NCBI GenBank assembly: GCA_002345625.1
Contig: DDWE01000026.1
Span: 581 to 50,970 of the forward strand
DNA length: 50,390 bases
Direction: 5' to 3'
Origin: Desulfuromonadaceae bacterium UBA2294
GTDB lineage: Bacteria; Desulfobacterota; Desulfuromonadia; Desulfuromonadales; UBA2294
Under the pieces are notes generated by a model. That model had not been told where the DNA came from. It was given only the letters and a program-made list of their open reading frames with translations, and ran no database searches. Both the position numbers and the translations under genes were made by a program. This document shows positions 1 through 50,390 of this stretch, piece after piece. Each line of letters begins with the position of its first letter. Within the stretch, counting starts at the first letter, position 1.

Positions 1-237
1 GGCGGCCGTCATACGCCGTTCTTCAAAGGTTACCGCCCGCAGTTCTACTTCCGGACCACCGACGTGACCGGCATTTGTGAACTGCCGGAAGGGATCGAGA
101 TGGTTATGCCGGGCGACAATGTTGCTATGGTTGTAGATCTGATTACGCCGATCGCGATGGACGATGGCCTGCGTTTCGCAATCCGCGAAGGTGGCCGTAC
201 TGTTGGCGCTGGCGTTGTCAGCTCGATCATTGCCTAA
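1..237 (+). CDS. tuf: Elongation factor Tu, C-terminal fragment (5' end lies outside the window)
   Basis: Frame 1 reads [24 protein letters not shown]...[18 protein letters not shown] and ends at TAA 235-237. This is classic EF-Tu domain 3 sequence. It sits 8 nt upstream of rpsJ. Confidence 0.95.
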
Positions 238-245
238 GTGAGGGT

Positions 246-557
246 ATGATGCAGAACCAGAAGATCAGAATCAGACTGAAAGCTTATGATCACAAACTCC
301 TCGACCTCTCGGTGAACGAGATTGTCGATACGGCAAAACGTACCGGTGCCCGCATTGCCGGCCCCGTCCCGCTGCCGACCGTTATCAACAAGTACTGCGT
401 TCTGCGTGGACCGCATGTTGACAAGAAGAGCCGCGAGCAGTTCGAGATGCGCACCCACAAGCGCCTGCTCGACATCGTTGAGCCGACTCAGCAGACGGTT
501 GATGCGTTGATGAAGCTCGACCTCTCTGCCGGTGTTGACGTCGAGATCAAGCTGTAA
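246..557 (+). CDS. rpsJ: 30S ribosomal protein S10 (uS10)
   Basis: ORF begins [20 protein letters not shown], matching the conserved S10 N-terminus. It is the first gene of the S10 operon. The second ATG at 249 is an equally plausible start. Confidence 0.97.
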
Positions 558-596
558 AGCCCGGAGTGATCTGGAAAGCGAATAAGGGTACGAACC

Positions 597-1235
597 ATGA
601 TCAAGGGAATTTTAGGTAAAAAACTGGGCATGACCCAGATCTTTGCGAAGGACGGCAAGCGGATTCCCGTAACTGTCGTTGAAGCCGGTCCCTGCACCGT
701 GCTGCAAAAAAAGACGGTGGCAACGGACGGCTATACTTCTGTGCAACTCGGTTTTGTCGAGAAGAGTGCACACCGGGTGAATAAGCCGGAGCTCGGCCAC
801 TTTCGCAAAGCCGGCAAGGGCGCTTTTGCTCATCTGCGTGAAGTCCGGATTGACAATGCCGACGAATTTCAGGTTGGTGATGAAATCACCTGCTCTGCGA
901 TCTTTGCCGCCGGTGATATCATCGATGTCAGCGGCACCAGCAAGGGCAAGGGCTTTCAGGGTGTCATCAAGCGCTGGAAGTTTTCCGGTGGTCGCAGCTC
1001 CCACGGCTCCATGTTCCATCGCGGCCCCGGTTCCATCGGCTGCAGCGCCTGGCCCTCCCGCGTGTTCAAAGGGAAGAAGATGGCTGGCCAGATGGGGAAT
1101 GAGCGCGTGACGGTGCAGAACCTGCAGATCGTTGAAGTTCGTCCCGAGGAGAACATCATCCTGGTCAAGGGAGCGATCCCCGGCGCCAAAAATGGCGTGG
1201 TGATGATCCAAAAAGCAGTGAAAGCCGTCGGCTAA
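597..1235 (+). CDS. rplC: 50S ribosomal protein L3 (uL3)
   Basis: 212-aa ORF beginning [16 protein letters not shown]. The position after rpsJ is conserved. Confidence 0.97.
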
Positions 1236-1271
1236 TAAGCGGCTTTTGATCAGGATTCAGGAGATTAGTCC

Positions 1272-1895
1272 ATGGCAAAAATTGCTGTTTATGACATGAA
1301 TCGCAAGCAGGTCTCCGAGCGTGAGCTTGATGACGCCGTGTTCAACACGGACGTCAAGGGGTACCTGATCCACGATATGGTTCGCTACCAGTTGGCAGCG
1401 CGTCGCAGTGGCAATGCTAAGACCAAAGGCCGCAGCGAAGTCGCTGGTGGCGGCAAGAAACCCTACAAGCAAAAGGGAACGGGTAATGCCCGTCAGGGTT
1501 GCATTCGTGCGCCGCACTATGTCGGTGGTGGTGTTGTCTTTGGCCCGCAACCGCGCGACTACAGCTTCAAGCTGAATCGCAAGGTTAAGAAAGGCGCACT
1601 CAAGAGTGCCCTGTCCCTGCGCTTCAAAGAGGGCAAACTGACCGTACTGAACCAGCTGTTGATGGAAAAGATCAGCACCAAGAACTTTGCCGAAGTCCTC
1701 GGTCGTTTCGAGCTCGACAACGTCCTGATTGTGATCGATGACACCAACGCCGGAGTGGAACTGTCGGCCCGCAACTTGCCGCACGTCAAGGTGCTGCGCA
1801 GCGAAGGCGTCAACGTTTACGATGTGATGAAGTATCGCAACATGCTTATCACGGAAGAAGCCGTTGCCAAGCTGGAAGGAGCTTTAGCGCAATGA
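1272..1895 (+). CDS. rplD: 50S ribosomal protein L4 (uL4)
   Basis: 207-aa ORF containing [14 protein letters not shown]. Operon order fits. Confidence 0.96.
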
Positions 1896-2179
1896 GACCG
1901 CTGCATCAGATTATCAAGAAGCCGTTGATTACCGAGAAGACCAACCTGCAAAAAGAAGTTAGCCGGGTTGTCGCCTTCGAAGTGTCGCTGAATGCCAACA
2001 AGGTCGAAATCAAACAGGCCGTGGAAAAAGCATTCAATGTCAAGGTGACTGACGTGAACACAACCGTTGCCGTCGGCAAGGTCAAACGTGTCGGCGCAAA
2101 ATACGGCAAGAGGTCGAATCGCAAAAAAGCCTACGTCACTTTGGCGGAAGGTAGCAATGTCGACTTCTTCGGTGTTTAA
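1892..2179 (+). CDS. rplW: 50S ribosomal protein L23 (uL23)
   Basis: 95-aa ORF. Its start overlaps the rplD stop by 4 nt (ATGA). Contains the PLITEKT motif. Confidence 0.96.
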
Positions 2180-2213
2180 CAGGCGAAAACTTTTTTAAGA
2201 CGGAGTTAGAATA

Positions 2214-3038
2214 ATGGGGATCAAAAGCTATAAGCCGACCTCTCCCGGTCGCCGCGGGATGACCTCCTCGACCTTTGAGGAAATCACCACATCGCGGCCG
2301 GAGAAATCGTTGCTGGCGCCTCTTTCGAAAAGTGGCGGCCGGAACAATTACGGCCGGATCACCAAGCGTCACACTGGTGGCGGACATAAACGCAAGTATC
2401 GGATCATCGACTTCAAGCGGGACAAGAAGGAGATTGAGGCCAAGGTTGTTTCGGTTGAATATGACCCGAACCGCTCTGCCCGCATCGCTCTGATCTGCTA
2501 CCTTGATGGAGAGAAGCGCTACATTCTGGCACCGGCCGGGGTTACCGTCGGCGATAAGGTCATTGCCAGCAACGATGCCGATATCGTGCCGGGTAACGCC
2601 ATGTCGATCCGCTCGATCCCCCTCGGTACCTGGGTGCACAACATTGAGCTGAAAGTTGGTAAAGGTGGTCAGTTGGCACGCAGCGCCGGCACCTATGCCA
2701 TGCTCGCTGCCAAAGATGGCAAATATGCTCAACTGCGTCTCCCTTCCGGTGAAGTGCGTCTGGTCCATCAGGACTGCTGTGCGACCATTGGGCAGGTTGG
2801 CAACGCGGATCATGAAAATGTTGTCATCGGCAAGGCCGGCCGTAACCGCTGGCTCGGCAAGCGTCCGCAGTCGCGCGGCGTCGCCATGAACCCGGTAGAC
2901 CATCCGCATGGTGGTGGTGAGGGCAAAAGCTCCGGTGGTCGCCATCCGGTCACCCCGTGGGGTGTTCCGACCAAAGGTTACAAAACCCGTACCAACAAGC
3001 GCACCGACCGCTTTATCGTGCGCCGGCGCAAGAAATAA
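2214..3038 (+). CDS. rplB: 50S ribosomal protein L2 (uL2)
   Basis: 274-aa ORF with the GGGHKRKYR and [14 protein letters not shown] hallmarks. Confidence 0.98.
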
Positions 3039-3076
3039 AAGACGTTTCGCGTCATTGTAAATAAGAGGAGACGACA

Positions 3077-3349
3077 GTGGCTAGATCGATTAAAAAAGGG
3101 CCGTACGTTCAGGACTGCCTGCTGCGCAAAGTGGGAACAGGCGCTGCCGGTGCAAACAAAGTTATCAAGACCTGGTCGCGCCGTTCGACGATTTTTCCCG
3201 AATTTGTCGGAATGACCTTTGCCGTTCATAACGGGCGCAAGTTCGTGCCGGTGTTTGTATCCGAGAACATGGTAGGTCACAAGCTCGGTGAATTCGCCCC
3301 GACGCGGACCTACTACGGCCACGGTGCTGACAAGAAGAGCAAACGGTAA
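3077..3349 (+). CDS. rpsS: 30S ribosomal protein S19 (uS19)
   Basis: 90-aa ORF with a GTG start, beginning [10 protein letters not shown]. Confidence 0.97.
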
Positions 3350-3374
3350 TAAAGGCCGGTAGAGGAGTTTTGTA

Positions 3375-3707
3375 ATGGAAGCGAAAGCAGTGCTTAAATT
3401 TGCTCGTCTGTCCCCCCAGAAGACCCGTCTGGTGATCGACATGATTCGTGGCAAGGGAGTTCAGGATGCTCTGAATATCCTCAAGTTTTCCCCGAAAAAA
3501 TCGTCAGACATCGTCTCAAAGCTTCTCAGTTCGGCTGTTGCCAACGCTGAGCAGAAGGGTGTGTCCGACGTCGACCGTCTGTTTGTCAAGGCGATCACCG
3601 TCGACCAGGGACCTGCCCTGCGCCGGTTCATGCCGCGAGCTCAGGGTCGTGCGACCCGCATTCGTAAGCCGACCAGTCACATCACGGTCGTGCTTGACGA
3701 AAAATAG
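3375..3707 (+). CDS. rplV: 50S ribosomal protein L22 (uL22)
   Basis: 110-aa ORF beginning MEAKAVLKFARLSPQKTRLV. Confidence 0.96.
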   Translation: MEAKAVLKFARLSPQKTRLVIDMIRGKGVQDALNILKFSPKKSSDIVSKLLSSAVANAEQKGVSDVDRLFVKAITVDQGPALRRFMPRAQGRATRIRKPTSHITVVLDEK

Positions 3708-3728
3708 TTCCTTTTAGGAGGTGATGGT

Positions 3729-4376
3729 TTGGGCCAGAAAGTACATCCAATAGGTTTCCGTCTCGGTATTATTCGCACCTGGGAGTCCCGGTGGTATGCC
3801 GAGTCCGATTATGCCAAGCTGCTCCATGAAGATATCAAGCTGCGCAACTATCTGAAGAAGCGGCTGTATCATGCGGGTATCTCAAAGATCGAGATGGAGC
3901 GTGCTGCGAGCAAGGTCAAGATCCACATTCACGCGGCGCGTCCCGGTATCATTATCGGGAAAAAAGGCTCCGAGGTGGAAGTGCTGAAGCGTGAGCTGGC
4001 CAAACTCACCGACAACGAGATCTTTATCAACATTCAGGAAGTGCGCAAGCCCGAGATTGATGCGCAGCTGGTGGCCGAAAGCGTCGCCCTGCAACTCGAG
4101 CGCCGCGTCGCCTTTCGTCGTGCGATGAAGAAGTCGGTCGGTCAAGCCCTCAAGTTCGGTGCGCAGGGGATCAAGATCAACTGCGCCGGTCGTCTCGGCG
4201 GTGCTGAGATGAGCCGTACCGAGTGGTACCGCGAAGGCCGTGTGCCGCTTCACACTCTGCGCGCCGATATCGATTATGGCTTTGCCGAAGCGAAGACCAC
4301 CTACGGCATTATCGGTGTCAAGGTGCTGATCTTCAAAGGCGAGGTTCTTGCGCAGAACCAGCTTCAAACGAAATAG
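3729..4376 (+). CDS. rpsC: 30S ribosomal protein S3 (uS3)
   Basis: 215-aa ORF with a TTG start, beginning [14 protein letters not shown]. Confidence 0.97.
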
Positions 4377-4388
4377 GAGTCTGGCGTC

Positions 4389-4814
4389 ATGTTAATGCCA
4401 AAGAAGGTTAAGCACAGAAAACAGTTTAAAGGCCGGATGAAGGGCACAAATCCGGGCGGAACTGATCTCAATTTCGGCGATTTCGGTCTTCAGGCTCTTG
4501 ATTGCGGTTGGCTTACAGCACGCCAGATTGAGGCGGCCCGTCGCGCCATGACCCGTTATGTCAAGCGCGGTGGCAAGATCTGGATCCGTGTCTTCCCGGA
4601 CAAGCCGCTGACCAGCAAGCCGGCCGAGACCCGTATGGGTAAAGGTAAAGGCTCTCCCGATAGTTGGGTTGCCGTGGTCCGGCCTGGGAAAATCCTGTAT
4701 GAAATGCAGGGTGTTGCTGAAGAGATCGCCCGCGAGGCGTTGCGACTGGCAGCCCACAAGCTGCCGATGAAAACCAAGTTTGTCAGCAGGGAGGAGGTGC
4801 CCCATGAAGGCTAA
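4389..4814 (+). CDS. rplP: 50S ribosomal protein L16 (uL16)
   Basis: 141-aa ORF beginning [17 protein letters not shown]. Confidence 0.97.
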
Positions 4815-4992
4815 TGATATCAGGGGCCTCAACATGGATGAGTTGGAGAAAAAAGGGCAGGAGTTGCATCAGGAACTGTTCAACCTGCGCTTCCAACTTC
4901 ACACCGGGCATCTGGAGAATAACACCCGGATCTCCATGGTGAAAAAAGATATTGCACGCGTCCAGACCGTGCTGCGCGAGAAGCGCTCTTAA
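4804..4992 (+). CDS. rpmC: 50S ribosomal protein L29 (uL29)
   Basis: The ORF track opens at 4780. The conserved protein begins [17 protein letters not shown] at ATG 4804, overlapping the rplP end by 11 nt. Confidence 0.93.
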
Positions 4993-5011
4993 GAAGAATT
5001 TGAGGAATACC

Positions 5012-5278
5012 ATGACGACACAGCGTGGAAACCGGAAAACTCAGGTCGGGATTGTTGCCAGCGACAAAATGGACAAGACTGTCGTAGTCAAAGTCGAGCA
5101 GTTGGTGATGCATCCCGTCTACAAGAAGTACATCAAGCGGAACGTTAAGTTCAAGGCGCACGACGCCGAGAATACCTGCGCTATTGGGGACAAGGTGCTG
5201 ATCGTTGAGACTCGCCCTATGTCCAAGGACAAGCGCTGGAAGGTTCGCGAGATCCTTGAAAAGAACGTGACCGTCTAG
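5012..5278 (+). CDS. rpsQ: 30S ribosomal protein S17 (uS17)
   Basis: The ORF track opens at 4952. The conserved protein begins [23 protein letters not shown] at ATG 5012, which is preceded by a GAGGA Shine-Dalgarno (SD) sequence. Confidence 0.93.
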
Positions 5279-5290
5279 GAGATACGACCC

Positions 5291-5659
5291 ATGATTCAGA
5301 TGCAATCAATGCTTGATGTTGCCGACAATTCCGGAGCCCGGAAACTGTGCTGCATTAAGGTTCCCGGTGGTTCGAAGCGCAAATATGCGGGCCTGGGAGA
5401 CATTATCGTCTGTTCGGTCAAGGAAGCCTTGCCCGGATCGAAAGTCAAAAAAGGCGATGTTGTCAAGGCGGTCATTGTCCGGACTGCGAAAGAGGTGAAC
5501 CGCGCTGACGGGTCTCTGATTCGCTTCGATAACAATTCCGCAGTTGTCGTCAACAATGCCGGTGAGCCGGTCGGGACCCGTATTTTTGGCCCGGTGGCGA
5601 GAGAGCTGCGTGCGAAGCGTTTCATGAAAATCGTTTCGCTGGCTCCGGAAGTACTATAA
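5291..5659 (+). CDS. rplN: 50S ribosomal protein L14 (uL14)
   Basis: 122-aa ORF beginning [18 protein letters not shown]. Confidence 0.98.
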
Positions 5660-5679
5660 GGGGATTGGGAGAGACGATA

Positions 5680-6009
5680 ATGGCAGCGACGAAGCTTCAC
5701 GTCAAAAAAGACGATACGGTCATGATTCTGGCCGGCAAAGACAAGGGCAAGACCGGTAAGGTCATGCGTGTCATGTCGGAAAAAGGCCAGGTTGTGGTTG
5801 AGAACATCAACATGATCAAGCGGCATACCCGCCCGAACCAGCGTAACAATGAAGGTGGGATTATCGAGAAAGAAGCGTCTCTCGACGCATCCAATGTCCT
5901 GCTTGTCTGCGGATCCTGCCATAAAGCAGCGCGGACCGGCATGCGTACACTCGATAACGGCAGCAAGGTCCGCTTCTGCAAGAAGTGTAACGAGATAGTG
6001 GACAAGTAA
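5680..6009 (+). CDS. rplX: 50S ribosomal protein L24 (uL24), variant with a C-terminal Cys4 motif
   Basis: Start taken at ATG 5680 ([24 protein letters not shown], a KOW motif); the ORF track opens at 5665. The C-terminus contains CGSC...CKKC. Confidence 0.94.
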
Positions 6010-6020
6010 TGGAGACCTCC

Positions 6021-6560
6021 ATGACCAGACTGCAGGAAAAATATCAGAAAGAGCTACTGCCGGAACTGATGCAGGAACTTCAGCTCAAGAATGTGATGGA
6101 AGCACCCCGGATTGAGAAGGTCGTGGTAAACATGGGCCTGGGCGAAGCCATCCAGAATATCAAGGTGCTCGAGTCGGCTGTTGTTGAACTCGGTCGCATT
6201 ACCGGGCAGAAGGCAATGATTACTCGCGCCAAGCGTTCCATTGCCCAGTTCAAGCTGCGCGAGGGGATGCCGATCGGTTGCTCGGTGACTTTGCGCCGGC
6301 AGCGGGCATACGAGTTTCTTGATCGTTTGATCAATGTTGCCCTGCCGCGCGTACGCGACTTCAAGGGGATTTCGCCGAAGGCTTTTGATGGCCGTGGCAA
6401 CTATACCCTCGGTATTCGTGAGCAGATCATCTTCCCGGAGATCGACCTTGAGAAAATTGACAAGGTCAAGGGCCTCAACGTGACCATCGTCACCACTGCC
6501 CGGACTGACGAACAGGGACGTGCCCTGCTCGGCAAAATGGGTATGCCCTTTCGGAAATAG
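6021..6560 (+). CDS. rplE: 50S ribosomal protein L5 (uL5)
   Basis: Start taken at ATG 6021 ([11 protein letters not shown]...VNMGLGEA), which follows a GGAG SD. The ORF track opens at 6009. Confidence 0.95.
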
Positions 6561-6584
6561 TACACGCGTCAAGCGGAGGAAATT

Positions 6585-6770
6585 GTGGCTAAGAAATCGT
6601 TGAGGAACAAGGCCAGCCAGCCGAACAAGTTTCAGGTTCGCGACTACAACCGTTGCCCGCTGTGCGGTCGGCCGCGGGCCTACTATCGTAAATTTGATAT
6701 GTGCCGGATCTGTCTGCGTAAGCTGGCATCCGAAGGTAAAATCCCAGGCGTCGTCAAGTCGAGCTGGTAA
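6585..6770 (+). CDS. rpsZ: 30S ribosomal protein S14, short zinc-binding type Z
   Basis: 61-aa ORF with a GTG start. It contains CPLCGR...CRICLR (a CxxC...CxxC pair) and sits between rplE and rpsH. Confidence 0.95.
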
Positions 6771-6793
6771 CAAAGAAAGAAGGAGTCGCATCC

Positions 6794-7192
6794 ATGGGAA
6801 TGACGGATCCGATCGCAGACATGTTGACCCGCATTCGTAACGCGGGCCTTGCGCGACATCAAAAAACTGATATGCCCGCTTCGACCATCAAGGAAGCACT
6901 GGCGACAGTTCTGAAAGAGCAGGGGTACATCAAGAATTTAAAGATGTCCTCCGACGACAAGCAAGGGGTTCTGCGCATCTATCTGAAGTATGATGAGGAA
7001 AATTGCCCGGTGATTCACGAAATCACCCGCGTTTCCACCCCCGGCCGCCGTGTTTACGTGGGCAAGGACGAGATCCCGAAAGTGAAAAACGGACTCGGCT
7101 GCGCCATCGTCTCAACCTCAAAAGGGTTGATGGACGGCGAATCGGCCCGCGCTGCCCAGGTTGGCGGCGAGTTTATCTGTACCGTCTGGTAA
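6794..7192 (+). CDS. rpsH: 30S ribosomal protein S8 (uS8)
   Basis: 132-aa ORF beginning [17 protein letters not shown]. Confidence 0.97.
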
Positions 7193-7219
7193 GCACTCGA
7201 CTGGTCAAGGAGTAGATTC

Positions 7220-7762
7220 ATGTCCCGAATTGGCAAACAGCCTATTTCGATACCGGGCGGCGTTAAAGTCGCTCTCGCTGATACGGAAATTTCCGTACAG
7301 GGCCCTAAAGGAAACCTGAAGCGTCTTCTTCCTGCCACTGTCAAGGTCGAAGTTGAAGCTGATGTGATCCGCGTCTGTCCGCCGGTTAACCCGCGTGAGA
7401 CGACGGCGCTGCAGGGGCTGACCCGCACTCTGATTGCCAATATGGTTGAAGGGGTGACCAAGGGTTATCAACGTATCCTGGAGATCAATGGCGTCGGTTA
7501 TCGCGCCGAGATGAAAGGGAAAGTCCTGAATCTCGCTCTTGGCTACTCCCATCCGGTTGAGTATCCGCTCCCTGAAGGGATCAGTGCAGAGGTCGATCCG
7601 AAGAGTAACAAGATTACTCTGAACGGTATTGACAAGGAACTGCTCGGAGCAACCGCTGCCAAGATCCGTTCCTTCCGTGCACCGGAGCCCTACAAGGGTA
7701 AGGGGATCAAGTACGCCGAGGAGCGCATCCTGCGCAAAGCTGGCAAGACCGGTAAAAAGTAA
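7220..7762 (+). CDS. rplF: 50S ribosomal protein L6 (uL6)
   Basis: 180-aa ORF beginning [17 protein letters not shown]. Confidence 0.97.
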
Positions 7763-7796
7763 AGTTTTCTTTAAGAAGGCATGAAGGAGATAGAAC

Positions 7797-8165
7797 GTGA
7801 ACGCCTCAATTGAAAGACGTCAGGCACGCCTGAAAAGAAAGGCCCGCGTAAGGCGCACAGTCCGCGGCACCGATGAGCGTCCGCGCCTGTCCGTTTTCCG
7901 CAGTGCAAAGCACATTTACGCCCAGATCATCGAAGATTCCACCGGCAGAACTCTGGCTGCGGCATCGACTGCATGCAAGGATGTCGCTGATGGGCTGAAG
8001 AATTCCGGCAACGTCGAAGCGGCGAAAGTGGTAGGTGCCGCTATCGCCAAGAAGGCGCTGTCAAATAATATCAAGCAAGTGGTTTTCGACCGCAACGGTT
8101 TTCTGTACCACGGCCGCGTTAAGGCGCTGGCTGATGCGGCACGGGAAGCCGGGCTGTCCTTTTAA
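7797..8165 (+). CDS. rplR: 50S ribosomal protein L18 (uL18)
   Basis: 122-aa ORF with a GTG start. Contains [18 protein letters not shown]. Confidence 0.96.
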
Positions 8166-8180
8166 CCGAAGGAGTGAGCG

Positions 8181-8675
8181 TTGATGCAGCAGAAGATTGA
8201 AACCAGCGAAATGGAGTTGACGGATCGCGTCATCCATATCAACCGCTGCGCCAAAGTGGTTAAGGGCGGCCGGCGCTTCAGCTTCTCGGCGTTGGTCGTG
8301 GTCGGCGACGGTCATGGTCGCGTTGGCTATGGCCTTGGCAAAGCGAAAGAAGTTCCCGAGGCGATTCGTAAGGGTGTGGAGAAGGCTCGCAAGAGCATGA
8401 TTCGGGTCCCCCTGAAGAAGCGGACCATCCCTTTCGACGTACTTGGCAAGTTCGGCGCAGGTAAAGTCCTGCTCAAGCCGGCGTCCGAAGGTACAGGTGT
8501 TATTGCAGGTGGTGCGATTCGTGCCGTGCTTGAGGTAGCCGGTGTGGGCGACATCCTCTCCAAGTGCCTCGGTTCCAACAACCCGCACAATGCCGTGAAG
8601 GCGACCATCAACGCCCTGACCCAGCTTAAGAGCGCGGAGCAGATTATGGCGCGGCGCGGTTTGAGCGGCGAATAA
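8181..8675 (+). CDS. rpsE: 30S ribosomal protein S5 (uS5)
   Basis: 164-aa ORF containing [24 protein letters not shown]. The start is TTG 8181 or ATG 8184. Confidence 0.96.
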
Positions 8676-8699
8676 AGCGACGATAGAGGAGATCTTAAG

Positions 8700-8879
8700 A
8701 TGGCCGGAGAAATCAAGGTCACGCTGAAAAAAAGCTCAATCGGCCGCAAGGAGTATTTCTCGCGGGTGTTGAATGGGCTCGGCCTGACTAAGTTGAATAA
8801 AACTGTTGTCCTAAAGGATACCCCGGAGATCCGCGGCATGATCCGCAAGGTCTCCCACATGGTAGCCGTTGACGAGTAA
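8700..8879 (+). CDS. rpmD: 50S ribosomal protein L30 (uL30)
   Basis: Not in the ORF track because it is only 59 aa. My own translation from ATG 8700 gives MAGEIKVTLKKSSIGRKEYFSRVLNGLGLTKLNKTVVLKDTPEIRGMIRKVSHMVAVDE, ending at TAA 8877-8879. A GAGGAG SD lies upstream, and the slot between rpsE and rplO is the expected one. Confidence 0.92.
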   Translation: MAGEIKVTLKKSSIGRKEYFSRVLNGLGLTKLNKTVVLKDTPEIRGMIRKVSHMVAVDE

Positions 8880-8900
8880 TCAAAAAACAGGACGTGTGCT

Positions 8901-9341
8901 ATGGATCTGAGTAATCTTAAGCCGGCAATCGGCTCGACAAAAAATCGCAAACGGATCGGCCGTGGTAAAGGCTCCGGTACCGGTAAAACAGCCGGTAAGG
9001 GCCACAAAGGCCAGAAGGCGCGCAGTGGCGGCAGTATCAAGGCCGGTTTTGAAGGTGGTCAGATGCCACTTCAACGCCGTCTGCCAAAACGTGGCTTTAA
9101 TCCGCTGAACAAAAAAGTCTATGCCCTGGTCAATCTGGCCGATCTCGCCCAGTTTGAAGCCGGAAGCGTCGTTGACGCCGAAGCTTTGAGCAGCGTCGGT
9201 CTGGTCGGTAACCTGCGTGACGGAATTAAGGTGCTTGGCGACGGTGACATCACCGCAGCTTTGACCGTCAAGGCGCATAAATTCAGCAAATCAGCTGCGG
9301 CCAAGATTGAGTCGGCCGGCGGCAAAGCCGAGGTTATTTAA
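8901..9341 (+). CDS. rplO: 50S ribosomal protein L15 (uL15)
   Basis: 146-aa ORF containing [24 protein letters not shown]. Confidence 0.97.
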
Positions 9342-9342
9342 A

Positions 9343-10650
9343 TTGTTCGCGAGCATCCAGAACATCTTCAGTATTCCGGAGTTGCGTCGTCGCATCCTGT
9401 TTACCATCGGGATGCTGGCGGTCTATCGTATCGGGTGTCATGTTCCGATTCCAGGGATTGATGCCGCCGTTCTGGCGACATTTTTTGCTGGAACCGAGGG
9501 GACCCTGCTCGATCTGGTCAGCGCTTTCACGGGTGGTGCTCTTGAGCGCATGACGGTGTTTGCTCTCGGCATTATGCCGTATATCAGTGCTTCGATTATC
9601 CTTCAGTTGCTGACTGTTGTCTTTGAACCTGTTGAGCGGTTGGCTAAGGAAGGTGAACAGGGGCGCAAGACCATCACCCGCTGGACCCGTTACGGGACCA
9701 TTATACTGTCGGTGATTCAGGGCGCGGGGATTGCTGTTGGTCTGCAGACCATGCGCGGTCCGACCGGCGATCTGGTCGTTCCTGCTCCGGGCGCTGGTTT
9801 CGTGCTGATGACCATCATTACCCTGACTGCCGGAACCGCTTTTATTATGTGGCTCGGCGAGCAGATTACTGAGCGTGGTATCGGTAACGGAATCTCTCTG
9901 GTTATCTTTGCCGGAATCGTAGCCATGATGCCTTCGGCTATTGTCAACTCTCTGCGTTTGATGAAGACCGGCGAGTTAACGGTATTTTTGCTGATTGTCG
10001 TTCTGATTCTGATGCTGGTGGTTATCGCCTTCATTATCTTCATGGAGCGTGCTCAGCGCCGGTTGCCTATCCACTACGCCAAACGTCAGATCGGCGCACG
10101 GGCTGTTGGTGGCCAATCGAGCCACCTGCCGCTGAAAATCAACATGAGCGGCGTTATCCCACCAATTTTTGCCAGTTCGATTATTATGTTCCCGGCCACG
10201 GTTGCCAGCATGGTCGATGTGCCCTGGGTTAGATCCCTTGCCGAGACCCTGGTGCCGACCCATTGGCTTTATAATGTTATTTTTGTTGCAGCAATCATCT
10301 TTTTCTGCTACTTCTACACGGCTGTAACGTTCAACCCGGTTGATGTGGCCGAAAACATCAAAAAACAGGGTGGTTACGTACCGGGGATTCGTCCCGGTAA
10401 GGCGACGGTCGAGTACATCGATATGGTACTCAACCGCATCACCTTTGCCGGAGCTTTGTATATCTCTGCTGTCTGCGTATTGCCGACAATCCTTTACAGC
10501 GCTTTCAGCGTGCCGTTCTACTTTGGTGGGACCTCACTTCTGATCGTTGTCGGTGTCGGTCTTGATACCGCGTCGCAGATCGAGGCGCACCTGATTTCAC
10601 GTTCCTATGAGGGCTTCATGCAGGGCGTGACGATCAAGGGCCGGCGCTAG
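9343..10650 (+). CDS. secY: Preprotein translocase subunit SecY
   Basis: Polytopic membrane protein. The conserved N-terminus ([20 protein letters not shown]) starts at in-frame TTG 9343, just after the rplO stop. The ORF-track ATG at 9307 would overlap rplO by 35 nt. Confidence 0.95.
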
Positions 10651-10659
10651 GAGCGACGG

Positions 10660-11307
10660 ATGAAGTTGATTCTGCTCGGACCGCCCGGTGCCGGTAAAGG
10701 GACCCAGGCGAAGATGCTGACTGAACGTTTTGGAATCCCTCAGATTTCGACCGGTGATATTTTGCGGGCCGCAGTCAAGGATGGGACGCCGATGGGGATC
10801 AAGGCCAAAAGTTGTATGGACGCCGGCGAACTGGTCCCAGATGCGGTGGTAATTGGTATTGTTCGAGAGCGCCTGCAGAAATCGGATTGTGCTGCCGGGT
10901 TTATTCTGGACGGTTTTCCGCGCACAGAACCTCAGGCGGACGCATTGGCCGGAACATTACTGGATCTGGGAAAGCCGCTTGATGCCGTTATCTCCCTTGC
11001 GGTCGATATCGAGGCGCTGGTCGAGCGTTTAACCGGTCGTCGGACCTGCCGCGATTGTGGCCGTGGTTACCACGTCCGTTTTGACCCGTCAAAAAAAGCT
11101 GGCATCTGTGATGCGTGCGGTGGCGAGTTGATACAGCGAGATGATGATCAGGAAGCGACCATTCGGAAACGATTGGATGTCTATCAGGCGCAAACGGCCC
11201 CTCTCATTGCCTATTACGATGCTGCCGGTCTGTTGCACAGCCTTGATGGCATGCAGCCGATCGAAGAGGTCCAGAGGCAAATGAACGTGCTGTTGCAGGC
11301 GGACTGA
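10660..11307 (+). CDS. adk: Adenylate kinase (Cys4 zinc lid type)
   Basis: Begins [17 protein letters not shown] (P-loop). The lid carries CRDCG...CDACGG. Confidence 0.97.
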
Positions 11308-11309
11308 AG

Positions 11310-12056
11310 TTGATTGTTCTAAAGACGGCTGCCGAATTGGCGAAGATGCGGGTGGCTGGCCGCATGGTGGCCGAAATTCTGGCGATCCTTCGTCAAAAAG
11401 TTGTGCCGGGTGTGACCACCCATGAACTTGATCGCATCGCCGAGGTTGAATGTCGAAAACGCAAGGCGCTTCCAGCATTTAAAGGGTATGGGGGGTTTCC
11501 CTACACCATTTGTGCCTCGCCGAATGAGAAAGTTGTTCACGGCTTTCCCGACAAAAAGCCCTTGGTGGCCGGCGATATTCTAAGTATCGATTTTGGTGTT
11601 CTTTACGATGGCTTTTACGGTGACGCCGCATTTACCGAGCCGGTCGGTTCAATCGACGCTGAAACGCAACGCTTATTGACGGTTACTGAGGATTCACTCC
11701 AGTCTGCTATCGCGATGGCGGTGGTTGGTAACCGGCTCTCGGATATTTCACACGCGGTTCAGGCGCGGGTTGAGGCTGAGGGTTTCAGTGTTGTACGAGA
11801 GTTTGTCGGCCATGGTATCGGGCGTAAACTTCATGAATCGCCGCAGATTCCCAATTATGGTGTTCCGGGCCAGGGTGTCCGTTTGAAGCCAGGGATGACA
11901 CTGGCAATCGAGCCGATGATCAATGTTGGCGTTCCAGGAGTGAAAGTTCTTGAGGACGGCTGGACGGCGGTTACCCAGGATGGCAAGCTTTCCTGTCATT
12001 TTGAGCATACGATAGCAATCACTGAAAATGGTCCAGAGATTCTCACTTCACTGTGA
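11310..12056 (+). CDS. map: Type I methionine aminopeptidase
   Basis: 248-aa ORF with a TTG start. It shows a FKGYGGFP...HG...D...D...H...E...E metal-ligand pattern, and its position after adk is conserved. Confidence 0.95.
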   Translation: MIVLKTAAELAKMRVAGRMVAEILAILRQKVVPGVTTHELDRIAEVECRKRKALPAFKGYGGFPYTICASPNEKVVHGFPDKKPLVAGDILSIDFGVLYDGFYGDAAFTEPVGSIDAETQRLLTVTEDSLQSAIAMAVVGNRLSDISHAVQARVEAEGFSVVREFVGHGIGRKLHESPQIPNYGVPGQGVRLKPGMTLAIEPMINVGVPGVKVLEDGWTAVTQDGKLSCHFEHTIAITENGPEILTSL

Positions 12057-12123
12057 AATCCAGATCAAATTGAACATGTGACGGATCCCGCTTCCGGGAT
12101 CGTAAGAAAAAGGAACAAGAGAT

Positions 12124-12237
12124 ATGAAAGTCCGCGCTTCGGTAAAGGCGATCTGCGATAAGTGCAAGATTGTCAAACGCAAGGGAATCGTCAGAGTGAT
12201 CTGTGAAAATCCCAAGCACAAGCAGAGACAGGGATAG
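12124..12237 (+). CDS. rpmJ: 50S ribosomal protein L36 (bL36), zinc-ribbon form
   Basis: Not in the ORF track because it is only 37 aa. My own translation gives [37 protein letters not shown], ending at TAG 12235-12237. Confidence 0.93.
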
Positions 12238-12249
12238 GAGGAACAGACA

Positions 12250-12618
12250 TTGGCACGCATAGCTGGTATCGATTTGCCGAGGAACAAACGGATTGAGGTG
12301 GCTCTCACCTATATCTACGGAATCGGGCGCTCCTCATCCCAGAAAATCCTGGCGACAGCCGGGGTGGATATGAACACTCGTTCCGATGATTTGACTGAGT
12401 CGGAAGTCGCCAAGTTGCGCGAGATCATCGACCGTGAATGTCGTGTCGAAGGCGATCTGCGTCGTGAGTCGGCGATGAACATCAAGCGCCTGATGGATCT
12501 TGGCTGCTACCGTGGTCTCCGTCATCGTCGCGGGCTGCCGGTCCGTGGCCAGAAGACCAAAACGAACGCCCGTACCCGCAAAGGTCCGCGTAAGACCGTT
12601 GCCGGCAAGAAGAAATAG
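12250..12618 (+). CDS. rpsM: 30S ribosomal protein S13 (uS13)
   Basis: 122-aa ORF with a TTG start, beginning [26 protein letters not shown]. Confidence 0.97.
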
Positions 12619-12629
12619 GTGGAGGAACC

Positions 12630-13022
12630 ATGGCTAAGCCGGGTAAAAGAGTCAGAAAAAAGGTAGAAAAGAAAAACGTTGCCAATGGCATTGTCCACAT
12701 TCAGGCGACGTTCAATAACACGATTGTCACGATTACTGATATCAGTGGCAACGTTATTTCCTGGGCGACTGCCGGTGGCCAGGGCTTTAAGGGGTCACGC
12801 AAGAGTACTCCTTTTGCAGCCTCCATTGCGGCCGAGTCGGCAGCCAAGAAAGCTCAGGAGCATGGCATGCGCAGTATTGAGGTGCGTGTCAATGGTCCCG
12901 GGTCTGGTCGTGAGTCGGCGCTGCGTGCGTTGCAGACCGCTGGCCTGACGGTCACCATGATCAAGGACGTCACCCCGGTTCCGCATAACGGATGCCGTCC
13001 GCCAAAACGCAGAAGAGTTTAA
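12630..13022 (+). CDS. rpsK: 30S ribosomal protein S11 (uS11)
   Basis: 130-aa ORF containing [18 protein letters not shown]. Confidence 0.97.
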
Positions 13023-13042
13023 GCGAATAAAGGAGATCGACG

Positions 13043-13672
13043 TTGGCGAGATATACCGGTTCCGTCTGCCGTCAGTGCAGACGTGAAAACATGAAATTGT
13101 TTCTCAAGGGCGACCGCTGCCATACCGAAAAATGCGCTGTTGAGCGCCGTAACTACGCTCCGGGTCAGCATGGTCAGGGGCGGATCAAGGTTTCCGATTA
13201 CGGGACCCAGTTGCGCGAAAAGCAGCGTGTCAAGCGTACTTACGGTCTGCTCGAGAAGCAGTTTCGTGACTACTTCTTTGAAGCGGATCGCCTGAAGGGC
13301 GTCACTGGCGAGAATCTTCTGGTTCTGCTTGAGCGTCGCCTCGACAGCATGGTCTTCCGTCTCGGTTTTGCGACCTCGCGCAATGAGTCGCGTCAACTGG
13401 TTCGGCACGGCCACTTCCGCGTCAATGGTCGCAAGGTGAATATCCCGTCCTACCAGGTCCGCCCGGGGGACGTCATTGAGGTGCGCGAGAAAAGTCGCGA
13501 GATCGCCCGTATCAATGAAGCCCTCGACGGCGTGATGCGGCGTGGCCTCCCTTCCTGGGTCGAGCTCGATCGTCCAGCCTTCAAAGGCACGATCAAGACT
13601 TTGCCGGTGCGTGCAGAAATGACCACGCCGGCGTTCCAGGAGCAGCTGATCGTCGAACTTTACTCCAAGTAA
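13043..13672 (+). CDS. rpsD: 30S ribosomal protein S4 (uS4)
   Basis: 209-aa ORF with a TTG start, beginning [26 protein letters not shown]. Confidence 0.97.
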
Positions 13673-13723
13673 ACAAGCCGACGGCGGTTTGCTGACGACT
13701 GCAACCTCAAACGGAGGATACGC

Positions 13724-14740
13724 ATGTATAGAAACTGGAGAGAACTCATCAAGCCGAAGCGGCTCCAGGTCGATACCGATTCCCTGAGTGATACTTATGG
13801 GAAGTTTTACGCCGAGCCCTTCGAGCGCGGTTTCGGGACGACGTTGGGTAACGCATTGCGGCGGATTCTGCTCTCCTCCTTACAGGGGGCGGCAATTTCC
13901 TCGGTACGTATTAAGGACGTTCTGCACGAGTTCTCAACTGTGCACGGCGTGACCGAAGACGTCACCGACATCATCCTCAATCTTAAAGGGGTGCTGTTGC
14001 GTGTGCACGGTAATGACAGCCGTAACATCCGCATCGTTAAAAAAGGGGCCGGATTGATCACGGCCGGTGATATCGTCACCGATTCCCACGTTGAAGTTCT
14101 CAATCCCGAGCATCACATTGCCACCTGTGGTAAGGAGTGTGATCTGGAGATGGAGATGGTGGTGTCGACCGGTAAGGGATATGTCCCGGCCGATCGTAAT
14201 CGTGATGAAAATGCGCCGATTGGCTCGATTCCGATTGATGCGATTTACACACCGATCAAGAAGGTCAACTTCATGGTGACGAATGCCCGCGTCGGGCAGA
14301 TCACTGACTATGACAAGTTGACCATTGAGATGACCACTGACGGCAGTGTCCGCCCTGATGATGCTTTGGCCTATGCGGCAAAAATTCTCAAGGAGCAGAT
14401 GCAGATCTTTATCAACTTCGATGAGAATATCGAGCCGCCTGATGCGACTCGTGATGAAGAGTCGAAGCGCATCAACGAGAACCTTTACCGTAGCGTCGAG
14501 GAACTCGAACTGTCGGTGCGTAGCGCCAACTGCTTGAAAAATGCCAACATTCGCCTCATTGGTGATCTGGTGCAAAGAAGCGAAGCGGAGATGCTCAAAA
14601 CCCAGAATTTCGGTCGTAAGTCCCTGAATGAAATCAAGGACATCCTCTCCGACATGGGTTTGACTTTGGGTATGTCCATCGACAACTTTCCCGATCCTGA
14701 ATATTTGAAAATGATCGAAAAGAGCGAAGAGAACATCTGA
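13724..14740 (+). CDS. rpoA: DNA-directed RNA polymerase alpha subunit
   Basis: 338-aa ORF. The N-terminus reads [20 protein letters not shown], and the C-terminal domain reads [16 protein letters not shown]. Confidence 0.98.
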
Positions 14741-14782
14741 TTCTGCTTCGTTCACGATAGAGTGTAGAAAGGAAAGCCTAAA

Positions 14783-15328
14783 ATGCGTCACAATAATACG
14801 GGCAGACGGCTTGGCCGCAATTCCAGCCACCGCAAGGCGATGATGCGCAACATGGTGACCTCGTTGATTGACCACGAGAAAATCACCACGACTGACGCCC
14901 GCGCCAAGGAACTGCGCAAACTTGCCGAAAAGATGGTTACCCTGGGCAAACGCGGTACGCTGCATGCCCGCCGTCAGGCGCTGCAGGTGATTCAGGACAA
15001 GAAAGTTGTCGACAAGCTGTTTGAGCGCTTGGCTCCGCGCTTCAGCAAGCGTGAAGGTGGTTATACTCGCATTGTTAAGCTCGGTTTTCGTACCGGGGAC
15101 AATGCGGCACTGTCGCTGATCGAATTTGTCGAAGAAGAGTTTACGGCAAAAGTTAAAGCGAAGAAGCCGGTGGCGGACAAAGCTGTTAAAGCAGCGCCTG
15201 CTCCAGTTGCAGTTGCTGAAGAGGCCGTTGCCGAAGAGGCCGTTGCCACGGATGAGGTCGCTGAGGTTGAAGAGGCTGCGCCGGCTGAAGAGGCTGCGCC
15301 CACTGAAAAGACCAAAGACGCAGAATAA
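14783..15328 (+). CDS. rplQ: 50S ribosomal protein L17 (bL17) with an Ala/Glu-rich C-terminal extension
   Basis: Begins [20 protein letters not shown]. At 181 aa it is longer than usual, with a low-complexity tail from about aa 117. Confidence 0.96.
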
Positions 15329-15343
15329 GTAATAAACTTAGTT

Positions 15344-15390
15344 ACAACAAAGAGGCGGCTTCCGTAGGGAGACCGCCTCTTTGTCGTTGT
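15344..15390 (+). terminator. Rho-independent terminator of the ribosomal superoperon
   Basis: A 12-bp stem (15347-15358 pairs with 15373-15384, core AAAGAGGCGG/CCGCCTCTTT) is followed by a T-rich run. It lies 16 nt after the rplQ stop. Confidence 0.75.
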
Positions 15391-15431
15391 GCCCATATCC
15401 GAACAAAGCCGGTCATAACCATTGCTGCATA

Positions 15432-15469
15432 ACTAAAAAGAGGTCAGCATTTAACATGCTGGCCTCTTT
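15432..15469 (-). terminator. Hairpin terminator downstream of tRNA-Val
   Basis: On the minus strand the sequence reads AAAGAGGCCAGCAT-GTTAA-ATGCTGACCTCTTTTT, a stem followed by a T-tract. It lies 9 nt after the tRNA 3' end. Confidence 0.7.
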
Positions 15470-15477
15470 GCAGTTTC

Positions 15478-15552
15478 TGGTGGGCGTTCACAGGATCGAA
15501 CTGTGGACCCCTGCCGTGTGAAGGCAGTGCTCTCCCGCTGAGCTAAACGCCC
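15478..15552 (-). tRNA. tRNA-Val (anticodon CAC), CCA encoded
   Basis: The reverse complement is GGGCGTTTAGCTCAGCGGGAGAGCACTGCCTTCACACGGCAGGGGTCCACAGTTCGATCCTGTGAACGCCCACCA. It shows a 7-bp acceptor stem, D-loop AGCTCAGCGGGAGAGC, anticodon stem CTGCC/GGCAG with loop TTCACAC, and a GTTCGATCC T-arm. Confidence 0.93.
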
Positions 15553-15569
15553 GAAAAGTGCGAGTGCGT

Positions 15570-15598
15570 TATATAGCAAGTCGACGTACGTCTGTCAA
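15570..15598 (-). promoter_or_regulatory. Sigma70-type promoter for tRNA-Val
   Basis: On the minus strand the sequence reads TTGACA, a 17-nt spacer, then TATATA. The -10 element ends 17 nt upstream of the mature tRNA 5' end. Confidence 0.6.
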
Positions 15599-15617
15599 GA
15601 GAATCGCGCGCGTTTTC

Positions 15618-16022
15618 TCAGCTGTCGACTAACGCCTTGCGCAAAGAGTCGGGTAATGTTGTCGGACGACGCTCAGGGCCACCAAGAACGACATGCACGG
15701 TGCTCCCCTCAGCGAGCAGAACGGTGTCACGCAGGGCGCGATAGGAGAATTTAAGGGTCTTGCCTTTGGCCTGTTCCAGCGTGGTTTCGATGGTCACCAG
15801 GTCTTCGTAGTAAGCCGGAGCACGATAGCGTACCGATGCATCTGCGACGACGACAAAATAGCCGGATTTCTCAAAACGGGTGTAGTTCAGATCGATCTGC
15901 CGTAGATAGTCTGAGCGTCCTTCCTCAAACCAGACCAGATAGTTGGCATGGTGGACAATTCCCTGTGCATCGGTTTCGGCATAGCGGACGGTCAGTTGCA
16001 ATTGTCTGGTTGTCGCCATCAC
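15618..16022 (-). CDS. Acyl-CoA thioesterase, 4HBT/YbgC (hotdog) family
   Basis: 134-aa ORF. Contains VRYAETDAQGIVHHANYLVWFEEGRSDYL, which is typical of the YbgC/4-hydroxybenzoyl-CoA thioesterase family. Confidence 0.85.
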   Translation of the reverse strand: MMATTRQLQLTVRYAETDAQGIVHHANYLVWFEEGRSDYLRQIDLNYTRFEKSGYFVVVADASVRYRAPAYYEDLVTIETTLEQAKGKTLKFSYRALRDTVLLAEGSTVHVVLGGPERRPTTLPDSLRKALVDS

Positions 16023-16043
16023 GACATCTCCTTGAATGTGGTG

Positions 16044-17435
16044 TTAGTCGGCATCTCTGTTGTCGGATCCATTCTCGCTTGAGCGCATCTGTCGATGCAG
16101 GGAGACTGCGAGCCCACTGATGAGCAGAACACCTCCGCCAAGCAAAACCCAGAGGATGATCTTCTTCCAGGGTAAAGTGGCATTGATCGGCTCCAGTGGC
16201 TGTTCACCGCCGAGTGATAATTCCTGCCGCGACCAGGCCTGGCCCGGTGTTATTTGGTCATGCTTCAGATAATCGACAGGGAATCGGGCCGGACCGACTC
16301 GTTGGCTGCCGGCCGCAAGGAGAAAAGGCGGTTCACCCTGTGCCAGGAACAACACCCGGTCAGGTCGCCAGCCAAAATCGATTGAAGGAGGTGCTTGCAA
16401 CCCGGCTTCACTCGGAGTGCACTCCAGTCGCCAGTTACGGTGGCGATTTCGGCTGACGGCAACGGTTGGAGAAGCAATTTCGCTGGTTCCGCGACCCAAC
16501 CGATAAACCAGTCCACGCCAACGTGACTGCCAGGGTCCGACGGGTAACTCCGCAGACTCAAGCCGACACTCGGCGAGGGTGTTACTGACTGGCAACAGTA
16601 AACGGATCTCTTCTATTGGTAATGGTCCGGGGAGTTGAAATTCATAGGACCGGTTGTTGTCTGCTGTGGTCACTGCCCGAGCTGTGTAGTGTTGCAAGGG
16701 CAGCGAAATTTGCCGGGTGGTTTCGTAACTTAGATCGATAGAGGTCAGTTCAAGGGAGGCCAGAGCAGGCGGCCAGGTAAGGCGCAGGTAGCGCAGTGGT
16801 TGATGCGGTAAAACGACGCGATTTTGCTCCAGACGTTGGCCTTGAAACGAAAGACTGGCGATTGCAGCGGTCGTCAGGGGGGTCCAGTGCGTCAGATCGC
16901 TGCTGTTGTCGATGCGTACTTCACCGATGGCGTCGATATTTGTCGGCGCCCAGGACAAGGTCAAGGCCTTGGTTCGTCCGGTTTTTGCCGGCCCCGTGTC
17001 GACCAGCCAGCCAGAGGGATTGCCGTTTTTAGTAGGTTGATCGTCACGAGAGCGCAGGTCGACGATAGTGCCGCCGGCACCCCGCTCGATATGCAGGCTG
17101 AGGTCGCCGGGGAGTTCTCCGTCACTGGTGGCCGGTAGTGGAAAGAGCGTCAGGGTGCGGTGCTGGGTCGACGTATCGACGGCGACAGCCGGTTGTGGCC
17201 GCAGCTGGTGTGGAACAACAGCTGCCGAGGCGTTAAAGACCCGCAGATCGCCTAAATCGCTCCGAGTAATGACATGATAGGCGGCTGCGGGCAAATCGAG
17301 TTCATAAAAGGTTGCCTCCCGGTCGAGCTCGAGATGAAAACCGGTCGAGAAATCCTGTGGTGAGACAGCACTGGCGGCCGCCGGGAGAAGAAGACTCGCT
17401 ACAAGTAGCCACCAGAAGGGTCGAAGATGATTCAT
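16044..17435 (-). CDS. DUF3999-like exported protein with a C-terminal TM anchor
   Basis: 463 aa. It has a signal peptide (MNHLRPFWWLLVASLLLPAAASA). The N-terminal region (FYELDLPAAAYHVITRSDLGDLRVFNASAAVVPHQL) matches my recollection of the DUF3999 family. A C-terminal hydrophobic helix (ILWVLLGGGVLLISGLAV) is present. Its start overlaps the DUF2339 stop by 4 nt. Confidence 0.7.
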   Translation of the reverse strand: MNHLRPFWWLLVASLLLPAAASAVSPQDFSTGFHLELDREATFYELDLPAAAYHVITRSDLGDLRVFNASAAVVPHQLRPQPAVAVDTSTQHRTLTLFPLPATSDGELPGDLSLHIERGAGGTIVDLRSRDDQPTKNGNPSGWLVDTGPAKTGRTKALTLSWAPTNIDAIGEVRIDNSSDLTHWTPLTTAAIASLSFQGQRLEQNRVVLPHQPLRYLRLTWPPALASLELTSIDLSYETTRQISLPLQHYTARAVTTADNNRSYEFQLPGPLPIEEIRLLLPVSNTLAECRLESAELPVGPWQSRWRGLVYRLGRGTSEIASPTVAVSRNRHRNWRLECTPSEAGLQAPPSIDFGWRPDRVLFLAQGEPPFLLAAGSQRVGPARFPVDYLKHDQITPGQAWSRQELSLGGEQPLEPINATLPWKKIILWVLLGGGVLLISGLAVSLHRQMRSSENGSDNRDAD

Positions 17436-20179
17436 GATGGGTCTCCTTCATCGCTGCGGTGTGGCGGCAATGGGGCCAGATAACCGACCAAAAGACAGAG
17501 CAGACCGACGCCGATAAAGGAGATGATCCGTTCGACGGTACTGGTGTTGGCCAGGTCAAAGGTAAACAGTTTGACAATGACCAGTGCAATCAGCGCGCTA
17601 CCAATGAGCCAGATCGGACGCAACCCGCGCCGGGCGCCGGACCACATCACCAGCAGGGCGGTCACCGTCCAGAAAATAGAGAAGGTGGTCTGGGCCAGGT
17701 CAGAATTCACCATGCTGTGAAGATGAAAAGGGATTTTGCCGAGGTGGTGCAGGGCGCGGACGACAGCGGCGTTCAGCCACCAGAACAGGCTGCCGGCGCT
17801 GATAATGACCAGTGTAAACCGGTTCAGTCCCAGCGGTGACGTTTTCAGATGATTGTAAACCGTAAACAGCCAGATGCCGAGGACCGCAAGAACTCCGGCC
17901 TGAGCCAGATCAAGCGGGTTAAGCAGCGGGAGATACATCAGGGGCCAGGGGTCACCGCGGGATACAAGACTGGTTCCGAGGGCGCCAAGCCAGAGCAGAA
18001 CAGCAATTGGGGCTGCAGCGATTTGCAGATAGGACTGCAGGTGGGAGCGCAGCGGCCAGATCGGAAGGTTTCGCAGCAGGCAGAGCGCGAGGAGAAACAG
18101 GGCCGGTACAATGCCGATCACCACAAATGGCCAGACACCGGCGCCATCAACGAGGTGGTCGGTCCACCAGGCGATCTCCCAGGTGACAAGACTCAGCAGT
18201 AGCCAGAAGGTGAGGATATGCAGCCAGCGGACCACCGTTGGCAATTGCGGTTCGCTCTGCTCATCCTGGTGGAGCAGGGAGAAGAGGATGGCAAAGGCGA
18301 GCGGCCAGGCAATGGCTCCTCCATATAGTGACGGGTGGCGGAAGGTGTGATCGATACAGAAGGCTAAAGCGCCATAGAGCGCTGGTGTCAGCCCGAAGTA
18401 GACCCGACGCAGGTGCGGCCAGTTTGCGCGGGATCCGCACAGGTAGGCGAGCAGGGAAGAGAGTGTGATAAAGGCGATCGCTACGGCAAACCGCTCACGA
18501 CCGAGGACGTGAAGCTCGATTTCGTGCAGACCGTTGCCAAACCACCAGAGCAACCCCCAGGCAAAGGCGCCGAGGCTTTCGGCTGGGGCGCTGGCGAAGC
18601 GGTCGCGATGCCGGTGTAGGTAGTAGCCGCTGAACAGACCGGCAACGGCGATCAGCCCCGCACCGAGGAAGACGCCATTGATCACCGGCGTCAGGCTGGT
18701 CGGTTCGTGCATCGCATCGAGAAACGCGCCACCGGCCAGAATTTGCAACACCAGACCGGAGATCCGGGCCAGCCAACGTTGCTGACGAACGGCGATCCAG
18801 AGCAGGGCCGCCCCCTCCAGAGCCCAGGCCGCTGCTGTCCATCGACCATCAAGGGCCAGTGGGATGGCGACCGTACCAAAGACGACGCCGATGGCTATAT
18901 AGGCGGAAGCCAGGGTGTGCCAGGCTCTGCCGGCGCGACGCACCAAAGCCGCAGCGAGCAGGGAGTAGAGCAGGCCAAGGGCGAGAGCGGACCAGGCCAG
19001 GCCGTACTCGTAGGGTTTGACCAGCCCGGCCTGGAGCGCGAAGCAAATGATGGGTGTGCCAAAGACCATGGACCCGTCAACGTAGCCTTGCCAGGCGGCC
19101 GTCTGGTTGCGGGCGAAGAGCAGGCCGATGACCAGATAGAAAACAAAGAACAGTAGCAGAAAGGCCTCTGTCGACCAGAACAGGTCGGGACGGTAAGAAC
19201 CGAACCCCCAGGCGGTGCCGATCCCAAAGGTAAAGAGGAATCCGACCAGGTTGAGTTCGCGCCAGGAGCGATGCCAGGCGATGAGGACAATGCCGAGGTT
19301 GAGCAGGGCATAGTAAGAGAAGAGCATGATATGGCTGCCGCCACCGGTGGAGGTTAATACCGGGGCGAGGAAGCCGCCGATGATGCCGATCACCGCCAGC
19401 ATCCGTGCATCCTGAAGTATGGCCAATGCGGCCGATGCGATGGACATGACCACCAGCAGGGCGAGGGCGAACCCGACCGGCAACAGCTGGTAAAGGCGCA
19501 GGGCGGCAAAGATGGTCAGGTAAAGGACACCGACCGCTCCGCCCTGGACAATCAGGGCGTACCCGGGGCGCGAAAGACGTAATCGCCAGCCGAATAGCAG
19601 CAGAGCAATGGCACTTGCCGCAACGCCGAGCAGGCGCAGCTCAATCGGGATGATGTTGCGCTCGGCAGAGTATTTCAGCAGAAAAGCGACACCGAAAAAG
19701 AGGACGATAACGCCGGCCCGGACAATCACGTTGCCACCGGTGAAATAACTCACGACAATCTGCCATAGATCGAAGGCCGGCTCCTTGTCACGAGATGCAG
19801 ACGGGGCGGGTGTCGCCGGACGCGGCGGGGTTGTTGGTCGAGGAGCGGTTCCAGGTGAACCGGGCGTTAGCGCCGATGACGGGCGCAGCGGTTCAAAAAT
19901 GAAATCATCTCCGGCTGTCGGCACCGGAGTGGACGCTTGTCGCAGTGTGGTGGTTACTGCTGCGGGTTGCGTCTGTGGTCGGGAGGCTGGCGGGGTGGCC
20001 GCTCGCTTTAATTCTTCCAGCGCCGCTTCGCTGCGCTCAAGCCTCTTCTCCAGCCGCTGGTCGCGCAGCCAGAGGACGGCGAGCAGACCGCCCCAGAGCA
20101 GCCAGGCGCCGAATTCGTGACGGTTAAAATAGAAAAAAGCTCCGGCCGCTGCACCGGCGGCGAGGATCAATACGGGCAT
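17432..20179 (-). CDS. DUF2339-like large polytopic membrane protein
   Basis: Start taken at ATG 20179 (MPVLILAAG), which follows an AAGGAGGG SD; the ORF track opens at 20251. After an N-terminal TM segment come a charged coiled-coil-like stretch (RDQRLEKRLERSEAALEELKR), a Pro-rich linker and more than 20 hydrophobic helices. This is the DUF2339 pattern. Confidence 0.75.
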   Translation of the reverse strand: MPVLILAAGAAAGAFFYFNRHEFGAWLLWGGLLAVLWLRDQRLEKRLERSEAALEELKRAATPPASRPQTQPAAVTTTLRQASTPVPTAGDDFIFEPLRPSSALTPGSPGTAPRPTTPPRPATPAPSASRDKEPAFDLWQIVVSYFTGGNVIVRAGVIVLFFGVAFLLKYSAERNIIPIELRLLGVAASAIALLLFGWRLRLSRPGYALIVQGGAVGVLYLTIFAALRLYQLLPVGFALALLVVMSIASAALAILQDARMLAVIGIIGGFLAPVLTSTGGGSHIMLFSYYALLNLGIVLIAWHRSWRELNLVGFLFTFGIGTAWGFGSYRPDLFWSTEAFLLLFFVFYLVIGLLFARNQTAAWQGYVDGSMVFGTPIICFALQAGLVKPYEYGLAWSALALGLLYSLLAAALVRRAGRAWHTLASAYIAIGVVFGTVAIPLALDGRWTAAAWALEGAALLWIAVRQQRWLARISGLVLQILAGGAFLDAMHEPTSLTPVINGVFLGAGLIAVAGLFSGYYLHRHRDRFASAPAESLGAFAWGLLWWFGNGLHEIELHVLGRERFAVAIAFITLSSLLAYLCGSRANWPHLRRVYFGLTPALYGALAFCIDHTFRHPSLYGGAIAWPLAFAILFSLLHQDEQSEPQLPTVVRWLHILTFWLLLSLVTWEIAWWTDHLVDGAGVWPFVVIGIVPALFLLALCLLRNLPIWPLRSHLQSYLQIAAAPIAVLLWLGALGTSLVSRGDPWPLMYLPLLNPLDLAQAGVLAVLGIWLFTVYNHLKTSPLGLNRFTLVIISAGSLFWWLNAAVVRALHHLGKIPFHLHSMVNSDLAQTTFSIFWTVTALLVMWSGARRGLRPIWLIGSALIALVIVKLFTFDLANTSTVERIISFIGVGLLCLLVGYLAPLPPHRSDEGDPS

Positions 20180-20195
20180 CGTCGCACCCTCCTTG

Positions 20196-21422
20196 TCAAA
20201 AATACCAGCGCAGTAACGCCCCACCGCTGTCACCCATACTCCCGAACTCACTGCGCGGCAGTGAGGAACCGGGATAGGGCGGAGAGCCGTTGGCTACAGC
20301 ATAAAACAGGTCAAGACTCAGGTTGCCGGTCAGCGAGCAGGTGATCTGCGGGCGTAAAAGACTCGAGTCGTCATCCAAATTCCAGATCAGCAGGGTGCTG
20401 AGTGTGACCAGCGGGTGCATCTCCCAACTCGGCGAGATCAGCAGATAATGCCGGCCGAGCAGGGAACTGAGCCCCTCCCTGAGTGGCGCAGACGCCACCA
20501 CTTGCGGGTAACGTTGCGGGTCGCTGCTGCCGACGCCGTTGTAGAGCCCCTCAACCAACAGAACCAGACCGTTGTCGAAACGGTACCAGAATTCGATCCC
20601 TCCCTGCCAGAAATATTCATACAAATCGCCGCCAGGAGTATCGACATCCTGGCCGCGGTAAGCGGTTGCTTCAACCTTGACCCCGAGAGATTTAATATCA
20701 CCGGCAAGCCCGACGCCCAACAAAGGGCGGTGACGCAAACTGCCGGTCAGGGCTAGGAGATCGACGTTGTTGAAGGTGTCGGCATAGGTAAGCAGATAGC
20801 TGTTTTCACGGGCGGTTTCGCCAAAGACGATGATGCCGTTGGTTTGACTGCCGCGATTTGTTGAAAAGATCGCACGCACAGCATCGACACCGGGGCGGAC
20901 ATCGGTGTCGAGAGCTTCGGGCGAGAAGGGGTTGATGACGTCGAGGGGCGACGCGATAACGATACGGCCGAAGCCGATCGCCTGACGCCCCATACTCCAG
21001 TCGAACGCACCGTGGCGGCCGCGGAGCAGCAGACGGTCGATCTGCAGGGTGTCGGCAAGATGTTCTGTCCCGCCCCAACTGCCTTCAAGATCGAAGTAAC
21101 GACCGGATGATGTGGAGGGTAGTGGCGTTTGGAGTGGAGAACTTCGGTACAGGATCAGGTTGTCGAGGGCCAGCTCGAAGCGAAGACCCGGTTGCAGCTC
21201 GTGCTGCAGGTCGAGACGTTGCCCCGAGGCGGTGAAAGTGCTGTGTTCCCCTCCAGGTCCTGGTGGCGCGGCAGAGACGACCGAGAGGCTTTTCAGGTGC
21301 CCACTGACTTCAAAAGCCAGCACTGGACCGGCGCATGACAGACTGAACAACAGGACGCAAAGTCCGAATCGCCATCGCGGTCGCCGGTGACCCGGACGGT
21401 TACAGTGGTTGGCGCACATCAT
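20196..21422 (-). CDS. Putative outer-membrane beta-barrel protein (porin-like, family not assigned)
   Basis: Has a signal peptide (RRPRWRFGLCVLLFSLSCAGPVLA). The sequence is Gly/Tyr/Asp-rich with an alternating pattern, and it ends in LLRWYF with a terminal Phe, typical of outer-membrane barrels. Start ATG 21422 is chosen provisionally; the ORF track opens at 21470. Confidence 0.6.
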   Translation of the reverse strand: MMCANHCNRPGHRRPRWRFGLCVLLFSLSCAGPVLAFEVSGHLKSLSVVSAAPPGPGGEHSTFTASGQRLDLQHELQPGLRFELALDNLILYRSSPLQTPLPSTSSGRYFDLEGSWGGTEHLADTLQIDRLLLRGRHGAFDWSMGRQAIGFGRIVIASPLDVINPFSPEALDTDVRPGVDAVRAIFSTNRGSQTNGIIVFGETARENSYLLTYADTFNNVDLLALTGSLRHRPLLGVGLAGDIKSLGVKVEATAYRGQDVDTPGGDLYEYFWQGGIEFWYRFDNGLVLLVEGLYNGVGSSDPQRYPQVVASAPLREGLSSLLGRHYLLISPSWEMHPLVTLSTLLIWNLDDDSSLLRPQITCSLTGNLSLDLFYAVANGSPPYPGSSLPRSEFGSMGDSGGALLRWYF

Positions 21423-22089
21423 TTTCAAGTTGCCCGTCACGCAGACGGACAACACGTTTGGCGTGGGCAATCACTTGCGGATCGTGGGAACTGAACAGAA
21501 AGGTGACGCCCTCTTTTTCATTCAGTTCGCGCATCAGGTTCAGCAGCTCTGCTGCCGTATGGGAATCGAGGTTGGCCGTCGGCTCGTCGGCCAGGATCAC
21601 GGCCGGTTTCGGGGCGATGGCGCGGGCAATGGCAACGCGCTGTTGCTGACCGCCGGAGAGCTCCCCCGGGCGCCGATTCTTGAGCTCGGCAATATCGAGA
21701 CGCTCAAACAGCTCGTCGATGCGGGCCCGTCGCTCGGCCGGCGCGATCCCCTGCAACAGGAGGGTAAATTCGGCATTCTCCGCCGCCGTCAGAACCGGGA
21801 TCAGGTTGTAGGACTGGAAGATGAAGCCGATACGATGCAGCCGGAAATCGGCCAACTGGCGCGAGGAGAGATCGTCGTAGTTGACGCCATCGACGGCAAT
21901 AGCGCCTTCCGTTGGACGATCGAGGGCTCCGACCATATTGAGAATAGTGGTTTTGCCGCTGCCGGACGGACCGGCGAGAACGGCGAAATCCCCCGCCTTG
22001 ATAAACAGGCTGAGTTCAGAGAGGGCGGCGATGTGCTGGCTGCCGCTGGTATAAATTTTGGTCACATTGCGCAGTGCGATAAGGGACAT
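21400..22089 (-). CDS. ABC transporter ATP-binding protein (LolD/MacB type)
   Basis: Walker A GPSGSGKTT, signature LSGGQQQRVAIARA and Walker B ILADEPT are all present. Confidence 0.93.
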   Translation of the reverse strand: MSLIALRNVTKIYTSGSQHIAALSELSLFIKAGDFAVLAGPSGSGKTTILNMVGALDRPTEGAIAVDGVNYDDLSSRQLADFRLHRIGFIFQSYNLIPVLTAAENAEFTLLLQGIAPAERRARIDELFERLDIAELKNRRPGELSGGQQQRVAIARAIAPKPAVILADEPTANLDSHTAAELLNLMRELNEKEGVTFLFSSHDPQVIAHAKRVVRLRDGQLENDVRQPL

Positions 22090-22196
22090 GCCGGTGTTTC
22101 TCCGTTAGCGGCGAGGTGTGAGCCGCGATTTTATGATGTCACTACAGCGGTATAAAACAAAAGCGTTCAAAACATAATTAAAAGTCAAACCCGATC

Positions 22197-22273
22197 ATCA
22201 CGAAGGAGACGAAGCACACGAAGAGAGGCAGACACCCTTGTTTTAACTTCGTGCTCTTCGTGCCCTTCGTGGT
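22197..22273. repeat. Imperfect inverted repeat built from 9-nt CACGAAG-containing units, lying inside an operon gap
   Basis: The left arm (22197-22223) is ATCACGAAGGAGACGAAGCACACGAAG. The right arm (22247-22273) is CTTCGTGCTCTTCGTGCCCTTCGTGGT. The reverse complement of the right arm matches the left at 22 of 27 positions. The loop is 23 nt. Confidence 0.7.
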
Positions 22274-22300
22274 GAACAGCTCTTGCAGATTTTTTTGTCT

Positions 22301-23533
22301 TCAGCTATTGCGCATCGCCACCGCTGGCGCAGTGCGGGCCGCGCGGTTGGCCGGGTAGAAAGCGGCCAGCGCAGCGAGCAGCGGCATCAGAATCGCCATG
22401 CGTAGCATGTACTCGAAATCCCAGGTGGCGCGCAGGACCGGGTCGAAAATGACGCCACCGAACTCCATCGACTCGGGCAGAAAGCGGCGCAGGTCGATGC
22501 CGACATCGGTCAGGTACCAGGTCAGCAGGCTGCCGAGTGCGCTCCCGAGAAGCATGGCGATCAGGCCGAGCAGGAGCGCTTCGCACAACACCATGGCACG
22601 CAGACGCCAGGGGCTGGCTCCGAGGGCTAACAACAGGCCGAACTCCGGCAATCGTTCCATCACCGCCATCAGCAGGGTATTGACGACACCGATGCTGACA
22701 ATGGCGACAATGACCAGAAAAATGAATTTTTGACTGGCATAGTCGAGCTTGATTGCATTGGCGAGGTTCGGCATCGCCGCATCCCAGGGGATCGCCTGAA
22801 GGTCACCCGGCGGCAACAGGGCGCGCACCCGTTGCAAGACGGCACCGCTCTCATCCGGACGATTGAGCATGATGGCGATTTCGTGCACGGCATCCGGACG
22901 CCCGGCGAGGAGGGCGGCACGTTGCCGTCCGACCATAACCAGTGATCTGTCGATATTGCGGATCCCCGATTCGACGGTGCCGCGGACAAACAGCAGTTCG
23001 CTGGCCAGTTCCCCGTCGGCGCCCTGGGCGGTGACGACAAACTTCTGACCGATTTCAAGGCGCAGTTCCTGCAACAGTCGACTGCCGATCAGCGCGTCGC
23101 GGCCATCGGCACTCGGCAGCAGGGCCGGCAGGTCGAGTCGACGCAATAGCGGGTTGACCAGCCCTTCGGCGGTCGGATCGATGCCGGTGAGCAGAATCCC
23201 CCGACTCTCCCGGCTCGATTGTGCCAGCGCCGGCAGGTAGAGTCGCTCGACCACCCCGTCGACGCCGGGAAGTGCCGCAATCTTTTGCGGCAGGTCTGCC
23301 GGCACAAAGGTGAGGCGGTCGTCGCGGCTGACGGCATAGTCGCCGCGGTAGATGGAGATATGGCCGGAACCGGCGCGAACGCCGTTGTCGATCATCTGCG
23401 CATAAACGCCAAAGGAGAGGTTGTGAAAGCCCTGCACCAGCATGAGGCTGAAACTCATGGCGATCAGGGTGATCAGGGTTCGACGGCGATTCCGCCAGAG
23501 ATTGCGCCAGGCTAAAGTGAGCGTCATCATCAA
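22301..23533 (-). CDS. ABC transporter permease, FtsX/LolC-LolE/MacB family
   Basis: 410 aa. Begins LAWRNLWRNRRRTLITLIAMSFS (TM1), followed by a large periplasmic loop and then three C-terminal TM segments. Confidence 0.88.
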   Translation of the reverse strand: MMMTLTLAWRNLWRNRRRTLITLIAMSFSLMLVQGFHNLSFGVYAQMIDNGVRAGSGHISIYRGDYAVSRDDRLTFVPADLPQKIAALPGVDGVVERLYLPALAQSSRESRGILLTGIDPTAEGLVNPLLRRLDLPALLPSADGRDALIGSRLLQELRLEIGQKFVVTAQGADGELASELLFVRGTVESGIRNIDRSLVMVGRQRAALLAGRPDAVHEIAIMLNRPDESGAVLQRVRALLPPGDLQAIPWDAAMPNLANAIKLDYASQKFIFLVIVAIVSIGVVNTLLMAVMERLPEFGLLLALGASPWRLRAMVLCEALLLGLIAMLLGSALGSLLTWYLTDVGIDLRRFLPESMEFGGVIFDPVLRATWDFEYMLRMAILMPLLAALAAFYPANRAARTAPAVAMRNS

Positions 23534-23535
23534 GG

Positions 23536-24762
23536 TCAGTCCATCCTGATCGCGGCGACCGGTTGCAGCCGGGCGGCCCGTCGGGCCGGGAACACCCCGG
23601 CGATCAACGTGGTGAGCAGCAGCATCAATGTCGGGTCGAGCAGGTTGCGCAGCTCAAGGACGGTGTGCAGGCGTGGCGGCAGGGTGCCGCCGGCGTAGCT
23701 GATCGGTGTAATCCAGGCCGAGAGATCGAGTCCGTTATCGCGCATGAGCGCACACAGCACCAACCCACCGGCAACGCCGAGGCTGGCTCCGAGCAGCCCG
23801 AGCAGGATCGATTCAAGCAGCACCAACAGGCGAATGCGTCCCGGTCGCAGACCGATGGCCATCAGGATGCCGAATTCGCGGGTGCGCTCCATCACCGACA
23901 TGAACAGGGTATTGAGGACGCCAAGGCCGGTGGCGAAATAGAGGATGACGCTGAAGATCATCCGACTGACATCAAAGGAGGCGATCGCTTCGCGCATCTG
24001 GGGCAGCAGGGTCCCCCAATCGACGATGCTCACCCCTTCGGGCAGCAGTGGGCGCAGGCGCGCGGCAGTTTCTGGTGCCGACATCGGATCGGCGATCGCC
24101 AGCGCCACCTCATGAACCTGCCCCGGCAGGGCCAGGGTGCGTTGCAGCCAGCCAAGCGGAACCAGCAGCAGGCCGTTATCATGCGCACTGTCACCGGTCT
24201 TGAAGATGCCGCGGACAATCAGCAGGTCGTTGCCGATGGAACCGTCGGCGGCCTGGGTGACAAAAACCAGCTCGGCGCCGGGTTTGACCCCGAGGCGTCG
24301 GGCCAGGGTTTCACCGATGATGGCGCCGCGGTCATCTCCATCGTTTAACGCTGAGCCGGCAACCAGCTGCCGTTGCAAACTGGTGACGCCGGCCTCCTGG
24401 CTCGGGTGGACGCCGAGCAGTTCCGCCGGGTAGCTGTTGTCGGTGTGGGAGATCAGGCCGTAGCCGCGCAGGCGGGGCGATAGTCCGGTCACCTGGTCGC
24501 TGTCTGCGAGCCTCTCAATAAGGGGGAGATCGGTTTCAGCCAGCGTGGTGTAGAGATCATGGTTCTCCTGATAATCGCCTTCGCTGATCACCAGGTGACC
24601 GTGATACTGCTCGGTCGCCGAAGCGAGGATATCGCGCAGCATACCGGAGAAGATACTCAGGGCGAGGATCAGCAGGGCGAGGGAGACGATCATGGCTGAC
24701 AAGGTCAACAGCGAACGACGACCGTTGCGCCACAGATTTCGATATGCAAGAGAGAACAGCAT
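23536..24762 (-). CDS. ABC transporter permease, FtsX/LolC-LolE/MacB family
   Basis: 408 aa. Begins LAYRNLWRNGRRSLLTLSAMIVS and has the same topology as its neighbour. The gap to the next gene is 2 nt. Confidence 0.88.
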   Translation of the reverse strand: MLFSLAYRNLWRNGRRSLLTLSAMIVSLALLILALSIFSGMLRDILASATEQYHGHLVISEGDYQENHDLYTTLAETDLPLIERLADSDQVTGLSPRLRGYGLISHTDNSYPAELLGVHPSQEAGVTSLQRQLVAGSALNDGDDRGAIIGETLARRLGVKPGAELVFVTQAADGSIGNDLLIVRGIFKTGDSAHDNGLLLVPLGWLQRTLALPGQVHEVALAIADPMSAPETAARLRPLLPEGVSIVDWGTLLPQMREAIASFDVSRMIFSVILYFATGLGVLNTLFMSVMERTREFGILMAIGLRPGRIRLLVLLESILLGLLGASLGVAGGLVLCALMRDNGLDLSAWITPISYAGGTLPPRLHTVLELRNLLDPTLMLLLTTLIAGVFPARRAARLQPVAAIRMD

Positions 24763-24769
24763 GTAAGGG

Positions 24770-25504
24770 TCAGTTTTTCAGGTTGCGCAGGGAGAAGAAA
24801 GCAGCTTTGATCGAGATATCGAAGTCGATGGCATCGTAATGGATCACGGTCTGTTCATTTGGCTTGTCCAGCGGTTGCACTGTCATCCGCAACGGAATGA
24901 CGCGTCCAGCGACGCGGGTGACCTCGTCAAAGACGATCTCCCGCACCGGGACCATTTTTTCGTCAAAATAGGTGACCCGACCCGGAACCTCTTGCGGCCG
25001 GATGATTTCATAGACCACCTTGCCCCAGATCACCGCTGCATCCGGTTTCGGCAGACAGGCAATGCGATACTGCTCCGGAGTCTCCTCGAGCAGCTCAAAG
25101 GTGTAGTCTTCATCGATGTGGTTGGCCTTGACCAGATCGTCGTTGGTGATGTGACTCCCCATCCAGGCCCCACCCATCATCGAGGGGGGGACCTTGATCA
25201 CCCGATCGACCTTCGGCAGATAGTTCCAGACATTGCGCTCGACCTTGAGGGTTGCGACGCCCGCCTCTTTGGCCGGCGCCAGAATCCGTACCAGAAAATG
25301 CTCCCGCCCCAGCGACCACGACTCCATGGTCAGGGAGCGCTCCCAGTGCTCGGCGCGTACCTGCATGGTCATGACGGTCTTGGACGACAGGCCCATGTAC
25401 TGTTGCTCAATTTTACGGATCAGTCCGCGCAGACCGGCGGCCGCTGCCAAGCTCGGCAGCAACAGAAAAATGATTAGAAAGGCGAACCGGGATGGACGAC
25501 GCAT
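24770..25504 (-). CDS. LolA-like outer-membrane lipoprotein-sorting (carrier) protein
   Basis: 244 aa with a signal peptide. The motif VWNYLPKVDRVIKVPPSMMGGAWMGSHITNDDLVK is typical of the LolA_like family. Confidence 0.8.
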   Translation of the reverse strand: MRRPSRFAFLIIFLLLPSLAAAAGLRGLIRKIEQQYMGLSSKTVMTMQVRAEHWERSLTMESWSLGREHFLVRILAPAKEAGVATLKVERNVWNYLPKVDRVIKVPPSMMGGAWMGSHITNDDLVKANHIDEDYTFELLEETPEQYRIACLPKPDAAVIWGKVVYEIIRPQEVPGRVTYFDEKMVPVREIVFDEVTRVAGRVIPLRMTVQPLDKPNEQTVIHYDAIDFDISIKAAFFSLRNLKN

Positions 25505-25580
25505 GGGTCAAAAACCTCAAGGTATGAATGCCTGGGCATTATAGCCGGATGCGGTGGGTAATACTACAGCGAAGAGGGTT

Positions 25581-26186
25581 TTAGCCCTGCCGTTTTTCGG
25601 CGACGAAAAGGCGCGGCGCCGTCGGGCAGTTGCCGACCTCGATCCGTAACACATCCCACTCGTCACGCTTAAGGGATCCAAACCAGGCCTCAACCGCCGC
25701 TGATTCCTGCTCTCCACCGACGTGTCCCGGATAGGCGACGACCGCCAGGCGTCCGCCGCTGGCAAGTCGTGCGGCGACCTGGTCGAGGGCGCGCAGGGTG
25801 GTCGATTCTTGAGTCAGGGTCCGATGGTCGCTCCCCGGCAGGTAGCCGAGGTTGGCGATCACCGCCTTGGGTGCCCCGGGCAGAAAGAAGGCGCAGTCTT
25901 CGTGCCCGGCGGCGATGAGGTAGACGCCGGGTGCCGGTTGCCCTCGAGCCGGTTCCATCCCGTGATAGACCTCTATCCCGGCCTGTTGCAGGCGGGTGGC
26001 CGTGCTGTCCAGCGCAACGGTGTCGATATCGAAGGCCAACACGCAGCCGTGCGGGGCGACGGAGCGGTACAGAAACAGGGTGTCGTGGCCGTTGCCGGCG
26101 GTGAGGTCTACGGCCAGGTCGCCGGCCTGCAGCACGTCAGCGAGCAGGTTCTGGGCCAGGGGGACGATGCGGGTCAGACGGGTCAT
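25581..26186 (-). CDS. Class I SAM-dependent methyltransferase (putative rRNA/tRNA methylase, YtqB-like)
   Basis: 201 aa. Contains DLTAGNGHDTLFL (a motif I-like glycine loop) and FDIDTVALDST. Confidence 0.7.
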   Translation of the reverse strand: MTRLTRIVPLAQNLLADVLQAGDLAVDLTAGNGHDTLFLYRSVAPHGCVLAFDIDTVALDSTATRLQQAGIEVYHGMEPARGQPAPGVYLIAAGHEDCAFFLPGAPKAVIANLGYLPGSDHRTLTQESTTLRALDQVAARLASGGRLAVVAYPGHVGGEQESAAVEAWFGSLKRDEWDVLRIEVGNCPTAPRLFVAEKRQG

Positions 26187-26195
26187 GATGTGAGG

Positions 26196-26525
26196 TCAGC
26201 GGTAGCGGATGATGCGGGCTTTTTCGAGGGTGACCAGACCGCTGCCGATGAGCCCGTCAAGCTTGGGGAGCACGGCGTCGATGTTTTCTGCGGTGTCGAC
26301 CACTTCGATCACCACCGGCAGGTCGGCAGCCAGGCGCAGGTAGCGATCGGAGTGCAGGGCGCTGCCGACACCAAACCCGGCGGCCCCTTTAAGCACAGTC
26401 GCTCCGGCCAGGCCTTCAGCGAGAAACAGTTCCAGCAGCACCTCCATTAAAGGGCGGCGACCAGACCGGTCGTTCTCACCGATAAAGATGCGCATCAGGG
26501 TCTGCTCTTCCACGTTGTAGGTCAT
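26196..26525 (-). CDS. DUF190 (UPF0166, PII-like) protein
   Basis: Start taken at ATG 26525 (MTYNVEEQTLMRIFIGENDR), which follows an AAGGGAGAG SD. Contains GATVLKGAAGFG, typical of DUF190. Confidence 0.75.
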   Translation of the reverse strand: MTYNVEEQTLMRIFIGENDRSGRRPLMEVLLELFLAEGLAGATVLKGAAGFGVGSALHSDRYLRLAADLPVVIEVVDTAENIDAVLPKLDGLIGSGLVTLEKARIIRYR

Positions 26526-26661
26526 AAGCTCTCCCTTTGCCAAGTGATGCAATACCGTTTCCGCTCAATTCTAGCAGATAAAAGATGTTTGGGATTCTGC
26601 GGTATTTACGTCGATTGGTACAGGCTTTTTTCAAAGCCCGCCTACAAGTAGAGTTTGAAGA

Positions 26662-29600
26662 TTACAGCCGGTCGATCCAGGACAGGGCGTCCTTAACCGA
26701 GGTCTGGTCGAATTTGAAGCGGAAGTTCAGGTAGGGGCCCTGGGCCGTGTAGTTGCCCTGGGCGAAATCGTCGTCACGATAACCGGTGACGTTGTAGCCG
26801 AGGCTGACCCAGAGATTTTCCGCCGGATTGTAGCCGACCGAGCCCCCACTGCGCCAGTCGATTTGGCCGATCTCCCAGGTGTGCAGGGCTCCACCGTGCA
26901 CGCCGACATCCCATTTCTGACCAAGGTCGCGCCGGTATTCGGCCGAGAGCAGATCGGTGTAGCCGCTCCAGGTCTGATCAAGCAGGTCCTCGCTGACAAA
27001 TTTGCAACCATACTGGAACGATAACTGATTGATCCGGTCCGGCTTGTAGTTGGCGTGTAGGTTGTTGATCACGCGCCAGCTGCGCGAGCCGCCGCTGCCA
27101 CCGGTCTGTTCACTATGGGTATCGAGCCGATCAAGGAGAATCCAGCGGCTGCGGTCGGGACGCCAGACTCCGCTGAGGCTGATCTCGACATTGTTTGAAT
27201 TGCCGCCGGCACGCTCCGAACGGTACAGGGTGGTGCGAGCGCCGAGACCGACTCCGGGCTGGATCCGGCCGGTGATGCCACTGGCGAGCCCGTAGCGGTC
27301 TTCGCTGTCAGAGGTACGGAATTCTGCGCGATTCCACCATTTCCAGTTTTCGCCTTCGGTCGCGCCACCGAGGGCCAGGGCGGTAAAGTCATCGTCCGCG
27401 GCGGCTCCCGGAACGGCCGGATTGTAGCGGTCGGTGCTGTTGCTCAAGGCCTGGGCCCGATCGAAGGAGAAATCGAGGGTCCAGCGTTTGACCTGCCATG
27501 ATTGCTGCAGACCAAACAGGGCAAGGAGACGGCTGCTGTTGTCGTCATTGACGGTACGTTGTACCGAGCTGTCGATGCGTCCGCCCTGCCAGGGGGTGGA
27601 ACGCAGACCGAGACGACTGCTGTTGCCGCCGCCGGAATCGCTGTGGATAAACTCCTGCTCACCGTAGATCGACAGCGGCTGCATCACTTTGAATTCAGCG
27701 CCGAGCAGGGTGCGCGTCGGGTAATCGACGTTTTCGTTGTTGCCGATCGCCTGCTCGTGGCGTGCCTGGAGGTTCAGGCGGCGCAGCGGCTGCCATTCGC
27801 TGCCAGCAAAGACCTGGTTGGAAGGGAGGTGACTGCCATCGGCCAGTCGGTCTTCGGCGCGGCGCGCACCAACGCGCAGGTTGGATTTGGCCTGTTGCAG
27901 GGTGACGGCCCCCTCAATGACATTGCGCCAGGCGTTGGTGTCAATGCGCTCTTCGCGGCTGATCAGACCCTCAACCCCGAGCTGTTTGTTCAATTGATAA
28001 TCGGCCTGGGCGCCGATTTTGCGCGTCGAATCTTCACCGGCGCTGGTTTGGCCGAGCCCGAAACCGCTCTCTTGTTCGCGCCACCAGACCTGACTGTTGA
28101 ACCGGTTGGAAGAGTGCTTGAGTTCGGTCAGCCAGGCGGTGGCGTTGTTGTCAACACCGAGATTGCGATTTTCTGTTCTGGCCAGTTCGGCCCGCAGGAC
28201 AGTGGCGTCAGTCAGGTTCAGCGTGACGTCGCTGCCGTAGAGACTCCCTTTCTTGCTGCCGAGCTCTTCACGCACGTAGGTGGCACCGATTTCGGCACGA
28301 TTGCCCAGTCGGGTGGCGGCGCGGCCACCATAGGTCATGGCACTTTCACTGCCACTGGGGACTTCGTAATCGACGACAATAAAGATCGGGTTGAAGTCGG
28401 CATCGCGGCTTGGGACCGGAGCCTTGAAAAACAGGGTGCCGCTGTAGGGGTCGAGGTCGTAGTCGACGTATCGGGTCAACGGGCGCTGCAGCAGGACAAC
28501 GTCGCTGCGGAAGCGATCACGGGTCTCCAACATCAGCTTGTCGGAGTTTTCAACGATCAATGTATGGCTCAGGCGGTAAAGGCCGGAGGTGCCATCCCCC
28601 TGAATTTCATCGCGGACGAAGGCCTGGCCGGTGTCGCTGGCAAAGGCAACAGCGTCGCCTTGCTTGCCGTGCCACTCGGTCTTCACCCCGGTTAAACTGC
28701 GGCTGTAGCGCGAGAGCTCGGTGACGGTCAGGCCGGTGTCGAAGTCGCCGAACAGCGCATAGAACTGATCGCGTTCGATCTTTAAAAACAGGTTGCGGCT
28801 GGTGCTGGCGTCGTTGTGTTGAACACTGGCGTCACCGTAGAGCAGGTAGTAGCGGTTCGGGTCGATATCGTCGTGCAGGCTGCGCCCCTCGCGGTTTGGC
28901 CGGGCGCTGTCGTAAGCGGCGGTGACCAGCCATTTCCCCTGTACTTTCCCCTTGGCGTAGAAGGCGACGCGACCATCGTTGTAGAGATCCTCCTCCACAT
29001 CGGCGGCCGATTCCATGTTGCCGCTGATGGTGTTGTAGCCGACCGTCCCTTCTGCCAGGCCGACCAGGATCCAGTCCTTACGCTGCTCGCCGCCGACATC
29101 AACCGTCAAGTCGATGGTCTGGTCGACATAGACCAGTTGACTCTGATAACGCCCGCTGGCCATCACCGGCGCGAAGCGGACAATCCCATCCTCGCCGACA
29201 TCGATGGTCGAGGCCGATTCTGGTTGGTCAAAAGCACCGACCTGGTTACGCCAGGGACGCAGATCACCGCCATGGATTTCAACCGTGAACGGGGTGGCCA
29301 GAACCGATCCCTGTTCGTCCAGTGCCTGCAAACGGATCTGCAGCGGTGTGCGCCCGTCGGCGACATTCCCGGCGACATCAGCAACGACCAGACTGGCGAT
29401 GCCGCCGGTGCGCAGCAGTTTAATCGTCTGCTCGAAACGGGGATTGCCAAACGGATCGATCCCCTGCAGCACCAGATTGTGTGCTCCCGGGGCGCCGAGA
29501 TCGACGCCGATGTAGGTGTAGGTTGTCTGGCCGCTCTCGCTATCGGCGAGGGTCGCACCGATTTTTCCGGGCGCAATCTCTACCGTATCGAGCAGCAGGC

Positions 29601-32493
29601 GCGGCTTCAGTGTGCTGTCGAGGCGGACGCCGATAGCGCTGATCGGCTGTGCCAGCGTACTGCCGTCGGCCGGATAGAGGATACCAGGTGACAACGCCGA
29701 CGCCTTCGCTGCAGCCGGTTGCGGCCGGACCGATGCGGTTATGGATTGTGCCGGACCGGCATCGGCGGCCATCTGGTCGAGGGCCGGATCGACCACCACC
29801 CGGTGTAATACGCGCAGATCGGTGCGGCGGTTTTTCGCCATGCCATCCACGGTGGTGTTGCTGGCGATCGGTTCAGCGGCGGCCATGCCGCGCACGACAA
29901 TCTGCTCGGCAGAAAGCGGCAGGGCGGCGGCCAGTGACTTGGCAACAGCTTCGGCGCGGGCGGTGGACAGCTCGCCATTGTCACGATAGGCGATCCCCTC
30001 CCGCCAGCGGATGCTGCGCGCATCGGTGTGGCCGACGACGACAATCTTGATCAGATCGAGTTTTTGCAGCTCGGCGACAATGGCATCAACTGCACGCAAA
30101 TCTTCTGTGCTGAGTGTGGCTTCCAGGGTCGCAAAACGGGGCTGGAGCAGCAACTCCTGTACCTCGCGGCGTTCGCTGCGGGAAATCCAGACCAGAGAGC
30201 TCTCCGCTGCGGGAGTCACCAGGTCCTTGTCGGTACGCGTATCGAAAACCAGATGGGCGCTGGCCGGCATCTCTGTGGTTTCGGCGCTACTGTCGATCAG
30301 GGTGCGGAAACGGACTGTCTCCTGCCAGTCGCCGCTGCGTTCAGGCAGTGCGAAGATCAGGGTCTTGCCGTCGTGTTGCGGATCGGCGAGTGCCTCGCCA
30401 GACAGTTCACTGCTGCCGGGGAGATACTCCACCGCTGCCGGAAGCTCGACCTGCAGACGACGATTGAACAGCGGAATCTCGCGGCCGGAAAGGTTAACGG
30501 TGTAGGTCGCGGCAGAACCGGTCCCAAATTCATTGTCCAGGGCAATGGTCACCTCACCGTTGATCGGTTTGCGTGCCAGGTGAAAATCGACCCGCCACAG
30601 CGCCCCCTGCTGCACATCAATAAATCGGGATTCGGGGCGGCCGGCAGAGCGGCTGTCGTTTTCGCAGTCGAGGATTTCATACCCGACCGGGATGGTTTCC
30701 GTGTCGAGTTGCACCACGTGGCTGCCGGGTTGTACCGAAACAAAATGGTAACGGCCGGTATCGTCGGTGACGACGTTGCTGCCATCTTCCAGGTAGATAC
30801 GGATGCCGCCAAGTCCGGAGAGGGTGGTCTCATCGGCGTCGCAGTCGCCATCAAAGACCCGGCCGATGAGGAACGATTCGCTGCGGAACAGATCTTCAAT
30901 CACTTCGACCCCGGCACGTCCTTCATTAGAAATAATCGCCGGCAGGACGGTTGAGGCAGCACGGGCCCGGTTGATCGCCTGCCCGGGCTTTGCCCCGGCT
31001 CCGACCGCGACCGCGTAACGGATAACGGCCGTGGCACCGGCAGCAAGGTCGCCGACGGTGAAGGTCAGGCTGCGGCCATCAGCGGAGAGGACTGGCGTCA
31101 GTGGGGTGCCGGTACTGCTACGGGCCGAGCCGTCACGATAGCTAAAACCGAACGGGAGGCGGTCGGTGATCGTCACGGCCGGGACGACAGCGGTGTCGGT
31201 GTTGGTGACGCTGACGCTGTAGGCGAGGGTTTCGCCGATACCGATGCTGCTGCGGTCGGCACTCTTTTGCAACCAGAGGATGCCAGCGGTGGCGGTCGGA
31301 TCGAGCGGGACATCGATCCGGATCGCCGGACCGGGGCTGATGGTGAAGACGCCGCCGTAGGAGTCGGGTGCCAGCACGACATAGCCGCCGGCCGGCGCCG
31401 GGTTGGTGGACGGGAAGTTGTAGCTGGCCAGCGGCGTGATCTTCAGACTGTAATCCCCGGCTGGAATCAGCGGAAAGCGGTAGCCGCCGGGAGGGAAGTT
31501 GTATGTAACCGTACCGATGGTGAAACTGCTGCCGGTGATGACATGGCCGGGGAATGCGACCCCGTCGTCGCCGACAACAGTGGTTGCCTCGACGCCGGTG
31601 GCGTTGTCGATGAGGGTCACTTCAACCCCATCGACCGGTGTGCCGGTAAAACTGTCGAAGACTGTCCCGTAGGGGTCGACCAGAGCCTCGTCGCTGCTGC
31701 CATCGCCGTTGATCGGGTCGCGGTAGTCGACGGTGAGAGTGTCGTCGATGGCACTGTACAACTGACCGTCGAAGCCGACCGCTGCGGCCGGGGCCAGTGG
31801 CAGCGAACCGAGGAAGACGCCGGTATCGGGACCGGTTTCGGTCAGGCGCAGATACTCAAAATCGCCGGTCATCGTGCTGCGGATGGTCAGCTCAATGGTG
31901 TCGACCAGTATGGCGTCGAGATTGCGATCGCTATCGCTGAGGCGGATGACCACCAGCTCGCTGCCGGAAAAGATTGTCCCCGGAGTCAGGTCGCCGGGGT
32001 CGGGCGTCGGCAGAATGGTGCTGAAGACGCCGGTGCTGGCGCCATCGCTGCTGAAGCTGGTGGCCGGTACCGTGGTGCCGGCGGGGTTGGCGGCGTAACG
32101 GAGCAGCTCAACGACGCCGGGAGTCGGTAGCGGGACCGTCGCCGTGCTGACCGTGTTGGACAGAATGACAAGGGAGTAGCCAAAAGCATCGAAGTTGAGC
32201 TGAGCGGTGTTGTCGATGCTGGCACCGGCCGGCGGAGCGGCGGTTGCCACATTCGGCAGCAGGGCCATGGTCAGCAGGAGTAAACAGGCCAGCTTCTGAC
32301 CGCGACGCACCAGAGTGTTGATGGTCGCGGACACAAGCCGACCGTTCAGCCGGCTGCTTGCGCAGCCGACTGAACCGGTCGAGAGGTGAACCAATAATCC
32401 GGTCATCCAGGCACAGCTCTCCCGGCGCCCGGCCGCAAGAACGCTGCGGAGGCGAAGGAGTTGTGCCCGGATTGTGCTCAGACGAAACAGCAT
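26662..32493 (-). CDS. Giant secreted envelope protein (gene D): Ig-like (DUF11, Cna-B/SdrD-B-like) modules, an OmpA-type peptidoglycan-binding module, Big-like modules, and a barrel-like C-terminal region of about 800 aa
   Basis: A single uninterrupted 5.8-kb frame. The signal-like segment is [23 protein letters not shown]; the true start is uncertain, with in-frame ATG 32406 and two GTG codons further downstream as alternatives. A DUF11 module reads [32 protein letters not shown]. The OmpA-like module ([12 protein letters not shown]...[10 protein letters not shown]...NRRTDLRVL) lies at about nt 29800-30130. The C-terminus reads [35 protein letters not shown]. Confidence 0.85.
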   Translation of the reverse strand: [1943 protein letters not shown]

Positions 32494-32550
32494 GAGCGAA
32501 CCAGATCGGTTAAGGGTTGGCGTGTATTGCGCCAGCCGGGTTAAGTGTGA

Positions 32551-33666
32551 CTAGTCGACGGTTACTTCAAAGGTGATTGTGGCAAATGACCCGGCAGCGA
32601 TGGTGCCGACATTGACGCCACCCGTGCTGTCCCCTACCAGCGCACCATTCAGGCGAGTTGTACCAGGTGTCAGTGTGGTGTAGATCGGTGCCGTATCAGT
32701 CACCACAACGTTGCTCAGATCCGTCGCCTCATTGTTGGTGATGGTCAAGGTGTAGGTGATGGTGTCCCCCGGTTTGGCGGTGAGGGTGCTGGCTGCTTTG
32801 GCAAAGGACACGTTCAGTGAATTGATGGTAGTGATGACCTGGTTGCCGACGGCCAGTGAGGTGCTGTAGTCGACGGTGGCGCCGCCAGAGTCGGTACCTG
32901 TGGTGGTGAAGGTGACGTTCGTGGTGTAAGTTCCAGTGGTCTCCCCGACATTCAGGGTGCCGGTGTCCTGATCCATGGTCAGGGAGCCGTACTCACCGAT
33001 AGGGTCAGCGGCGGCGGCGGTGCTGGCAGCGACGCCGTGGGCGGTGATGTCGTCAACCAGCTGAATGGTGGTCGTGACTTCCGGCGTACCGGTTGTCTGG
33101 GCGGTGCCGGCCGTGATGGTGCCGACGGTGTAGGCGTTGCCGTTGAGGATTACGGTTTCGGTGCCGGCAAGACCAGTCTCGGCCCCGGCGGGCAGGCAGA
33201 CTTCGTCTGCCCCTGCAACAACGCCCTGGCAAGCGACAACGATGCCGCCCCAAAGAGTGATGTTGTCGATGGTGAAGGTCTCAACCGAGTCGGTAGCTAT
33301 GGTTGCAGAATTGGTCGAATTGATGGCCGTTACCGTGTAGGTGTCAGGACCGTTGCTGTTGGAGGTGATGGTGTAAACGTAGCTGACGGAACCGCCGACG
33401 GTTGTCGACCGGGTCAGTGGGGTGACGCTGATCGTCGGAGCTGCAGCCAGAGTGTCGACGGTGACCGTGGTGCCGTTCGAGGTTTGATTGATGCCGGTCG
33501 CTGCAAGAAAGTCGTAGGTGACCGAGGCTTCGTTGAAAATGGTGGCGCCGGCGCTGACCGCTGCTTGAGCAGCAGAAGGGAGCAATACGCTGGTGATCGC
33601 CAACAGGGCGAGGCCGAACAGAGTGTTGCGGCCACTACGGAAAAAACGGGTTCGTTGCTGATTCAT
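32551..33666 (-). CDS. Secreted Thr/Gly-rich DUF11-repeat protein, candidate fibre subunit (gene C)
   Basis: Start taken at ATG 33666 (MNQQRTRFFRSGRNTLFGLALLAITSVLLPSAAQA), which follows an AAAGGAGA SD; the ORF track opens at 33846. The C-terminal DUF11 domain reads KPGDTITYTLTITNNEATDLSNVVVTDTAP. Confidence 0.85.
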   Translation of the reverse strand: MNQQRTRFFRSGRNTLFGLALLAITSVLLPSAAQAAVSAGATIFNEASVTYDFLAATGINQTSNGTTVTVDTLAAAPTISVTPLTRSTTVGGSVSYVYTITSNSNGPDTYTVTAINSTNSATIATDSVETFTIDNITLWGGIVVACQGVVAGADEVCLPAGAETGLAGTETVILNGNAYTVGTITAGTAQTTGTPEVTTTIQLVDDITAHGVAASTAAAADPIGEYGSLTMDQDTGTLNVGETTGTYTTNVTFTTTGTDSGGATVDYSTSLAVGNQVITTINSLNVSFAKAASTLTAKPGDTITYTLTITNNEATDLSNVVVTDTAPIYTTLTPGTTRLNGALVGDSTGGVNVGTIAAGSFATITFEVTVD

Positions 33667-33930
33667 GATGGATCTCCTTTTGTTACGGTTGATGTTCTTG
33701 TTCTCGGTTAGATGACGTTGCTTCAAGTTGCATTGGTCAATTAGGTCAGTCTGCATGGCAAATTCTCCAGCGCTCCGGCGGCTTGCCATGACGCCACCAT
33801 CGGCGTCTTCCTGGCAGTGGCCCGGCCCGCTCATGGCGGGTGGCAAGGTTGCGTTGTTGATGGGTGTGCAAAAAGGAAGGGTTCATGGCGTTCTCCTTTG
33901 ATTATGAGTGATCGAAAAAAGGGTATCGGT

Positions 33931-34413
33931 TTATTTAACCCGGACCTTGAACCCCAACTCGCCCTTGCTGCCGGCGGGGATGGTCTTCAGGTTCCAGCGA
34001 ATGGTCGTGATATCAGCCGCCGTTGCCGGGCGCGGTTTTCCGGTTCCGGCATCGGTAATCTTCAGGTCGACGAGCGGAGCGAAGGTGGCCCCGCCATCGA
34101 TGGAAAAATCGATGCTGGCGCCGTCGCCGGTGGCGCTGCCGTCGATATAAACGGTCAGGTCGGGCACTTTGTTTTTAAAGGCCAGATTGGTTGCCGGTGC
34201 GCTGGCGGTGTTGGCGTAATTCAGGGTGTAGATCAGCTCAGTCCCCGGTTCCGCGGCTTCGGCCGGGACCCGCTTGGTGACCGGAGTACCGTTTTCCATG
34301 ACGACAATCTCTTTTTCGGCCTTAACGGTCAGGGTGATGGGTTGTTCGTCGGCGGCAAATGCCGGTAGGGCGAAGGCCAGAAACAGCAGGGTGACAATAA
34401 GGTAGCGGTACAT
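33931..34413 (-). CDS. Small secreted single-DUF11-like-domain protein (gene B)
   Basis: 160 aa. It has a signal peptide (MYRYLIVTLLFLAFALPAFA) and a strong AAAGGAGA SD. The domain reads EPGTELIYTLNYANTASAPATNLAFKNKVP. Confidence 0.8.
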   Translation of the reverse strand: MYRYLIVTLLFLAFALPAFAADEQPITLTVKAEKEIVVMENGTPVTKRVPAEAAEPGTELIYTLNYANTASAPATNLAFKNKVPDLTVYIDGSATGDGASIDFSIDGGATFAPLVDLKITDAGTGKPRPATAADITTIRWNLKTIPAGSKGELGFKVRVK

Positions 34414-34433
34414 GGTTTGATCTCCTTTTTGGT

Positions 34434-37400
34434 TTAGCGGACCTGAACCTGGAACTGTAGATAAAAACGGCTGCCGGGGGCCATCGATCCGGTCAGCGGC
34501 TGGCGCCAGTTGGTGACATTGCCATCGGTCCCGGCCGGAGCGCCGCCATTACCGGAGGCCGGGGTGTAGCCGAACGTGGTATCGCCTGTCTGGGAGAAAA
34601 GGGGTGTGCCAAGTGCCAATCCAGAGGCCGGTGCCCCTTCGACAAAGTTGATATGGACACCGGGGGCGTAGGTGTCGGTCGCCAGATAAAGGTACGGGCT
34701 CAGGTAGTCATCGATGTAGATATTGGTCGCCGGAGCGCTGCCGGAATGGTCAACCTGAATCCAGTAAGTGAAATTTTCACCCGGTTTGGCGCTGCCGGAC
34801 GTTGACCACTTGATAATGCTCAAAGGTGGTGTCGGCGATGCGACGGCGAATGAACTGAGGCCGTAGTCGCTGATCGCCCCTTCCGTCCCCTCGTCGGCAT
34901 CGGTGCGAATGGTCCAGTTGCCGGAGGCTGCGTCAGCCGGCAGGGTGTAGATGTACTCAAAAGTTTTGGTTGCTGCACCGGAGTCAGCGTACAGGCTCAT
35001 CGGTAGGTCGTTGACTTGCACGACCCCGAGGGCATCGGTCAGGGTGAGTCGGGCAGCGCTGATGTCATAACTGCCAAAGGGGTCGGAGACCGTGCTACGG
35101 ATGTGGACCTCGGTCCCCGGAGCGACCGGCTGCGCCAGTGGTGCTCCGAGCGCATCAAAGAGAGCAAAGCTCTCGACATTGATGACCGTGGCGCTGTTGA
35201 GCTCGATGCGTGAGGTGTCGTTCGGGGTGATGGTTGCGTTGAATGGATGCAGCCAGACCTCTCGGTTAGACGTGTTGGCAACGACCAACTCGATCACCGC
35301 CCCCTGGGGAATGGATGTTGCCGGCATAGTGAACGAAAACGGATAGGTTTGCGGTGCCCCATTGGTCAGCGTTTGGCTGACGGTTTGTGTGTCAAGGTCG
35401 ACAGTGGTGGCACCGAGACGGTAGCGCAGGGTCAGGTCCAGCGAGACAGTGCGGTTGCGGTTGCTCTGAACGCGCATCTGCAGGGCGAGCGCGTAGTCGG
35501 CATTCAGATTTAGAATTGTCTGCAGTGCCGGACTCAAGGTCATGGTTGCGGTGGTTCCACTGGTCATCCGATAGTAGTTGATCGTGTTGCTCGAAGGGGT
35601 GCGGCTCAAATCCCCGGTCAGGCCGTTGCCGGTTGTCGGTGCCTGCACATAGAGCTGCTTGAGTCCGGATCCCGGAAGGGAGGCGCCGGCGATGATCAGG
35701 GTCGGTGCGGTCAGGGACGCCCCCGGTCCACCGGGGTTGATCACGGTGGCGCTGTTGGCAATGGGGCTGCCATTGGCGCCACTGACTTTGACCGTGTAGG
35801 TGATGGTGACAGTGTTTTTGGCCGGGACCGTAATTCCGCCAATATCGAGGAACCCGGTGCCGTTGGCGCCAGTGCCGGAGTAGGTGGAGTTGTTTATCCC
35901 GCCGCCGGTGCCGGTGACCGTAAAAGCGGTGATGTTTCCGGGGATGTCATCGGTGACCTGTACATTGCTGGCCGCAATCCCGCCGGTCTCCTTCAGGGTG
36001 ATGATGTAGCGCAGGATGTCGTCAAATTCGACATCGCCGCCGTTCTCATCAACGACGGTTTTGGTCGAAGTGGAGAGGTCGGGTTGCATAATGGTGAGTG
36101 TATAGTCCTCAACCTCGCCGTTGGTGGCAGAGCCACCGGGGGTGGCGGTGGTGACAAAGGGATCGGTGGTCAGCCGAAAGCGTGCGTAGGTGGTGCCGCC
36201 GGCAAGACCTGAGAGTCCGCTCCAGTTCAGAGTGGCTGTGCCGTTGGTGGTGCCGGTGGCGACATTGACCGAGACGCCTTCCGCCGTTTCGAAGGATCCG
36301 TTGCCATTAAAATCGATCCAGCCGACCAGATGGGCGAGGGAGCCGGTGGTGTTGTTCACCGTGACATCAACGGAATAGGTTGTGGAACTGGTGGCCAGAG
36401 CCGGAAAGGAGGCGATGCCATCCTCGTCATCACTGCCGGTGAGGTCGTCGCCATCGGCGGATGTGGTTGGCTGACCGGTCACTTCGTCATCGGGCAGGTT
36501 GGTGCCGAGGAAGATCTGATTACTGATACCGTGCCGCGGTCCGCCGCTTGAGGTCAGGGTGCGGTAGCTTTCGGGGGCGTCTCCGAAGTCGAAGCCCGGC
36601 AGGGTGCCGGAGCTGAAGATCAGGTGGAAAAAGACTGCGGAGTCCCAGTTGCGGTCGCCGGCATCGGCAATGGCTGCCTTGACATGATAGGTGGCGCCGG
36701 GGACGACGCTGATCGGCTGGTAGATGTAGTTGGTCCAGCCGTCGAGCTCGAGGTTGCTGTTGGTCGTGGCGACAGTGTTGTTGCCGCCGGCGGTATTGCC
36801 GTTGCTGTTGTCGGTGTAGTAGGCGGTGTTGGTGAGGCTGCCACAGTTGCCGATGTTGCCATATTGACCGACGAGACCGGTGTTGACCCAATTGATGGAC
36901 GTCAGGTCGCCACCCGGGGTCTTGGCAAAGTTTTCGGCGTTGTTCGAGTAGGGGCCATTGATGCCGGGGCCGCTGACAAAAATTCCGGTAACATCGTTGA
37001 AGGCGGTGCAGACATATTCGGGGAATTCATCCGAGCCAAACTGGAAGGGGATGGTCATGATCGATTGACTCGGGACAATGTCAAATTCGATGGCGATATA
37101 TTCGCCGTTGGCTGTCTGTCCCTCGAGGGCGATCATGTCCGGGTCGGTGACGTTTCCGCAGAGGGCGTTTGTCCAGCCTGATTGATTGTTTGGTGAGACC
37201 AGAGGGTCTGTTGGTTTGAGCGGGCCGGTGCCGAGAACCACGCCGCTGGCATCACCGAGGACCGGGCCGGGGCCGGTCGGGGTTGTCCCCTGGCTGAACA
37301 GCCCAACCGCCTGCGTACGGTTGGCGCAACCGTTGTTTGTGATGACCAGATTGCTGATGGTCACCCCGGCCCCTTGCAGGGCGGCCGTAATCTGCGCCGT

Positions 37401-37610
37401 GGTGACGCCGTCATTAGCGACAGTGTTGACGACGATAGCGTGACTGAACGATGGGGGAAGGGAAAAAAGCAAAAACAGTAAAACAAGGGACTTCTGCGCA
37501 AGGCAATTAAAGCGAAAAAGGCCAGAAACCTTAAACAGCCGGGCTGTGAAAAGGCGCAAGATTGTCACATGAAGCGCGCTAAATTGTCGATGATACGGCA
37601 AAAAGTGCAT
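34434..37610 (-). CDS. Large secreted adhesin-like protein (gene A): choice-of-anchor-L-like head, GEVED domain and DUF11 repeats
   Basis: 1058-aa ORF. The head segment DPDMIALEGQTANGEYIAIEFDIVPSQSIMTIPFQFGSDEFPEYVCTAFNDVTGIFV matches the choice-of-anchor L pattern. The segment FDFGDAPESY...WIDFNGNGSFE...NGEVEDYTL is a GEVED domain. DUF11 modules include ILRYIITLKETGGIAASNVQVTDDIPG and PGENFTYWIQVDHSGSAPATNIYIDDYL. The true start may be the in-frame GTG or TTG codons 42 to 51 nt downstream of ATG 37610, ahead of the signal-like segment KSLVLLFLLFSLPPSFSHA. Confidence 0.85.
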   Translation of the reverse strand: MHFLPYHRQFSALHVTILRLFTARLFKVSGLFRFNCLAQKSLVLLFLLFSLPPSFSHAIVVNTVANDGVTTAQITAALQGAGVTISNLVITNNGCANRTQAVGLFSQGTTPTGPGPVLGDASGVVLGTGPLKPTDPLVSPNNQSGWTNALCGNVTDPDMIALEGQTANGEYIAIEFDIVPSQSIMTIPFQFGSDEFPEYVCTAFNDVTGIFVSGPGINGPYSNNAENFAKTPGGDLTSINWVNTGLVGQYGNIGNCGSLTNTAYYTDNSNGNTAGGNNTVATTNSNLELDGWTNYIYQPISVVPGATYHVKAAIADAGDRNWDSAVFFHLIFSSGTLPGFDFGDAPESYRTLTSSGGPRHGISNQIFLGTNLPDDEVTGQPTTSADGDDLTGSDDEDGIASFPALATSSTTYSVDVTVNNTTGSLAHLVGWIDFNGNGSFETAEGVSVNVATGTTNGTATLNWSGLSGLAGGTTYARFRLTTDPFVTTATPGGSATNGEVEDYTLTIMQPDLSTSTKTVVDENGGDVEFDDILRYIITLKETGGIAASNVQVTDDIPGNITAFTVTGTGGGINNSTYSGTGANGTGFLDIGGITVPAKNTVTITYTVKVSGANGSPIANSATVINPGGPGASLTAPTLIIAGASLPGSGLKQLYVQAPTTGNGLTGDLSRTPSSNTINYYRMTSGTTATMTLSPALQTILNLNADYALALQMRVQSNRNRTVSLDLTLRYRLGATTVDLDTQTVSQTLTNGAPQTYPFSFTMPATSIPQGAVIELVVANTSNREVWLHPFNATITPNDTSRIELNSATVINVESFALFDALGAPLAQPVAPGTEVHIRSTVSDPFGSYDISAARLTLTDALGVVQVNDLPMSLYADSGAATKTFEYIYTLPADAASGNWTIRTDADEGTEGAISDYGLSSFAVASPTPPLSIIKWSTSGSAKPGENFTYWIQVDHSGSAPATNIYIDDYLSPYLYLATDTYAPGVHINFVEGAPASGLALGTPLFSQTGDTTFGYTPASGNGGAPAGTDGNVTNWRQPLTGSMAPGSRFYLQFQVQVR

Positions 37611-37725
37611 GGTTCCTCGTCGGAATCACCTGGTTTTTGCCGATACAGGGTATCGATTTTGCTCAGAGGAGTTTGGGAGATGACTCTACCGAGAAAAAAT
37701 ACCCCCGTTCTTCGGCGACCAGGCT

Positions 37726-37751
37726 GTCCGAAATCATTAATGATTCCGGAC
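37726..37751. promoter_or_regulatory. Near-perfect 26-nt palindrome, candidate operator upstream of gene A
   Basis: The sequence is GTCCGAAATCATTAATGATTCCGGAC. It has 12+12 symmetric positions with one mismatched pair, and is centred about 128 nt upstream of ATG 37610. Confidence 0.45.
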
Positions 37752-37930
37752 CCTTGGCTCTGCGTCCCCGGGTTGCCCCGGGTTTGCTCTTGTCGGAAGG
37801 AGGCCCGTTTTCCTGGTGAGCCGTCCTGGAAATTTATTCAACTGCTGAATATTGAAGCGTTTTTAGCTTTTCGCAAATATTACTGTGTTGGTAATATAAA
37901 GCAAGAAATGTGCCGTTAAAGAGGTTTGGG

Positions 37931-38932
37931 TCAGGAATGCAGCGTGCGTAGCAGGGCGGCAAGGGTGGCGGCTTCGGTTTTAGGGGATAAGTCGGGGCGG
38001 GGGGCGGTGGCCAGACGTTGTCTCTGCTCCGGGTCGTTGATCAGTCCTTCTGCCTGACGCAAAAACTCACTGGAATCGCTGTAGAGCAGCCCGTTGCCGC
38101 CGGCATCGATGATGGCGGCATTGCCCGGAATATCGTGAGCGAGAATCGCTCGGCCGACGGCGAGGGCTTCGAGCAGGGCGCCGGGGAGCCCTTCGCTTCG
38201 CGAATGATTGAGCACGACATCGGCAGCGGCGAGGGCGGCCGGCATTGCTCCTGACGGGATCACGCCGAGCCAGGACGCCCAAGGGCGTTGAGTGACGGCA
38301 GCCAGGAATGCGGCGCCATAAACGGGGTCGAGGACCGGACCGCAAAAAGCGAGGCGAAACTCTTTGTGTCGGGCGGCAAGAGGGTCGCAGAGCCAGAGCA
38401 GGTCAAAATTGGCCTTAATCGGCCGAATTCCGGCCGGGTGCAGGAACAGAATGGCATCGGCAGGAATCTGGTGCTGCTCTCGCAACAGGTACGGGGTGGT
38501 GCCGAGTTGCACCGCAGGGGGGAGGTGATGGACCTTGTTGCCCCAGGTCGCGATCAGATTAGCGGCAGTGAGGTGGTTCTGGGTCAGCAGCAGGTCGGCG
38601 GATTCAAGCACGGCGCGGATGACTGGCCCCTGTTCGGAATCGTCGAGGCCGCCATGGATGTCGGTGCCGGTTAACAGAACTGCCGCCGGTAGCGGCAACT
38701 CATCGCGGCTGCGCAGCCAGGCACGTCCGGTACGCCAGGCATGCAGCAGCAATACGGCGTCGGGGCATAACGTCTTGCAGGCTTGCCGGTATGCGGGCAG
38801 GGGGTCGACGTCCGGCAGCAACGCCAGCTCCGAGAAAAGACCAAACTCGGCAAGCCCGGCCTGCAGGCGCCGGGCGGTGACGAGATTGCCGGTTGCTTCC
38901 GATTGGTCAGGGACGGTAATCAGCAGGCGCAT
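37931..38932 (-). CDS. GT-B fold glycosyltransferase (GT4-like)
   Basis: 333 aa. The C-terminal half carries the E-x7-E motif region HSRSEGLPGALLEALAVGRAILAHDIPGN. Confidence 0.75.
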   Translation of the reverse strand: MRLLITVPDQSEATGNLVTARRLQAGLAEFGLFSELALLPDVDPLPAYRQACKTLCPDAVLLLHAWRTGRAWLRSRDELPLPAAVLLTGTDIHGGLDDSEQGPVIRAVLESADLLLTQNHLTAANLIATWGNKVHHLPPAVQLGTTPYLLREQHQIPADAILFLHPAGIRPIKANFDLLWLCDPLAARHKEFRLAFCGPVLDPVYGAAFLAAVTQRPWASWLGVIPSGAMPAALAAADVVLNHSRSEGLPGALLEALAVGRAILAHDIPGNAAIIDAGGNGLLYSDSSEFLRQAEGLINDPEQRQRLATAPRPDLSPKTEAATLAALLRTLHS

Positions 38933-39756
38933 TGTAAATCACCAAAAGAGATCAGCTCGATGCCGCGTGCGCGAACTAGCGCTGCCACCGTCGGAGCGGA
39001 CAGCGCGGCGAGCTCGGTTTCGCGCGCCAAAGTGGCAAAGGGATGGGTCAGGTCACGATAGCCGGGATGGACCATCAACTCCCAGTCGCCAGGCTGGAGC
39101 TGTGTGAGCAGGGCCAGCAGTTGCGTTTCGTTGAGTTGATTAAGCAGCGACATGCCGTACAGACCCTGCGGAGTTATGATGTCAGCTTTGTGCAGCGTTT
39201 TGGTCAAAGATGGTGCCCGTTGCCGATAAAGAGCCAGTTCGCCACTGAGTTCCAGCGGGGCGTCATCGTTTTGATCCAACGGTAGTGGCAGTCGTGCCCG
39301 TCTGATGCCGCAGGTCTGGGCCGCTGTGCAGAAGGCCTCCGCAACCGGTGTAAACAACGCACAATGCTGATGGGTGTCAAGATGGTCAGGGGTGACTCCG
39401 ACTGTGCAGGCCCGGTCGATCTGGGCCAGAAACTCACGGGTCAAAGTTGATGTTTCGATGTGGCCTGTTTCGAAACTACGCCGGGCAGCGGTTTTGCCAA
39501 GAAAGCGTCCGGAATCGTCGGTCAGTCCGGGGATCGGGCCGCTCAGTGCAGTTCCTTCAGACAGGTTGAGGTGAATACCAAGGGGTAGCCCCTCGGCGGC
39601 GGCGTGCTGTGCCGCTTCACGCCAGGTCGGTCCGGTGGTCAGCAGTGAGGCACTGGTGACAACGCCACGTGCAAACGCGGCAAAGATGCCTCGATCGGTG
39701 GCGGCTCCGTTGCCGAGGTCGTCGGCATTGACAATCAGACGGGCTGGCGGCATCAC
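38920..39756 (-). CDS. ChbG/HpnK (YdjC) family carbohydrate deacetylase
   Basis: 278 aa. Contains LIVNADDLGNGAATDRGIFAAFARGVVTSASLL, the YdjC-family N-terminal signature. Its end overlaps the glycosyltransferase start by 13 nt. Confidence 0.8.
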   Translation of the reverse strand: MMPPARLIVNADDLGNGAATDRGIFAAFARGVVTSASLLTTGPTWREAAQHAAAEGLPLGIHLNLSEGTALSGPIPGLTDDSGRFLGKTAARRSFETGHIETSTLTREFLAQIDRACTVGVTPDHLDTHQHCALFTPVAEAFCTAAQTCGIRRARLPLPLDQNDDAPLELSGELALYRQRAPSLTKTLHKADIITPQGLYGMSLLNQLNETQLLALLTQLQPGDWELMVHPGYRDLTHPFATLARETELAALSAPTVAALVRARGIELISFGDLQCAC

Positions 39757-39842
39757 AAGTCCTGTGTTAAGTGTTGCTAAAAGGTACGTTGCCTGATGAT
39801 TCGCAGCAAGTAAAAACTGGAGGATAAAGAGTGCTGAATAGC

Positions 39843-39872
39843 AAAGCCCCGCCGGAGAACCGGCGGGGCTTT
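39843..39872 (-). terminator. Rho-independent terminator after the CoA-transferase gene
   Basis: A perfect 13-bp stem (AAAGCCCCGCCGG, loop AGAA, CCGGCGGGGCTTT) lies 25 nt downstream of the stop at 39898. Confidence 0.75.
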
Positions 39873-39897
39873 GGTGTTGCGGTTTAACCGGGCGCGA

Positions 39898-41493
39898 TTA
39901 CTCGCAGAGGTCGACTTTGACGTCCCAGTTTTTCAGCTTCATGGTGCCGTTACGCTCCAGATTGAGGTGCATCTTGAAGGCGCGGTCCCACAGCTGCGGC
40001 TCGTGACCGACGCCACGGGCGAGGCAATCCTTGCTGGCAATGGCCAGGTACTCGTTGAGCTGATCCTTGTACTCCGGATGCGCGCACTTCTCAATGATCA
40101 GCTTGGCGCGATCCTTCGGCGCCATGCCGCGGCAGTCGGCCAGGCCCTGCTCGGTGACGACGCAGTCGAGGTCGTGCTCGGTGTGGTCGATGTGGGAGCA
40201 GTGCGGCACCACGCAGGAGATGCCGTTGGGGTCGGTCTTGGACGGCCGGCTCGACGGGGTGTGCATGATTTTCAGGAAACCGTTGCGCAAGAAGTCACCC
40301 GAACCGCCGAGGCCGTTGATCATGCGGGTGCCGCCGACCAGGGTCGAGTTGGCGTGCGCGTAGATGTCGATTTCAACCGGGGTGTTCATGGCGATACACC
40401 CCAAACGGCGGATCGGCTCCGGTGCGTTGGAGATCGACAGGGGGCGCAGGGTGATCTTGTCGAAGTACTTCTCCCAGTTGTCAAAGAAACGCGGGAAGCC
40501 CGGATTCTCGGAGAGGGAGAGGGAGCAGGAGGAGGCGCTGTCGAGACGACCGGAGTCGAACAGGTCGAGCATGGTGTCCTGCAGAACCTCGGTGTAGACC
40601 GACAGGTTGTAGAACGGGCCCTTGGCCAGACCGCCGACGACGGCGTTGGCGATGGAACCGACGCCCGACTGCAGCGGCAGCAGGTTCTTCGGCAGACGAC
40701 CGGCCTTCACCTCATGGGAGAAGAAGTCGATGATGTTGGCGGCGATGGCTTCCGAGGTGGCGTCCATGTCGGTGAAGGCACGGCCTTTATCGCGCAGCTT
40801 GCTCTCGACGACGGCGATGATCTTGCTTGGATCGCAGGGGATCGAGGTGGAGCCGATGCGCTCGCCGGCTTTGGTGATACCGAGGATCTGGCGATTCGGC
40901 GGCGTGTGGCAGGAGACCATGTCATGGATACCTTCGAAGGAAGGCTGTCCGGTGTTGACTTCGATGATGACCTTATCGCAGACCATAAGGATTTCCGGGA
41001 TGACACCGCAGGAGCTGGTCGGAACCAGGCCGCCGTCTTCGGTGATCGCCGAAACTTCGATGATGGCGAGGTCAAGCTTGCCGGTCGGGGAGTCTTTGGT
41101 GTAGAAGCCGTAGCCGAGATCCTGAGCGAAGAGGGAGAGATGCTTGTCGCCCATACGGATGCGGCCGGCATTGATCCCGGCAGCGATATCCTTGCCGGTC
41201 TGGTAAGGCCAGCGACGGTCGATCATGTCATTGATCGCCCAGCGGTTTTCGGTTTCAGCTCCGACGGAAGCGCCGATAAAGAGGTTGAATTTGAGCTTGC
41301 CCTGCAGGTTATTCTTTTCAACATGCTCAGCCAGAGCGATAGGGACAACCTTAGGATAACCGGCCGGGGTGAAACCGGACCAGCCAAGGTTCATACCATC
41401 TTTAAACATCGGGATGGTCTGCTCGGCTGTCATGACTTTACTCATCAATGATTTACAACGTACGCGGTCTTGCAGTGTGCCATACTCGGACAT
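39898..41493 (-). CDS. Acetyl-CoA hydrolase/transferase family enzyme, succinyl-CoA:acetate CoA-transferase type
   Basis: 531 aa. The N-terminus ([39 protein letters not shown]) aligns by eye with AarC/Ach1-type CoA-transferases. Geobacter species carry enzymes of this type and size. Confidence 0.85.
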
Positions 41494-41710
41494 AATCTTC
41501 TCTCCTTCATTGGAATAGGGGTCGCGTCAACATCTGTGCGCGCCGTTAATGCCAGTTTGACTACCAAAAGCGAGTGCGTATGCGCTCACCGCTTACAAAA
41601 AAAACATGCAAAAATTTTGATCCGTGAAACTAGATTTTATCCGTGAATTCAAGGTCTTCTTTATTGTAAAATTGCGTTACATTTTATATAGAAGCGGCTT
41701 GTGCAAGTCA

Positions 41711-41741
41711 AGGGAAAAGGCGGCAGTTACGGTCTGCCCGC
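41711..41741 (-). terminator. Terminator hairpin directly after bamD
   Basis: On the minus strand the sequence reads GCGGGCAG-ACCGTAA-CTGCCGCC followed by TTTTCCCTT. It abuts the stop at 41742. Confidence 0.55.
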
Positions 41742-42479
41742 TTAAAACTTCTGCTCGACAAGTTTCTGTGCCTTCTTTGTGTATTTGCTCTGCGGATACT
41801 CTTTGTAAAGACGGTTGAACTGCTCTGCTGCCAACTCCCTTTTATTATTATCAAGGTAGGCACTGCCAAGGATGAAGTACAGCTCATCTCTGCGGCTAAA
41901 GTCAGGATAAGTTGTGATCAATGGCTCCAGTCGAGCGATGGCCGCTGCGCTGACCCCCCTTTTTTGATAAAAAGAGCCGATATGAAGTTCGTGTCCTGCC
42001 AGAGTGTCTTCTTCCTCGGCAATGAATTTTTCGATGTCTGGGCGTCTCTCGTCGGTCGGGTAACGGGACAGCAGGGTTTTAAAAGCTGAGAGGGCATTGC
42101 GCGTCGTTGTTTGATCCCGTGCCGGCGCCAGCATCTCCCGGTGATAAGAGACGCCGAGATTGTAAAGGACGTTGGCGGTATTCGGGTCATTAGGATGAGC
42201 TTTGAGGTAGGCTTCATAAGCAACGGCTGCTTCGATATAACGTTCAGCCAGAAAATTGGCCTCGGCAATTTTAAGTTCGGCAAGGGCATTCATCTCCGGC
42301 GAGACAAAGCGTTCACGGACCTTTTCCCAGGCGGCAATCGCATCGTCATAACGGTTCTCGGAAAAAAAGGTTTCTCCTTCGCTCATGAGAATTTCTGCAG
42401 ATCGAGGCGGGGGGACGATACTGCTGCTGCAGGCAGTCATGAAAAAAAGGCAGAGGCTTGCTAAAAACAGAAAGCGCAT
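41742..42479 (-). CDS. bamD: Outer membrane protein assembly factor BamD (TPR lipoprotein)
   Basis: Start taken at ATG 42479 (MRFLFLASLCLFFMTACSS, with a lipobox); the ORF track opens at 42539. The TPR-like body contains GETFFSENRYDDAIAAWEKV. Confidence 0.8.
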   Translation of the reverse strand: MRFLFLASLCLFFMTACSSSIVPPPRSAEILMSEGETFFSENRYDDAIAAWEKVRERFVSPEMNALAELKIAEANFLAERYIEAAVAYEAYLKAHPNDPNTANVLYNLGVSYHREMLAPARDQTTTRNALSAFKTLLSRYPTDERRPDIEKFIAEEEDTLAGHELHIGSFYQKRGVSAAAIARLEPLITTYPDFSRRDELYFILGSAYLDNNKRELAAEQFNRLYKEYPQSKYTKKAQKLVEQKF

Positions 42480-42529
42480 GGAGGTTATCTTCCTTAAGAG
42501 GTTTTCTTTCCTGGCGACTGGTCGGAATC

Positions 42530-42964
42530 TTAACGGCAATTTCCCTGCCGCTTGCCGGTCAAGGTGTAGGTGCGCATCTCCGTCTCTTTTCCCGTGGCGG
42601 AGGTCATGGTCTGCACGGCCCCTTCGACTTTGTTGCTGTCATAAGTGGCATTGCCGACACTGCGGGTGACAAACTCTTTTTCACGACACTCGGCGACCCA
42701 GAAGACGGTATTTCCTTCGATCTCTTTAGTGAGGAGGCGGCACCCCTCTTTTTTTGCGGGGATGGGGACCGGCTCAGTTTGACTGAGGCAGAGCATCTGG
42801 ACGATTGGCAGAAAATCGGAAGTCGGCGGGTTGATCTGTAAGGTAATATTCCACGCCCCTTCTTTGAGCGGAATCTCATTTTTGGCAGCAAAACAGCTGC
42901 TTAAAGGGAGAAAGAGCGACCAGAAGATGGAAAGTGTTATTAAGGACAGGCGGCGCACCCGCAT
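42530..42964 (-). CDS. DUF3617-like lipoprotein
   Basis: Start taken at ATG 42964 (MRVRRLSLITLSIFWSLFLPLSSC, with a lipobox). The pattern GAWNITLQ...C...C...C...TLTGKRQGNC matches my recollection of DUF3617. Confidence 0.65.
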   Translation of the reverse strand: MRVRRLSLITLSIFWSLFLPLSSCFAAKNEIPLKEGAWNITLQINPPTSDFLPIVQMLCLSQTEPVPIPAKKEGCRLLTKEIEGNTVFWVAECREKEFVTRSVGNATYDSNKVEGAVQTMTSATGKETEMRTYTLTGKRQGNCR

Positions 42965-43001
42965 GAATTTTCTCGTTTGTGCTAGCAGGATTTTTGGCAA
43001 C

Positions 43002-43565
43002 TTAGTTCTCCAGAAGGTGTTGTAACAATATTTTGGTGCCTATCGCGCATAAAATCAGCCCCCCGAGGATTTCCACCCGCTTCCCCCAGATCGTCCCGCA
43101 ACGGCGCCCGAGAAGTAGGCCGGCAACAGTAAGGATTGCGGCGACCAGACCGATGATCAAGGCAGGAGTCCAGATGGAAATGTTCAGCATCCCCAGGCTT
43201 AAACCGACGGCGAGGGCATCGATACTGGTAGCAACGGAGAGCACGATAAGCGTCATCCCCCGCGTCGGGTCTTTTCCGTCTTTCGTTTCATTGTCTTGAA
43301 AGGCTTCGTAAAGCATCTTCCCGCCGACAAAAGTGAGGAGGGCAAAGGCGATCCAGTGATCGTACGCATGGATCCATCTCTGGATGGTCATGCCGGCAAG
43401 CCAACCGAGAATCGGCATGAGTGCCTGAAAAAGACCAAAGTGGAAGCCGAGGCGAAAGAGGTGTCGGCCGGTGAGGGAGGAGAGGTTTATTCCCACCCCG
43501 AGAGCCACAGCAAAAGCATCCATGGCAAGGGCTATGGCAAGCCCGAAGATAGTCAGCCAGTCCAT
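43002..43565 (-). CDS. mntP: Manganese efflux pump MntP
   Basis: 187 aa. Begins MDWLTIFGLAIALAMDAFAVALGVG and has the second-half repeat VATSIDALAVGLSLG. Confidence 0.9.
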   Translation of the reverse strand: MDWLTIFGLAIALAMDAFAVALGVGINLSSLTGRHLFRLGFHFGLFQALMPILGWLAGMTIQRWIHAYDHWIAFALLTFVGGKMLYEAFQDNETKDGKDPTRGMTLIVLSVATSIDALAVGLSLGMLNISIWTPALIIGLVAAILTVAGLLLGRRCGTIWGKRVEILGGLILCAIGTKILLQHLLEN

Positions 43566-43766
43566 GCTGTTGAAATGTCATCCTGACGCGAAGGGTCTCT
43601 GAACCTGAAGGCTGCGATATTACCGACCTCTGAGTTGTGACACAAGCATAAAAAATTCAAGAGCTCATTGCTCCTGTTAAAATTTTCAAGCGATTTCAGC
43701 GTGCTTTGTGGTAAAAAGAGACCCGAGAATAAGGGAGGTCGTGTGTCCGGCATCAAGGAAAAAATA

Positions 43767-44813
43767 ATGAATGCGGAGAAGAGTATCCGGAGCCAGTCGG
43801 GGATTGACCCCCTCTATTTCTACATATCCTCTTGGGTAATAGCTGCTGTTGTCCTCATTCTCGTGCTCAAGTTGCACCTGCTTCCGGCACTCTTTGCCGG
43901 CCTGGCCGTTTATGAACTGGTCCATCTCATCTCCCCCAAATTTCATGGGTACGCTTCAACGAAGAATCGGGCGAGACTCGGGGTTCTTGCTTTAATCGCG
44001 TCTGCGATTGTCGCTACACTAGGTATTTTCGCTCTTTGGTCGGTCTCTTTATTTCGCTTTGGTGCCGGTAGTCTGCCGCGAATGGCGCAGATGATGGCAG
44101 AAATTATCGAAGGTTCCAAGGACATCCTTCCCGCGGGATTGCTGCAGTATCTCCCGGCCAATGTCAACGCAATTAATGTCGCGGCAGCTGATCTGTTACG
44201 CACGCACGCAGAAACATTACAATCTGCCGGAGAAATTTTCGTGCGTTCCCTCGCCTATATCCTTATCGGCATGGTGGTCGGTGCCTTACTTTCATTGCGA
44301 GAGGTGACATCCGGGCGCAAACGTTTGCGCCGGCCTTTGGCCACAGCGCTGGCAGAAAGGGCGAGGCGTTTCACCCGCGCTTTTCGACGCGTCGTTTTTG
44401 CCCAGGTAAGGATTGCGGCTTTAAATACTTTTTTAACCTGGCTTTATCTGGGGGTTGCTCTCCCTTTGTTGGGAATTTCGATTCCCTACGTCAAAACGAT
44501 GGTGGCATTAACATTTATCGTCGGACTTTTACCGGTGATCGGCAATATTATCTCGAATACGGTGATTGTCATTATCAGTTTGAGTGTTTCTTTCCAGGTC
44601 GCCGGTTCTTCACTCCTTTTTCTCATTATTATCCATAAACTGGAGTACTTCATTAATGCCCGGATTATCGGTGCCCGCATTGATGCCCGTGCCTGGGAAT
44701 TGCTCCTGGCCATGCTGGTTATGGAGGCAGCTTTCGGTCTTAGTGGCCTGGTTGCTGCCCCGGTCTATTATGCCTATTTAAAAGATGAACTTGAAGCGCA
44801 GCACCTTGTCTAA
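43767..44813 (+). CDS. AI-2E (PerM/YhhT) family transporter
   Basis: Start taken at ATG 43767, which follows an AAGGAA SD; the ORF track opens at 43668. It is a polytopic protein, and the motif FIVGLLPVIGNIISNTVIV is typical of the family. Confidence 0.75.
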   Translation: MNAEKSIRSQSGIDPLYFYISSWVIAAVVLILVLKLHLLPALFAGLAVYELVHLISPKFHGYASTKNRARLGVLALIASAIVATLGIFALWSVSLFRFGAGSLPRMAQMMAEIIEGSKDILPAGLLQYLPANVNAINVAAADLLRTHAETLQSAGEIFVRSLAYILIGMVVGALLSLREVTSGRKRLRRPLATALAERARRFTRAFRRVVFAQVRIAALNTFLTWLYLGVALPLLGISIPYVKTMVALTFIVGLLPVIGNIISNTVIVIISLSVSFQVAGSSLLFLIIIHKLEYFINARIIGARIDARAWELLLAMLVMEAAFGLSGLVAAPVYYAYLKDELEAQHLV

Positions 44814-44861
44814 GTTTGAATAATCGTAGCAGTTGTCACAATAATTGGAAGATGGCAAGTT

Positions 44862-45710
44862 ATGAGCGATTTTCTTAAAAGTTTTATCAAGATCTTGCGG
44901 CAATTGCAGCGCAATCGTATGGCTCTGGCCGGGGTGTTGATTGTCGTCTTTATGTTTCTCCTTGCCCTTTTTGCCCCGCTGTATAATCGCGACCCCGGCG
45001 CCATTGATATTACGCTGCGGTTGATGCCGCCGGGGTGGGGTCATCCCCTTGGTACCGATGATCTCGGTCGTGATGTACTGGCTCGCATCCTTTATGGTGC
45101 GCGGATCTCTCTTCTGGTTGGTTTTGTTGCTGTCGGCATTGCCACCGTAATCGGCATCATTGTCGGGGCAATGGCCGGTTTTTATGGCCGTTGGGTTGAT
45201 GCCTTACTCATGCGCTTTGTCGATATCATGCTCTGTTTCCCGACATTTTTTCTCATCCTTGCGGTCATCGCTTTTCTCGAACCCTCCATCTGGAACATCA
45301 TGATTATTATCGGTCTGACCGGTTGGATGGGGGTTGCACGCCTGGTTCGAGCAGAGTTTTTGTCTTTGCGCAGTCGTGATTTTGTTGTGGCCGCCCAATC
45401 GATCGGCGCCTCCGACCAGCGCCTGATCTTCCATCATATCCTCCCGAATGCCCTTTCTCCGGTGATCGTTTCAGCGACTCTGGGAGTGGCCGGCGCCATC
45501 CTCACTGAAAGCGCCCTCTCGTTTCTGGGGATTGGTGTGCAGCCCCCGACTCCGTCCTGGGGGAATATGCTGATTACCGGGAAACAGACGCTCGGTTCCG
45601 CCTGGTGGCTCTCGGTCTTCCCCGGGATGGCTATTCTGCTGACGGTTCTCGGTTACAATCTCCTTGGAGAAGGTTTGCGTGATGCCCTGGACCCGCGCAT
45701 GGAACGCTAG
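44862..45710 (+). CDS. ABC transporter permease, DppC/OppC (oligopeptide/nickel) family
   Basis: 282 aa. Contains HPLGTDDLGRDVLARILYGARISL and an EAA-loop region (SLRSRDFVVAAQSIGASDQRLIFHHILPN). Confidence 0.88.
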   Translation: MSDFLKSFIKILRQLQRNRMALAGVLIVVFMFLLALFAPLYNRDPGAIDITLRLMPPGWGHPLGTDDLGRDVLARILYGARISLLVGFVAVGIATVIGIIVGAMAGFYGRWVDALLMRFVDIMLCFPTFFLILAVIAFLEPSIWNIMIIIGLTGWMGVARLVRAEFLSLRSRDFVVAAQSIGASDQRLIFHHILPNALSPVIVSATLGVAGAILTESALSFLGIGVQPPTPSWGNMLITGKQTLGSAWWLSVFPGMAILLTVLGYNLLGEGLRDALDPRMER

Positions 45711-45716
45711 GGAGGT

Positions 45717-46142
45717 TTGATGATTCTGGCTTTGACCCCGGAAACATTGATTCAGGAGCGCGTCGCCGCCTTCATGCAGCAGGATTTTCTGGCCATTTTT
45801 CACAGCTATCACCCTGACGCCCCGTTCCTGCACTTCTTTCCTGATTGTGACACTTACCTGACCTATGCCACGACAGAGATCGCAGGGATCTTCGAGATCA
45901 GTGCCTGTGAAATTCTGCGCACCGTTCAACATGATGAAACAGCAGAGGTGCTATTCCGTCAGCGTCTGCTCCTTAAAGGCGAAGTCATTGACTCCCTTGA
46001 AATAGGCCGCTGCCAACGCGCTACGGATGGCAGGTGGTTTTTTGTGGCGGCGCTGCGTCTCGATCTCCGCAAATTAGCAGCGGATCTTCACTCCTGTTCC
46101 TGGGAGGATCTGCGCGCTGCCGGCAATGACCTGTGGATTTAA
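45717..46142 (+). CDS. Hypothetical protein (possibly an NTF2-like fold)
   Basis: 141-aa ORF lying 6 nt after the permease stop and ending 3 nt before mutM. I recognise no motif in it. Confidence 0.55.
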   Translation: MMILALTPETLIQERVAAFMQQDFLAIFHSYHPDAPFLHFFPDCDTYLTYATTEIAGIFEISACEILRTVQHDETAEVLFRQRLLLKGEVIDSLEIGRCQRATDGRWFFVAALRLDLRKLAADLHSCSWEDLRAAGNDLWI

Positions 46143-46145
46143 ACG

Positions 46146-46964
46146 ATGCCTGAATTGCCGGAAGTTGAAACGATCTGCCGGGGGATCGCCCCGCTTATTG
46201 TCGGCTTAAACATTGCGGAAATTATCGTCCGTGAACCGCGCCTGCGGGTGTTAATCCCTGCCGGTCTTTCCGCTTCCCTGCAAGGGCGGACGGTCCTTGC
46301 TGTCAGTCGCCGGGCAAAATATCTGCTGATTCATTTTAGCGGCGATTGTACTCTGCTGATCCATCTGGGCATGTCCGGTACGCTGCGCTTCCTTGCTGAA
46401 CCACTCCCTTTTGAATGTCACGATCATGCCGAAATTATCTTTAACCAAGGTGGTCGGCTGCGCTTTCGTGACCCCCGTCGTTTTGGCGCTATCCTCTTGG
46501 CTTATGGAGATCCCCTCACGCACCCTGCGCTGGCAGGGCTGGGGCCGGAACCCCTTTCTGATGAGTTTACCGCGGAGTATCTTTATCTCCGTTCCCGAAA
46601 AAAGACGGTTACTATTAAATTTTTTTTGATGGAACAGAAAACAGTTGTCGGGGTCGGGAATATCTATGTCAGTGAGGCTCTGCATGCGGCCGGAATTGCC
46701 CCGTGGCGACAAGCCGGAAAGATCAGTCGCCGGCGTTATGCTTTACTGGTGAAGGAGGTCCGCGCCGTGTTGCTGCGTGCTATTGCGGCGGGGGGGACGA
46801 CACTGCGCGATTTTCAAGGTGCAACCGGGAAACCGGGTTATTTTTCCCAGGAATTATTGGCTTATGGTCGTGCCGGTGAGCCGTGCCGAAAGTGCGGAGG
46901 GGAAATCCAGAGCATGCGGATTGGTGGGCGATCGAGTTTTTACTGCGCCGTCTGCCAGTCATGA
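46146..46964 (+). CDS. mutM: Formamidopyrimidine-DNA glycosylase
   Basis: Begins MPELPEVETICRGI (catalytic N-terminus). It has an H2TH region and a C-terminal zinc finger (CRKCGGEIQSMRIGGRSSFYCAVCQ). Confidence 0.95.
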   Translation: MPELPEVETICRGIAPLIVGLNIAEIIVREPRLRVLIPAGLSASLQGRTVLAVSRRAKYLLIHFSGDCTLLIHLGMSGTLRFLAEPLPFECHDHAEIIFNQGGRLRFRDPRRFGAILLAYGDPLTHPALAGLGPEPLSDEFTAEYLYLRSRKKTVTIKFFLMEQKTVVGVGNIYVSEALHAAGIAPWRQAGKISRRRYALLVKEVRAVLLRAIAAGGTTLRDFQGATGKPGYFSQELLAYGRAGEPCRKCGGEIQSMRIGGRSSFYCAVCQS

Positions 46965-46969
46965 CCATG

Positions 46970-47006
46970 AAAAAAGGCTCCCGAATCATCTCGGGAGCCT
47001 TTTTTC
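46970..47006. terminator. Bidirectional rho-independent terminator between convergent mutM and korC
   Basis: The sequence is AAAAAA-GGCTCCCGA-ATCATC-TCGGGAGCC-TTTTTT: a 9-bp GC-rich stem flanked by A- and T-tracts. Confidence 0.85.
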
Positions 47007-47025
47007 ATTCATTTCTTCGGCACAA

Positions 47026-47574
47026 CTAGCCGAGGATTTTTTTCATGTCTTCGAACCCTTGTGCGTAGGCTTTTCTGTTGAGCTCAATGAAAGCTTCCGG
47101 AACACGGGACAGGACAGCTTGTAAACCGGCTTCGCGCGAGACGGCATCGGTCAGGGCAATCATGGCACCAAGAGCGACAACGTTGGCAACGATTTCACGA
47201 CCGACAACATCCTTGGCTGTACGCATGATCGGCATTTTGTAGACTTTGAAGTCGCCCTTCGGCTCATTTTTAACAAAGTCGGAGTCGATGAGGAGAACCC
47301 CGCCTTTTTTGATACCGTTGGCGTATTTGTCAGCAGATTCCTGAGTCATTGCCAGGCAGGCGTCAACAACCGTTGCTTTGGGGTAATCGATGGGGCTATC
47401 GGAGATGATGACTTCCGACTTGGATGCCCCGCCGCGGGCCTCAGGGCCGTAGCTCTGGGACTGAACGGCATGCTTTCCCTCGATGATCGAGGCGGCCTCG
47501 GCCAGAATGATCCCGGCGGTGATCAGGCCCTGCCCGCCAGCGCCGGAAAACCGTATTTCATATCTTTTAGACAT
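47026..47574 (-). CDS. korC: 2-oxoglutarate:ferredoxin oxidoreductase, gamma subunit
   Basis: 182 aa. Begins MSKRYEIRFSGAGGQGLITAGIILAEAA. Confidence 0.88.
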   Translation of the reverse strand: MSKRYEIRFSGAGGQGLITAGIILAEAASIIEGKHAVQSQSYGPEARGGASKSEVIISDSPIDYPKATVVDACLAMTQESADKYANGIKKGGVLLIDSDFVKNEPKGDFKVYKMPIMRTAKDVVGREIVANVVALGAMIALTDAVSREAGLQAVLSRVPEAFIELNRKAYAQGFEDMKKILG

Positions 47575-47595
47575 TCTTCGGTCTCCTTCGTCTGA

Positions 47596-48414
47596 TTATT
47601 TCGCGCCCTTGGCGCGGGCAATGACCTTTGCGTACTGCTCGCAGTACTCGGGCTTGTCTTCCTTGTAGAGGACGCCGGTCAAGATCTTTCCTTCGAGCTG
47701 TTCGGCGGTCATCTTGCCGGCAGCTGTCACAGGAACAGCGATATCCTTGAGGCGTTTCATCATATCGACAACGCTGCGGAACTTGTTGCGGCGACCGTAA
47801 GTGGTCGGGCAGTCGTCAAGAACCTCGATAATCGCCATTCCTTTGTGTTTGATCCCTTCGGCAATCAATTTGTCGATCTGGGTGGCATGGAAAGCGGTGG
47901 TCCGGGCGACAAAAGTAGCGCCGGCGCCGATTGCCAGTTTGCTGATATCGAAAGTCGGGTCGGGATTGCCGTAAGGCGTGGTTGAAGCTTTGTCACCGGT
48001 CGGCGTGCAGGGGGAGAACTGTCCGCCGGTCATGCCGTAGATGAAGTTATTCATGATGACATAAGTCATGTCGATGTTACGACGGCAGGCGTGGATGAAG
48101 TGGTTTCCGCCGATCGCGGTACCATCGCCGTCGCCACCCATGACGATGACATTCATCTCGGGTCTGGCCATCTTGACGCCGGTCGCGAACGCAGCGGCAC
48201 GGCCGTGGGCGGTGTGCAGGGTGCACATGTCAACGTAGCCGGGGAGACGGCTGGCACAGCCGATACCGGAGACGAGAGCGGTGTTGTTCTTCTCAAGACC
48301 GCAAGTATCCATGGCCCGGAGCAGGCCCTTCATGACGATGCCATGGCCGCAACCAGGGCACCAGATGTGGGGCAGTTTGCCAGGACGGAGTGATTTTTCG
48401 TAATCGTAAGCCAT
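47596..48414 (-). CDS. korB: 2-oxoglutarate:ferredoxin oxidoreductase, beta (TPP-binding) subunit
   Basis: Start taken at ATG 48414 (MAYDYEKSLRPGKLPHIWCPGCGHG), 1 nt after the korA stop; the ORF track opens at 48528. Contains the TPP motif GGDGDGTAIGGNH. Confidence 0.9.
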   Translation of the reverse strand: MAYDYEKSLRPGKLPHIWCPGCGHGIVMKGLLRAMDTCGLEKNNTALVSGIGCASRLPGYVDMCTLHTAHGRAAAFATGVKMARPEMNVIVMGGDGDGTAIGGNHFIHACRRNIDMTYVIMNNFIYGMTGGQFSPCTPTGDKASTTPYGNPDPTFDISKLAIGAGATFVARTTAFHATQIDKLIAEGIKHKGMAIIEVLDDCPTTYGRRNKFRSVVDMMKRLKDIAVPVTAAGKMTAEQLEGKILTGVLYKEDKPEYCEQYAKVIARAKGAK

Positions 48415-48415
48415 G

Positions 48416-49555
48416 TTACTTGACCTCCTTGACCTGGGCAATGATCTGGCCGGGGTTGAGTGGCTCACCGTCGACCCGACCGATGCTGATAACCGGGCAG
48501 CTGCCCTTGACCACACGCTCGACTTCAAGATTCATCTGGCCGAGGTTCATTTCAGGGACGATGATCGCCTTGACCTGCTTACCAAGGGCGGAAATGCGCT
48601 TTTCCGGGAAGGGCCAGAGGGTGAGGGGGCGGAAGAGGCCGGCTTTGATCCCTTCTTTACGTAGTTCGTTGACCGCGTAACGGGCGGAACGGCTGGTGGA
48701 ACCGTAGGCAAAGATCAGAACTTCGGCATCTTCAGTCAGATACTCTTCGTTCAACTCAATCTGGGCGCGAGCTACTTCACCTTCGACTTTGCGGACCTGG
48801 CGACGCTCTTCAGCATCGACGTACTCCGCTTTCGTGGTCGGGAAGCCATCCTGTGCCTTGTTCAGACCAGTGACATGGAAGCGGTAACCGGAACCGAAAG
48901 CAGCCAGGGGCGGCACGTCACCGAAGGAGGTGTCGTACGGCTTGTACTGCTCGGGGGGAACGGTCGGCAGGGTGCGGTTGATAATTTCAAGCTCGCCCGG
49001 TTCGGGGAACTCGATACGCTCACGCATATGGCCGACGATTTCGTCATAAAGGACCTGTACCGGCATGCGGTACTTTTCGGCGAGATTGAAGGCGCGGACG
49101 GTCTCGGTGAAGATCTCCTGAACCGAAGCAGGAACCAGAGCGATGGTTGCGTGATCGCCGTGGGTCCCCCATTTGGCCTGCTGCACGTCGGACTGGCCGG
49201 GGCCGGTCGGCATGCCGGTCGACGGACCGCCGCGCATGACGTTGATGATAACGCAGGGGATCTCGGCAATACAGGCGTAGCCGATGAGTTCCTGTTTGAG
49301 CGAGACGCCAGGACCCGAAGTTGCGGTCAGGACTTTGGCGCCTGTCAAGGAAGCACCGAGGACTGAAGCCATAGCAGCAATCTCGTCTTCCATCTGGATG
49401 AATTTACCGCCGACTTTAGGGAGTTCGTTAGAGAGAACTTCCGCGACTTCGGTGGAGGGGGTAATGGGGTATCCGCCGAAAAATGTGCAACCGGCGTACA
49501 TTGCGCCGTGCGCACAGGCTTCGTTCCCCTGCATCAGAGCTACTTTTTTTGCCAC
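48416..49555 (-). CDS. korA: 2-oxoglutarate:ferredoxin oxidoreductase, alpha subunit
   Basis: 379 aa. Begins MQGNEACAHGAMYAGCTFFGGYPITPSTEV. Confidence 0.9.
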   Translation of the reverse strand: MAKKVALMQGNEACAHGAMYAGCTFFGGYPITPSTEVAEVLSNELPKVGGKFIQMEDEIAAMASVLGASLTGAKVLTATSGPGVSLKQELIGYACIAEIPCVIINVMRGGPSTGMPTGPGQSDVQQAKWGTHGDHATIALVPASVQEIFTETVRAFNLAEKYRMPVQVLYDEIVGHMRERIEFPEPGELEIINRTLPTVPPEQYKPYDTSFGDVPPLAAFGSGYRFHVTGLNKAQDGFPTTKAEYVDAEERRQVRKVEGEVARAQIELNEEYLTEDAEVLIFAYGSTSRSARYAVNELRKEGIKAGLFRPLTLWPFPEKRISALGKQVKAIIVPEMNLGQMNLEVERVVKGSCPVISIGRVDGEPLNPGQIIAQVKEVK

Positions 49556-49575
49556 GTTAGCTGACCTCCTATGAA

Positions 49576-49758
49576 TTAATCAGTGTGGACTTTGATGGCG
49601 AAGTCGGGACAACGTAGTTCGCACTGCATGCACTTGATGCAGTCGTCAGGGCGAGCTACCTTCACGATGAACCCATCCATTTCAAGGACGTTCTTGGGAC
49701 AGAACTCCACGCAGATGCTGCATCCTTTGCAGTATCTTTCGATGACCTCAATGCTCAT
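49576..49758 (-). CDS. korD: 4Fe-4S ferredoxin-type delta subunit of the oxidoreductase
   Basis: 60 aa with two Cys clusters, CKGCSICVEFCP and CIKCMQCELRCP. Confidence 0.85.
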   Translation of the reverse strand: MSIEVIERYCKGCSICVEFCPKNVLEMDGFIVKVARPDDCIKCMQCELRCPDFAIKVHTD

Positions 49759-49902
49759 TCCTATTACTCTCCTTTACAGATTTTTGAGCAGCCGAAACAC
49801 GGTTTTACAACTTGCGGAGATTAGCACAACTGCCGGAATTCGATCTATAGAAAATTTTCGGGTCTTCAAAAGAGTCGAGGTTCGGTTTCTTCACTTTCTT
49901 CA

Positions 49903-49938
49903 GTAAAGAAGGGCAATGTTACCATTGCCCTTCCTTAC
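49903..49938 (-). terminator. Hairpin downstream of mdh (weak T-tract)
   Basis: On the minus strand the sequence reads AAGGGCAATG-GTAA-CATTGCCCTT followed by CTTT. It lies 25 nt after the mdh stop. Confidence 0.45.
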
Positions 49939-49962
49939 TCGCTTTACGCTTGGAGCAAATGA

Positions 49963-50390
49963 TTAAAGAAGACCCTGAGTTTTCAAAACGCCGACCAGGT
50001 CTTTAACCGCAGCAACAGACTTGTCCATCATTGCCTGCTCGGTGGCGTCAAGTTTGAATTCGAGAATTCCTTCGACCCCTTTGTCGCCGAGGATTGCCGG
50101 AACGCCGACATAGTAACCTTTAATGCCGAATTCACCGTTGAGGTAAACGCAGGTGGGGAGGACGCGTTTCGAGTCTTTGAGGATCGATTCGGCCATGGCA
50201 ATCGCCGAGGAAGCCGGGCTGTAGAAAGCACTGCCGGTTTTGAGCAGGGCAACGACTTCGCCGCCGGCGCCACGGGTGCGCTTGACCATAGCTTCCATAA
50301 CTTCTTTGGCTTTGTCAGCACTTTTGTACTTCTTTTCAAGGAGTTCCATGACCGGAATGCCTTGAACGCTGGCATAACGGACCAGGGGAA
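49963..50390 (-). CDS. mdh: Malate dehydrogenase (LDH-like family), C-terminal part; the 5' end lies outside the window
   Basis: The frame stays open to the window edge. It reads [17 protein letters not shown]...[37 protein letters not shown]. Confidence 0.9.

Follow-up and report, generated by a model that had tools for sequence, protein, structure and literature searches.

Eight genes follow one another on the minus strand (15618-25504) of a 50,390-nucleotide stretch of DNA from the Desulfuromonadaceae bacterium UBA2294, hereafter the window. They bring together a LolA-like carrier, a Lol-like ABC transporter, a β-barrel candidate, DUF2339 and DUF3999 proteins and a thioesterase. Does this packing denote one dedicated machine of lipid or lipoprotein trafficking and envelope remodelling, as the first-pass annotation had it, or have units with separate histories come to lie side by side? 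Our analysis favors the latter: the string is probably a composite of three independently distributed units that were joined in the small lineage to which the window belongs. These are a Lol-like exporter with its own barrel (unit A: the LolA-like carrier, two permeases, ATPase and barrel), the Arc3A/Arc3B pair (unit B) and a common thioesterase (unit C).

Organization of the eight-gene string

Our analysis confirmed the earlier description with respect to the eight minus-strand ORFs, the Pfam families assigned to them and, by re-derivation from the coordinates and sequence, the lengths of the seven junctions. In order of transcription, the LolA-like gene is separated by a 7-nt gap from permease 1, which lies 2 nt before permease 2; a 211-nt gap leads to the ATPase gene, which overlaps the barrel gene by 23 nt if the latter starts at the ATG at 21422. 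A 16-nt gap (taking the ATG at 20179) then leads to DUF2339, which shares a 4-nt overlap with DUF3999, and a 21-nt gap precedes the thioesterase gene. Directly downstream of the latter is a tRNA-Val(CAC) gene (15478..15552, minus strand; ARAGORN, Rfam tRNA 63.5 bits), beyond which a terminator scan places a terminator-like hairpin (15461-15445). The 3' end of the string probably lies here, and in one metagenomic relative (L086) the thioesterase gene is followed by the same tRNA-Val(CAC).

A Lol-like exporter with its own barrel

The first gene (24770..25504, minus strand) codes for a carrier of the periplasmic, TP_0789-like type. Its sole Pfam match is to the LolA_like family (PF17131, 1e-40) and it matches no NCBIfam model, so that it does not classify as a canonical LolA; it also matches a LolA-superfamily protein of solved structure (PDB 3buu, 1.5e-08). 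The N-terminus, MRRPSRFAFLIIFLLLPSLAAAAG, is a signal peptide that by its appearance is cleavable by signal peptidase I and is devoid of a Cys lipobox.

The next two genes (permease 1, 23536..24762; permease 2, 22301..23533; both minus strand) specify type VII ABC permeases, as indicated by an FtsX domain in both, a MacB_PCD domain in permease 1 and the adjoining ATPase gene. Permease 1 combines four hydrophobic segments (four transmembrane helices) with a MacB-type periplasmic core domain, the hydrophobic segments of the type VII permease falling at residues ~19-37, 265-283, 319-337 and 374-392. The nearest solved structures are LolF, LolE and LolC for permease 1, and LolF and LolC for permease 2. 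The two are paralogues with 33-34% identity, which suggests that they probably form a heterodimer in the manner of LolC and LolE. The fourth gene (21400..22089, minus strand) codes for an ABC ATPase of the LolD/MacB/FtsE type (ABC_tran, 9e-33), which scores nearly equally with the MacB, DarD, FtsE and DevA models of NCBIfam. At 209.2 bits it stays below the cut-off of the LolD equivalog (TIGR02211, 307.75), and the permeases, with 128.7 and 111.6 bits respectively, stay below that of the lolCE equivalog (TIGR02212, 362.45). A search of the 50-kb window for further copies of the Lol-type genes recovered no paralogues.

The product of the fifth gene (20196..21422, minus strand) has no Pfam match even at E<=10. 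Its longest ORF (20196-21470) opens at a TTG at 21470, and the start adopted here is the ATG at 21422. The protein bears a signal peptide, ends in ...RWYF and models as an outer-membrane β-barrel of ~18 predicted strands (18-19 in the AlphaFold2 model; pLDDT 80.7, pTM 0.77). Foldseek searches with this model returned 330 PDB matches at E<=0.001, of which the best 50 are all barrels of the porin/channel class; the TM scores are 0.62-0.65 for chitoporin and about 0.55-0.56 and 0.55 for AlgE and OccK8, respectively. One of the best 50 is an engineered porin-scaffold metalloprotein. The barrel family is sizeable, with 3198 clusters (50% identity) matching its profile without being covered by a Pfam model, and its gene is always 3' of the ATPase gene in the relatives examined.

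Of 81 related loci, 57 have the complete set of five genes in colinear order on a single strand. The junction medians in these 57 are 5, -1 and 80 nt, followed by an overlap, a pattern that the string fits; as this is the family norm, the five-gene arrangement is not due to chance. The identical components in the same order are found in Vibrio campbellii and Persicobacter, and a version with a fused permease is found on Ralstonia and Burkholderia megaplasmids. Among Ralstonia, Burkholderia and Vibrio, unit A is sited on megaplasmids and a second chromosome. These three genera carry canonical lol genes. Unit A is probably an accessory module, not the housekeeping Lol system. Its flanks vary: 19 of 66 loci have an OmpA/OprF-like gene downstream, others a methylase or HDOD gene, and the upstream neighbors in other genomes include DUF6178 and a UbiE-like methyltransferase. 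Thus, this part of the first-pass annotation stands. The joint occurrence across phyla marks genes 1-5 as a real module, and the nearness to LolF, LolE and LolC, coupled with scores far under the LolCE and LolD cut-offs, identifies it as a Lol-like set for envelope export that is not the housekeeping one and that includes a carrier and a barrel. In sum, unit A is an autonomous, ancient and widespread exporter that is as yet uncharacterised.

The Arc3A/Arc3B pair and the thioesterase

The DUF2339 and DUF3999 families had been taken to be of unknown function; they are instead a defence pair already described in the literature, Arc3A/Arc3B (PA5114/PA5113 in Pseudomonas aeruginosa; Ting et al., eLife 2022, PMC8926400). 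The Arc3A homologue (17432..20179, minus strand; PF10101, 3e-176, 588.5 bits) is a polytopic protein of the inner membrane, in which at least 20 hydrophobic segments were counted. Its longest ORF (17432-20251) opens at a GTG at 20251, but translation probably begins at the ATG at 20179, after an AAGGAG. The Arc3B homologue (16044..17435, minus strand; PF13163, 5e-106, 355.9 bits) is a periplasmic protein with a C-terminal transmembrane anchor (residues 421-439) and an N-terminal signal peptide without a Cys, which makes lipidation unlikely. In 80 of 86 other Arc3B loci an Arc3A match directly precedes Arc3B, the remaining six being on contigs that stop near Arc3B. Arc3B is sparsely distributed: a word search recovered only 27 homologues, the nearest of them outside the lineage being 38% identical.

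The last gene (15618..16022, minus strand; 4HBT_2/4HBT) codes for a hotdog acyl-CoA thioesterase of the YbgC/FadM family, scoring 94.1 bits with TIGR00051 (cut-off 68.7); its structural matches, PDB 1z54 (1.9e-23) and YbgC 5kl9 (6e-14), are to the hotdog fold. We rejected its assignment as the tol-pal YbgC equivalog, as it scores 89.6 bits with TIGR02799 against a cut-off of 141.35 and there are no adjoining tol-pal genes. Neither a signal peptide nor a hydrophobic segment was found in it, which points to a cytoplasmic location. It has 5148 homologues and is common in the Desulfuromonadales; in Desulfuromonas carbonis it is a stand-alone gene.

Is the eight-gene linkage general?

The three units part company outside the lineage of the window. 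In synteny scans that covered at most 80 loci each, and in which Arc3 and thioesterase genes were detectable only within 10 kb, none of the 56 genome loci whose downstream sequence extends for 3 kb or more had Arc3A, Arc3B or the thioesterase near unit A, even at E<=10, nor did any of four cross-phylum loci have them beside it. Conversely, no LolA-like protein, FtsX permease or counterpart of the barrel or thioesterase described here was detected near Arc3B in the 86 other DUF3999 loci (0/86), where the only recurrent neighbors were MFS and acyltransferase genes, in agreement with earlier work (PMC8926400). The eight-gene string is known only from four close metagenomic relatives besides the window. 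In three of these (L002, L086 and L087) it runs through the thioesterase, and in the fourth (L088) it is kept up to the contig end, inside Arc3B. The first-pass annotation had itself named synteny as the check on whether the ABC part and the DUF2339/DUF3999 part adjoin by chance; their neighborhood being limited to one narrow Desulfuromonadales lineage is the outcome that it had taken to speak against its reading, and the proposal of a dedicated machine that includes DUF2339, DUF3999 and the thioesterase is not supported.

Even so, the linkage has persisted within this lineage. The gaps between barrel and Arc3A are 11-17 nt in the four relatives, which have two different downstream contexts and barrels that are 58-72% identical; the maintenance of the string across such diverged relatives and contexts suggests some selection to hold the units together. 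This conservation of tight junctions is also the main support for a single machine, a version of which would have Arc3A/Arc3B and the thioesterase work with the ABC transporter, carrier and barrel in the disposal of lysophospholipids or free fatty acids. Such a version would be in keeping with the unexplained mechanism by which Arc3 blocks lysophospholipid accumulation (PMC8926400) and with the precedent of YbbAP-TesA, where a type VII ABC transporter is paired with a lipid hydrolase (PMC12646458). Moreover, three Desulfuromusa loci have a different 4HBT gene next to unit A, and two loci have a patatin gene there. However, beyond the lack of the combination in all the surveyed loci noted above, the whole association goes back to a single evolutionary event, and the thioesterase is cytoplasmic and stands alone elsewhere. 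Heterologous Arc3A homologues also rescue the defence of an arc3A mutant of P. aeruginosa, a result taken by the authors to show that Arc3A can act alone (PMC8926400). We hence regard a single machine as unlikely.

The 211-nt spacer and the transcription of the string

The opposite possibility, that the genes are mere neighbors in several transcription units with no shared regulation or function, draws on the sole loose junction of the string, the spacer between permease 2 and the ATPase gene (22090..22300, minus strand). The inverted repeat that had been noted there is real: its 29-nt arms (22195-22223 and 22247-22275) are 83% complementary and are made of CACGAAGNG 9-mers, a motif found nowhere else in the window. 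The spacer RNA folds at -67 kcal/mol (z -2.9), and a consensus scan yields a candidate promoter-like AT-rich site (22156-22128). With this strong hairpin and promoter-like site, separate transcripts might start in the spacer, or else within the barrel gene. The permease 2/ATPase junction is also loose family-wide (median 80 nt), and GC3 is 0.59 for Arc3B and the thioesterase, as against a range of 0.665-0.775 among the five genes of unit A. Against this, the spacer measures just 62-76 nt in the closest relatives, so that ~145 nt of it are a window-specific insertion without a counterpart in them, and consensus scans are not functional evidence. Further, the gaps from the barrel to the thioesterase (16, -4 and 21 nt) leave little space for promoters or terminators and are short in the relatives too. 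We give this possibility a small chance.

We return to the composite of three units as the preferred reading. In unit A, a LolC/E-like heterodimeric type VII transporter powered by a LolD-like ATPase would take cargo out of the outer leaflet of the inner membrane. The cargo may be hydrophobic or lipid-anchored, to go by the homology to Lol and MacB, and would be passed to the soluble LolA-fold carrier. This in turn would bring it to the dedicated ~18-strand barrel for insertion into the outer membrane or passage across it. Units B and C would have been placed immediately 3' of unit A in the ancestor of the window's small lineage, an event accompanied by the inversion of unit A with respect to an mnmM-like gene, and the three units are now probably read through as one or two transcripts. 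Co-transcription in this lineage is plausible, and functional coupling is possible, given that each of the three units has to do with membrane lipids or hydrophobic cargo. Any read-through would lead to three envelope-lipid functions being expressed together rather than to a single obligate machine.

Comparison with known systems

The closest parallel to unit A is LolCDE-LolA of E. coli, along with its homodimeric LolF variants. Both use a soluble periplasmic carrier with the LolA fold, and the permeases match LolF, LolE and LolC best; however, unit A scores far under the LolCE and LolD equivalog cut-offs, its carrier belongs to PF17131 rather than the canonical LolA family, a dedicated ~18-strand barrel is present in place of the LolB lipoprotein, and the module is an accessory one borne on megaplasmids and a second chromosome. 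The Borrelia BBJ23-BBJ29 cluster combines an Omp85/BamA-like barrel with a homodimer permease and two TPR proteins (PMC13078400), whereas the barrel of unit A is of the AlgE/OprD size class and TPR genes are absent. With the AlgE, OprD/Occ and chitoporin channels this barrel shares its ~18 predicted strands, signal peptide and C-terminal aromatic residue. It is only 10-12% identical to those structures, and its genetic linkage is to an ABC transporter and a LolA-like carrier rather than to the export of polysaccharides or the uptake of nutrients.

In P. aeruginosa, Arc3 protects against a type VI phospholipase toxin and prevents the build-up of lysophospholipids; this protection against phospholipase A is established only for P. 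aeruginosa and P. protegens, and the control of Arc3 by Gac/Rsm is confined to the Gammaproteobacteria (PMC8926400). The pair described here shares with it the order of DUF2339 directly followed by DUF3999, the many helices of Arc3A and the C-terminal transmembrane anchor of Arc3B. It differs in the absence of a lipobox Cys in Arc3B, N-terminal lipidation being predicted for PA5113 (PMC8926400), and in its neighbors: estA in P. aeruginosa and aas/lplT in many bacteria, as opposed to the ABC transporter, carrier, barrel and hotdog thioesterase here. Finally, YbbAP-TesA of E. coli likewise links a type VII ABC transporter genetically to a thioesterase/lipid hydrolase, but TesA belongs to the SGNH hydrolases, is located in the periplasm and docks on YbbP (PMC12646458), whereas the present thioesterase is cytoplasmic, has a hotdog fold and no signal peptide, and is encoded three genes from those of the ABC transporter, to which it is unlinked outside this lineage. 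We rejected membership in the YbbAP-TesA system, as the permeases are two separate proteins of ~410 aa, in contrast to the fused YbbP, and the thioesterase is not an SGNH hydrolase.

Organization of the eight-gene string

Eight minus-strand ORFs occupy 15618-25504 of the window, precisely where the first-pass annotation had placed them in proposing a single lipid- or lipoprotein-trafficking or envelope-remodelling module. In order of transcription, they code for a LolA-like carrier (24770-25504; Pfam LolA_like PF17131, 1e-40), permease 1 (23536-24762; MacB_PCD and FtsX), permease 2 (22301-23533; FtsX), an ATPase (21400-22089; ABC_tran), a predicted outer-membrane barrel (ORF 20196-21470), Arc3A (ORF 17432-20251; DUF2339, 3e-176), Arc3B (16044-17435; DUF3999, 5e-106) and a thioesterase (15618-16022; Pfam 4HBT_2/4HBT, with NCBIfam TIGR00051, YbgC/FadM, above cut-off). 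We call the first five genes unit A, the Arc3 pair unit B and the thioesterase unit C. Judging from the sequence, the ATG at 21422 is the likeliest start of the barrel gene, giving a 23-nt overlap with the ATPase gene (stop at 21400), and the ATG at 20179, preceded by AAGGAG, is that of the DUF2339 gene, leaving a 16-nt gap after the barrel gene. Once these two starts are set, all seven junction lengths given by the annotation are matched.

A gene for an MnmM-like methyltransferase (25581-26186) lies upstream on the same strand. At the other end, the thioesterase gene is directly followed by tRNA-Val(CAC) (15478-15552) and, beyond it, a hairpin resembling a terminator (15461-15445); position 15328 marks the end of the convergent rpsD-rpoA-rplQ block. 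An Rfam scan of 15300-26700 recovered the tRNA alone above threshold, and sub-threshold matches to P10 sRNA and the Thr leader were taken as chance. Among public sequencing runs, the window sequence is found solely in DNA data from a hydrocarbon metagenome; judging by homologues of its barrel, the source belongs to the Desulfuromonadales. The interval 26662-37610, just upstream of the string, holds three very large minus-strand genes (1943, 431 and 1058 aa) with DUF11, OmpA, CarboxypepD_reg, SdrD_B and GEVED domains, resembling a cluster of giant surface or cell-envelope proteins, with glycosyltransferase and YdjC genes farther on. The GC content of the window rises from about 0.52-0.55 to about 0.57-0.62 at roughly 16-40 kb and then drops (1-16000, 16000-40000 and 42000-50390 compared); what differs in composition from the ribosomal-protein flank is the whole envelope-gene region, not the string alone.

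The 211-nt spacer between permease 2 and the ATPase contains an inverted repeat whose 29-nt arms (22195-22223 and 22247-22275) each consist of three CACGAAGNG units, and a consensus scan finds an AT-rich promoter-like site at 22156-22128. Both fall inside an insertion of about 145 nt (22128-22275), which is missing from the three closest relatives (L002, L086 and L087), with spacers of 62-76 nt. The spacer RNA folds better than shuffled controls (z -2.9), and the element may attenuate or restart transcription ahead of the ATPase gene in this organism only. A role as a conserved regulator was rejected, the insertion being absent from the closest relatives and the motif occurring nowhere else in the window; the insertion may be a small mobile or REP-like element.

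A Lol-like transporter and a predicted outer-membrane barrel

The carrier has a signal peptide that is seemingly cleavable by signal peptidase I and lacks a Cys; it is therefore predicted to be a soluble periplasmic protein rather than a LolB-like lipoprotein. It matches NE2245 (3buu), a solved member of the LolA superfamily. The two permeases are paralogues (33-34% identical) whose closest solved structures are LolF, LolE and LolC, ahead of MacB. The hydropathy of permease 1 follows the type VII topology, with a large periplasmic domain between helix 1 and helices 2-4; in permease 2 the C-terminal helices are seen, with helix 1 below the threshold used. Together with this relatedness, the scores of the permeases and ATPase, which lie far under the NCBIfam LolCE and LolD equivalog cut-offs, indicate a Lol-like set distinct from housekeeping Lol, as the first-pass annotation had held.

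The fifth protein, previously only a candidate for an outer-membrane barrel, is borne out as one at the level of the fold. Its sequence opens with a signal peptide and closes with ...RWYF, and its AlphaFold2 model, based on 36 homologues, shows 18-19 strands (pLDDT 80.7, pTM 0.77). In a Foldseek search of the PDB with this model, all of the top 50 matches are barrel proteins of the porin/channel class, led by chitoporins (TM scores 0.62-0.65), with AlgE and OccK8 at about 0.55. The most conserved motif of the family, GRQAIGFGRI...SPLDVI.PF.P...D..RPGVDA (residues 145-181), covers the single internal stretch of low confidence in the model, residues 151-173, and this stretch may thus be a loop or plug-like element in the barrel lumen. 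The barrel belongs to a large family without a Pfam model: its profile gathers 3198 clusters (50% identity) at E<=0.001 and 465 at E<=1e-30. A Pfam name for the window protein was rejected, as it matches no family even at E<=10. Ten distant family members likewise gave nothing above cut-off save a SPOR domain in P0220; below cut-off, P0196 showed an N-terminal SPOR match and another protein a weak OMP_b-brl match. Some distant homologues (P0196, P0220) carry a SPOR-like, peptidoglycan-binding N-terminal extension.

Arc3 and the thioesterase

DUF2339 and DUF3999 had been labelled as families of unknown function. This label has to be corrected: they correspond to Arc3A (PA5114) and Arc3B (PA5113) of Pseudomonas aeruginosa (PMC8926400). 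A Tn-seq study showed that the Arc3 pair, and chiefly Arc3A, gives P. aeruginosa protection from Tle3, a type VI phospholipase toxin, and prevents lysophospholipid accumulation (PMC8926400); the pair is widespread, with aas/lplT as frequent neighbours (PMC8926400). The Arc3A of the window has at least 20 hydrophobic segments, and its Arc3B combines a Cys-free signal peptide with a transmembrane helix at the C-terminus. A word search with Arc3B found 27 homologues, four at 48-54% identity and the next at 38%. Across 80 metagenomic Arc3B loci and six examined individually, Arc3A is immediately upstream of Arc3B wherever the contig permits, and in none of these 86 loci is the pair accompanied by a LolA-like gene, by an FtsX permease or by the barrel or thioesterase of the string. 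The only families recurrently flanking Arc3 are MFS_1/MFS_3 and Acyltransferase, in agreement with the published aas/lplT association.

The thioesterase has neither a signal peptide nor a transmembrane segment, has its closest relatives among hotdog-fold enzymes (1z54 and YbgC, for instance), and is accordingly predicted to be cytoplasmic. Its homologues number 5148 at E<=1e-10; the best-scoring are 61-78% identical, and those with a source name come from Desulfuromonadales or Deltaproteobacteria. In Desulfuromonas carbonis, the orthologue (68% identical) sits between ferredoxin-like and GAF/HD genes and has neither Arc3 nor ABC genes in its vicinity. Both the Arc3 pair and the thioesterase are ordinary members of known families. 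That the thioesterase arrived as part of an acquired Arc3 block was rejected: it is absent from every other Arc3 locus examined, and elsewhere in the Desulfuromonadales it is a common, free-standing gene.

The five-gene module in other genomes

Scanning the barrel alignment against one genome per species gave 80 exporter loci, mainly from Desulfuromonadales with one from Desulfatiglandales and one from Halodesulfovibrio, and these were compared with nine window proteins by tblastn. The five exporter genes are full-length, colinear and on the same strand in 57 of 81 loci, the remainder being mostly cut by contig ends. Median spacing at the four junctions is 5 nt, -1 nt, 80 nt and an overlap, so that the window's pattern, including its loose permease 2-ATPase junction, is that of the family. 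What follows the barrel gene varies (66 loci): an OmpA/OprF-like gene in 19/66, an opposite-strand MnmM-like methylase in 7 and HDOD/response-regulator genes in 7-9. The slot upstream of unit A is likewise variable. Among 56 genome loci with at least 3 kb 3' of the barrel, none has Arc3A, Arc3B or the thioesterase, even at E<=10. The MnmM-like gene is upstream and co-oriented in the window and L002 and lies 3' of the barrel on the opposite strand in many relatives; the order around the methylase, CrcB and DUF190 genes differs between D. soudanensis and L002, the implication being that the lineage of the window underwent an inversion of the five-gene block.

Four further loci outside the order, recovered by tblastn from plasmid records, have a barrel-family gene directly after the other components. 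The megaplasmids of Ralstonia pickettii and Burkholderia thailandensis specify a LolA-like protein, an ABC ATPase, a fused double-FtsX permease and the barrel, followed by a UbiB-family kinase, whereas Persicobacter (Bacteroidota) and the second chromosome of Vibrio campbellii keep the window's order of LolA-like, permease, permease, ATPase and barrel. None of these four has Arc3 or the thioesterase within 8 kb. The five-gene set, with its conserved order, varying flanks and cross-phylum loci, is hence an accessory module that is both ancient and autonomous.

Several local features accompany these loci. The OmpA/OprF-like gene (e.g., in L027, L029 and L034, at about 11200-12500) is a possible sixth, facultative partner of unit A, and eight downstream-neighbour ORFs in the same scan have thrombospondin type 3 repeats. 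The MnmM-like gene is at 12266-12874 in L001. The megaplasmid loci of Ralstonia and Burkholderia (L172, 9261-10958; L173, 9096-10796) combine the fused double permease with a UbiB/AarF/ABC1 kinase gene after the module, and genes for stress and lipid functions abound there (VTT, isoprenylcysteine carboxylmethyltransferase, LemA/TPM and ppk2). Two loci are odd: in L043 (9206-11122) the barrel comes directly after the LolA-like gene without ABC genes, and L031 (9285-11161) has the ATPase and barrel with no carrier or permeases within 10 kb upstream. A divergent 4HBT thioesterase of a different subfamily is just upstream of the LolA-like gene in three Desulfuromusa loci (L008, 1091-1618; L010, 4932-5423; L033, 5361-5882), and two other loci have a patatin-like phospholipase gene in that position; these neighbours are a weak second hint of a lipid theme around unit A.

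Relatives sharing the full string

As far as their sequences reach, only four metagenomic contigs (L002, L086, L087 and L088) share the string, with barrels 58-72% identical to the window's. Three have the ATPase, barrel, Arc3A, Arc3B and thioesterase in this order, and L088 ends inside Arc3B; the barrel-Arc3A gaps are 11-17 nt in all four. L086 runs on to tRNA-Val (7211-7285) and rplQ like the window, whereas L002 and L087 have an epimerase gene after the thioesterase in place of tRNA-Val/rplQ. That the block has survived some divergence and one switch in what lies downstream mildly suggests an arrangement that is either tolerated or of use, and read-through transcription would fit with it. 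In phylogenetic terms, the full string is one event despite this retention. L002, L086 and L087 are three distinct variants from one metagenome (JGI sample 3300027985), their barrels being 71-87% identical to one another. GC3 is 0.59 in Arc3B and the thioesterase against 0.665-0.775 in the five exporter genes, a mild difference that is suggestive rather than decisive as a sign of transfer.

Probably three units rather than one machine

The synteny seen from both sides and the stand-alone thioesterase argue for three units, not one. Of the eight-gene module proposed in the first-pass annotation, the five-gene exporter set stands, and the link to Arc3 and the thioesterase does not (0/56, 0/4 and 0/86 loci); it is specific to one lineage. 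Tight junctions alone are hence no proof that neighbours form one machine.

What the data show directly for unit A is its set of parts, the compartments predicted for them and their conserved linkage. Which way transport runs, what the cargo is and which proteins touch one another we infer from homology to LolCDE-LolA and from the mechanotransmission model for type VII ABC transporters. ATP hydrolysis by a LolD-like dimer would drive the periplasmic domains of a permease heterodimer, and these would lift a cargo, either lipid-anchored or hydrophobic, out of the inner membrane's outer leaflet; the soluble carrier with its LolA fold would shield it through the periplasm, and the 18-strand barrel would receive it at the outer membrane and insert or export it. 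Going by family membership, Arc3AB would limit lysophospholipid build-up as in Pseudomonas, and the thioesterase would hydrolyse acyl-CoA in the cytoplasm. Fusion of the units in the window's lineage probably led to co-expression of three envelope-lipid functions; their obligate coupling is not supported.

A stronger version would have Arc3AB recruited to the route formed by the LolA-like carrier, type VII ABC transporter and barrel for the removal of damaged lipids. Lysophospholipids or other damaged lipids of the inner membrane would be gathered by Arc3A and extracted by the ABC complex; the carrier and barrel would then expel them or pass them on to the outer membrane, with the thioesterase balancing the acyl-CoA pool. 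If true, the locus would be a natural experiment pointing to the mechanism of Arc3. Separately from this, unit A would itself be a new and widespread envelope pathway, with an 18-strand barrel in the place that LolB holds in the Lol system. We regard this reading as improbable. The operon-like exporter-Arc3 fusion is a single lineage-restricted event and offers at most a weak hint on how Arc3 works. What makes the locus interesting is chiefly the five-gene module, which is widespread, together with its barrel family, and less the link to Arc3.

Relation to known systems

Literature on TP0789, PF17131 and 'outer membrane lipoprotein-sorting protein' yielded mentions in proteome, annotation and expression work and no functional study, and none was found for a module of PF17131, type VII ABC and barrel in the literature searched. 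The Legionella LitOPAI cluster was rejected as a relative, being a MacAB-TolC-type pump of unrelated architecture. The systems nearest to unit A are LolCDE-LolA/LolF, the Borrelia BBJ23-29 cluster, known by bioinformatics only (PMC13078400), and YbbAP-TesA (PMC12646458); Arc3 (PMC8926400) is also among the closest systems to the string. Unit A is a cross-phylum, apparently uncharacterised relative of the Lol pathway, in which the LolA-fold carrier has as its partner a dedicated outer-membrane barrel whose large family is without a Pfam model. Routes for hydrophobic cargo are topical, as the 2025 YbbAP-TesA and 2026 Borrelia BBJ23-29 papers attest, and the cargo of unit A, once identified, would add a new one to the outer membrane.

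Follow-up and report, generated by a model that had tools for sequence, protein, structure and literature searches.

Split DUF11/CLIPPER domains in a conserved four-gene locus suggest a candidate pilus-like surface-fibre system of diderm bacteria

The A-B-C-D locus of Desulfuromonadaceae bacterium UBA2294 is a candidate for a self-contained, pilus-like surface-fibre system of diderm bacteria, with split DUF11/CLIPPER domains as its building blocks. In this proposal, subunits would join head-to-tail by hairpin complementation, probably with a covalent lock, with A at the tip, C in the shaft and D as a terminal subunit carrying both an anchor and an export pore. This reading is favoured by a small margin (probability about 0.55): all of the evidence is computational, and pairing in trans, the lock and passage through the barrel are inferred. 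The four-gene set itself is common to hundreds of sediment and soil bacteria, and no description of the system was found in the literature searched. The genes lie within a window of 50,390 nucleotides, the whole stretch of DNA analysed, at the following positions:

34434..37610, minus strand: gene A, 1058 aa; tip adhesin candidate
33931..34413, minus strand: gene B, 160 aa; signal peptide and one truncated DUF11/CLIPPER domain
32551..33666, minus strand: gene C, 371 aa, Thr/Gly-rich; shaft subunit candidate with donor and acceptor
26662..32493, minus strand: gene D, 1943 aa at most; base subunit candidate

The initial annotation had proposed four co-directional minus-strand genes encoding an adhesin-like protein, a single-domain protein, a Thr/Gly-rich subunit and an OmpA-plus-barrel protein. 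This held on a check of the open reading frames and of Pfam and NCBIfam domains: all four frames were confirmed at these coordinates and in this orientation. The C frame can be extended to a TTG at 33846, and the start codon of D is ambiguous. DUF11-type modules, claimed for all four proteins, are indeed present, with B above the cutoff of the TIGR01451/DUF11 repeat model (33.3 bits, cutoff 24) and slightly short of that of Pfam DUF11, PF01345 (23.0 bits, cutoff 24.6). The claimed signal-peptide-like N-termini of A, B, C and D were likewise seen on inspection of the translations, without a predictor being run; the signal peptides terminate in Ala-x-Ala-like sites that contain no Cys.

A, B and C all stop at a point where a DUF11/CLIPPER domain still misses its last beta-hairpin, and mature C and D open with a hairpin bearing the motif I-x-N-x-A. 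The truncated domains (acceptors) of A and C, the hairpins (donors) and an intact domain inside D are located as follows:

34437..34826, minus strand: C-terminal acceptor of A (Lys934, Asp967), a truncated DUF11/CLIPPER domain
32554..32838, minus strand: C-terminal acceptor of C (Lys290, Asp324), a truncated DUF11/CLIPPER domain
33451..33561, minus strand: donor hairpin of C, mature N-terminus AVSAGATIFNEASVTYDF...TSNGTTVTV, carrying Asn45
32131..32241, minus strand: donor hairpin of D, mature N-terminus AAPPAGASIDNTAQLNF...LSNTVSTATV, carrying Asn95
30952-31272, minus strand: internal intact DUF11/CLIPPER domain of D (aa 408-514, 42.2 bits), with its own triad K410/D444/N508

Gene A encodes a choice-of-anchor L head (aa 73-328, nt 36627-37394; E 1e-42), a GEVED domain (aa 428-506, nt 36093-36329) and an intact DUF11 domain (aa 526-623, nt 35742-36035; 41.4 bits against a cutoff of 24.6); a match to RrgB_K2N_iso_D2 is weak (20 bits, cutoff 30). 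The N-terminus of A has no donor hairpin, and its C-terminus, ...FYLQFQVQVR, places the stop codon directly past the penultimate strand. A-like proteins elsewhere keep the C-terminal ~420 aa and differ in their heads (legume lectin, DUF7933 x8, SpaA_3/4). All 23 of them end in F/Y-x-V-x-V/I-polar-stop and retain the acceptor Asp, just 14 have the first-strand Lys, and the donor motif occurs in none (0/23).

B, the most conserved small partner of the locus, is an acceptor-only protein ending in ...GELGFKVRVK and the stop codon. Its catalytic-acid position is Asn81 in this locus; among 42 B proteins, the residue is Asn in 27, Asp in 14 and Gly in one. The donor-motif expression matches two of the 42, both at spurious internal positions. 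B could conceivably act as a reversible cap or chaperone for free donor hairpins, or else as a minimal tip; any such role is inferred, and the accessory function suggested for B in the initial annotation is unproven.

C combines both features. Its DUF11 match (aa 288-370, 36.5 bits) covers only positions 4-84 of the 114-position profile, and the protein ends in ...ATITFEVTVD and the stop codon. The donor Asn, the acceptor Lys and the acceptor Asp are each invariant in 22/22 sequences of the C family, and the acceptor Asp is found in 54 of 59 C-like proteins. The AlphaFold2 model of mature C is a compact monomer whose N-terminus is ordered (pLDDT 88.9, pTM 0.76); residues 7-34, the hairpin region, form ordered strands (pLDDT 78-89). 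It is possible that the C hairpin closes its own terminal domain in cis.

These termini are uniform among relatives: 23 A-like, 42 B, 59 C-like and 14 X proteins all end within about 1-3 residues of a strand F/Y-x-V-x-V/I. The donor motif G-[TD]-x-I-x-N-x-A-x-V-x-Y is found behind the signal peptide of 48/59 C-like, 10/14 X and 41/56 D proteins; these counts come from a strict regular expression, and most of the remaining sequences carry the motif by eye. In a few D and X donors, the Asn is replaced by Ser, Thr or Asp. Among 102 diverse D-like proteins, 63 (62%) have the motif at their mature N-terminus, compared with 0.4% of random 40-aa windows.

The structure PDB 9IFR contains isopeptide residues Lys715, Asp748 and Asn806, shown experimentally (PMC12617251). 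The donor Asn and acceptor Lys and Asp of the C family map onto this Lys-Asp-Asn triad, and in the alignment the Asn strand, the last but one of the domain, comes next after the strand where the acceptors end. A full triad within one domain is present in the internal DUF11/CLIPPER domain of D, whose K410, D444 and N508 align onto the three 9IFR residues. A, B and C could complete the triad in their terminal domains only if another segment or protein supplied the Asn, an inference from sequence. Neither A nor B has a donor to go with its acceptor, and D carries a donor but no terminal acceptor domain, so pairing would have to occur in trans.

Profile comparisons lend this inferred pairing limited support. 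The DUF11 score of an acceptor gained only ~4-7 bits when a donor was added, and a reversed donor used as a control performed equally well. With shuffled donors, matches to DUF7619 fell only from 10/26 to 5/26. A tail-HMM test gave a marginal result (p=0.05 versus shuffled segments, p=0.001 versus random ones), and no natural acceptor-donor fusion protein was found.

Mature D likely begins at aa 85. Behind its donor hairpin, the protein contains a stalk, an OmpA-like domain and a predicted barrel:

30214..32130, minus strand: N-terminal stalk of Ig-like modules, holding the intact DUF11/CLIPPER domain
29827..30135, minus strand: OmpA-like peptidoglycan-binding domain (aa 787-889; 48.4 bits, PF00691 cutoff 27.2)
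29089-29493, minus strand: two Ig-like domains ahead of the barrel
26665..29076, minus strand: predicted giant beta-barrel, the last ~800 aa (AlphaFold2, strands counted by DSSP)
28414-28626, minus strand: small beta domain inserted after the sixth barrel strand, motif GDGTSGLY...DY-x-D-x-x-x-GTLFF

PDB relatives of the OmpA domain include PomB, MotB, TssL and YfiB, and matches of D to CarboxypepD_reg and SdrD_B are below cutoff. Identity of D with TraB of myxobacterial TraAB outer-membrane exchange was rejected, as NF033763 scores 29 bits against a cutoff of 700 and matches the OmpA region only. The C-terminus belongs to no Pfam or NCBIfam family. AlphaFold2 confidently predicts it to be a very large outer-membrane beta-barrel (pLDDT 79, pTM 0.76), which upholds, as a predicted transmembrane-type barrel, the barrel-like region reported in the initial annotation. 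In the model, six strands are followed by a six-strand inserted domain and then by 32 further strands. The barrel is inferred to have ~36-38 strands from a DSSP count made without coordinates, and the inserted domain is plug-like and may serve as a plug, which is also an inference. Foldseek searches with the barrel return giant barrels only (SlpA, SprA, LptD and the FimD/PapC ushers). The best matches are SlpA complexes, with an E-value of 8e-10 and a TM-score of only ~0.2, and similarity to FimD/PapC is at the level of a generic barrel (E 3e-5, TM ~0.2). Matches to the Pfam family OMP_b-brl are weak and occur in 7/25 members of the barrel family, and a profile search of PDB sequences found OmpA domains only and no usher.

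The D barrel family is found in at least 582 species genomes and comprises 3344 clusters (50% identity, E<=1e-3). Of 55 informative loci, 54 have B upstream of D; the interval between them is 1.1-4.5 kb and contains C-like genes, with one to three C-like paralogues at other loci. A-like adhesins with variable heads adjoin B-C-D at other loci. Gene order and content are kept across Desulfobacterota, Nitrospirota, Gamma- and Zetaproteobacteria and Myxococcota, and such recurrence in different phyla rules out a chance cluster. The co-occurrence that the initial annotation had put up for testing is thereby borne out. Over 80 related loci, the recurrent families are only D, C/X, B and A-like, and no further conserved gene family or known pilus or secretion machinery was found near them. 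In the window, Pfam scans of the larger ORFs detected no usher, PapD-like chaperone, type IV pilus, sortase or T9SS gene; these scans left out the ORFs at 9307-13672 and the smallest ORFs. The earlier statement that the window holds no known machinery therefore stands for the ORFs scanned, and the statement that the locus fits no described assembly pathway stands for the window, the related loci and the literature searched.

The proposed mechanism begins with export of A, B, C and D by Sec. The terminal CLIPPER domains of A, B and C retain the first-strand Lys and the catalytic Asp (B mostly without the Asp) and miss the last hairpin; the hairpin of an incoming subunit, bearing the Asn, would fill the truncated domain of the preceding subunit. 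The joint would then probably be locked by a spontaneous Lys-Asn isopeptide. A, acceptor-only and with a lectin-like head, would form the tip; C, with donor and acceptor, would be a repeating or adaptor unit of the shaft; and D, donor-only, would be the last subunit, fused to the OmpA-like peptidoglycan anchor and the giant barrel. The barrel is probably both exit pore and anchor in this scheme, so the fibre would grow from its base. The donor/acceptor pattern gives a structural rationale to the tip, shaft and base roles assigned in the initial annotation and supports them, and fibre formation itself remains unproven. The scheme has a topology problem: the OmpA domain of D must be periplasmic, and its N-terminal hairpin must reach the surface fibre. 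It follows that the D stalk must thread through a barrel, which is an assumption.

Three other explanations can be considered. Possibly, the D barrel is a dedicated outer-membrane translocon and A, B and C are cargo sorted by their shared C-terminal strand, F-x-V-x-V-polar-stop, with C closing in cis and no polymer formed, only surface monomers or loose complexes. The uniform C-termini could serve as such a signal, the barrel is of very large size with an insert resembling a plug, the hairpin-acceptor profile tests are weak, and the model of C is a compact monomer, ordered at its N-terminus (pTM 0.76). Against the last point, monomer predictions of strand-complemented pilins commonly self-complement. 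Moreover, A and B hold Lys/Asp acceptor features yet have no hairpin of their own, the D hairpin is conserved yet has no truncated domain of its own to fill, and a sorting signal needs no conserved Lys/Asp/Asn triad.

It is unlikely that D is instead an envelope tether, stapling the outer membrane to peptidoglycan like Deinococcus SlpA, with a periplasmic stalk, B and C as periplasmic hairpin binders and A-type adhesins merely travelling along. This view is supported by the SlpA complexes as best fold matches (E 8e-10), by the canonical OmpA domain and by the position of the stalk ahead of it, which makes a periplasmic stalk the simplest topology. However, the heads of A-like proteins (lectin, choice-of-anchor, GEVED) are typical of surface adhesins and carry the same acceptor module, the SlpA TM-scores are low (0.2), D lacks an SLH domain or coiled coil, and a tether has no need of a variable, multi-paralogue subunit set. 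Least plausible of all is a group of unrelated neighbours, namely independent DUF11 adhesins and an OmpA-family outer-membrane protein that are adjacent as surface-protein genes cluster. Fibrillar adhesins of the DUF11 type are common, and among them are single-chain examples that end in an OmpA-like anchor (PMC12617251). Synteny disfavours this explanation: order and content are conserved across several phyla and classes, the remaining neighbours are not conserved, and the donor and acceptor features are complementary.

The split-domain fibre model resembles chaperone-usher pili (type 1/P pili: FimH-FimG-FimF-FimA-FimI, with FimC and FimD). In those pili, and by inference in the present model, incomplete Ig-like subunits are filled by the N-terminal extension of the next subunit, the tip is acceptor-only, the terminator is donor-only and growth is from the base. 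A barrel with a small beta domain after the sixth strand, predicted for D, is also shared; the usher plug of PapC/FimD sits after the sixth barrel strand. However, the subunits here are DUF11/CLIPPER proteins rather than fimbrial pilins, the donor is a two-strand hairpin with an Asn inferred to be reactive, and the usher barrel has 24 strands compared with a predicted ~36-38 in D, where the proposed terminal subunit, an OmpA domain and the barrel form one polypeptide. A chaperone-usher system proper was rejected: neither D nor 25 homologues match the usher family PF00577 (Pfam, E<=1), and the PapD-like chaperone is missing from the window's larger ORFs, with no extra family in the 80 loci.

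In archaeal threads (PMC9715654) and Clostridium perfringens BsaA (10.1101/2024.11.04.621531), an N-terminal strand enters the neighbouring subunit, and an intersubunit Asn-Lys isopeptide forms with a catalytic acid and without a chaperone. The likeness, strand insertion with an isopeptide lock, would be one of mechanism only, and the lock here is inferred solely from conservation. Those systems use other folds (BsaA is TasA-like), belong to monoderm cells or archaea without an outer membrane, and have no barrel or OmpA base; Pfam and NCBIfam searches found no TasA or peptidase-M73-like families in A-D. Acinetobacter silvestris B9T28_05395 (PDB 9IFR; PMC12617251) is a single-chain CLIPPER/DUF11 adhesin with an OmpA-like anchor and intramolecular bonds, whereas the present locus distributes such blocks among at least four polypeptides, with the triad inferred to be split at each junction, and its base adds a barrel of ~800 aa. 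The SpyTag/SpyCatcher and SnoopTag/SnoopCatcher pairs each consist of a domain minus one strand and a strand peptide with a reactive residue, joined by a spontaneous isopeptide. Those pairs are man-made from Gram-positive CnaB-type domains, whereas the present case would be a natural CnaA-like CLIPPER split for polymerisation.

Among barrels, Deinococcus SlpA (30 strands, wall-binding) resembles D in joining a huge barrel to a cell-wall-binding domain, although D has no SLH. By analogy with T9SS SprA (36 strands), the D barrel could likewise pass folded proteins. Both show TM-scores of only ~0.2 to D and no sequence similarity. T9SS itself was excluded, with no Por_Secre_tail-type domain on A-C and no T9SS genes in the window scans. 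None of the known C-terminal sorting tags in NCBIfam was detected on A, B or C. Sortase pili, defined by an LPXTG-type sorting signal and a sortase gene, do not fit: the last element of A, B and C is a beta strand with no hydrophobic tail after it, the window scans found no sortase, and the weak RrgB_K2N_iso_D2 match in A is the only related hit. Type V pili (Bacteroidota FimA/Mfa) were rejected for want of a lipobox Cys and of FimA/Mfa families in Pfam and NCBIfam. Autotransporter, two-partner and inverse autotransporter systems (12- or 16-strand barrels, POTRA, TpsB) were rejected in the absence of such Pfam families, and the predicted D barrel has roughly three times as many strands.

A bolder version of the split-domain fibre model can be put forward, which is less likely than not. 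It holds that the locus represents an unrecognised, widespread diderm pilus pathway without chaperone, usher, sortase or ATPase, in which natural split-CLIPPER tag/catcher pairs polymerise by inserting hairpins and then forming spontaneous intermolecular Lys-Asn isopeptides, and B is a catalytically dead hairpin chaperone. The fibre would exit via, and stay covalently bound to, a ~38-strand barrel fused to its terminal subunit and to a peptidoglycan anchor. If this bolder reading is true, the D barrel would exceed in size all single-chain outer-membrane barrels known.

Genes A to D very likely encode a conserved multi-protein system that is devoted to the cell surface and whose base bears a barrel, a conclusion that stands much firmer than the full mechanism proposed for its assembly. 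The initial annotation had described four co-directional minus-strand open reading frames, and ORF calls and translations confirm them. The domain content it assigned also holds on curated-library scans, with CarboxypepD_reg and SdrD_B in D remaining sub-threshold.

34434-37610, minus strand: A, with choice-of-anchor L (E 1e-42), GEVED, and DUF11
33931-34413, minus strand: B, with a DUF11/TIGR01451 repeat
32551-33666, minus strand: C, with a DUF11/TIGR01451 repeat
26662-32493, minus strand: D, with DUF11 and OmpA above threshold
32493 (ATG), 32406 (ATG), and 32310 (GTG), minus strand: candidate starts of D, each lacking a clear ribosome-binding site

The curated libraries offer just a generic repeat name for B and for the tail of A, detect no known C-terminal sorting tag in A, B, or C, and return zero matches for the final ~950 residues of D. 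The D reading frame opens up to 84 codons ahead of the probable mature N-terminus (32242-32493), the last residue of its signal-peptide-like stretch being aa 84. Because the start codon is ambiguous, 1943 aa is an upper bound on the length of D.

The C-terminal region of D represents a large unnamed family. A word-indexed search recovers at least 599 D homologues, named only "OmpA family", "DUF11 domain-containing", or "hypothetical". Species-representative genomes contain at least 582 confirmed loci, and an exhaustive search yields 3344 clusters of the D region (50% identity, E<=1e-3), which is invariably C-terminal in proteins of 1.8-3.0 kaa. Hosts include the Desulfobacterota genera Geomonas, Geomobilimonas, Geobacter, Desulfosarcina, Desulfatitalea, and Smithella, as well as Nitrospirota, Gamma- and Zetaproteobacteria, and Myxococcota; several carriers are in culture, among them Geomonas spp., Geomobilimonas luticola, Geobacter sp. 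AOG1, and Desulfosarcina widdelii.

Synteny of the four genes, which the initial annotation had set as a test, is borne out across 80 loci. Among the 55 loci whose flank is long enough for this comparison, 54 have a B homologue upstream of D on the same strand, 1.1-4.5 kb away, and one to three C-like genes (340-550 aa each) occupy the gap between them. Certain loci carry an extra ~335-aa paralogue, X, ahead of B. Of the 47 loci whose upstream flank exceeds 6 kb, 27 have A-like genes, placed either upstream of B or downstream of D; their products have the C-terminal ~420 aa in common with window A, and their heads vary (a legume-type lectin, eight DUF7933 modules, or SpaA_3/4). Clustering of all neighbor genes recovers four recurrent families only (D, C/X, B, and A-like), and no other neighbor from the window is conserved at related loci. 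The locus thus looks self-contained. One Desulfuromonadales contig (L025, 1-14656) carries two tandem D-type genes with A-like and B genes in between, so a genome can contain the system in multiple copies.

Protein A ends in ...FQVQVR, B in ...FKVRVK, and C in ...FEVTVD, each immediately followed by the stop, and 138 A-like, B, C-like, and X proteins all terminate about 1-3 residues from a strand of the form F/Y-x-V-x-V/I. The Pfam match to the terminal DUF11 domain of C runs only to profile position 84 of 114. The intact internal DUF11 domain of D has a strand of the same type, then a loop, then "...QAINRARAAS...ISNEG...", and its K410, D444, and N508 align on Lys715, Asp748, and Asn806 of 9IFR, the solved reference for CLIPPER (DUF11-type isopeptide) domains, where they form an experimentally demonstrated isopeptide triad (PMC12617251). 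Taken together, the stop strand and this alignment indicate that what is missing from the terminal domain of A, of B, and of C is precisely the Asn-bearing hairpin; we call such domains acceptors.

Candidate donors, N-terminal hairpins with an Asn, are found at the opposite end. The mature N-terminus reads AVSAGATIFNEASVTYDF...TSNGTTVTV in C and AAPPAGASIDNTAQLNF...LSNTVSTATV in D. A strict pattern, G-[TD]-x-I-x-N-x-A-x-V-x-Y, falls right after the signal peptide in 48/59 C-like, 10/14 X, and 41/56 D proteins, and most of those it misses show the donor motif by eye. No A-like protein has the motif, and just 2 of 42 B proteins match it, in each case at an internal position judged spurious. A separate set of 102 diverse D-like proteins shows it in 62%, against a background of 0.4% of random 40-residue windows from the same proteins. 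Fusion of C to D was considered as a source of the 2.3-3.0 kaa D homologues and rejected in favor of internal repeats of the D stalk; the length of P0145 and P0230 (2.7-3.0 kaa, motif found) comes from extra copies of N-terminal stalk modules, an assessment that does not cover the long homologues P0256 and P0260.

Members of the C family show no variation (22/22) in the hairpin Asn, acceptor Lys, or acceptor Asp, which correspond to N45, K290, and D324 of full-length window C. The acceptor Asp is also present in 23/23 A-like and 54/59 C-like proteins; the Lys is not universal among A-like proteins, and the Asn is missing from a few donors. An AlphaFold2 model of the mature C monomer (pLDDT 88.9) predicts residues 7-34 as ordered strands, which is compatible with hairpin docking (in a monomer prediction, presumably in cis), but contacts could not be read from it. 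Foldseek matches this model to generic tandem Ig folds only.

The triad is divided over the two ends of C; A and B keep just its Lys/Asp part, and D contributes just the Asn part. Read most simply, the N-terminal hairpin of one subunit would fill in the truncated C-terminal domain of a different subunit. In the resulting A - C(n) - D chain, new subunits would join at the base and D would close the series, with a probable Lys-Asn covalent lock at the joints and the OmpA domain of D tying the base to peptidoglycan. The tip, shaft, and base roles proposed earlier for A, C, and D thereby gain a structural rationale from the donor and acceptor distribution. B could be a cap or chaperone that holds free hairpins without locking them, or a minimal tip. 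Confidence in this full mechanism is moderate (~0.55): trans pairing and bond formation, like the passage of a fibre or of the D stalk across the barrel and the expression of the genes, are inferences only.

The catalytic position of B is Asn in 27/42, Asp in 14/42, and Gly in 1/42 sequences, and Asn (aa 81) in the window. B proteins also have strongly conserved motifs of their own, FSIDGGK and YTHIRW. The catalytic Asn and these motifs suggest, by inference, that B may be a non-covalent and possibly chaperone-like acceptor. X lies between the A-like gene and B in many related loci, is absent from the window, and carries both donor and acceptor ends, as in these examples among others:

L028, 4120-5124, strand not given: X
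L055, 3968-5008, strand not given: X
L065, 2639-3649, strand not given: X

X proteins also contain an acidic motif, LTDA-x-D-x-DAGD, possibly a metal site.

Direct profile tests of whether the hairpins supply the missing strands are mildly positive overall, with one control failing. Joining acceptors to donors of the window proteins adds 4-7 bits to the Pfam DUF11 match and carries it out to profile position 113; a reversed donor gives an equal gain, leaving this test non-discriminating. Among 26 B+D chimeras, DUF7619 is matched by 10 with real versus 5 with shuffled donors, and DUF11 by 26 versus 24, which is the right direction and short of decisive. An HMM built from the tail of the intact DUF11 domain of D scores the donor hairpins marginally (p=0.05 against shuffled, p=0.001 against random segments). 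A chimera query against PDB sequences gave no useful match.

The barrel-like C-terminus claimed for D is upheld at the level of prediction. AlphaFold2 modeling of residues 1001-1943 with an 85-sequence alignment (pLDDT 79, pTM 0.76) gives two Ig-like domains, six strands, a compact six-strand beta domain, and 32 further long strands. The inserted domain (residues ~1290-1360) bears the most conserved motif of the family. The predicted barrel would have ~36-38 strands with the insert after strand 6, as inferred from DSSP without coordinates; for comparison, the barrel named in the literature as the largest so far, that of SprA, has 36. Foldseek retrieves exclusively very large barrels, SlpA being the best (8e-10), followed by SprA, LptD, FimD/PapC, TonB-dependent receptors, and MtrB, with TM-scores of ~0.2 for these matches including SlpA. 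Membership of D in the usher family was rejected, as sequence profiles give zero usher matches; they detect only weak OMP_b-brl similarity, in 7 of 25 D-family members, and no further family. Because no other gene is conserved, this giant barrel with its insert is the sole candidate route across the outer membrane. AFDB leaves out uncurated predictions above 1280 residues (10.64898/2026.03.07.710327), which perhaps explains how the family was overlooked.

The remaining window genes encode ribosomal proteins, DUF3999/DUF2339, an ABC/FtsX/LolA-like set, DUF190, an rRNA methylase, a glycosyltransferase, YdjC, acetyl-CoA hydrolase, BamD, and metabolic enzymes. As the initial annotation had stated, no usher, PapD-like chaperone, type IV pilus, sortase, or T9SS gene is present among the larger ORFs scanned with Pfam. 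Several neighbors are arranged around the locus as follows:

37931-39756, same strand as A: group-1 glycosyltransferase and YdjC-like deacetylase, directly upstream of A
21400-25504, same strand: ABC ATPase, two FtsX-type permeases, and a LolA-like protein (a MacB/Lol-like exporter set), downstream
16044-21470, same strand: DUF3999 and DUF2339 membrane-protein pair, and a 424-aa ORF (20196-21470) without a Pfam match

Fibre glycosylation is conceivable, C being Thr-rich; the glycosyltransferase and YdjC-like genes recur beside the locus in just 1-2 of 80 loci. Adjacency of the exporter set to D is likewise not conserved at other loci. The LolA-like/FtsX/ABC, DUF190, rRNA methylase, GT1, and YdjC genes were all rejected as parts of the system, being unconserved at related loci. 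G+C content is 0.59-0.63 over ~17-41 kb and 0.51-0.56 on either side, the left flank being a ribosomal protein operon, and this block containing the locus may have a separate history.

On this model, the locus follows the strand-complementation logic of chaperone-usher pili, but its parts would be self-locking, with pore and anchor fused to the last subunit. The probable covalent lock would parallel that of archaeal threads (PMC9715654) and BsaA (10.1101/2024.11.04.621531). Tests for usher, chaperone, pilin, and TasA-like features were all negative, which places the locus outside both the chaperone-usher and the thread/BsaA families. A single-chain CLIPPER adhesin with an OmpA-like anchor (PMC12617251) has an equal parts list; here, those parts are divided among polypeptides at the last hairpin of a domain, and a ~800-aa barrel is added. 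No description of the locus, the split DUF11 domains, or the barrel family was found in the open-access full text searched, subscription-only literature being outside its scope. A "DUF11 + donor strand" lead turned out to concern DUF1102 (tafi), and F-ENA anchors, CT pili, the Litorilinea GhlA single-chain filament, and methanogen DUF11 adhesins do not match the locus either. Within the literature searched, we infer a strand-complemented pilus type whose assembly machinery has no described relative.

The predictions of this model are sharp and cheap to test. If correct, it would place isopeptide chemistry between subunits in Gram-negative bacteria, a question that PMC12617251 poses solely for intradomain bonds, and would offer orthogonal tag/catcher pairs of natural origin, along with a barrel that may be larger than any other known in a membrane. 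It would add a further route to surface fibres in two-membrane bacteria. It would also provide a clue to thousands of giant uncharacterized proteins whose present labels go no further than "OmpA family", "DUF11 domain-containing", or "hypothetical", and which occur in Geobacter relatives, sulfate reducers, Nitrospirota, iron oxidizers, and marine Gammaproteobacteria, for which attachment to minerals, partners, and electrodes is important.

Follow-up and report, generated by a model that had tools for sequence, protein, structure and literature searches.

A giant predicted outer-membrane barrel protein at the end of an operon encoding proteins with apparently split CLIPPER domains

The window analyzed here, 50,390 nucleotides of contig DDWE01000026.1 of Desulfuromonadaceae bacterium UBA2294, contains on its minus strand, at 26662..32493, an intact reading frame that stays open for 1943 codons plus stop. 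The true start codon of this gene, whose 1943-aa product is referred to below as the giant protein, probably lies downstream of codon 1: M30 has GGGAGA upstream and, as read from the sequence, is the probable start of a Sec signal peptide (32239..32406, aa 30-85) with a hydrophobic core at aa 68-85 and an end at aa 85 (...RRGQKLACLLLLTMALLPNVATA/AP). All features given below are likewise on the minus strand. In relatives, an equivalent hydrophobic segment with an AxA site immediately precedes the conserved N-terminal motif. The mature protein consists of an N-terminal hairpin, a rod of about five β-sandwiches, an OmpA domain, a flexible linker, two further β-sandwiches and a predicted barrel. 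The domain order proposed in an earlier note on this DNA was thus essentially right as judged by Pfam and AF2, and the signal-like segment that it began with is the Sec-type signal peptide ending at aa 85.

The whole architecture is found as a single ORF of 1685-2306 aa in 59 of 85 related loci from several phyla, most of the remaining loci being cut by contig ends; isolates with the fused frame include Geomonas, Geomobilimonas luticola, Geobacter sp. AOG1, Desulfosarcina alkanivorans and Povalibacter uvarum. A profile search with the barrel retrieved 4862 representative clusters (50% identity) with the barrel at the C-terminus of 1600-3000-aa proteins, and most of the best 150 representative proteins are listed as equally long. 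Family members occur in Geobacter relatives, sulfate reducers, Nitrospirota, Gammaproteobacteria, Betaproteobacteria, Verrucomicrobiota and Lentisphaerota. Since the same fused architecture is present in 59 other genomes, the ORF is not an assembly artefact. An assembly or frameshift error fusing a separate OmpA/DUF11 protein to a barrel protein, which the earlier note had asked to be checked, could draw on a few metagenome contigs in which gene calling separates the N-terminal half from the barrel (L001, L003) and on an IS66 element that interrupts locus L002. Such an error is already refuted by the continuous frame in the 59 genomes, isolates among them, and by the equal length of most of the best 150 proteins; we consider it scarcely credible.

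The rod begins with a β-sandwich (31678..32115, aa 127-272) that is modelled by AF2 with a pLDDT of about 90 and is conserved in 68 loci. It is followed by a CarboxypepD_reg/CnaB-like domain (31294..31668, aa 276-400), which is a β domain in the AF2 model, has Foldseek support and matches CarboxypepD_reg in Pfam below threshold (26.8-28.8 bits, cut-off 32.3). The third domain is a complete internal CLIPPER (DUF11) domain (30889..31281, aa 405-535). Its PF01345 match at aa 408-514 scores 42.2 bits against a cut-off of 24.6, so the DUF11 module read from the translation stands. The residues that would form an isopeptide bond, Lys410, Asp444 and Asn508, are all in place, the corresponding columns of alignment A3 (K325, D359, N423) are at least 90% conserved, and the spacing of the triad resembles that of K715/D748/N806 in 9IFR (PMC12617251). 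Judging by these residues, the internal CLIPPER domain may contain an intramolecular isopeptide bond. Next comes an SdrD_B-like domain (30571..30876, aa 540-641), placed by AF2 and a sub-threshold Pfam match (21.8 bits, cut-off 29.7), with two cysteines that are nearly invariant in alignment A3 (C466 and C525). A fifth β-sandwich (30187..30555, aa 647-769) is seen in the AF2 model and has no family match. In Foldseek searches the model of the rod matches adhesin and pilin stalks (SdrD, SpaD, RrgB and Gram-positive pilins). The Cna-B/SdrD-B-like modules of the earlier note are therefore weakly supported: structure comparison with SdrD and pilins favors them, and the Pfam scores stay below threshold.

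The OmpA-like peptidoglycan-binding domain occupies 29800..30159 (aa 779-898), very nearly the segment assigned to it before (29800-30130). PF00691 matches aa 787-889 with an E-value of 1.2e-12 and 48.4 bits (cut-off 27.2). The binding motif is kept (GHTD...NGELSTARAEAV...KNRRTDL), including the D and R residues whose retention had been in question, and peptidoglycan binding is predicted. The best solved relatives, PomB (3wpw), TssL and MotB, align with it at all parts of the pattern GHTD...N.ELS.ARA...NRR. The domain is optional in the giant-barrel family: it is present in 50 of the 59 full-length relatives and is lacking in the other nine, likewise in a whole subclass of ca. 1700 aa. A disordered linker follows (29695..29796, aa 900-933, pLDDT 40-55), and then two pre-barrel β-sandwiches (29095..29685, aa 937-1133, pLDDT of about 90). 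These had been called Big_1-like; since neither Big_1 nor any other Pfam or NCBIfam HMM matched across aa 900-1135, that identity was dropped.

For the C-terminal region of the giant protein, AF2 and Foldseek predict an outer-membrane β-barrel of very large size (26716..28788, aa 1236-1926). The AF2 model, built on a 70-sequence alignment (pLDDT 82, pTM 0.74), shows 32 consecutive long antiparallel strands joined by turns of 2-6 residues, with four to five more before an insert; the barrel may further include two strands of low confidence at aa 1177-1195. In length the barrel region comes to about 690-750 aa. Almost all Foldseek matches are closed outer-membrane barrels, with SlpA (30 strands), SprA (36 strands) and LptD at the top and ushers and MtrB also present, and from this, together with the strand pattern, we infer that the barrel is closed. 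Model and matches thus favor a barrel over the soluble repeats that would have been the other outcome, and the oversized barrel-like region of the earlier note is confirmed as an all-β array in the AF2 model. It does lie far above the 12 strands of an autotransporter, as had been said, but with at least 32 predicted strands it also exceeds the usher and LptD classes (24 and 26) to which it had been likened. HMM searches of the C-terminal 814 aa alone, one of the checks proposed earlier, revealed no NCBIfam or curated Pfam family, only sub-threshold Pfam matches to Porin_4 and OMP_b-brl, and a sequence search of the barrel region against the PDB gave a single marginal match (2knr, E 0.0026).

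The globular segment that had been suspected within the barrel is real. It is a 66-aa insert (GDGTSGLYRL...FFKAPVPSRD; 28402..28599, aa 1299-1364) that folds as a small β domain in the AF2 model, and no other part of the barrel region is as well conserved: mean column identity is 72% over the aligned segment (barrel-query residues 160-245) and 35% over alignment A1, which comprises the barrel region and N-terminal flanks of relatives. No relative of the insert was found in the PDB or Pfam. The last strand, YLNFRFKF, is followed by a tail, as described before, of 15 rather than 17 aa; it forms a C-terminal helix in the AF2 model (26668..26706, aa 1930-1942; model residues 801-813), with D800 and Q801 nearly invariant.

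The earlier note treated the protein alone, which turned out to be incomplete, since the giant gene is the last one of a conserved operon whose other products appear to carry split CLIPPER domains. Directly upstream lies p431 (32551..33666 from M61), whose product, the 431-aa protein, has a signal peptide and the motif AGATIFNEASVTY and ends inside a CLIPPER domain (...ATITFEVTVD*), the C-terminal DUF11 match covering profile positions 4-84 of 114; this combination is conserved in relatives. Further upstream, p160 (33931..34413) codes for a signal peptide and a single truncated CLIPPER-like domain without the motif. Its homologues are found upstream of 55 of the 59 giant genes and all end in ...G.v.F.v.vK*; the column of the catalytic Asp holds Asn in 46 of 67 p160-like sequences. 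The product of p1058 (34434..37610), a putative tip adhesin, contains choice-of-anchor L, GEVED and DUF11 domains and again ends inside CLIPPER (...FYLQFQVQVR*); a gene of this size with the same type of end is at the first operon position in many loci. With donor and acceptor standing for the two parts of the split domain, the canonical gene order is tip, donor plus acceptor, p160, donor plus acceptor, giant. Genes like p431 are found by phmmer in only 26 of 59 loci, although in most loci a motif-bearing gene stands at that position. The LolA-like, ABC and FtsX genes downstream were considered as parts of the system and rejected, as giant genes of other genomes have unrelated downstream genes.

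The products of all three upstream genes stop inside CLIPPER two strands short of its end, and both p431 and the giant protein start, right after the signal peptide, with what correspond to the two missing strands, including the conserved Asn. In the giant protein this putative donor hairpin is the mature N-terminus (APPAGASIDNTAQLNF...LSNTVSTATV; 32119..32238, aa 86-125), which carries the motif G..I.N.A...(Y/F)...SN.v.v.v that about 60 relatives have directly behind the signal peptide, with N10 and A12 at least 90% conserved. Aligned to a complete CLIPPER domain, the segment runs colinearly with its final two strands. The "donor-like strand" of the earlier note thus became its most informative point, the motif apparently being the missing last two strands of CLIPPER. 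The column of the Asn strand is missing from every C-terminus inspected (33/33 p431-like, 67/67 p160-like and 22/22 p1058-like). Acceptor-type C-termini are present in 169 of 236 upstream ORFs versus 16 of 239 downstream (p 2e-52), and the donor motif in 61 of 236 versus 3 of 239 (p 3e-17).

Chimeras in which the C-terminus of a subunit was joined to the N-terminus of the giant protein of the same locus were colinear through the junction with the internal complete CLIPPER domains of giant proteins (hhalign probability 98.5%, E 2e-15), and the K, D and N positions lined up. All chimeras have the Asp and the donor Asn, and the acceptor Lys occurs in 12 of 15, a count that comes from the 15-chimera alignment only, as hmmalign left most Lys columns as gaps. 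A profile of the donor alone aligns to the final two strands (P 0.036), and its reversed control to an unrelated place (0.3). In one metagenome-assembled genome, L034, the two parts are fused: residues 6-398 of its giant protein match a separate 401-aa subunit of L044 (55% identity, E 1.6e-113), and residues 402-827 match the mature L044 giant protein from its donor motif onwards (56%, E 1e-165). Since the two matches abut, acceptor and donor are contiguous in this protein. Searching the PDB by sequence with a chimera found nothing useful. A Pfam test, in which an acceptor C-terminus concatenated with a donor N-terminus was expected to give a longer DUF11 match, was rejected as non-discriminating: real donors added 3-8 bits and widened coverage, but reversed donors and unrelated segments also extended the match, one unrelated segment by 6 bits. 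The sequence comparisons and the natural fusion suggest that a CLIPPER domain is split between the products of neighboring genes and would be completed by the donor hairpin. The N-terminal strands of the giant protein are structured in the AF2 monomer (pLDDT 73-88) and may just pack on domain 1.

We propose that the giant protein is the outer-membrane base of a multi-protein fibrillar adhesin, a surface fibre built by donor-hairpin complementation and possibly locked by isopeptide bonds, in which the giant protein would be the last subunit, its barrel both conduit and anchor and its OmpA domain bound to the wall; we put the probability of this reading at roughly 0.5. Since the upstream CLIPPER domains lack their last two strands and the N-termini of p431 and the giant protein have these, subunits would join head to tail, with a donor hairpin filling each truncated domain. 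The fibre would start with p1058 as the tip adhesin or with p160, a candidate cap, continue with p431, perhaps repeated, and end with the giant protein as the anchoring subunit. Acceptor Lys and Asp and donor Asn correspond to the isopeptide residues of intact CLIPPER domains, and since they are distributed in this way the joints may lock covalently without a sortase. Other steps are less supported: the fibre and the giant protein's own rod would pass through the barrel lumen as through an usher-like conduit, the OmpA domain would stay in the periplasm and tie the assembly to the cell wall, and the conserved insert would serve as a plug or gate. The rod looks extracellular, given its stalk-type Foldseek matches, the cadherin-like repeats that some family members carry directly on the N-terminus and the choice-of-anchor L and GEVED domains of the tip. 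Against the fibre reading, no energy source or chaperone was identified.

The position of an OmpA domain between Ig-like domains and a barrel, which the earlier note found topologically puzzling, is softened as a problem, though not solved, by the domain being optional and the lumen wide: a lumen of this size could pass the rod and leave the OmpA segment in the periplasm. This position fits most simply with a periplasmic rod, and so with a different reading, which we regard as unlikely, that the protein tethers the outer membrane to the wall. The barrel would then be a porin or structural protein, the rod, OmpA and Ig-like domains would be periplasmic, and the CLIPPER proteins encoded upstream would either be its partners in the periplasm or adhesins unrelated to it. 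Deinococcus SlpA and OmpM, with an SLH domain and a giant barrel, would be the analogues; in the top Foldseek matches (SlpA and the SDBC complex) a 30-strand barrel comes together with an N-terminal domain that binds the wall, the giant protein has an intact OmpA domain N-terminal to its barrel, and nothing would need to be threaded through it. Yet OmpA is missing from nine of the 59 full-length relatives and from the whole subclass of ca. 1700 aa, so the core function is not wall binding; a stalk of about five domains of the isopeptide-adhesin type has no obvious periplasmic role, and the cadherin-like repeats and the surface-adhesin domains of the operon partner likewise speak against a tether.

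Decidedly unlikely, in our judgement, is a self-contained autotransporter-like adhesin that passes its own rod through its own barrel, next to independent secreted proteins whose ends are ordinary domain boundaries. In its favor, passenger first and barrel last is the arrangement of classical type Va proteins, the monomer model shows ordered N-terminal strands, cadherin-bearing relatives resemble single-chain adhesins, and the controls weakened the Pfam concatenation test. Such a reading has to contend with the lack of any match to PF03797 or another type V barrel and with at least 32 strands instead of 12-16, and it leaves unexplained why three gene families always end two strands short, why the proteins that come next always begin, once mature, with the missing strands and why the L034 fusion lies exactly at the junction.

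Under the fibre reading, the closest comparison is with chaperone-usher pili (FimD/PapC, a PapD-like chaperone and Ig-fold pilins). Both would have Sec-exported subunits with an incomplete β-sandwich that the following subunit fills with its N-terminal donor, a donor-less tip adhesin and, in the same operon, a large outer-membrane barrel with a small inserted domain, and ushers are among the Foldseek matches to the barrel. In contrast, an usher has 24 strands and pilins use a single strand and an Ig fold, not a two-strand hairpin and a CnaA-type CLIPPER domain. The barrel protein here also bears a donor and a long rod, which would make it the terminal subunit, and it includes an OmpA wall anchor; there is no obvious chaperone. 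Usher (PF00577) gave no match to the whole protein (E up to 1) or to the C-terminal 814 aa (E up to 10), and a PapD-like chaperone is absent from every neighboring ORF examined, fimbrial pilins being likewise unmatched.

SpyCatcher and SnoopCatcher are engineered split isopeptide domains. In the archaeal "thread" filaments of Sulfolobus acidocaldarius, donor-strand complementation is combined with inter-subunit isopeptide bonds (PMC9715654). As in these systems, a β-sandwich would be completed in trans, with Lys, Asn and acidic residues placed for a bond across the joint. They are archaeal or engineered and have no outer membrane, whereas here the bond is suggested by conserved residues only and an outer-membrane barrel would be attached to the fibre. 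A Gram-negative CLIPPER fibrillar adhesin with an OmpA-like anchor at its end, B9T28_05395 of Acinetobacter silvestris, is a single chain of 2129 aa for which no C-terminal giant barrel is described (PMC12617251). At the present locus head, stalk and anchor are on several polypeptides, seemingly joined via split CLIPPER domains, and the anchor protein runs on into the giant barrel.

The best structural matches are Deinococcus SlpA and the S-layer deinoxanthin-binding complex (8agd, 8ae1, 7zgx), in which, as in the OmpM tethers, an N-terminal domain binds the cell wall and the C-terminal part is a giant barrel. The resemblance is generic (TM-scores below 0.3, at 0.29 or less, and 8% identity); those proteins have an SLH domain and a coiled coil instead of OmpA and an Ig-like rod and come without split-domain subunits, and Pfam finds no SLH domain in the giant protein. 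LptD/OstA is a 26-strand barrel with a β-jellyroll; no Pfam or NCBIfam match to it was found, and Foldseek TM-scores were 0.17-0.22. Intimin and invasin have a periplasmic peptidoglycan-binding LysM domain. Type V autotransporters share with the giant protein an Ig-like or β-rich passenger and an outer-membrane barrel on one polypeptide, but their 12-16-strand barrels belong to defined Pfam families, a wall-binding domain is located elsewhere and no subunits attach in trans. PF03797 matched neither the whole protein nor its C-terminal 814 aa; for inverse autotransporters, neither Big_1 nor IAT_beta matched, and the barrel of the giant protein is C-terminal, not N-terminal. SprA of the T9SS, a single-chain barrel of comparable size (36 strands), is among the top Foldseek matches but has no sequence similarity, is specific to Bacteroidota and works with PorV, Plug and CTD signals; such partners are not encoded among the neighboring ORFs examined.

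A wider claim, which we make tentatively and hold to be possible rather than likely, is that these operons represent a widespread, unrecognized class of fibres of two-membrane bacteria, with Sec-exported subunits, hairpin joints, a Lys-Asn lock, exit through a barrel of about 36 strands and a covalent chain from tip to wall. Polymerization in such a class would need neither a sortase nor a PapD-type chaperone, and the lock would be a natural SnoopCatcher-like reaction. The fibre would be extruded through a single-chain barrel and end covalently in the barrel protein, itself pinned to peptidoglycan by OmpA. The papers found on CLIPPER/DUF11, donor strands, isopeptide bonds and the outer membrane, among them those on the CLIPPER domain and the archaeal threads, describe neither the operon nor the barrel. 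If the fibre model is true, Gram-negative bacteria would have a new way to build and anchor surface fibres, one that joins the donor-strand principle of chaperone-usher systems to the isopeptide-stabilized domains of Gram-positive pili and relies on a single-chain outer-membrane barrel that is among the largest yet predicted, and a naturally split, self-ligating CLIPPER domain would be directly useful as a new protein ligation pair.

The fibre model aside, the proteins form a well-defined new outer-membrane family with a strikingly conserved insert that invites structural study. This large barrel family has no name, and its function is probably that of a cell-wall-tethered fibre base; if so, a role would be assigned to thousands of proteins with uncharacterized annotations, its members being listed at present as hypothetical, "OmpA family" or "DUF11 domain-containing" proteins.

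The minus strand of the window carries, at positions 26662-32493, one unbroken frame of 1943 codons, whose product is referred to below as the giant. It begins with a typical Sec signal peptide that ends at aa 85 (with LLLLTMALLPNVATA, followed by AP). Since a GGGAGA box is located upstream of M30, the start codon is probably internal. The giant gene and the gene of a 431-aa protein (p431) lie in the same reading frame, 57 nt apart, and the mechanical ORF starts of both (32406-32493 and 33667-33846, minus strand) lie some distance ahead of the signal peptides; translation is likely to start at M30 in the giant and at M61 in p431.

Two Pfam families match the giant above curated thresholds, DUF11 (renamed CLIPPER) at aa 408-514 and OmpA at aa 787-889, the latter exactly where an earlier note had placed it from the sequence. 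CarboxypepD_reg (aa 276-311) and SdrD_B (aa 549-606) match below threshold. The Big_1-like modules read in the same note were not recovered, there being no Big_1 match at aa 900-1135. The N-terminal 1050 residues were modelled by AlphaFold2 with a 60-sequence alignment (mean pLDDT 87, pTM 0.39, the low pTM being expected of a beads-on-a-string arrangement). In the model, four short strands (aa 86-118) are followed by beta-sandwich domains at aa 127-272 and 276-400, the CLIPPER beta-sandwich (aa 406-532), further beta-sandwich domains at aa 540-641 and 647-769, the alpha/beta OmpA domain (aa 779-898), a disordered linker (aa 900-933) and two more beta-sandwiches (aa 937-1133). A Foldseek search with this model matched stalks of surface proteins, including SdrD, the Gram-positive pilins SpaD and RrgB, UafA, antigen I/II, integrin legs and the MG domains of alpha-2-macroglobulin. 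By alignment, the OmpA module is closest to the wall-binding domains of PomB, TssL and MotB and retains the GHTD / N.ELS.ARA / NRR motif. The internal CLIPPER domain contains a Lys/Asp/Asn triad (K410, D444, N508), and the relatives show conservation of 90% or more in these columns; in 9IFR, a CLIPPER domain of solved structure, the triad makes an intramolecular isopeptide bond (PMC12617251). Antisense ORFs of 287-397 aa opposite the giant (27502-28695, 28816-29691, 30028-30954 and 31267-32130, plus strand) are most likely shadow frames of the G+C-rich coding region and no genes.

The C-terminal part (aa 1130-1943), modelled by AlphaFold2 with 70 homologues, is entirely beta (pLDDT 82, pTM 0.74). 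Four or five strands precede a small beta insert (model residues 170-235, aa 1299-1364 of the giant); after it come 32 consecutive strands, each 10-17 residues long, with turns between them that mostly measure 2-6 residues, and the final strand, YLNFRFKF, leads into a short helix. The tail after this strand has 15 residues, not the 17 counted earlier. Apart from two matches to apolipoprotein B-100, the best 50 Foldseek matches in the PDB are membrane beta-barrels, almost exclusively bacterial outer-membrane proteins. The list is headed by Deinococcus SlpA/SDBC (30 strands), the T9SS protein SprA (36) and LptD (26), and also holds TonB-dependent receptors, the FimD and PapC ushers and MtrB, with TM-scores of at most 0.29 and identities of at most 14%. 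Scanned alone, the region matched no NCBIfam model, and in Pfam only Porin_4 and OMP_b-brl, both sub-threshold. From the model we conclude that the C-terminal region is probably a giant outer-membrane barrel of a new family, predicted to be closed and to have about 32-38 strands. The insert is its most conserved element: the mean column identity is 72% in the segment spanning it vs 35% in the whole alignment of the barrel region and N-terminal flanks, and a search for relatives of the insert in the PDB and Pfam detected none.

A search with the barrel region retrieved more than 400 relatives; the best 120 listed have 39-48% identity over 89-99% of the length, and the named ones among the matches listed are all annotated as "hypothetical" or "OmpA family". 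Scanning species-representative genomes gave 544 loci, the best 80 of which belong to Desulfuromonadales (including Geobacter relatives), Desulfobacterales, Nitrospirota, Gammaproteobacteria, Betaproteobacteria, Lentisphaerota, Verrucomicrobiota and Myxococcales. The full N-terminal module and the barrel are within one ORF (1685-2306 aa, median 1992) at 59 of 85 loci, with OmpA present in 50 of the 59; the other loci are mostly cut by contig ends. Cultured carriers include Geomonas spp., Geobacter sp. AOG1, Povalibacter uvarum DSM 26723, Desulfosarcina alkanivorans PL12 and Ramlibacter sp. Leaf400. Because the same single-ORF architecture recurs in this way, an artefactual fusion of separate genes, which the earlier note had allowed for, is essentially excluded. 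In a database of 1.84 billion representatives, the barrel profile matched 4862 clusters at E ≤ 0.001 and 2546 at E ≤ 1e-30. Most of the best matches have the barrel at the C-terminus of a 1600-3000-aa protein, and a second subclass of about 1700 aa (including Ramlibacter, Polaromonas, Sphingomonas and Porphyrobacter) lacks OmpA.

Three genes are located immediately upstream of the giant on the same strand. They code for a 1058-aa protein with choice-of-anchor L, GEVED and DUF11 domains (p1058, a putative tip adhesin), a 160-aa protein with a single DUF11 (p160; 33931-34413, minus strand) and the DUF11 protein p431. Homologues of p160 are found upstream of the giant in 55 of 59 loci, and the usual order elsewhere is a large "tip" protein, proteins of ~330, ~165 and ~350-450 aa, and the giant. 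Of the accessory proteins in the operon, the small p160 family is the best conserved and has a (D/E)YT.IRW motif that hardly varies. The earlier observation is thus borne out by the frame and its domains. The earlier interpretation, in which Ig-like modules and an OmpA module are combined with an oversized barrel, was right in part, and the operon context makes the finding more interesting than was stated there.

The upstream proteins end inside a CLIPPER domain: their Pfam match reaches only position 84 of the 114 in the profile, and the C-termini of p1058, p160 and p431 all fall within 0-2 residues of the strand G..a.i.F.V.V. C-termini were compared with a profile built from the complete CLIPPER domain inside the giants, and in all p431-like (33/33), p160-like (67/67) and p1058-like (22/22) proteins the Asn-strand column was empty. 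The catalytic-Asp column holds Asp in 32/33 p431-like and 22/22 p1058-like proteins and Asn in 46/67 p160-like proteins. A motif of exactly the two missing strands is present at the mature N-termini of p431 (AVSAGATIFNEASVTY...SNGTTVTV) and the giant (APPAGASIDNTAQLNF...SNTVSTATV). This two-strand donor motif is located at the mature N-terminus of about 60 giants from several phyla, with its Asn and Ala at least 90% conserved; Geomobilimonas and Geobacter AOG1 are examples in which the donor Asn is lost. Acceptor-type C-termini were counted in 169/236 same-strand upstream ORFs and 16/239 downstream ORFs (Fisher p 2e-52; 44/1146 minus-strand ORFs), and donor motifs in 61/236 and 3/239, respectively (p 3e-17; 17/1146). 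Both end motifs are specific to the operon.

Chimeras in which a subunit C-terminus was joined to the N-terminus of the giant from the same locus were aligned by hhalign with the complete internal CLIPPER domain (probability 98.5%, E 2e-15). The alignment stays colinear across the artificial join, and Lys, Asp and Asn line up with those of the intact domain; all chimeras have the Asp and the Asn, and 12/15 have the Lys. Used alone, the donor profile matches the template at its last two strands with P 0.036, which is weak but in the correct place, and the reversed donor gave 0.3 at an unrelated position. A Pfam concatenation test was dropped as support since its controls failed. The complementary halves also occur fused at the acceptor/donor junction in one metagenome-assembled genome, from Syntrophaceae, as a 2059-aa ORF (L034:6281-12460). 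Residues 6-398 of its product are 55% identical to a free-standing 401-aa subunit of another locus, L044, and residues 402-827 match the L044 giant at 56% identity, from exactly the mature donor motif of that giant onwards; three residues stand in place of the subunit stop codon and the giant signal peptide. The same locus has two tandem p160-like genes.

Our preferred reading, at moderate confidence, is a donor-strand fibre with an outer-membrane conduit, whose subunits would be joined by donor-hairpin complementation. The tip protein and p160, with a groove and no donor, could then form only distal ends or caps, p431-type proteins, with both, could extend or bridge, and the giant, with a donor only, would have to be the proximal end. 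Since the two halves together preserve the triad, a spontaneous isopeptide bond may make the joints covalent. Usually lacking the Asp, p160 would bind reversibly; together with its high conservation, this makes a cap or chaperone-like role conceivable, at low confidence. The barrel is the likely export conduit, being the only outer-membrane component encoded in the operon. The fibre and the N-terminal rod of the giant might pass through its lumen. The periplasmic part would comprise OmpA, the flexible linker and both domains ahead of the barrel, and would fasten the assembly to peptidoglycan; like the plug of an usher, the conserved insert may block or gate the barrel.

In its working, the proposed system is closest to chaperone-usher pili. 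It falls outside that class, having no Usher, PapD or pilin homology; an usher barrel has 24 strands vs the predicted 32 or more, and here the barrel protein itself would be the terminal subunit. Engineered SnoopCatcher-type pairs offer a parallel to the split, possibly self-ligating domain. Archaeal threads (PMC9715654) offer another, and a single-chain Acinetobacter adhesin has a similar layout of head, CLIPPER stalk and OmpA anchor (PMC12617251). A literature search found no description of the operon or the barrel family. That we are dealing with a distinct new class, a covalently locked and wall-tethered fibre, is put forward tentatively, at a probability of roughly 0.3.

The main alternative is that the N-terminus is periplasmic and the giant is an SlpA-like tether between the outer membrane and the wall. 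SlpA is among the top structural matches; the likeness of both SlpA and SprA to the barrel is one of size only. Some relatives have cadherin-like repeats directly at the N-terminus and in others additional complete DUF11-type domains follow the donor and precede domain 1, which fits an exposed, modular stalk, and we consider the tether improbable. The N-terminal strands of the giant are ordered in the monomer model (pLDDT 73-88) and could, contrary to the donor model, belong to domain 1. A self-contained autotransporter-like adhesin would agree with the rod and barrel being in one chain; set beside the operon-specific end motifs, it appears less probable still.

In the cadherin-repeat subgroup (P0146, P0345, P0311, P0320, P0340, P0341, P0347 and P0298, representatives from the profile search), the repeats (VNE.PT...DPD.GD.H.Y...D.RFE) are directly N-terminal to domain 1, where the donor hairpin would be; these proteins look like single-chain versions of the adhesin. 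In a gammaproteobacterial MAG, an IS66-family transposase (L002:8247-9698) splits the operon, separating the upstream subunit genes from the OmpA+barrel gene.

In the window, the tip-adhesin gene is immediately preceded, on its own strand, by genes of a GT1 glycosyltransferase and a YdjC-like protein (37931-39756, minus strand), which could modify the fibre or be unrelated. The stretches 21400-25504 and 16044-20251 (minus strand) contain a gene cluster for an ABC ATPase, two FtsX/MacB-type permeases and a LolA_like protein and, adjoining it, genes for a 939-aa DUF2339 membrane protein and a 463-aa DUF3999 protein, with a 424-aa ORF without a family (20196-21470). Not being conserved beside giants in other genomes, these ABC/FtsX, LolA_like, DUF2339 and DUF3999 genes are probably a separate envelope system. 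The G+C content is 0.60-0.62 at ~17000-40000, which covers the adhesin operon and the ABC/DUF2339 genes, and 0.52-0.55 in the flanks, where the rpoA/L17 end of a ribosomal protein operon (13.7-15.3 kb) and a BamD/YfiO-like gene (41.7-42.5 kb) are located; the G+C-rich region may be an acquired block.

Follow-up and report, generated by a model that had tools for sequence, protein, structure and literature searches.

Do the four adjoining surface-protein genes on the minus strand of the 50,390-nucleotide stretch of DNA analysed here (the window) encode independent products, or parts that complete one another? An initial annotation had read the genes, A to D, as components of a fibre in which some proteins end in a DUF11 domain lacking a beta-strand and others begin with that strand. 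Our follow-up of the sequences and their structural models leads us to consider it probable that A-D form a self-assembling tip-shaft-anchor fibre, joined by complementation with a donated hairpin and probably locked by an intermolecular isopeptide bond.

The proposal that the terminal DUF11 domains of A, B and C are truncated was borne out. On the 114-position Pfam DUF11 profile, the match of C runs from 4 to 84 and reaches to within one residue of the stop, and the internal DUF11 domain of D extends to profile position 98 (4-98). All three truncated proteins stop 1-2 residues past an [FY]-x-V-x-V strand (...VQVR in A, ...VRVK in B and ...VTVD in C), at profile position 84 or earlier and without the two last strands, whereas A and D each have an internal domain that is complete. 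The same strand closes all A-, B-, C- and C2-type proteins of 10 loci, and the A-like protein of locus L002 closes with the same truncated domain as A. In AlphaFold2 models, the complete domain of D has two strands more than the terminal domain of C, lying past the equivalent of C's last strand. Scores on PF01345 (cut-off 24.6) were 41.4 bits for A, 36.1 for C and 42.2 for D; B reached 23.0 bits, just under this cut-off, and 33.3 bits on TIGR01451 (cut-off 24).

The missing strand motif opens mature C and D, and every sequence that the initial annotation had quoted for it is present. The motif coordinates it gave were slightly short: AVSAGATIFNEASVTYDF of C spans 33508-33561 and the N-terminal motif of D 32182-32238, both on the minus strand. 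Its idea of a donated motif also stands, but the donor is not a single strand. The donated element is a hairpin of about 35 residues, which had been overlooked, with the Asn strand followed by a final S-N-x-x-x-V-x-V strand; in the AlphaFold2 model of C, the two strands occupy residues 7-17 and 24-34 (pLDDT 62-67, with the domains near 90). Gene C starts at an ATG at 33666 with an AAAGGAG ribosome-binding site in front; the 431-aa open reading frame from 33846 is an upstream extension. The predicted cleavage site of C is kept across the alignment and places the Asn at mature position +10 in 32 of the 34 C-type proteins. The true start of D is probably a GTG, at 32310 or 32334, and I-x-N-x-A stands immediately after the signal peptide in all eight D-like N-termini read.

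Features of genes A to D, with coordinates in the window
Feature	Position	Strand	Details
Gene A, candidate tip adhesin	34434..37610	minus	1058 aa; choice_anch_L 1.4e-42, GEVED 2.7e-13, DUF11 2.1e-10
Layout of A		minus	Signal peptide, choice-of-anchor L, GEVED, complete CLIPPER, truncated acceptor CLIPPER at C-terminus
Complete CLIPPER of A	35739-36074	minus	
Acceptor domain of A	34437..34826	minus	Truncated CLIPPER ending ...FYLQFQVQVR
Acceptor Lys of A	34809-34811	minus	
Acceptor Asp of A	34707-34709	minus	
Gene B	33931..34413	minus	160 aa; signal peptide and single truncated CLIPPER, acceptor-only
Lys of B	34312-34314	minus	
Catalytic position of B	34171-34173	minus	Asn, not Asp
Gene C, candidate shaft subunit	32551..33666	minus	371-aa precursor with donor hairpin and acceptor domain
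Signal peptide of C	33562..33666	minus	Cleavage predicted between ...SAAQA and AVSAG; A-x-A rule satisfied
Donor hairpin of C	33442..33561	minus	AVSAGATIFNEASVTYDF...QTSNGTTVTVDTLAA; invariant Asn10 at 33532-33534
Acceptor domain of C	32554..32820	minus	Truncated CLIPPER ending ...ATITFEVTVD
Invariant Lys of C acceptor	32797-32799	minus	
Invariant Asp of C acceptor	32695-32697	minus	
Gene D, candidate terminator and anchor	26662..32493	minus	Up to 1943 aa
Order in D		minus	Donor hairpin, Ig-like domains, complete CLIPPER, SdrD_B-like, OmpA-like, conserved C-terminal region
Donor hairpin of D	32134..32238	minus	After predicted cleavage, ending ...SNTVSTATV; Asn10 at 32209-32211
Complete internal CLIPPER of D	30892..31281	minus	Lys, Asp and Asn all in cis; whole-domain reference
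OmpA-like peptidoglycan-binding domain of D	29827..30135	minus	PF00691, 1.2e-12
Conserved C-terminal region of D	26665..29214	minus	About 850 aa; ends ...YLNFRFKF plus 17 residues

Across the window and 10 related loci, A and B carry an acceptor and no donor, C carries both, and D joins a donor to an OmpA/membrane anchor. The roles initially assigned to A, C and D thus hold; B had been left out of the scheme and is likewise acceptor-only and part of the system. D has no truncated acceptor because its sole CLIPPER domain is complete. As had been proposed, neither A nor B has an N-terminal donor strand: the mature N-terminus of A, IVVNTVAND, has its Asn at +4, compared with +10 in donors, and just upstream of the choice-of-anchor L match, so A is not counted as a donor. 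The C-terminal region of D, with a mean column identity of 62% among eight orthologues, had no Pfam match and no PDB sequence homologue, and no usher model matched it; we presume it to be an outer-membrane beta-barrel. One point against the proposed fibre is the topology of D, whose periplasmic OmpA domain is flanked by the presumed surface part on one side and the presumed barrel on the other.

DUF11 is the CLIPPER domain, an isopeptide domain, which the initial annotation had overlooked. In its complete form, CLIPPER is a CnaA-like sandwich of 7-9 strands contained in one chain, with both the Asn strand and a final strand. In the crystal structure 9IFR, an intramolecular bond joins Lys715, in the first strand, to Asn806, in the penultimate strand, and is catalysed by Asp748; the positions of this triad are not kept in CLIPPER domains without the bond (PMC12617251). 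Foldseek matched the internal CLIPPER of D to 9IFR (TM 0.78, rmsd 3.3 A), and 9IFR was absent from the best 50 matches of the C model. Lys and Asp of C are 34 residues apart, compared with 33 in 9IFR, and the protein stops about 10 residues ahead of the expected Asn position. The truncated domains have Lys and Asp and no Asn in cis, and an Asn is invariant at +10 of the partner hairpin of C (34 C-type proteins). This hairpin Asn, the acceptor Lys and the acceptor Asp are all invariant in 22 C homologues, with identity down to 31%, and in 12 further cluster representatives, which together make up the 34. Of 93 C2 paralogues, 92 have the Asn, about 90 the Lys and, as counted by a simple pattern match, at least 82 the Asp.

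An HMM was trained solely on internal CLIPPER domains that are complete, taken from 18 D-like proteins. Chimeras of an acceptor followed by a hairpin (C+C, C+D, B+C and A+C) aligned to it without gaps across the nick, the donor Asn landed in the column of the conserved Asn, and a loop of 10 residues was seen in chimeras and complete domains alike. With the hairpin in place, the Pfam match grew from profile position 84 to 96-98 in C+C, C+D and B+C, and appending the C hairpin to the acceptor of A raised its DUF11 score from 22.6 to 29.7 bits.

The order B-C-(C2)-D is repeated in 10 loci from Desulfuromonadales, Geobacter, Syntrophaceae, Mariprofundaceae and Pseudomonadales, with B directly upstream of C in 10 of 10 related loci; the pattern of truncated ends and N-terminal hairpins is strongly conserved, and the C-type proteins all close on one and the same strand. 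In one lineage, C2 and D are fused (intact in L004, frameshifted in L010). No signal peptide separates them, and an 8-residue loop leads from the last strand of C2 to the D hairpin ('...LYRATV-GNANQGNQ-IVSSARFSS-...-SSSVTVTVV'), so that the N-terminus of D continues the C2 domain colinearly and yields a complete CLIPPER profile. In both fusions Lys has become Gln and the strand Asn has become Ser, and in L010 Asp has also become Ala. The fusion is a single evolutionary event, not several. Together with the in-register HMM alignment and the strand count of the AlphaFold2 models, it argues for the strand complementation suggested by the initial annotation. No PapD-like chaperone, usher or sortase was found in A-D or the seven flanking genes of the window, nor any chaperone, usher or sortase among the cassette-adjacent ORFs sampled in seven related loci.

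We propose that this fibre of a diderm bacterium would be built on a CLIPPER domain split between consecutive subunits. After removal of the signal peptide, the first 35 or so residues of C or D would form a two-strand beta-hairpin and provide the C-terminal CLIPPER of whichever subunit precedes (A, B or C) with the two last strands that it lacks; signal-peptidase cleavage of one subunit, together with the C-terminal end of the other, would then amount to a nick in the loop that leads to the Asn strand. The inserted hairpin would place Asn +10 beside the first-strand Lys and the Asp of the acceptor, and a spontaneous Lys-Asn isopeptide bond would probably link the subunits. We take the joint to be probably covalent because DUF11 is a known isopeptide domain. 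The acceptor-only end would be A, as an adhesin head, or B, as a minimal cap; C would polymerise head to tail to make the shaft, and D would close the chain and tie the fibre to peptidoglycan and outer membrane. From comparative evidence we infer that the hairpin inserts in trans and that the bond is covalent, and likewise the polarity and growth site of the fibre and the passage of its subunits across the outer membrane.

Hairpin complementation might also hold the fibre together non-covalently, with Lys, Asp and Asn retained as structural residues from CLIPPER ancestors, which we regard as unlikely. The triad is indeed incomplete at some joints, which weighs against the covalent fibre: the catalytic Asp position of B is Asn in four loci (the window, L007, L008 and L009), and the donor Asn is replaced by Ser in D of L007 and L009 and by Ala in C2 of L004 and L010. 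Stability without covalent links is known from chaperone-usher pili, type V pili, TasA fibres and cannulae, and the N35A mutant of BsaA still oligomerises (bioRxiv 10.1101/2024.11.04.621531). Purely structural residues would, however, not be expected to be invariant at the shaft (C-C) joint over 34 diverged sequences when bond-free CLIPPER domains do not keep them (PMC12617251), nor would Lys and Asn both be expected to disappear at the very joint that the backbone now holds together, as in the C2::D fusion.

It is quite unlikely, in our view, that there is no complementation at all and that A-D are four separate surface proteins, with terminal domains that are stable short CLIPPER variants and an N-terminal motif that is part of its own domain or an export or sorting signal. 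The barrel of D, for example, might recognise such a signal. The truncated domain of C was modelled confidently alone (pLDDT about 90), and compact seven-strand relatives (DUF7507) are known (PMC12617251). In the monomer model, the hairpin of D reaches a pLDDT of about 84 and may therefore pack in cis on its own domain. In addition, the real hairpin adds little to the profile score: about 3-7 bits on the Pfam model, compared with 2.6-3.7 bits for shuffled or unrelated segments, and on the complete-CLIPPER HMM a gain that for most sequences did not exceed the best of 100 shuffles. Yet four separate proteins would leave unexplained why Lys and Asp are invariant without an Asn in cis, why the Asn is fixed at +10 behind a loop of exactly matching length, why A and B only accept while D only donates, and why the fusion is colinear and has a complete CLIPPER profile.

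Folding of the C hairpin into C's own C-terminal domain, giving a closed, internally stapled monomer and no polymer, appears very unlikely: C carries both parts, self-capped 'closed' monomers have been proposed for TafA and the C model (pTM 0.73) is compatible with a compact arrangement, but A and B are acceptors without a donor, D is a donor without an open acceptor, the C2::D fusion unites parts of two different genes, and the hairpin is the lowest-confidence part of the C model, which is unexpected for a strand buried in cis. Cis capping of C could be a transient state before assembly.

More tentatively, the proposed fibre may belong to an unrecognised and widespread class of diderm pilus, a CLIPPER fibrillar adhesin split at domain loops whose pieces re-ligate autocatalytically outside the cytoplasm. 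Its hosts would be Desulfuromonadota, Syntrophia, Zetaproteobacteria and Gammaproteobacteria, and the separately secreted tip, shaft and anchor pieces would derive from a single-chain ancestor. Re-ligation would be autocatalytic because each joint would be a CnaA-type isopeptide domain divided between two chains. If this is true, the joint is a natural two-strand Tag/Catcher pair, and D is a chain terminator and peptidoglycan/outer-membrane anchor, perhaps also an export pore. We found no prior description of a split isopeptide-domain pilus in the literature, and a pilus type of this kind has so far been undescribed for Gram-negative bacteria.

The closest relative by domain is the CLIPPER of Gram-negative fibrillar adhesins (9IFR), with the same family and the same Lys/Asp/Asn triad, and adhesin B9T28_05395 shares the parts list of A-D: adhesive head, GEVED-like domain, CLIPPER stalk and OmpA-like anchor (PMC12617251). 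In 9IFR, however, one polypeptide makes up the adhesin and holds the whole domain together with its bond, whereas in A-D the Asn strand and the last strand are on a separately secreted protein. The CLIPPER survey makes no mention of split or intermolecular domains; because its screen used AlphaFold models of single chains, it would presumably miss a triad divided between two of them (PMC12617251).

By mechanism, the proposed joint resembles that of BsaA from Clostridium perfringens, where in 'donor-strand exchange and lock' an N-terminal segment enters the beta-sheet of the next subunit and a spontaneous, sortase-free Asn-Lys isopeptide bond forms with catalysis by an acidic acceptor residue (bioRxiv 10.1101/2024.11.04.621531). 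Unlike the A-D proteins, BsaA has a TasA/Peptidase_M73-like fold rather than CLIPPER, a Gram-positive host, a locus with a SipW peptidase and secretion tied to type IV pili; its catalyst is Glu where that of A-D would be Asp, its donated element is one strand, and an outer-membrane/peptidoglycan anchor subunit is missing. Peptidase_M73 gave no significant match in A-D, the sole hit (E = 0.09) being a shuffled control, and no SipW-like gene was found among the window neighbours. The archaeal threads of Saci_0406 likewise combine head-to-tail donor-strand complementation with isopeptide bonds between subunits, and share Sec secretion, signal peptidase I cleavage, an accompanying cap-like paralogue and no known chaperone-usher; they differ in being archaeal, with a FimA-like fold and no Pfam domain, and their bond joins the N-terminal alpha-amine of Asp24 to Asn57 of subunit n+2 rather than Lys to Asn in one reconstituted domain (PMC9715654).

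Chaperone-usher pili (type 1, P) follow the same tip-shaft-terminator logic, with an acceptor-only tip and a terminator unable to accept. They use a single N-terminal extension strand, whereas A-D would use a two-strand hairpin, multi-domain subunits and a probably covalent joint. The A-D system has no PapD-like chaperone, usher or Fimbrial-family pilin fold. Type V pili of Bacteroidota are made from lipoprotein precursors with a lipobox Cys and proteolytic removal of the N-terminal strand; by contrast, the signal peptides of C and D have no lipobox Cys, and both end A-x-A. Sortase pili (SpaA, BcpA, RrgB) differ from A-D, which have no LPXTG motif, pilin-motif Lys or sortase gene and whose link would be autocatalytic, inside the reconstituted domain. 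Like the proposed fibre, they have a covalent shaft of multi-domain pilins with CnaA/CnaB-type isopeptide domains, and Foldseek matched the D model to BcpA, SpaA, SpaD and RrgB.

Genes A, B, C and D are co-oriented on the minus strand of the window and encode, in that order, a candidate tip adhesin, a protein consisting of a single truncated domain, a candidate shaft subunit and a candidate terminator or anchor. Their shared domain family, DUF11 (PF01345), was renamed CLIPPER in a 2025 survey (PMC12617251). Family searches assigned choice-of-anchor L, GEVED and DUF11 domains to A, one DUF11-type domain and nothing else to B, a DUF11 domain at the C-terminal end to C, and one DUF11 domain together with an OmpA-family domain to D. 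Sub-threshold, weak matches to carboxypeptidase-regulatory-like and SdrD_B-like domains were also found in D, and about 1000 other residues of this protein had no family match. C starts at an ATG at 33666 with an AAAGGAG ribosome-binding site ahead of it, and a similar site is present at B. The open reading frame of D has about 60 codons ahead of the likely signal peptide, and translation more plausibly begins at one of the GTG codons at 32334 and 32310. Long leaders are also present in the calls of several D homologues.

Genes of the cassette, with coordinates in the window
Gene	Coordinates	Strand	Product
A	34434-37610	minus	1058 aa
B	33931-34413	minus	160 aa
C	32551-33666	minus	371 aa
D	26662-32493	minus	up to 1943 aa

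The initial annotation proposed that the terminal DUF11 domains of A, B and C end one strand early and that the mature N-termini of C and D begin with the missing element. All of the sequences it quoted are found in the window, and the N-terminal motifs extend slightly beyond the ranges it assigned, to 33508-33561 in C and 32182-32238 in D. The terminal DUF11 domain of C is truncated, matching positions 4-84 of the 114-position Pfam profile and ending one residue before the stop codon, whereas the match to the longer internal domain of D runs to profile position 98. In an alignment of 22 C homologues with identity down to 31%, the complete sequences all stop 0-2 residues past an A-T-I-x-F-x-V-T-V strand, and all 22 carry A-x-S-x-G-A-x-I-x-N-x-x-x-V-x-Y right behind the A-x-A signal-peptide site. 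The invariant columns of this alignment include Asn45 of the N-terminal motif and Lys290 and Asp324 of the C-terminal domain of C. Counted on mature C, these residues are Asn10 (in the TIFNEASV strand), Lys255 (in the VSFAK strand) and Asp289. Twelve more representatives, drawn from 50%-identity clusters, keep the C-terminal end, the N-terminal motif and the Asn, Lys and Asp. Among proteins of C2, a paralogue of C found in related loci, the donor Asn is present in 92 of 93, the Lys in about 90 of 93 and the Asp in at least 82 of 93, the last count being a lower bound from a simple pattern match. A protein search for D-like sequences gave I-x-N-x-A directly behind the signal peptide in all eight N-termini read. 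The truncation and the N-terminal motif are confirmed, far above chance. When 1.8 billion cluster representatives were searched, only about 15 full-length C-type clusters stood among the best 150 matches, a list filled by giant multi-DUF11 proteins and from which family size is not derivable.

We compared ten related loci (L001-L010), nine from species-representative genomes and one from a metagenome scaffold. Their sources are Desulfuromonadales, two Geobacter MAGs, Geomobilimonas luticola JCM 17780 (L007), an uncultured deltaproteobacterium, Syntrophaceae, Mariprofundaceae and two Pseudomonadales MAGs. The gene order B-C1-(C2)-D, in which C1 is the orthologue of C, is common to all ten, and B is present in duplicate in L004 and L010. 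The distribution of acceptors (truncated C-terminal domains) and donors (mature N-termini) that had been proposed for A to D recurs throughout: B is always acceptor only, C1 and C2 are both, and D is a donor whose only CLIPPER domain is complete. A-type proteins differ in their heads, and the truncated terminal domain is common to them wherever it is readable. In the window the head consists of choice-of-anchor L and GEVED domains, and in L010 (1-3594) PATR repeats precede the truncated DUF11 domain. Large DUF7933/DUF11-array proteins encoded downstream of D in L001 (18669-21176) and L007 (17302-20982), whose C-terminal ends lie outside the loci, may also be A-type tips. The mature N-terminus of A in the window (IVVNTVAND, 37410-37436) bears a loose resemblance to the donor motif; it has Asn at +4 instead of +10 and shortly precedes the match to choice-of-anchor L, and we regard it as probably not a donor. 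Conserved secretion genes are absent from the immediate surroundings of the cassette.

The missing element does lie at the mature N-termini of C and D; it is a two-strand hairpin, rather than the one strand first described. We built a hidden Markov model (HMM) from the complete CLIPPER domains inside 18 D-like proteins, so that no N-terminus contributed to it. In these domains the Lys, Asp and Asn are conserved, and the Asn strand is followed by a final strand, S-N-x-A-x-A-x-V-x-V. Chimeras in which the terminal domain of C was joined to the mature N-terminus of C or D, and that of B or A to the N-terminus of C, all aligned to this HMM without gaps across the junction. The donor Asn of the chimeras lands on the Asn column of the HMM, and 10 residues separate the last acceptor strand from the Asn in chimeras and complete domains alike. 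Beyond the last strand, most C-type proteins have a tail of 1 residue and most C2-type proteins one of 2. Cleavage compatible with A-x-A and giving Asn at +10 is available in 32 of 34 C-type and 90 of 91 C2-type sequences, under a simple (-3,-1) rule that is too permissive in Ala/Gly/Ser-rich N-termini to prove the cleavage site. Taken together, register, tail lengths and cleavage position indicate that where one subunit ends and the following one is cut by signal peptidase, the two termini behave like a nick in one loop.

Appending the real hairpin raised the Pfam score by 6.5-7.5 bits, compared with 2.6-3.7 bits for controls. With the D-internal HMM, the real hairpin scored about 3-5 bits above the shuffled mean and rarely above the best of 100 shuffles. 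With strands this short and low in complexity, the score gain by itself is weak evidence, and the argument rests instead on register and conservation. A phmmer search of PDB sequences with a chimera of acceptor and hairpin gave no useful match.

In the Syntrophaceae MAG (L004, 11116-17337), C2 and D form a single reading frame. The junction (...KSILILYRATV-GNANQGNQ-IVSSARFSS-PDIATA-SSSVTVTVV...) contains no signal peptide, and both the D-internal HMM and the Pfam profile match colinearly through it, the latter over profile positions 11-107 with the hairpin and 11-76 without. L010 carries the same fusion (6241-12736; 59% identity to L004 in the C2 part) with an apparent 1-nt frameshift past LTSPD; the two represent one lineage and hence one evolutionary event. 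The fusion shows that the N-terminus of D is the end that a C-type terminal domain lacks. At the fused joint, both loci have Gln in place of the acceptor Lys and Ser in place of the strand Asn, and L010 has in addition lost the Asp to Ala; the unfused C2-like proteins of the genome loci all keep the Lys. This pattern is consistent with a need for the Lys-Asn pair only where the two parts are separate chains.

The crystal structure of a CLIPPER domain (PDB 9IFR) is a CnaA-like sandwich in which an intramolecular isopeptide bond, with Asp748 as catalyst, links Lys715 of the first strand to Asn806 of the penultimate one; in DUF11 domains without the bond, the triad positions are not conserved (PMC12617251). 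The spacing between Lys290 and Asp324 of C is 34 residues, compared with 33 in 9IFR, and the protein stops about 10 residues short of the expected Asn position. The terminal domains hold two of the three triad residues and lack the third, and an invariant Asn lies at the opposite end of C. Because the triad is invariant here and is not conserved in DUF11 domains that lack the bond, its conservation argues that the isopeptide chemistry is in use.

Triad residues are absent from several joints at the ends of the putative chain. The catalytic Asp position of B is occupied by Asn in the window (34171-34173), L007, L008 and L009, and the Asp is kept in seven loci. The donor of D has Ser instead of Asn in L007 (11177-17218, KIVSTVRV) and L009 (11185-18501, TVISSPAQL), and in the fusion lineage the donor of C2 itself has Ala at this position. 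Covalent locking is therefore probably not universal outside the shaft, and the shaft-to-anchor joint may be non-covalent in some lineages. B could act as a distal cap, a nucleator or a reversible holder of hairpins.

Structures were modelled with AlphaFold2 as single chains. Mature C was predicted with a mean pLDDT of 85.8 from a 21-sequence alignment, with its domains at about 90 and its hairpin (strands 7-17 and 24-34) at 62-67, the lowest among the structured parts. D residues 86-545 had a mean pLDDT of 83, and the complete CLIPPER domain of D is predicted to contain strands at 403-412, 419-429 (the Asn strand) and 440-447; the terminal domain of C stops past the equivalent of the 403-412 strand. 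Foldseek aligned the D model to 9IFR with a TM score of 0.78 and an rmsd of 3.3 Å. A whole-chain Foldseek search with the C model gave generic Ig-like matches only, with no 9IFR in the top 50. The hairpin of D has a pLDDT of about 84 in the monomer model, and it may pack on D's own domain, an alternative to donation between chains.

The C-terminal region of D, about 850 residues (26665-29214), is more strongly conserved than any other part of the cassette, with 62% column identity among 8 orthologues. It has no Pfam homologue and none among PDB sequences in a profile search, and it ends in a beta-signal-like YLNFRFKF (F-R-F-K-F motif) followed by a 17-residue tail. Through this region D is probably tied to the outer membrane. 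The OmpA-like domain of D follows the N-terminal part, presumed to be surface-exposed, and precedes the presumed barrel, and domains of this kind are expected to bind peptidoglycan in the periplasm. This domain order is puzzling for the topology of D and recalls that of type Vd autotransporters.

Hairpin donation between chains is the reading we favor, and the scheme below, with its trans insertion, covalent locking, growth direction and route across the outer membrane, is what we infer for cassettes with the observed anatomy, conservation, synteny and fusion. Subunits would be exported by Sec and their signal peptides cleaved, after which the exposed hairpin of C or D would enter the open terminal domain of A, B or C and complete its sandwich. 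The hairpin Asn would then be placed relative to the acceptor Lys and Asp as in an intact CLIPPER domain, and the isopeptide would probably form. One end of the chain would be closed by A or B, since neither has a donor, and the other by D, since it has no open acceptor; D would tie the fibre to peptidoglycan through its OmpA domain and probably also hold it to the outer membrane by its conserved C-terminal 850 residues. Strand complementation between the DUF11 proteins, as originally suggested, is supported by conservation, register, synteny and the C2::D fusion, and the proposal can be sharpened in that the donor is a hairpin, the joint probably covalent and B part of the system. We regard complementation in trans, covalent or not, as likely, and the full mechanism with its covalent lock as somewhat less so, although still favored.

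Chaperone-usher pili follow a similar tip, shaft and terminator logic, but no chaperone, usher or Fimbrial-family fold is present here. The Clostridium perfringens fibre protein BsaA similarly combines insertion with an Asn-Lys isopeptide lock, but has an unrelated fold and a monoderm envelope. Archaeal threads share the insert-then-lock logic more loosely, again with an unrelated fold and in an archaeal envelope. CLIPPER domains share both domain and chemistry but are known only as intramolecular cross-links. The model CLIPPER adhesin carries its head, GEVED-like domain, CLIPPER stalk and OmpA-like anchor on a single chain (PMC12617251), and the cassette resembles an adhesin of this type divided into parts that are secreted one by one. 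A full-text literature search that covered few subscription journals gave no description of split or intermolecular CLIPPER domains or of split CLIPPER pili. Candidate precedents were set aside: the tafi paper matched through DUF1102 only, DUF11 domains are mere spacers in the F-ENA paper, and the sfz stalk cluster of Zetaproteobacteria is exopolysaccharide-based and unrelated.

Covalently polymerised pili are a textbook trait of Gram-positive bacteria and require sortases, and the donor-strand pili of Gram-negative bacteria are non-covalent and require chaperone-usher systems or proteolytic maturation. If correct, our scheme would add a further Gram-negative route to a pilus, strand complementation followed by self-ligation through a split isopeptide domain, and a path from a long single-chain adhesin to a polymer with adjustable length and exchangeable tips. 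The carriers are environmentally important anaerobes and iron-cycling bacteria. Because Geomobilimonas luticola JCM 17780 is a named culture-collection strain, the idea is open to direct test. We also infer that a triad divided between two chains would escape isopeptide surveys that use single-chain models. The pairs of hairpin and acceptor (C to C, C to A or B, D to C, and those of the C1/C2 paralogues) are candidates for orthogonal protein-ligation tags.

The neighbours of the cassette in the window, which encode a glycosyltransferase, YdjC, acetyl-CoA hydrolase, DUF190, a methylase, a LolA-like protein and an FtsX-type permease, have no relation to pilus assembly. A promoter and terminator scan gave counts no higher than background. 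Upstream of the cassette in L001 lies a gene for a response-regulator/PAS/GGDEF/EAL protein (6178-8352), a possible link to c-di-GMP, and an IS66 transposase gene (18858-19748) is found downstream of D in L009. The GC content of the window is 0.58-0.62 between about 16000 and 41000 and 0.52-0.55 on both sides, and the cassette may belong to a block of distinct base composition.
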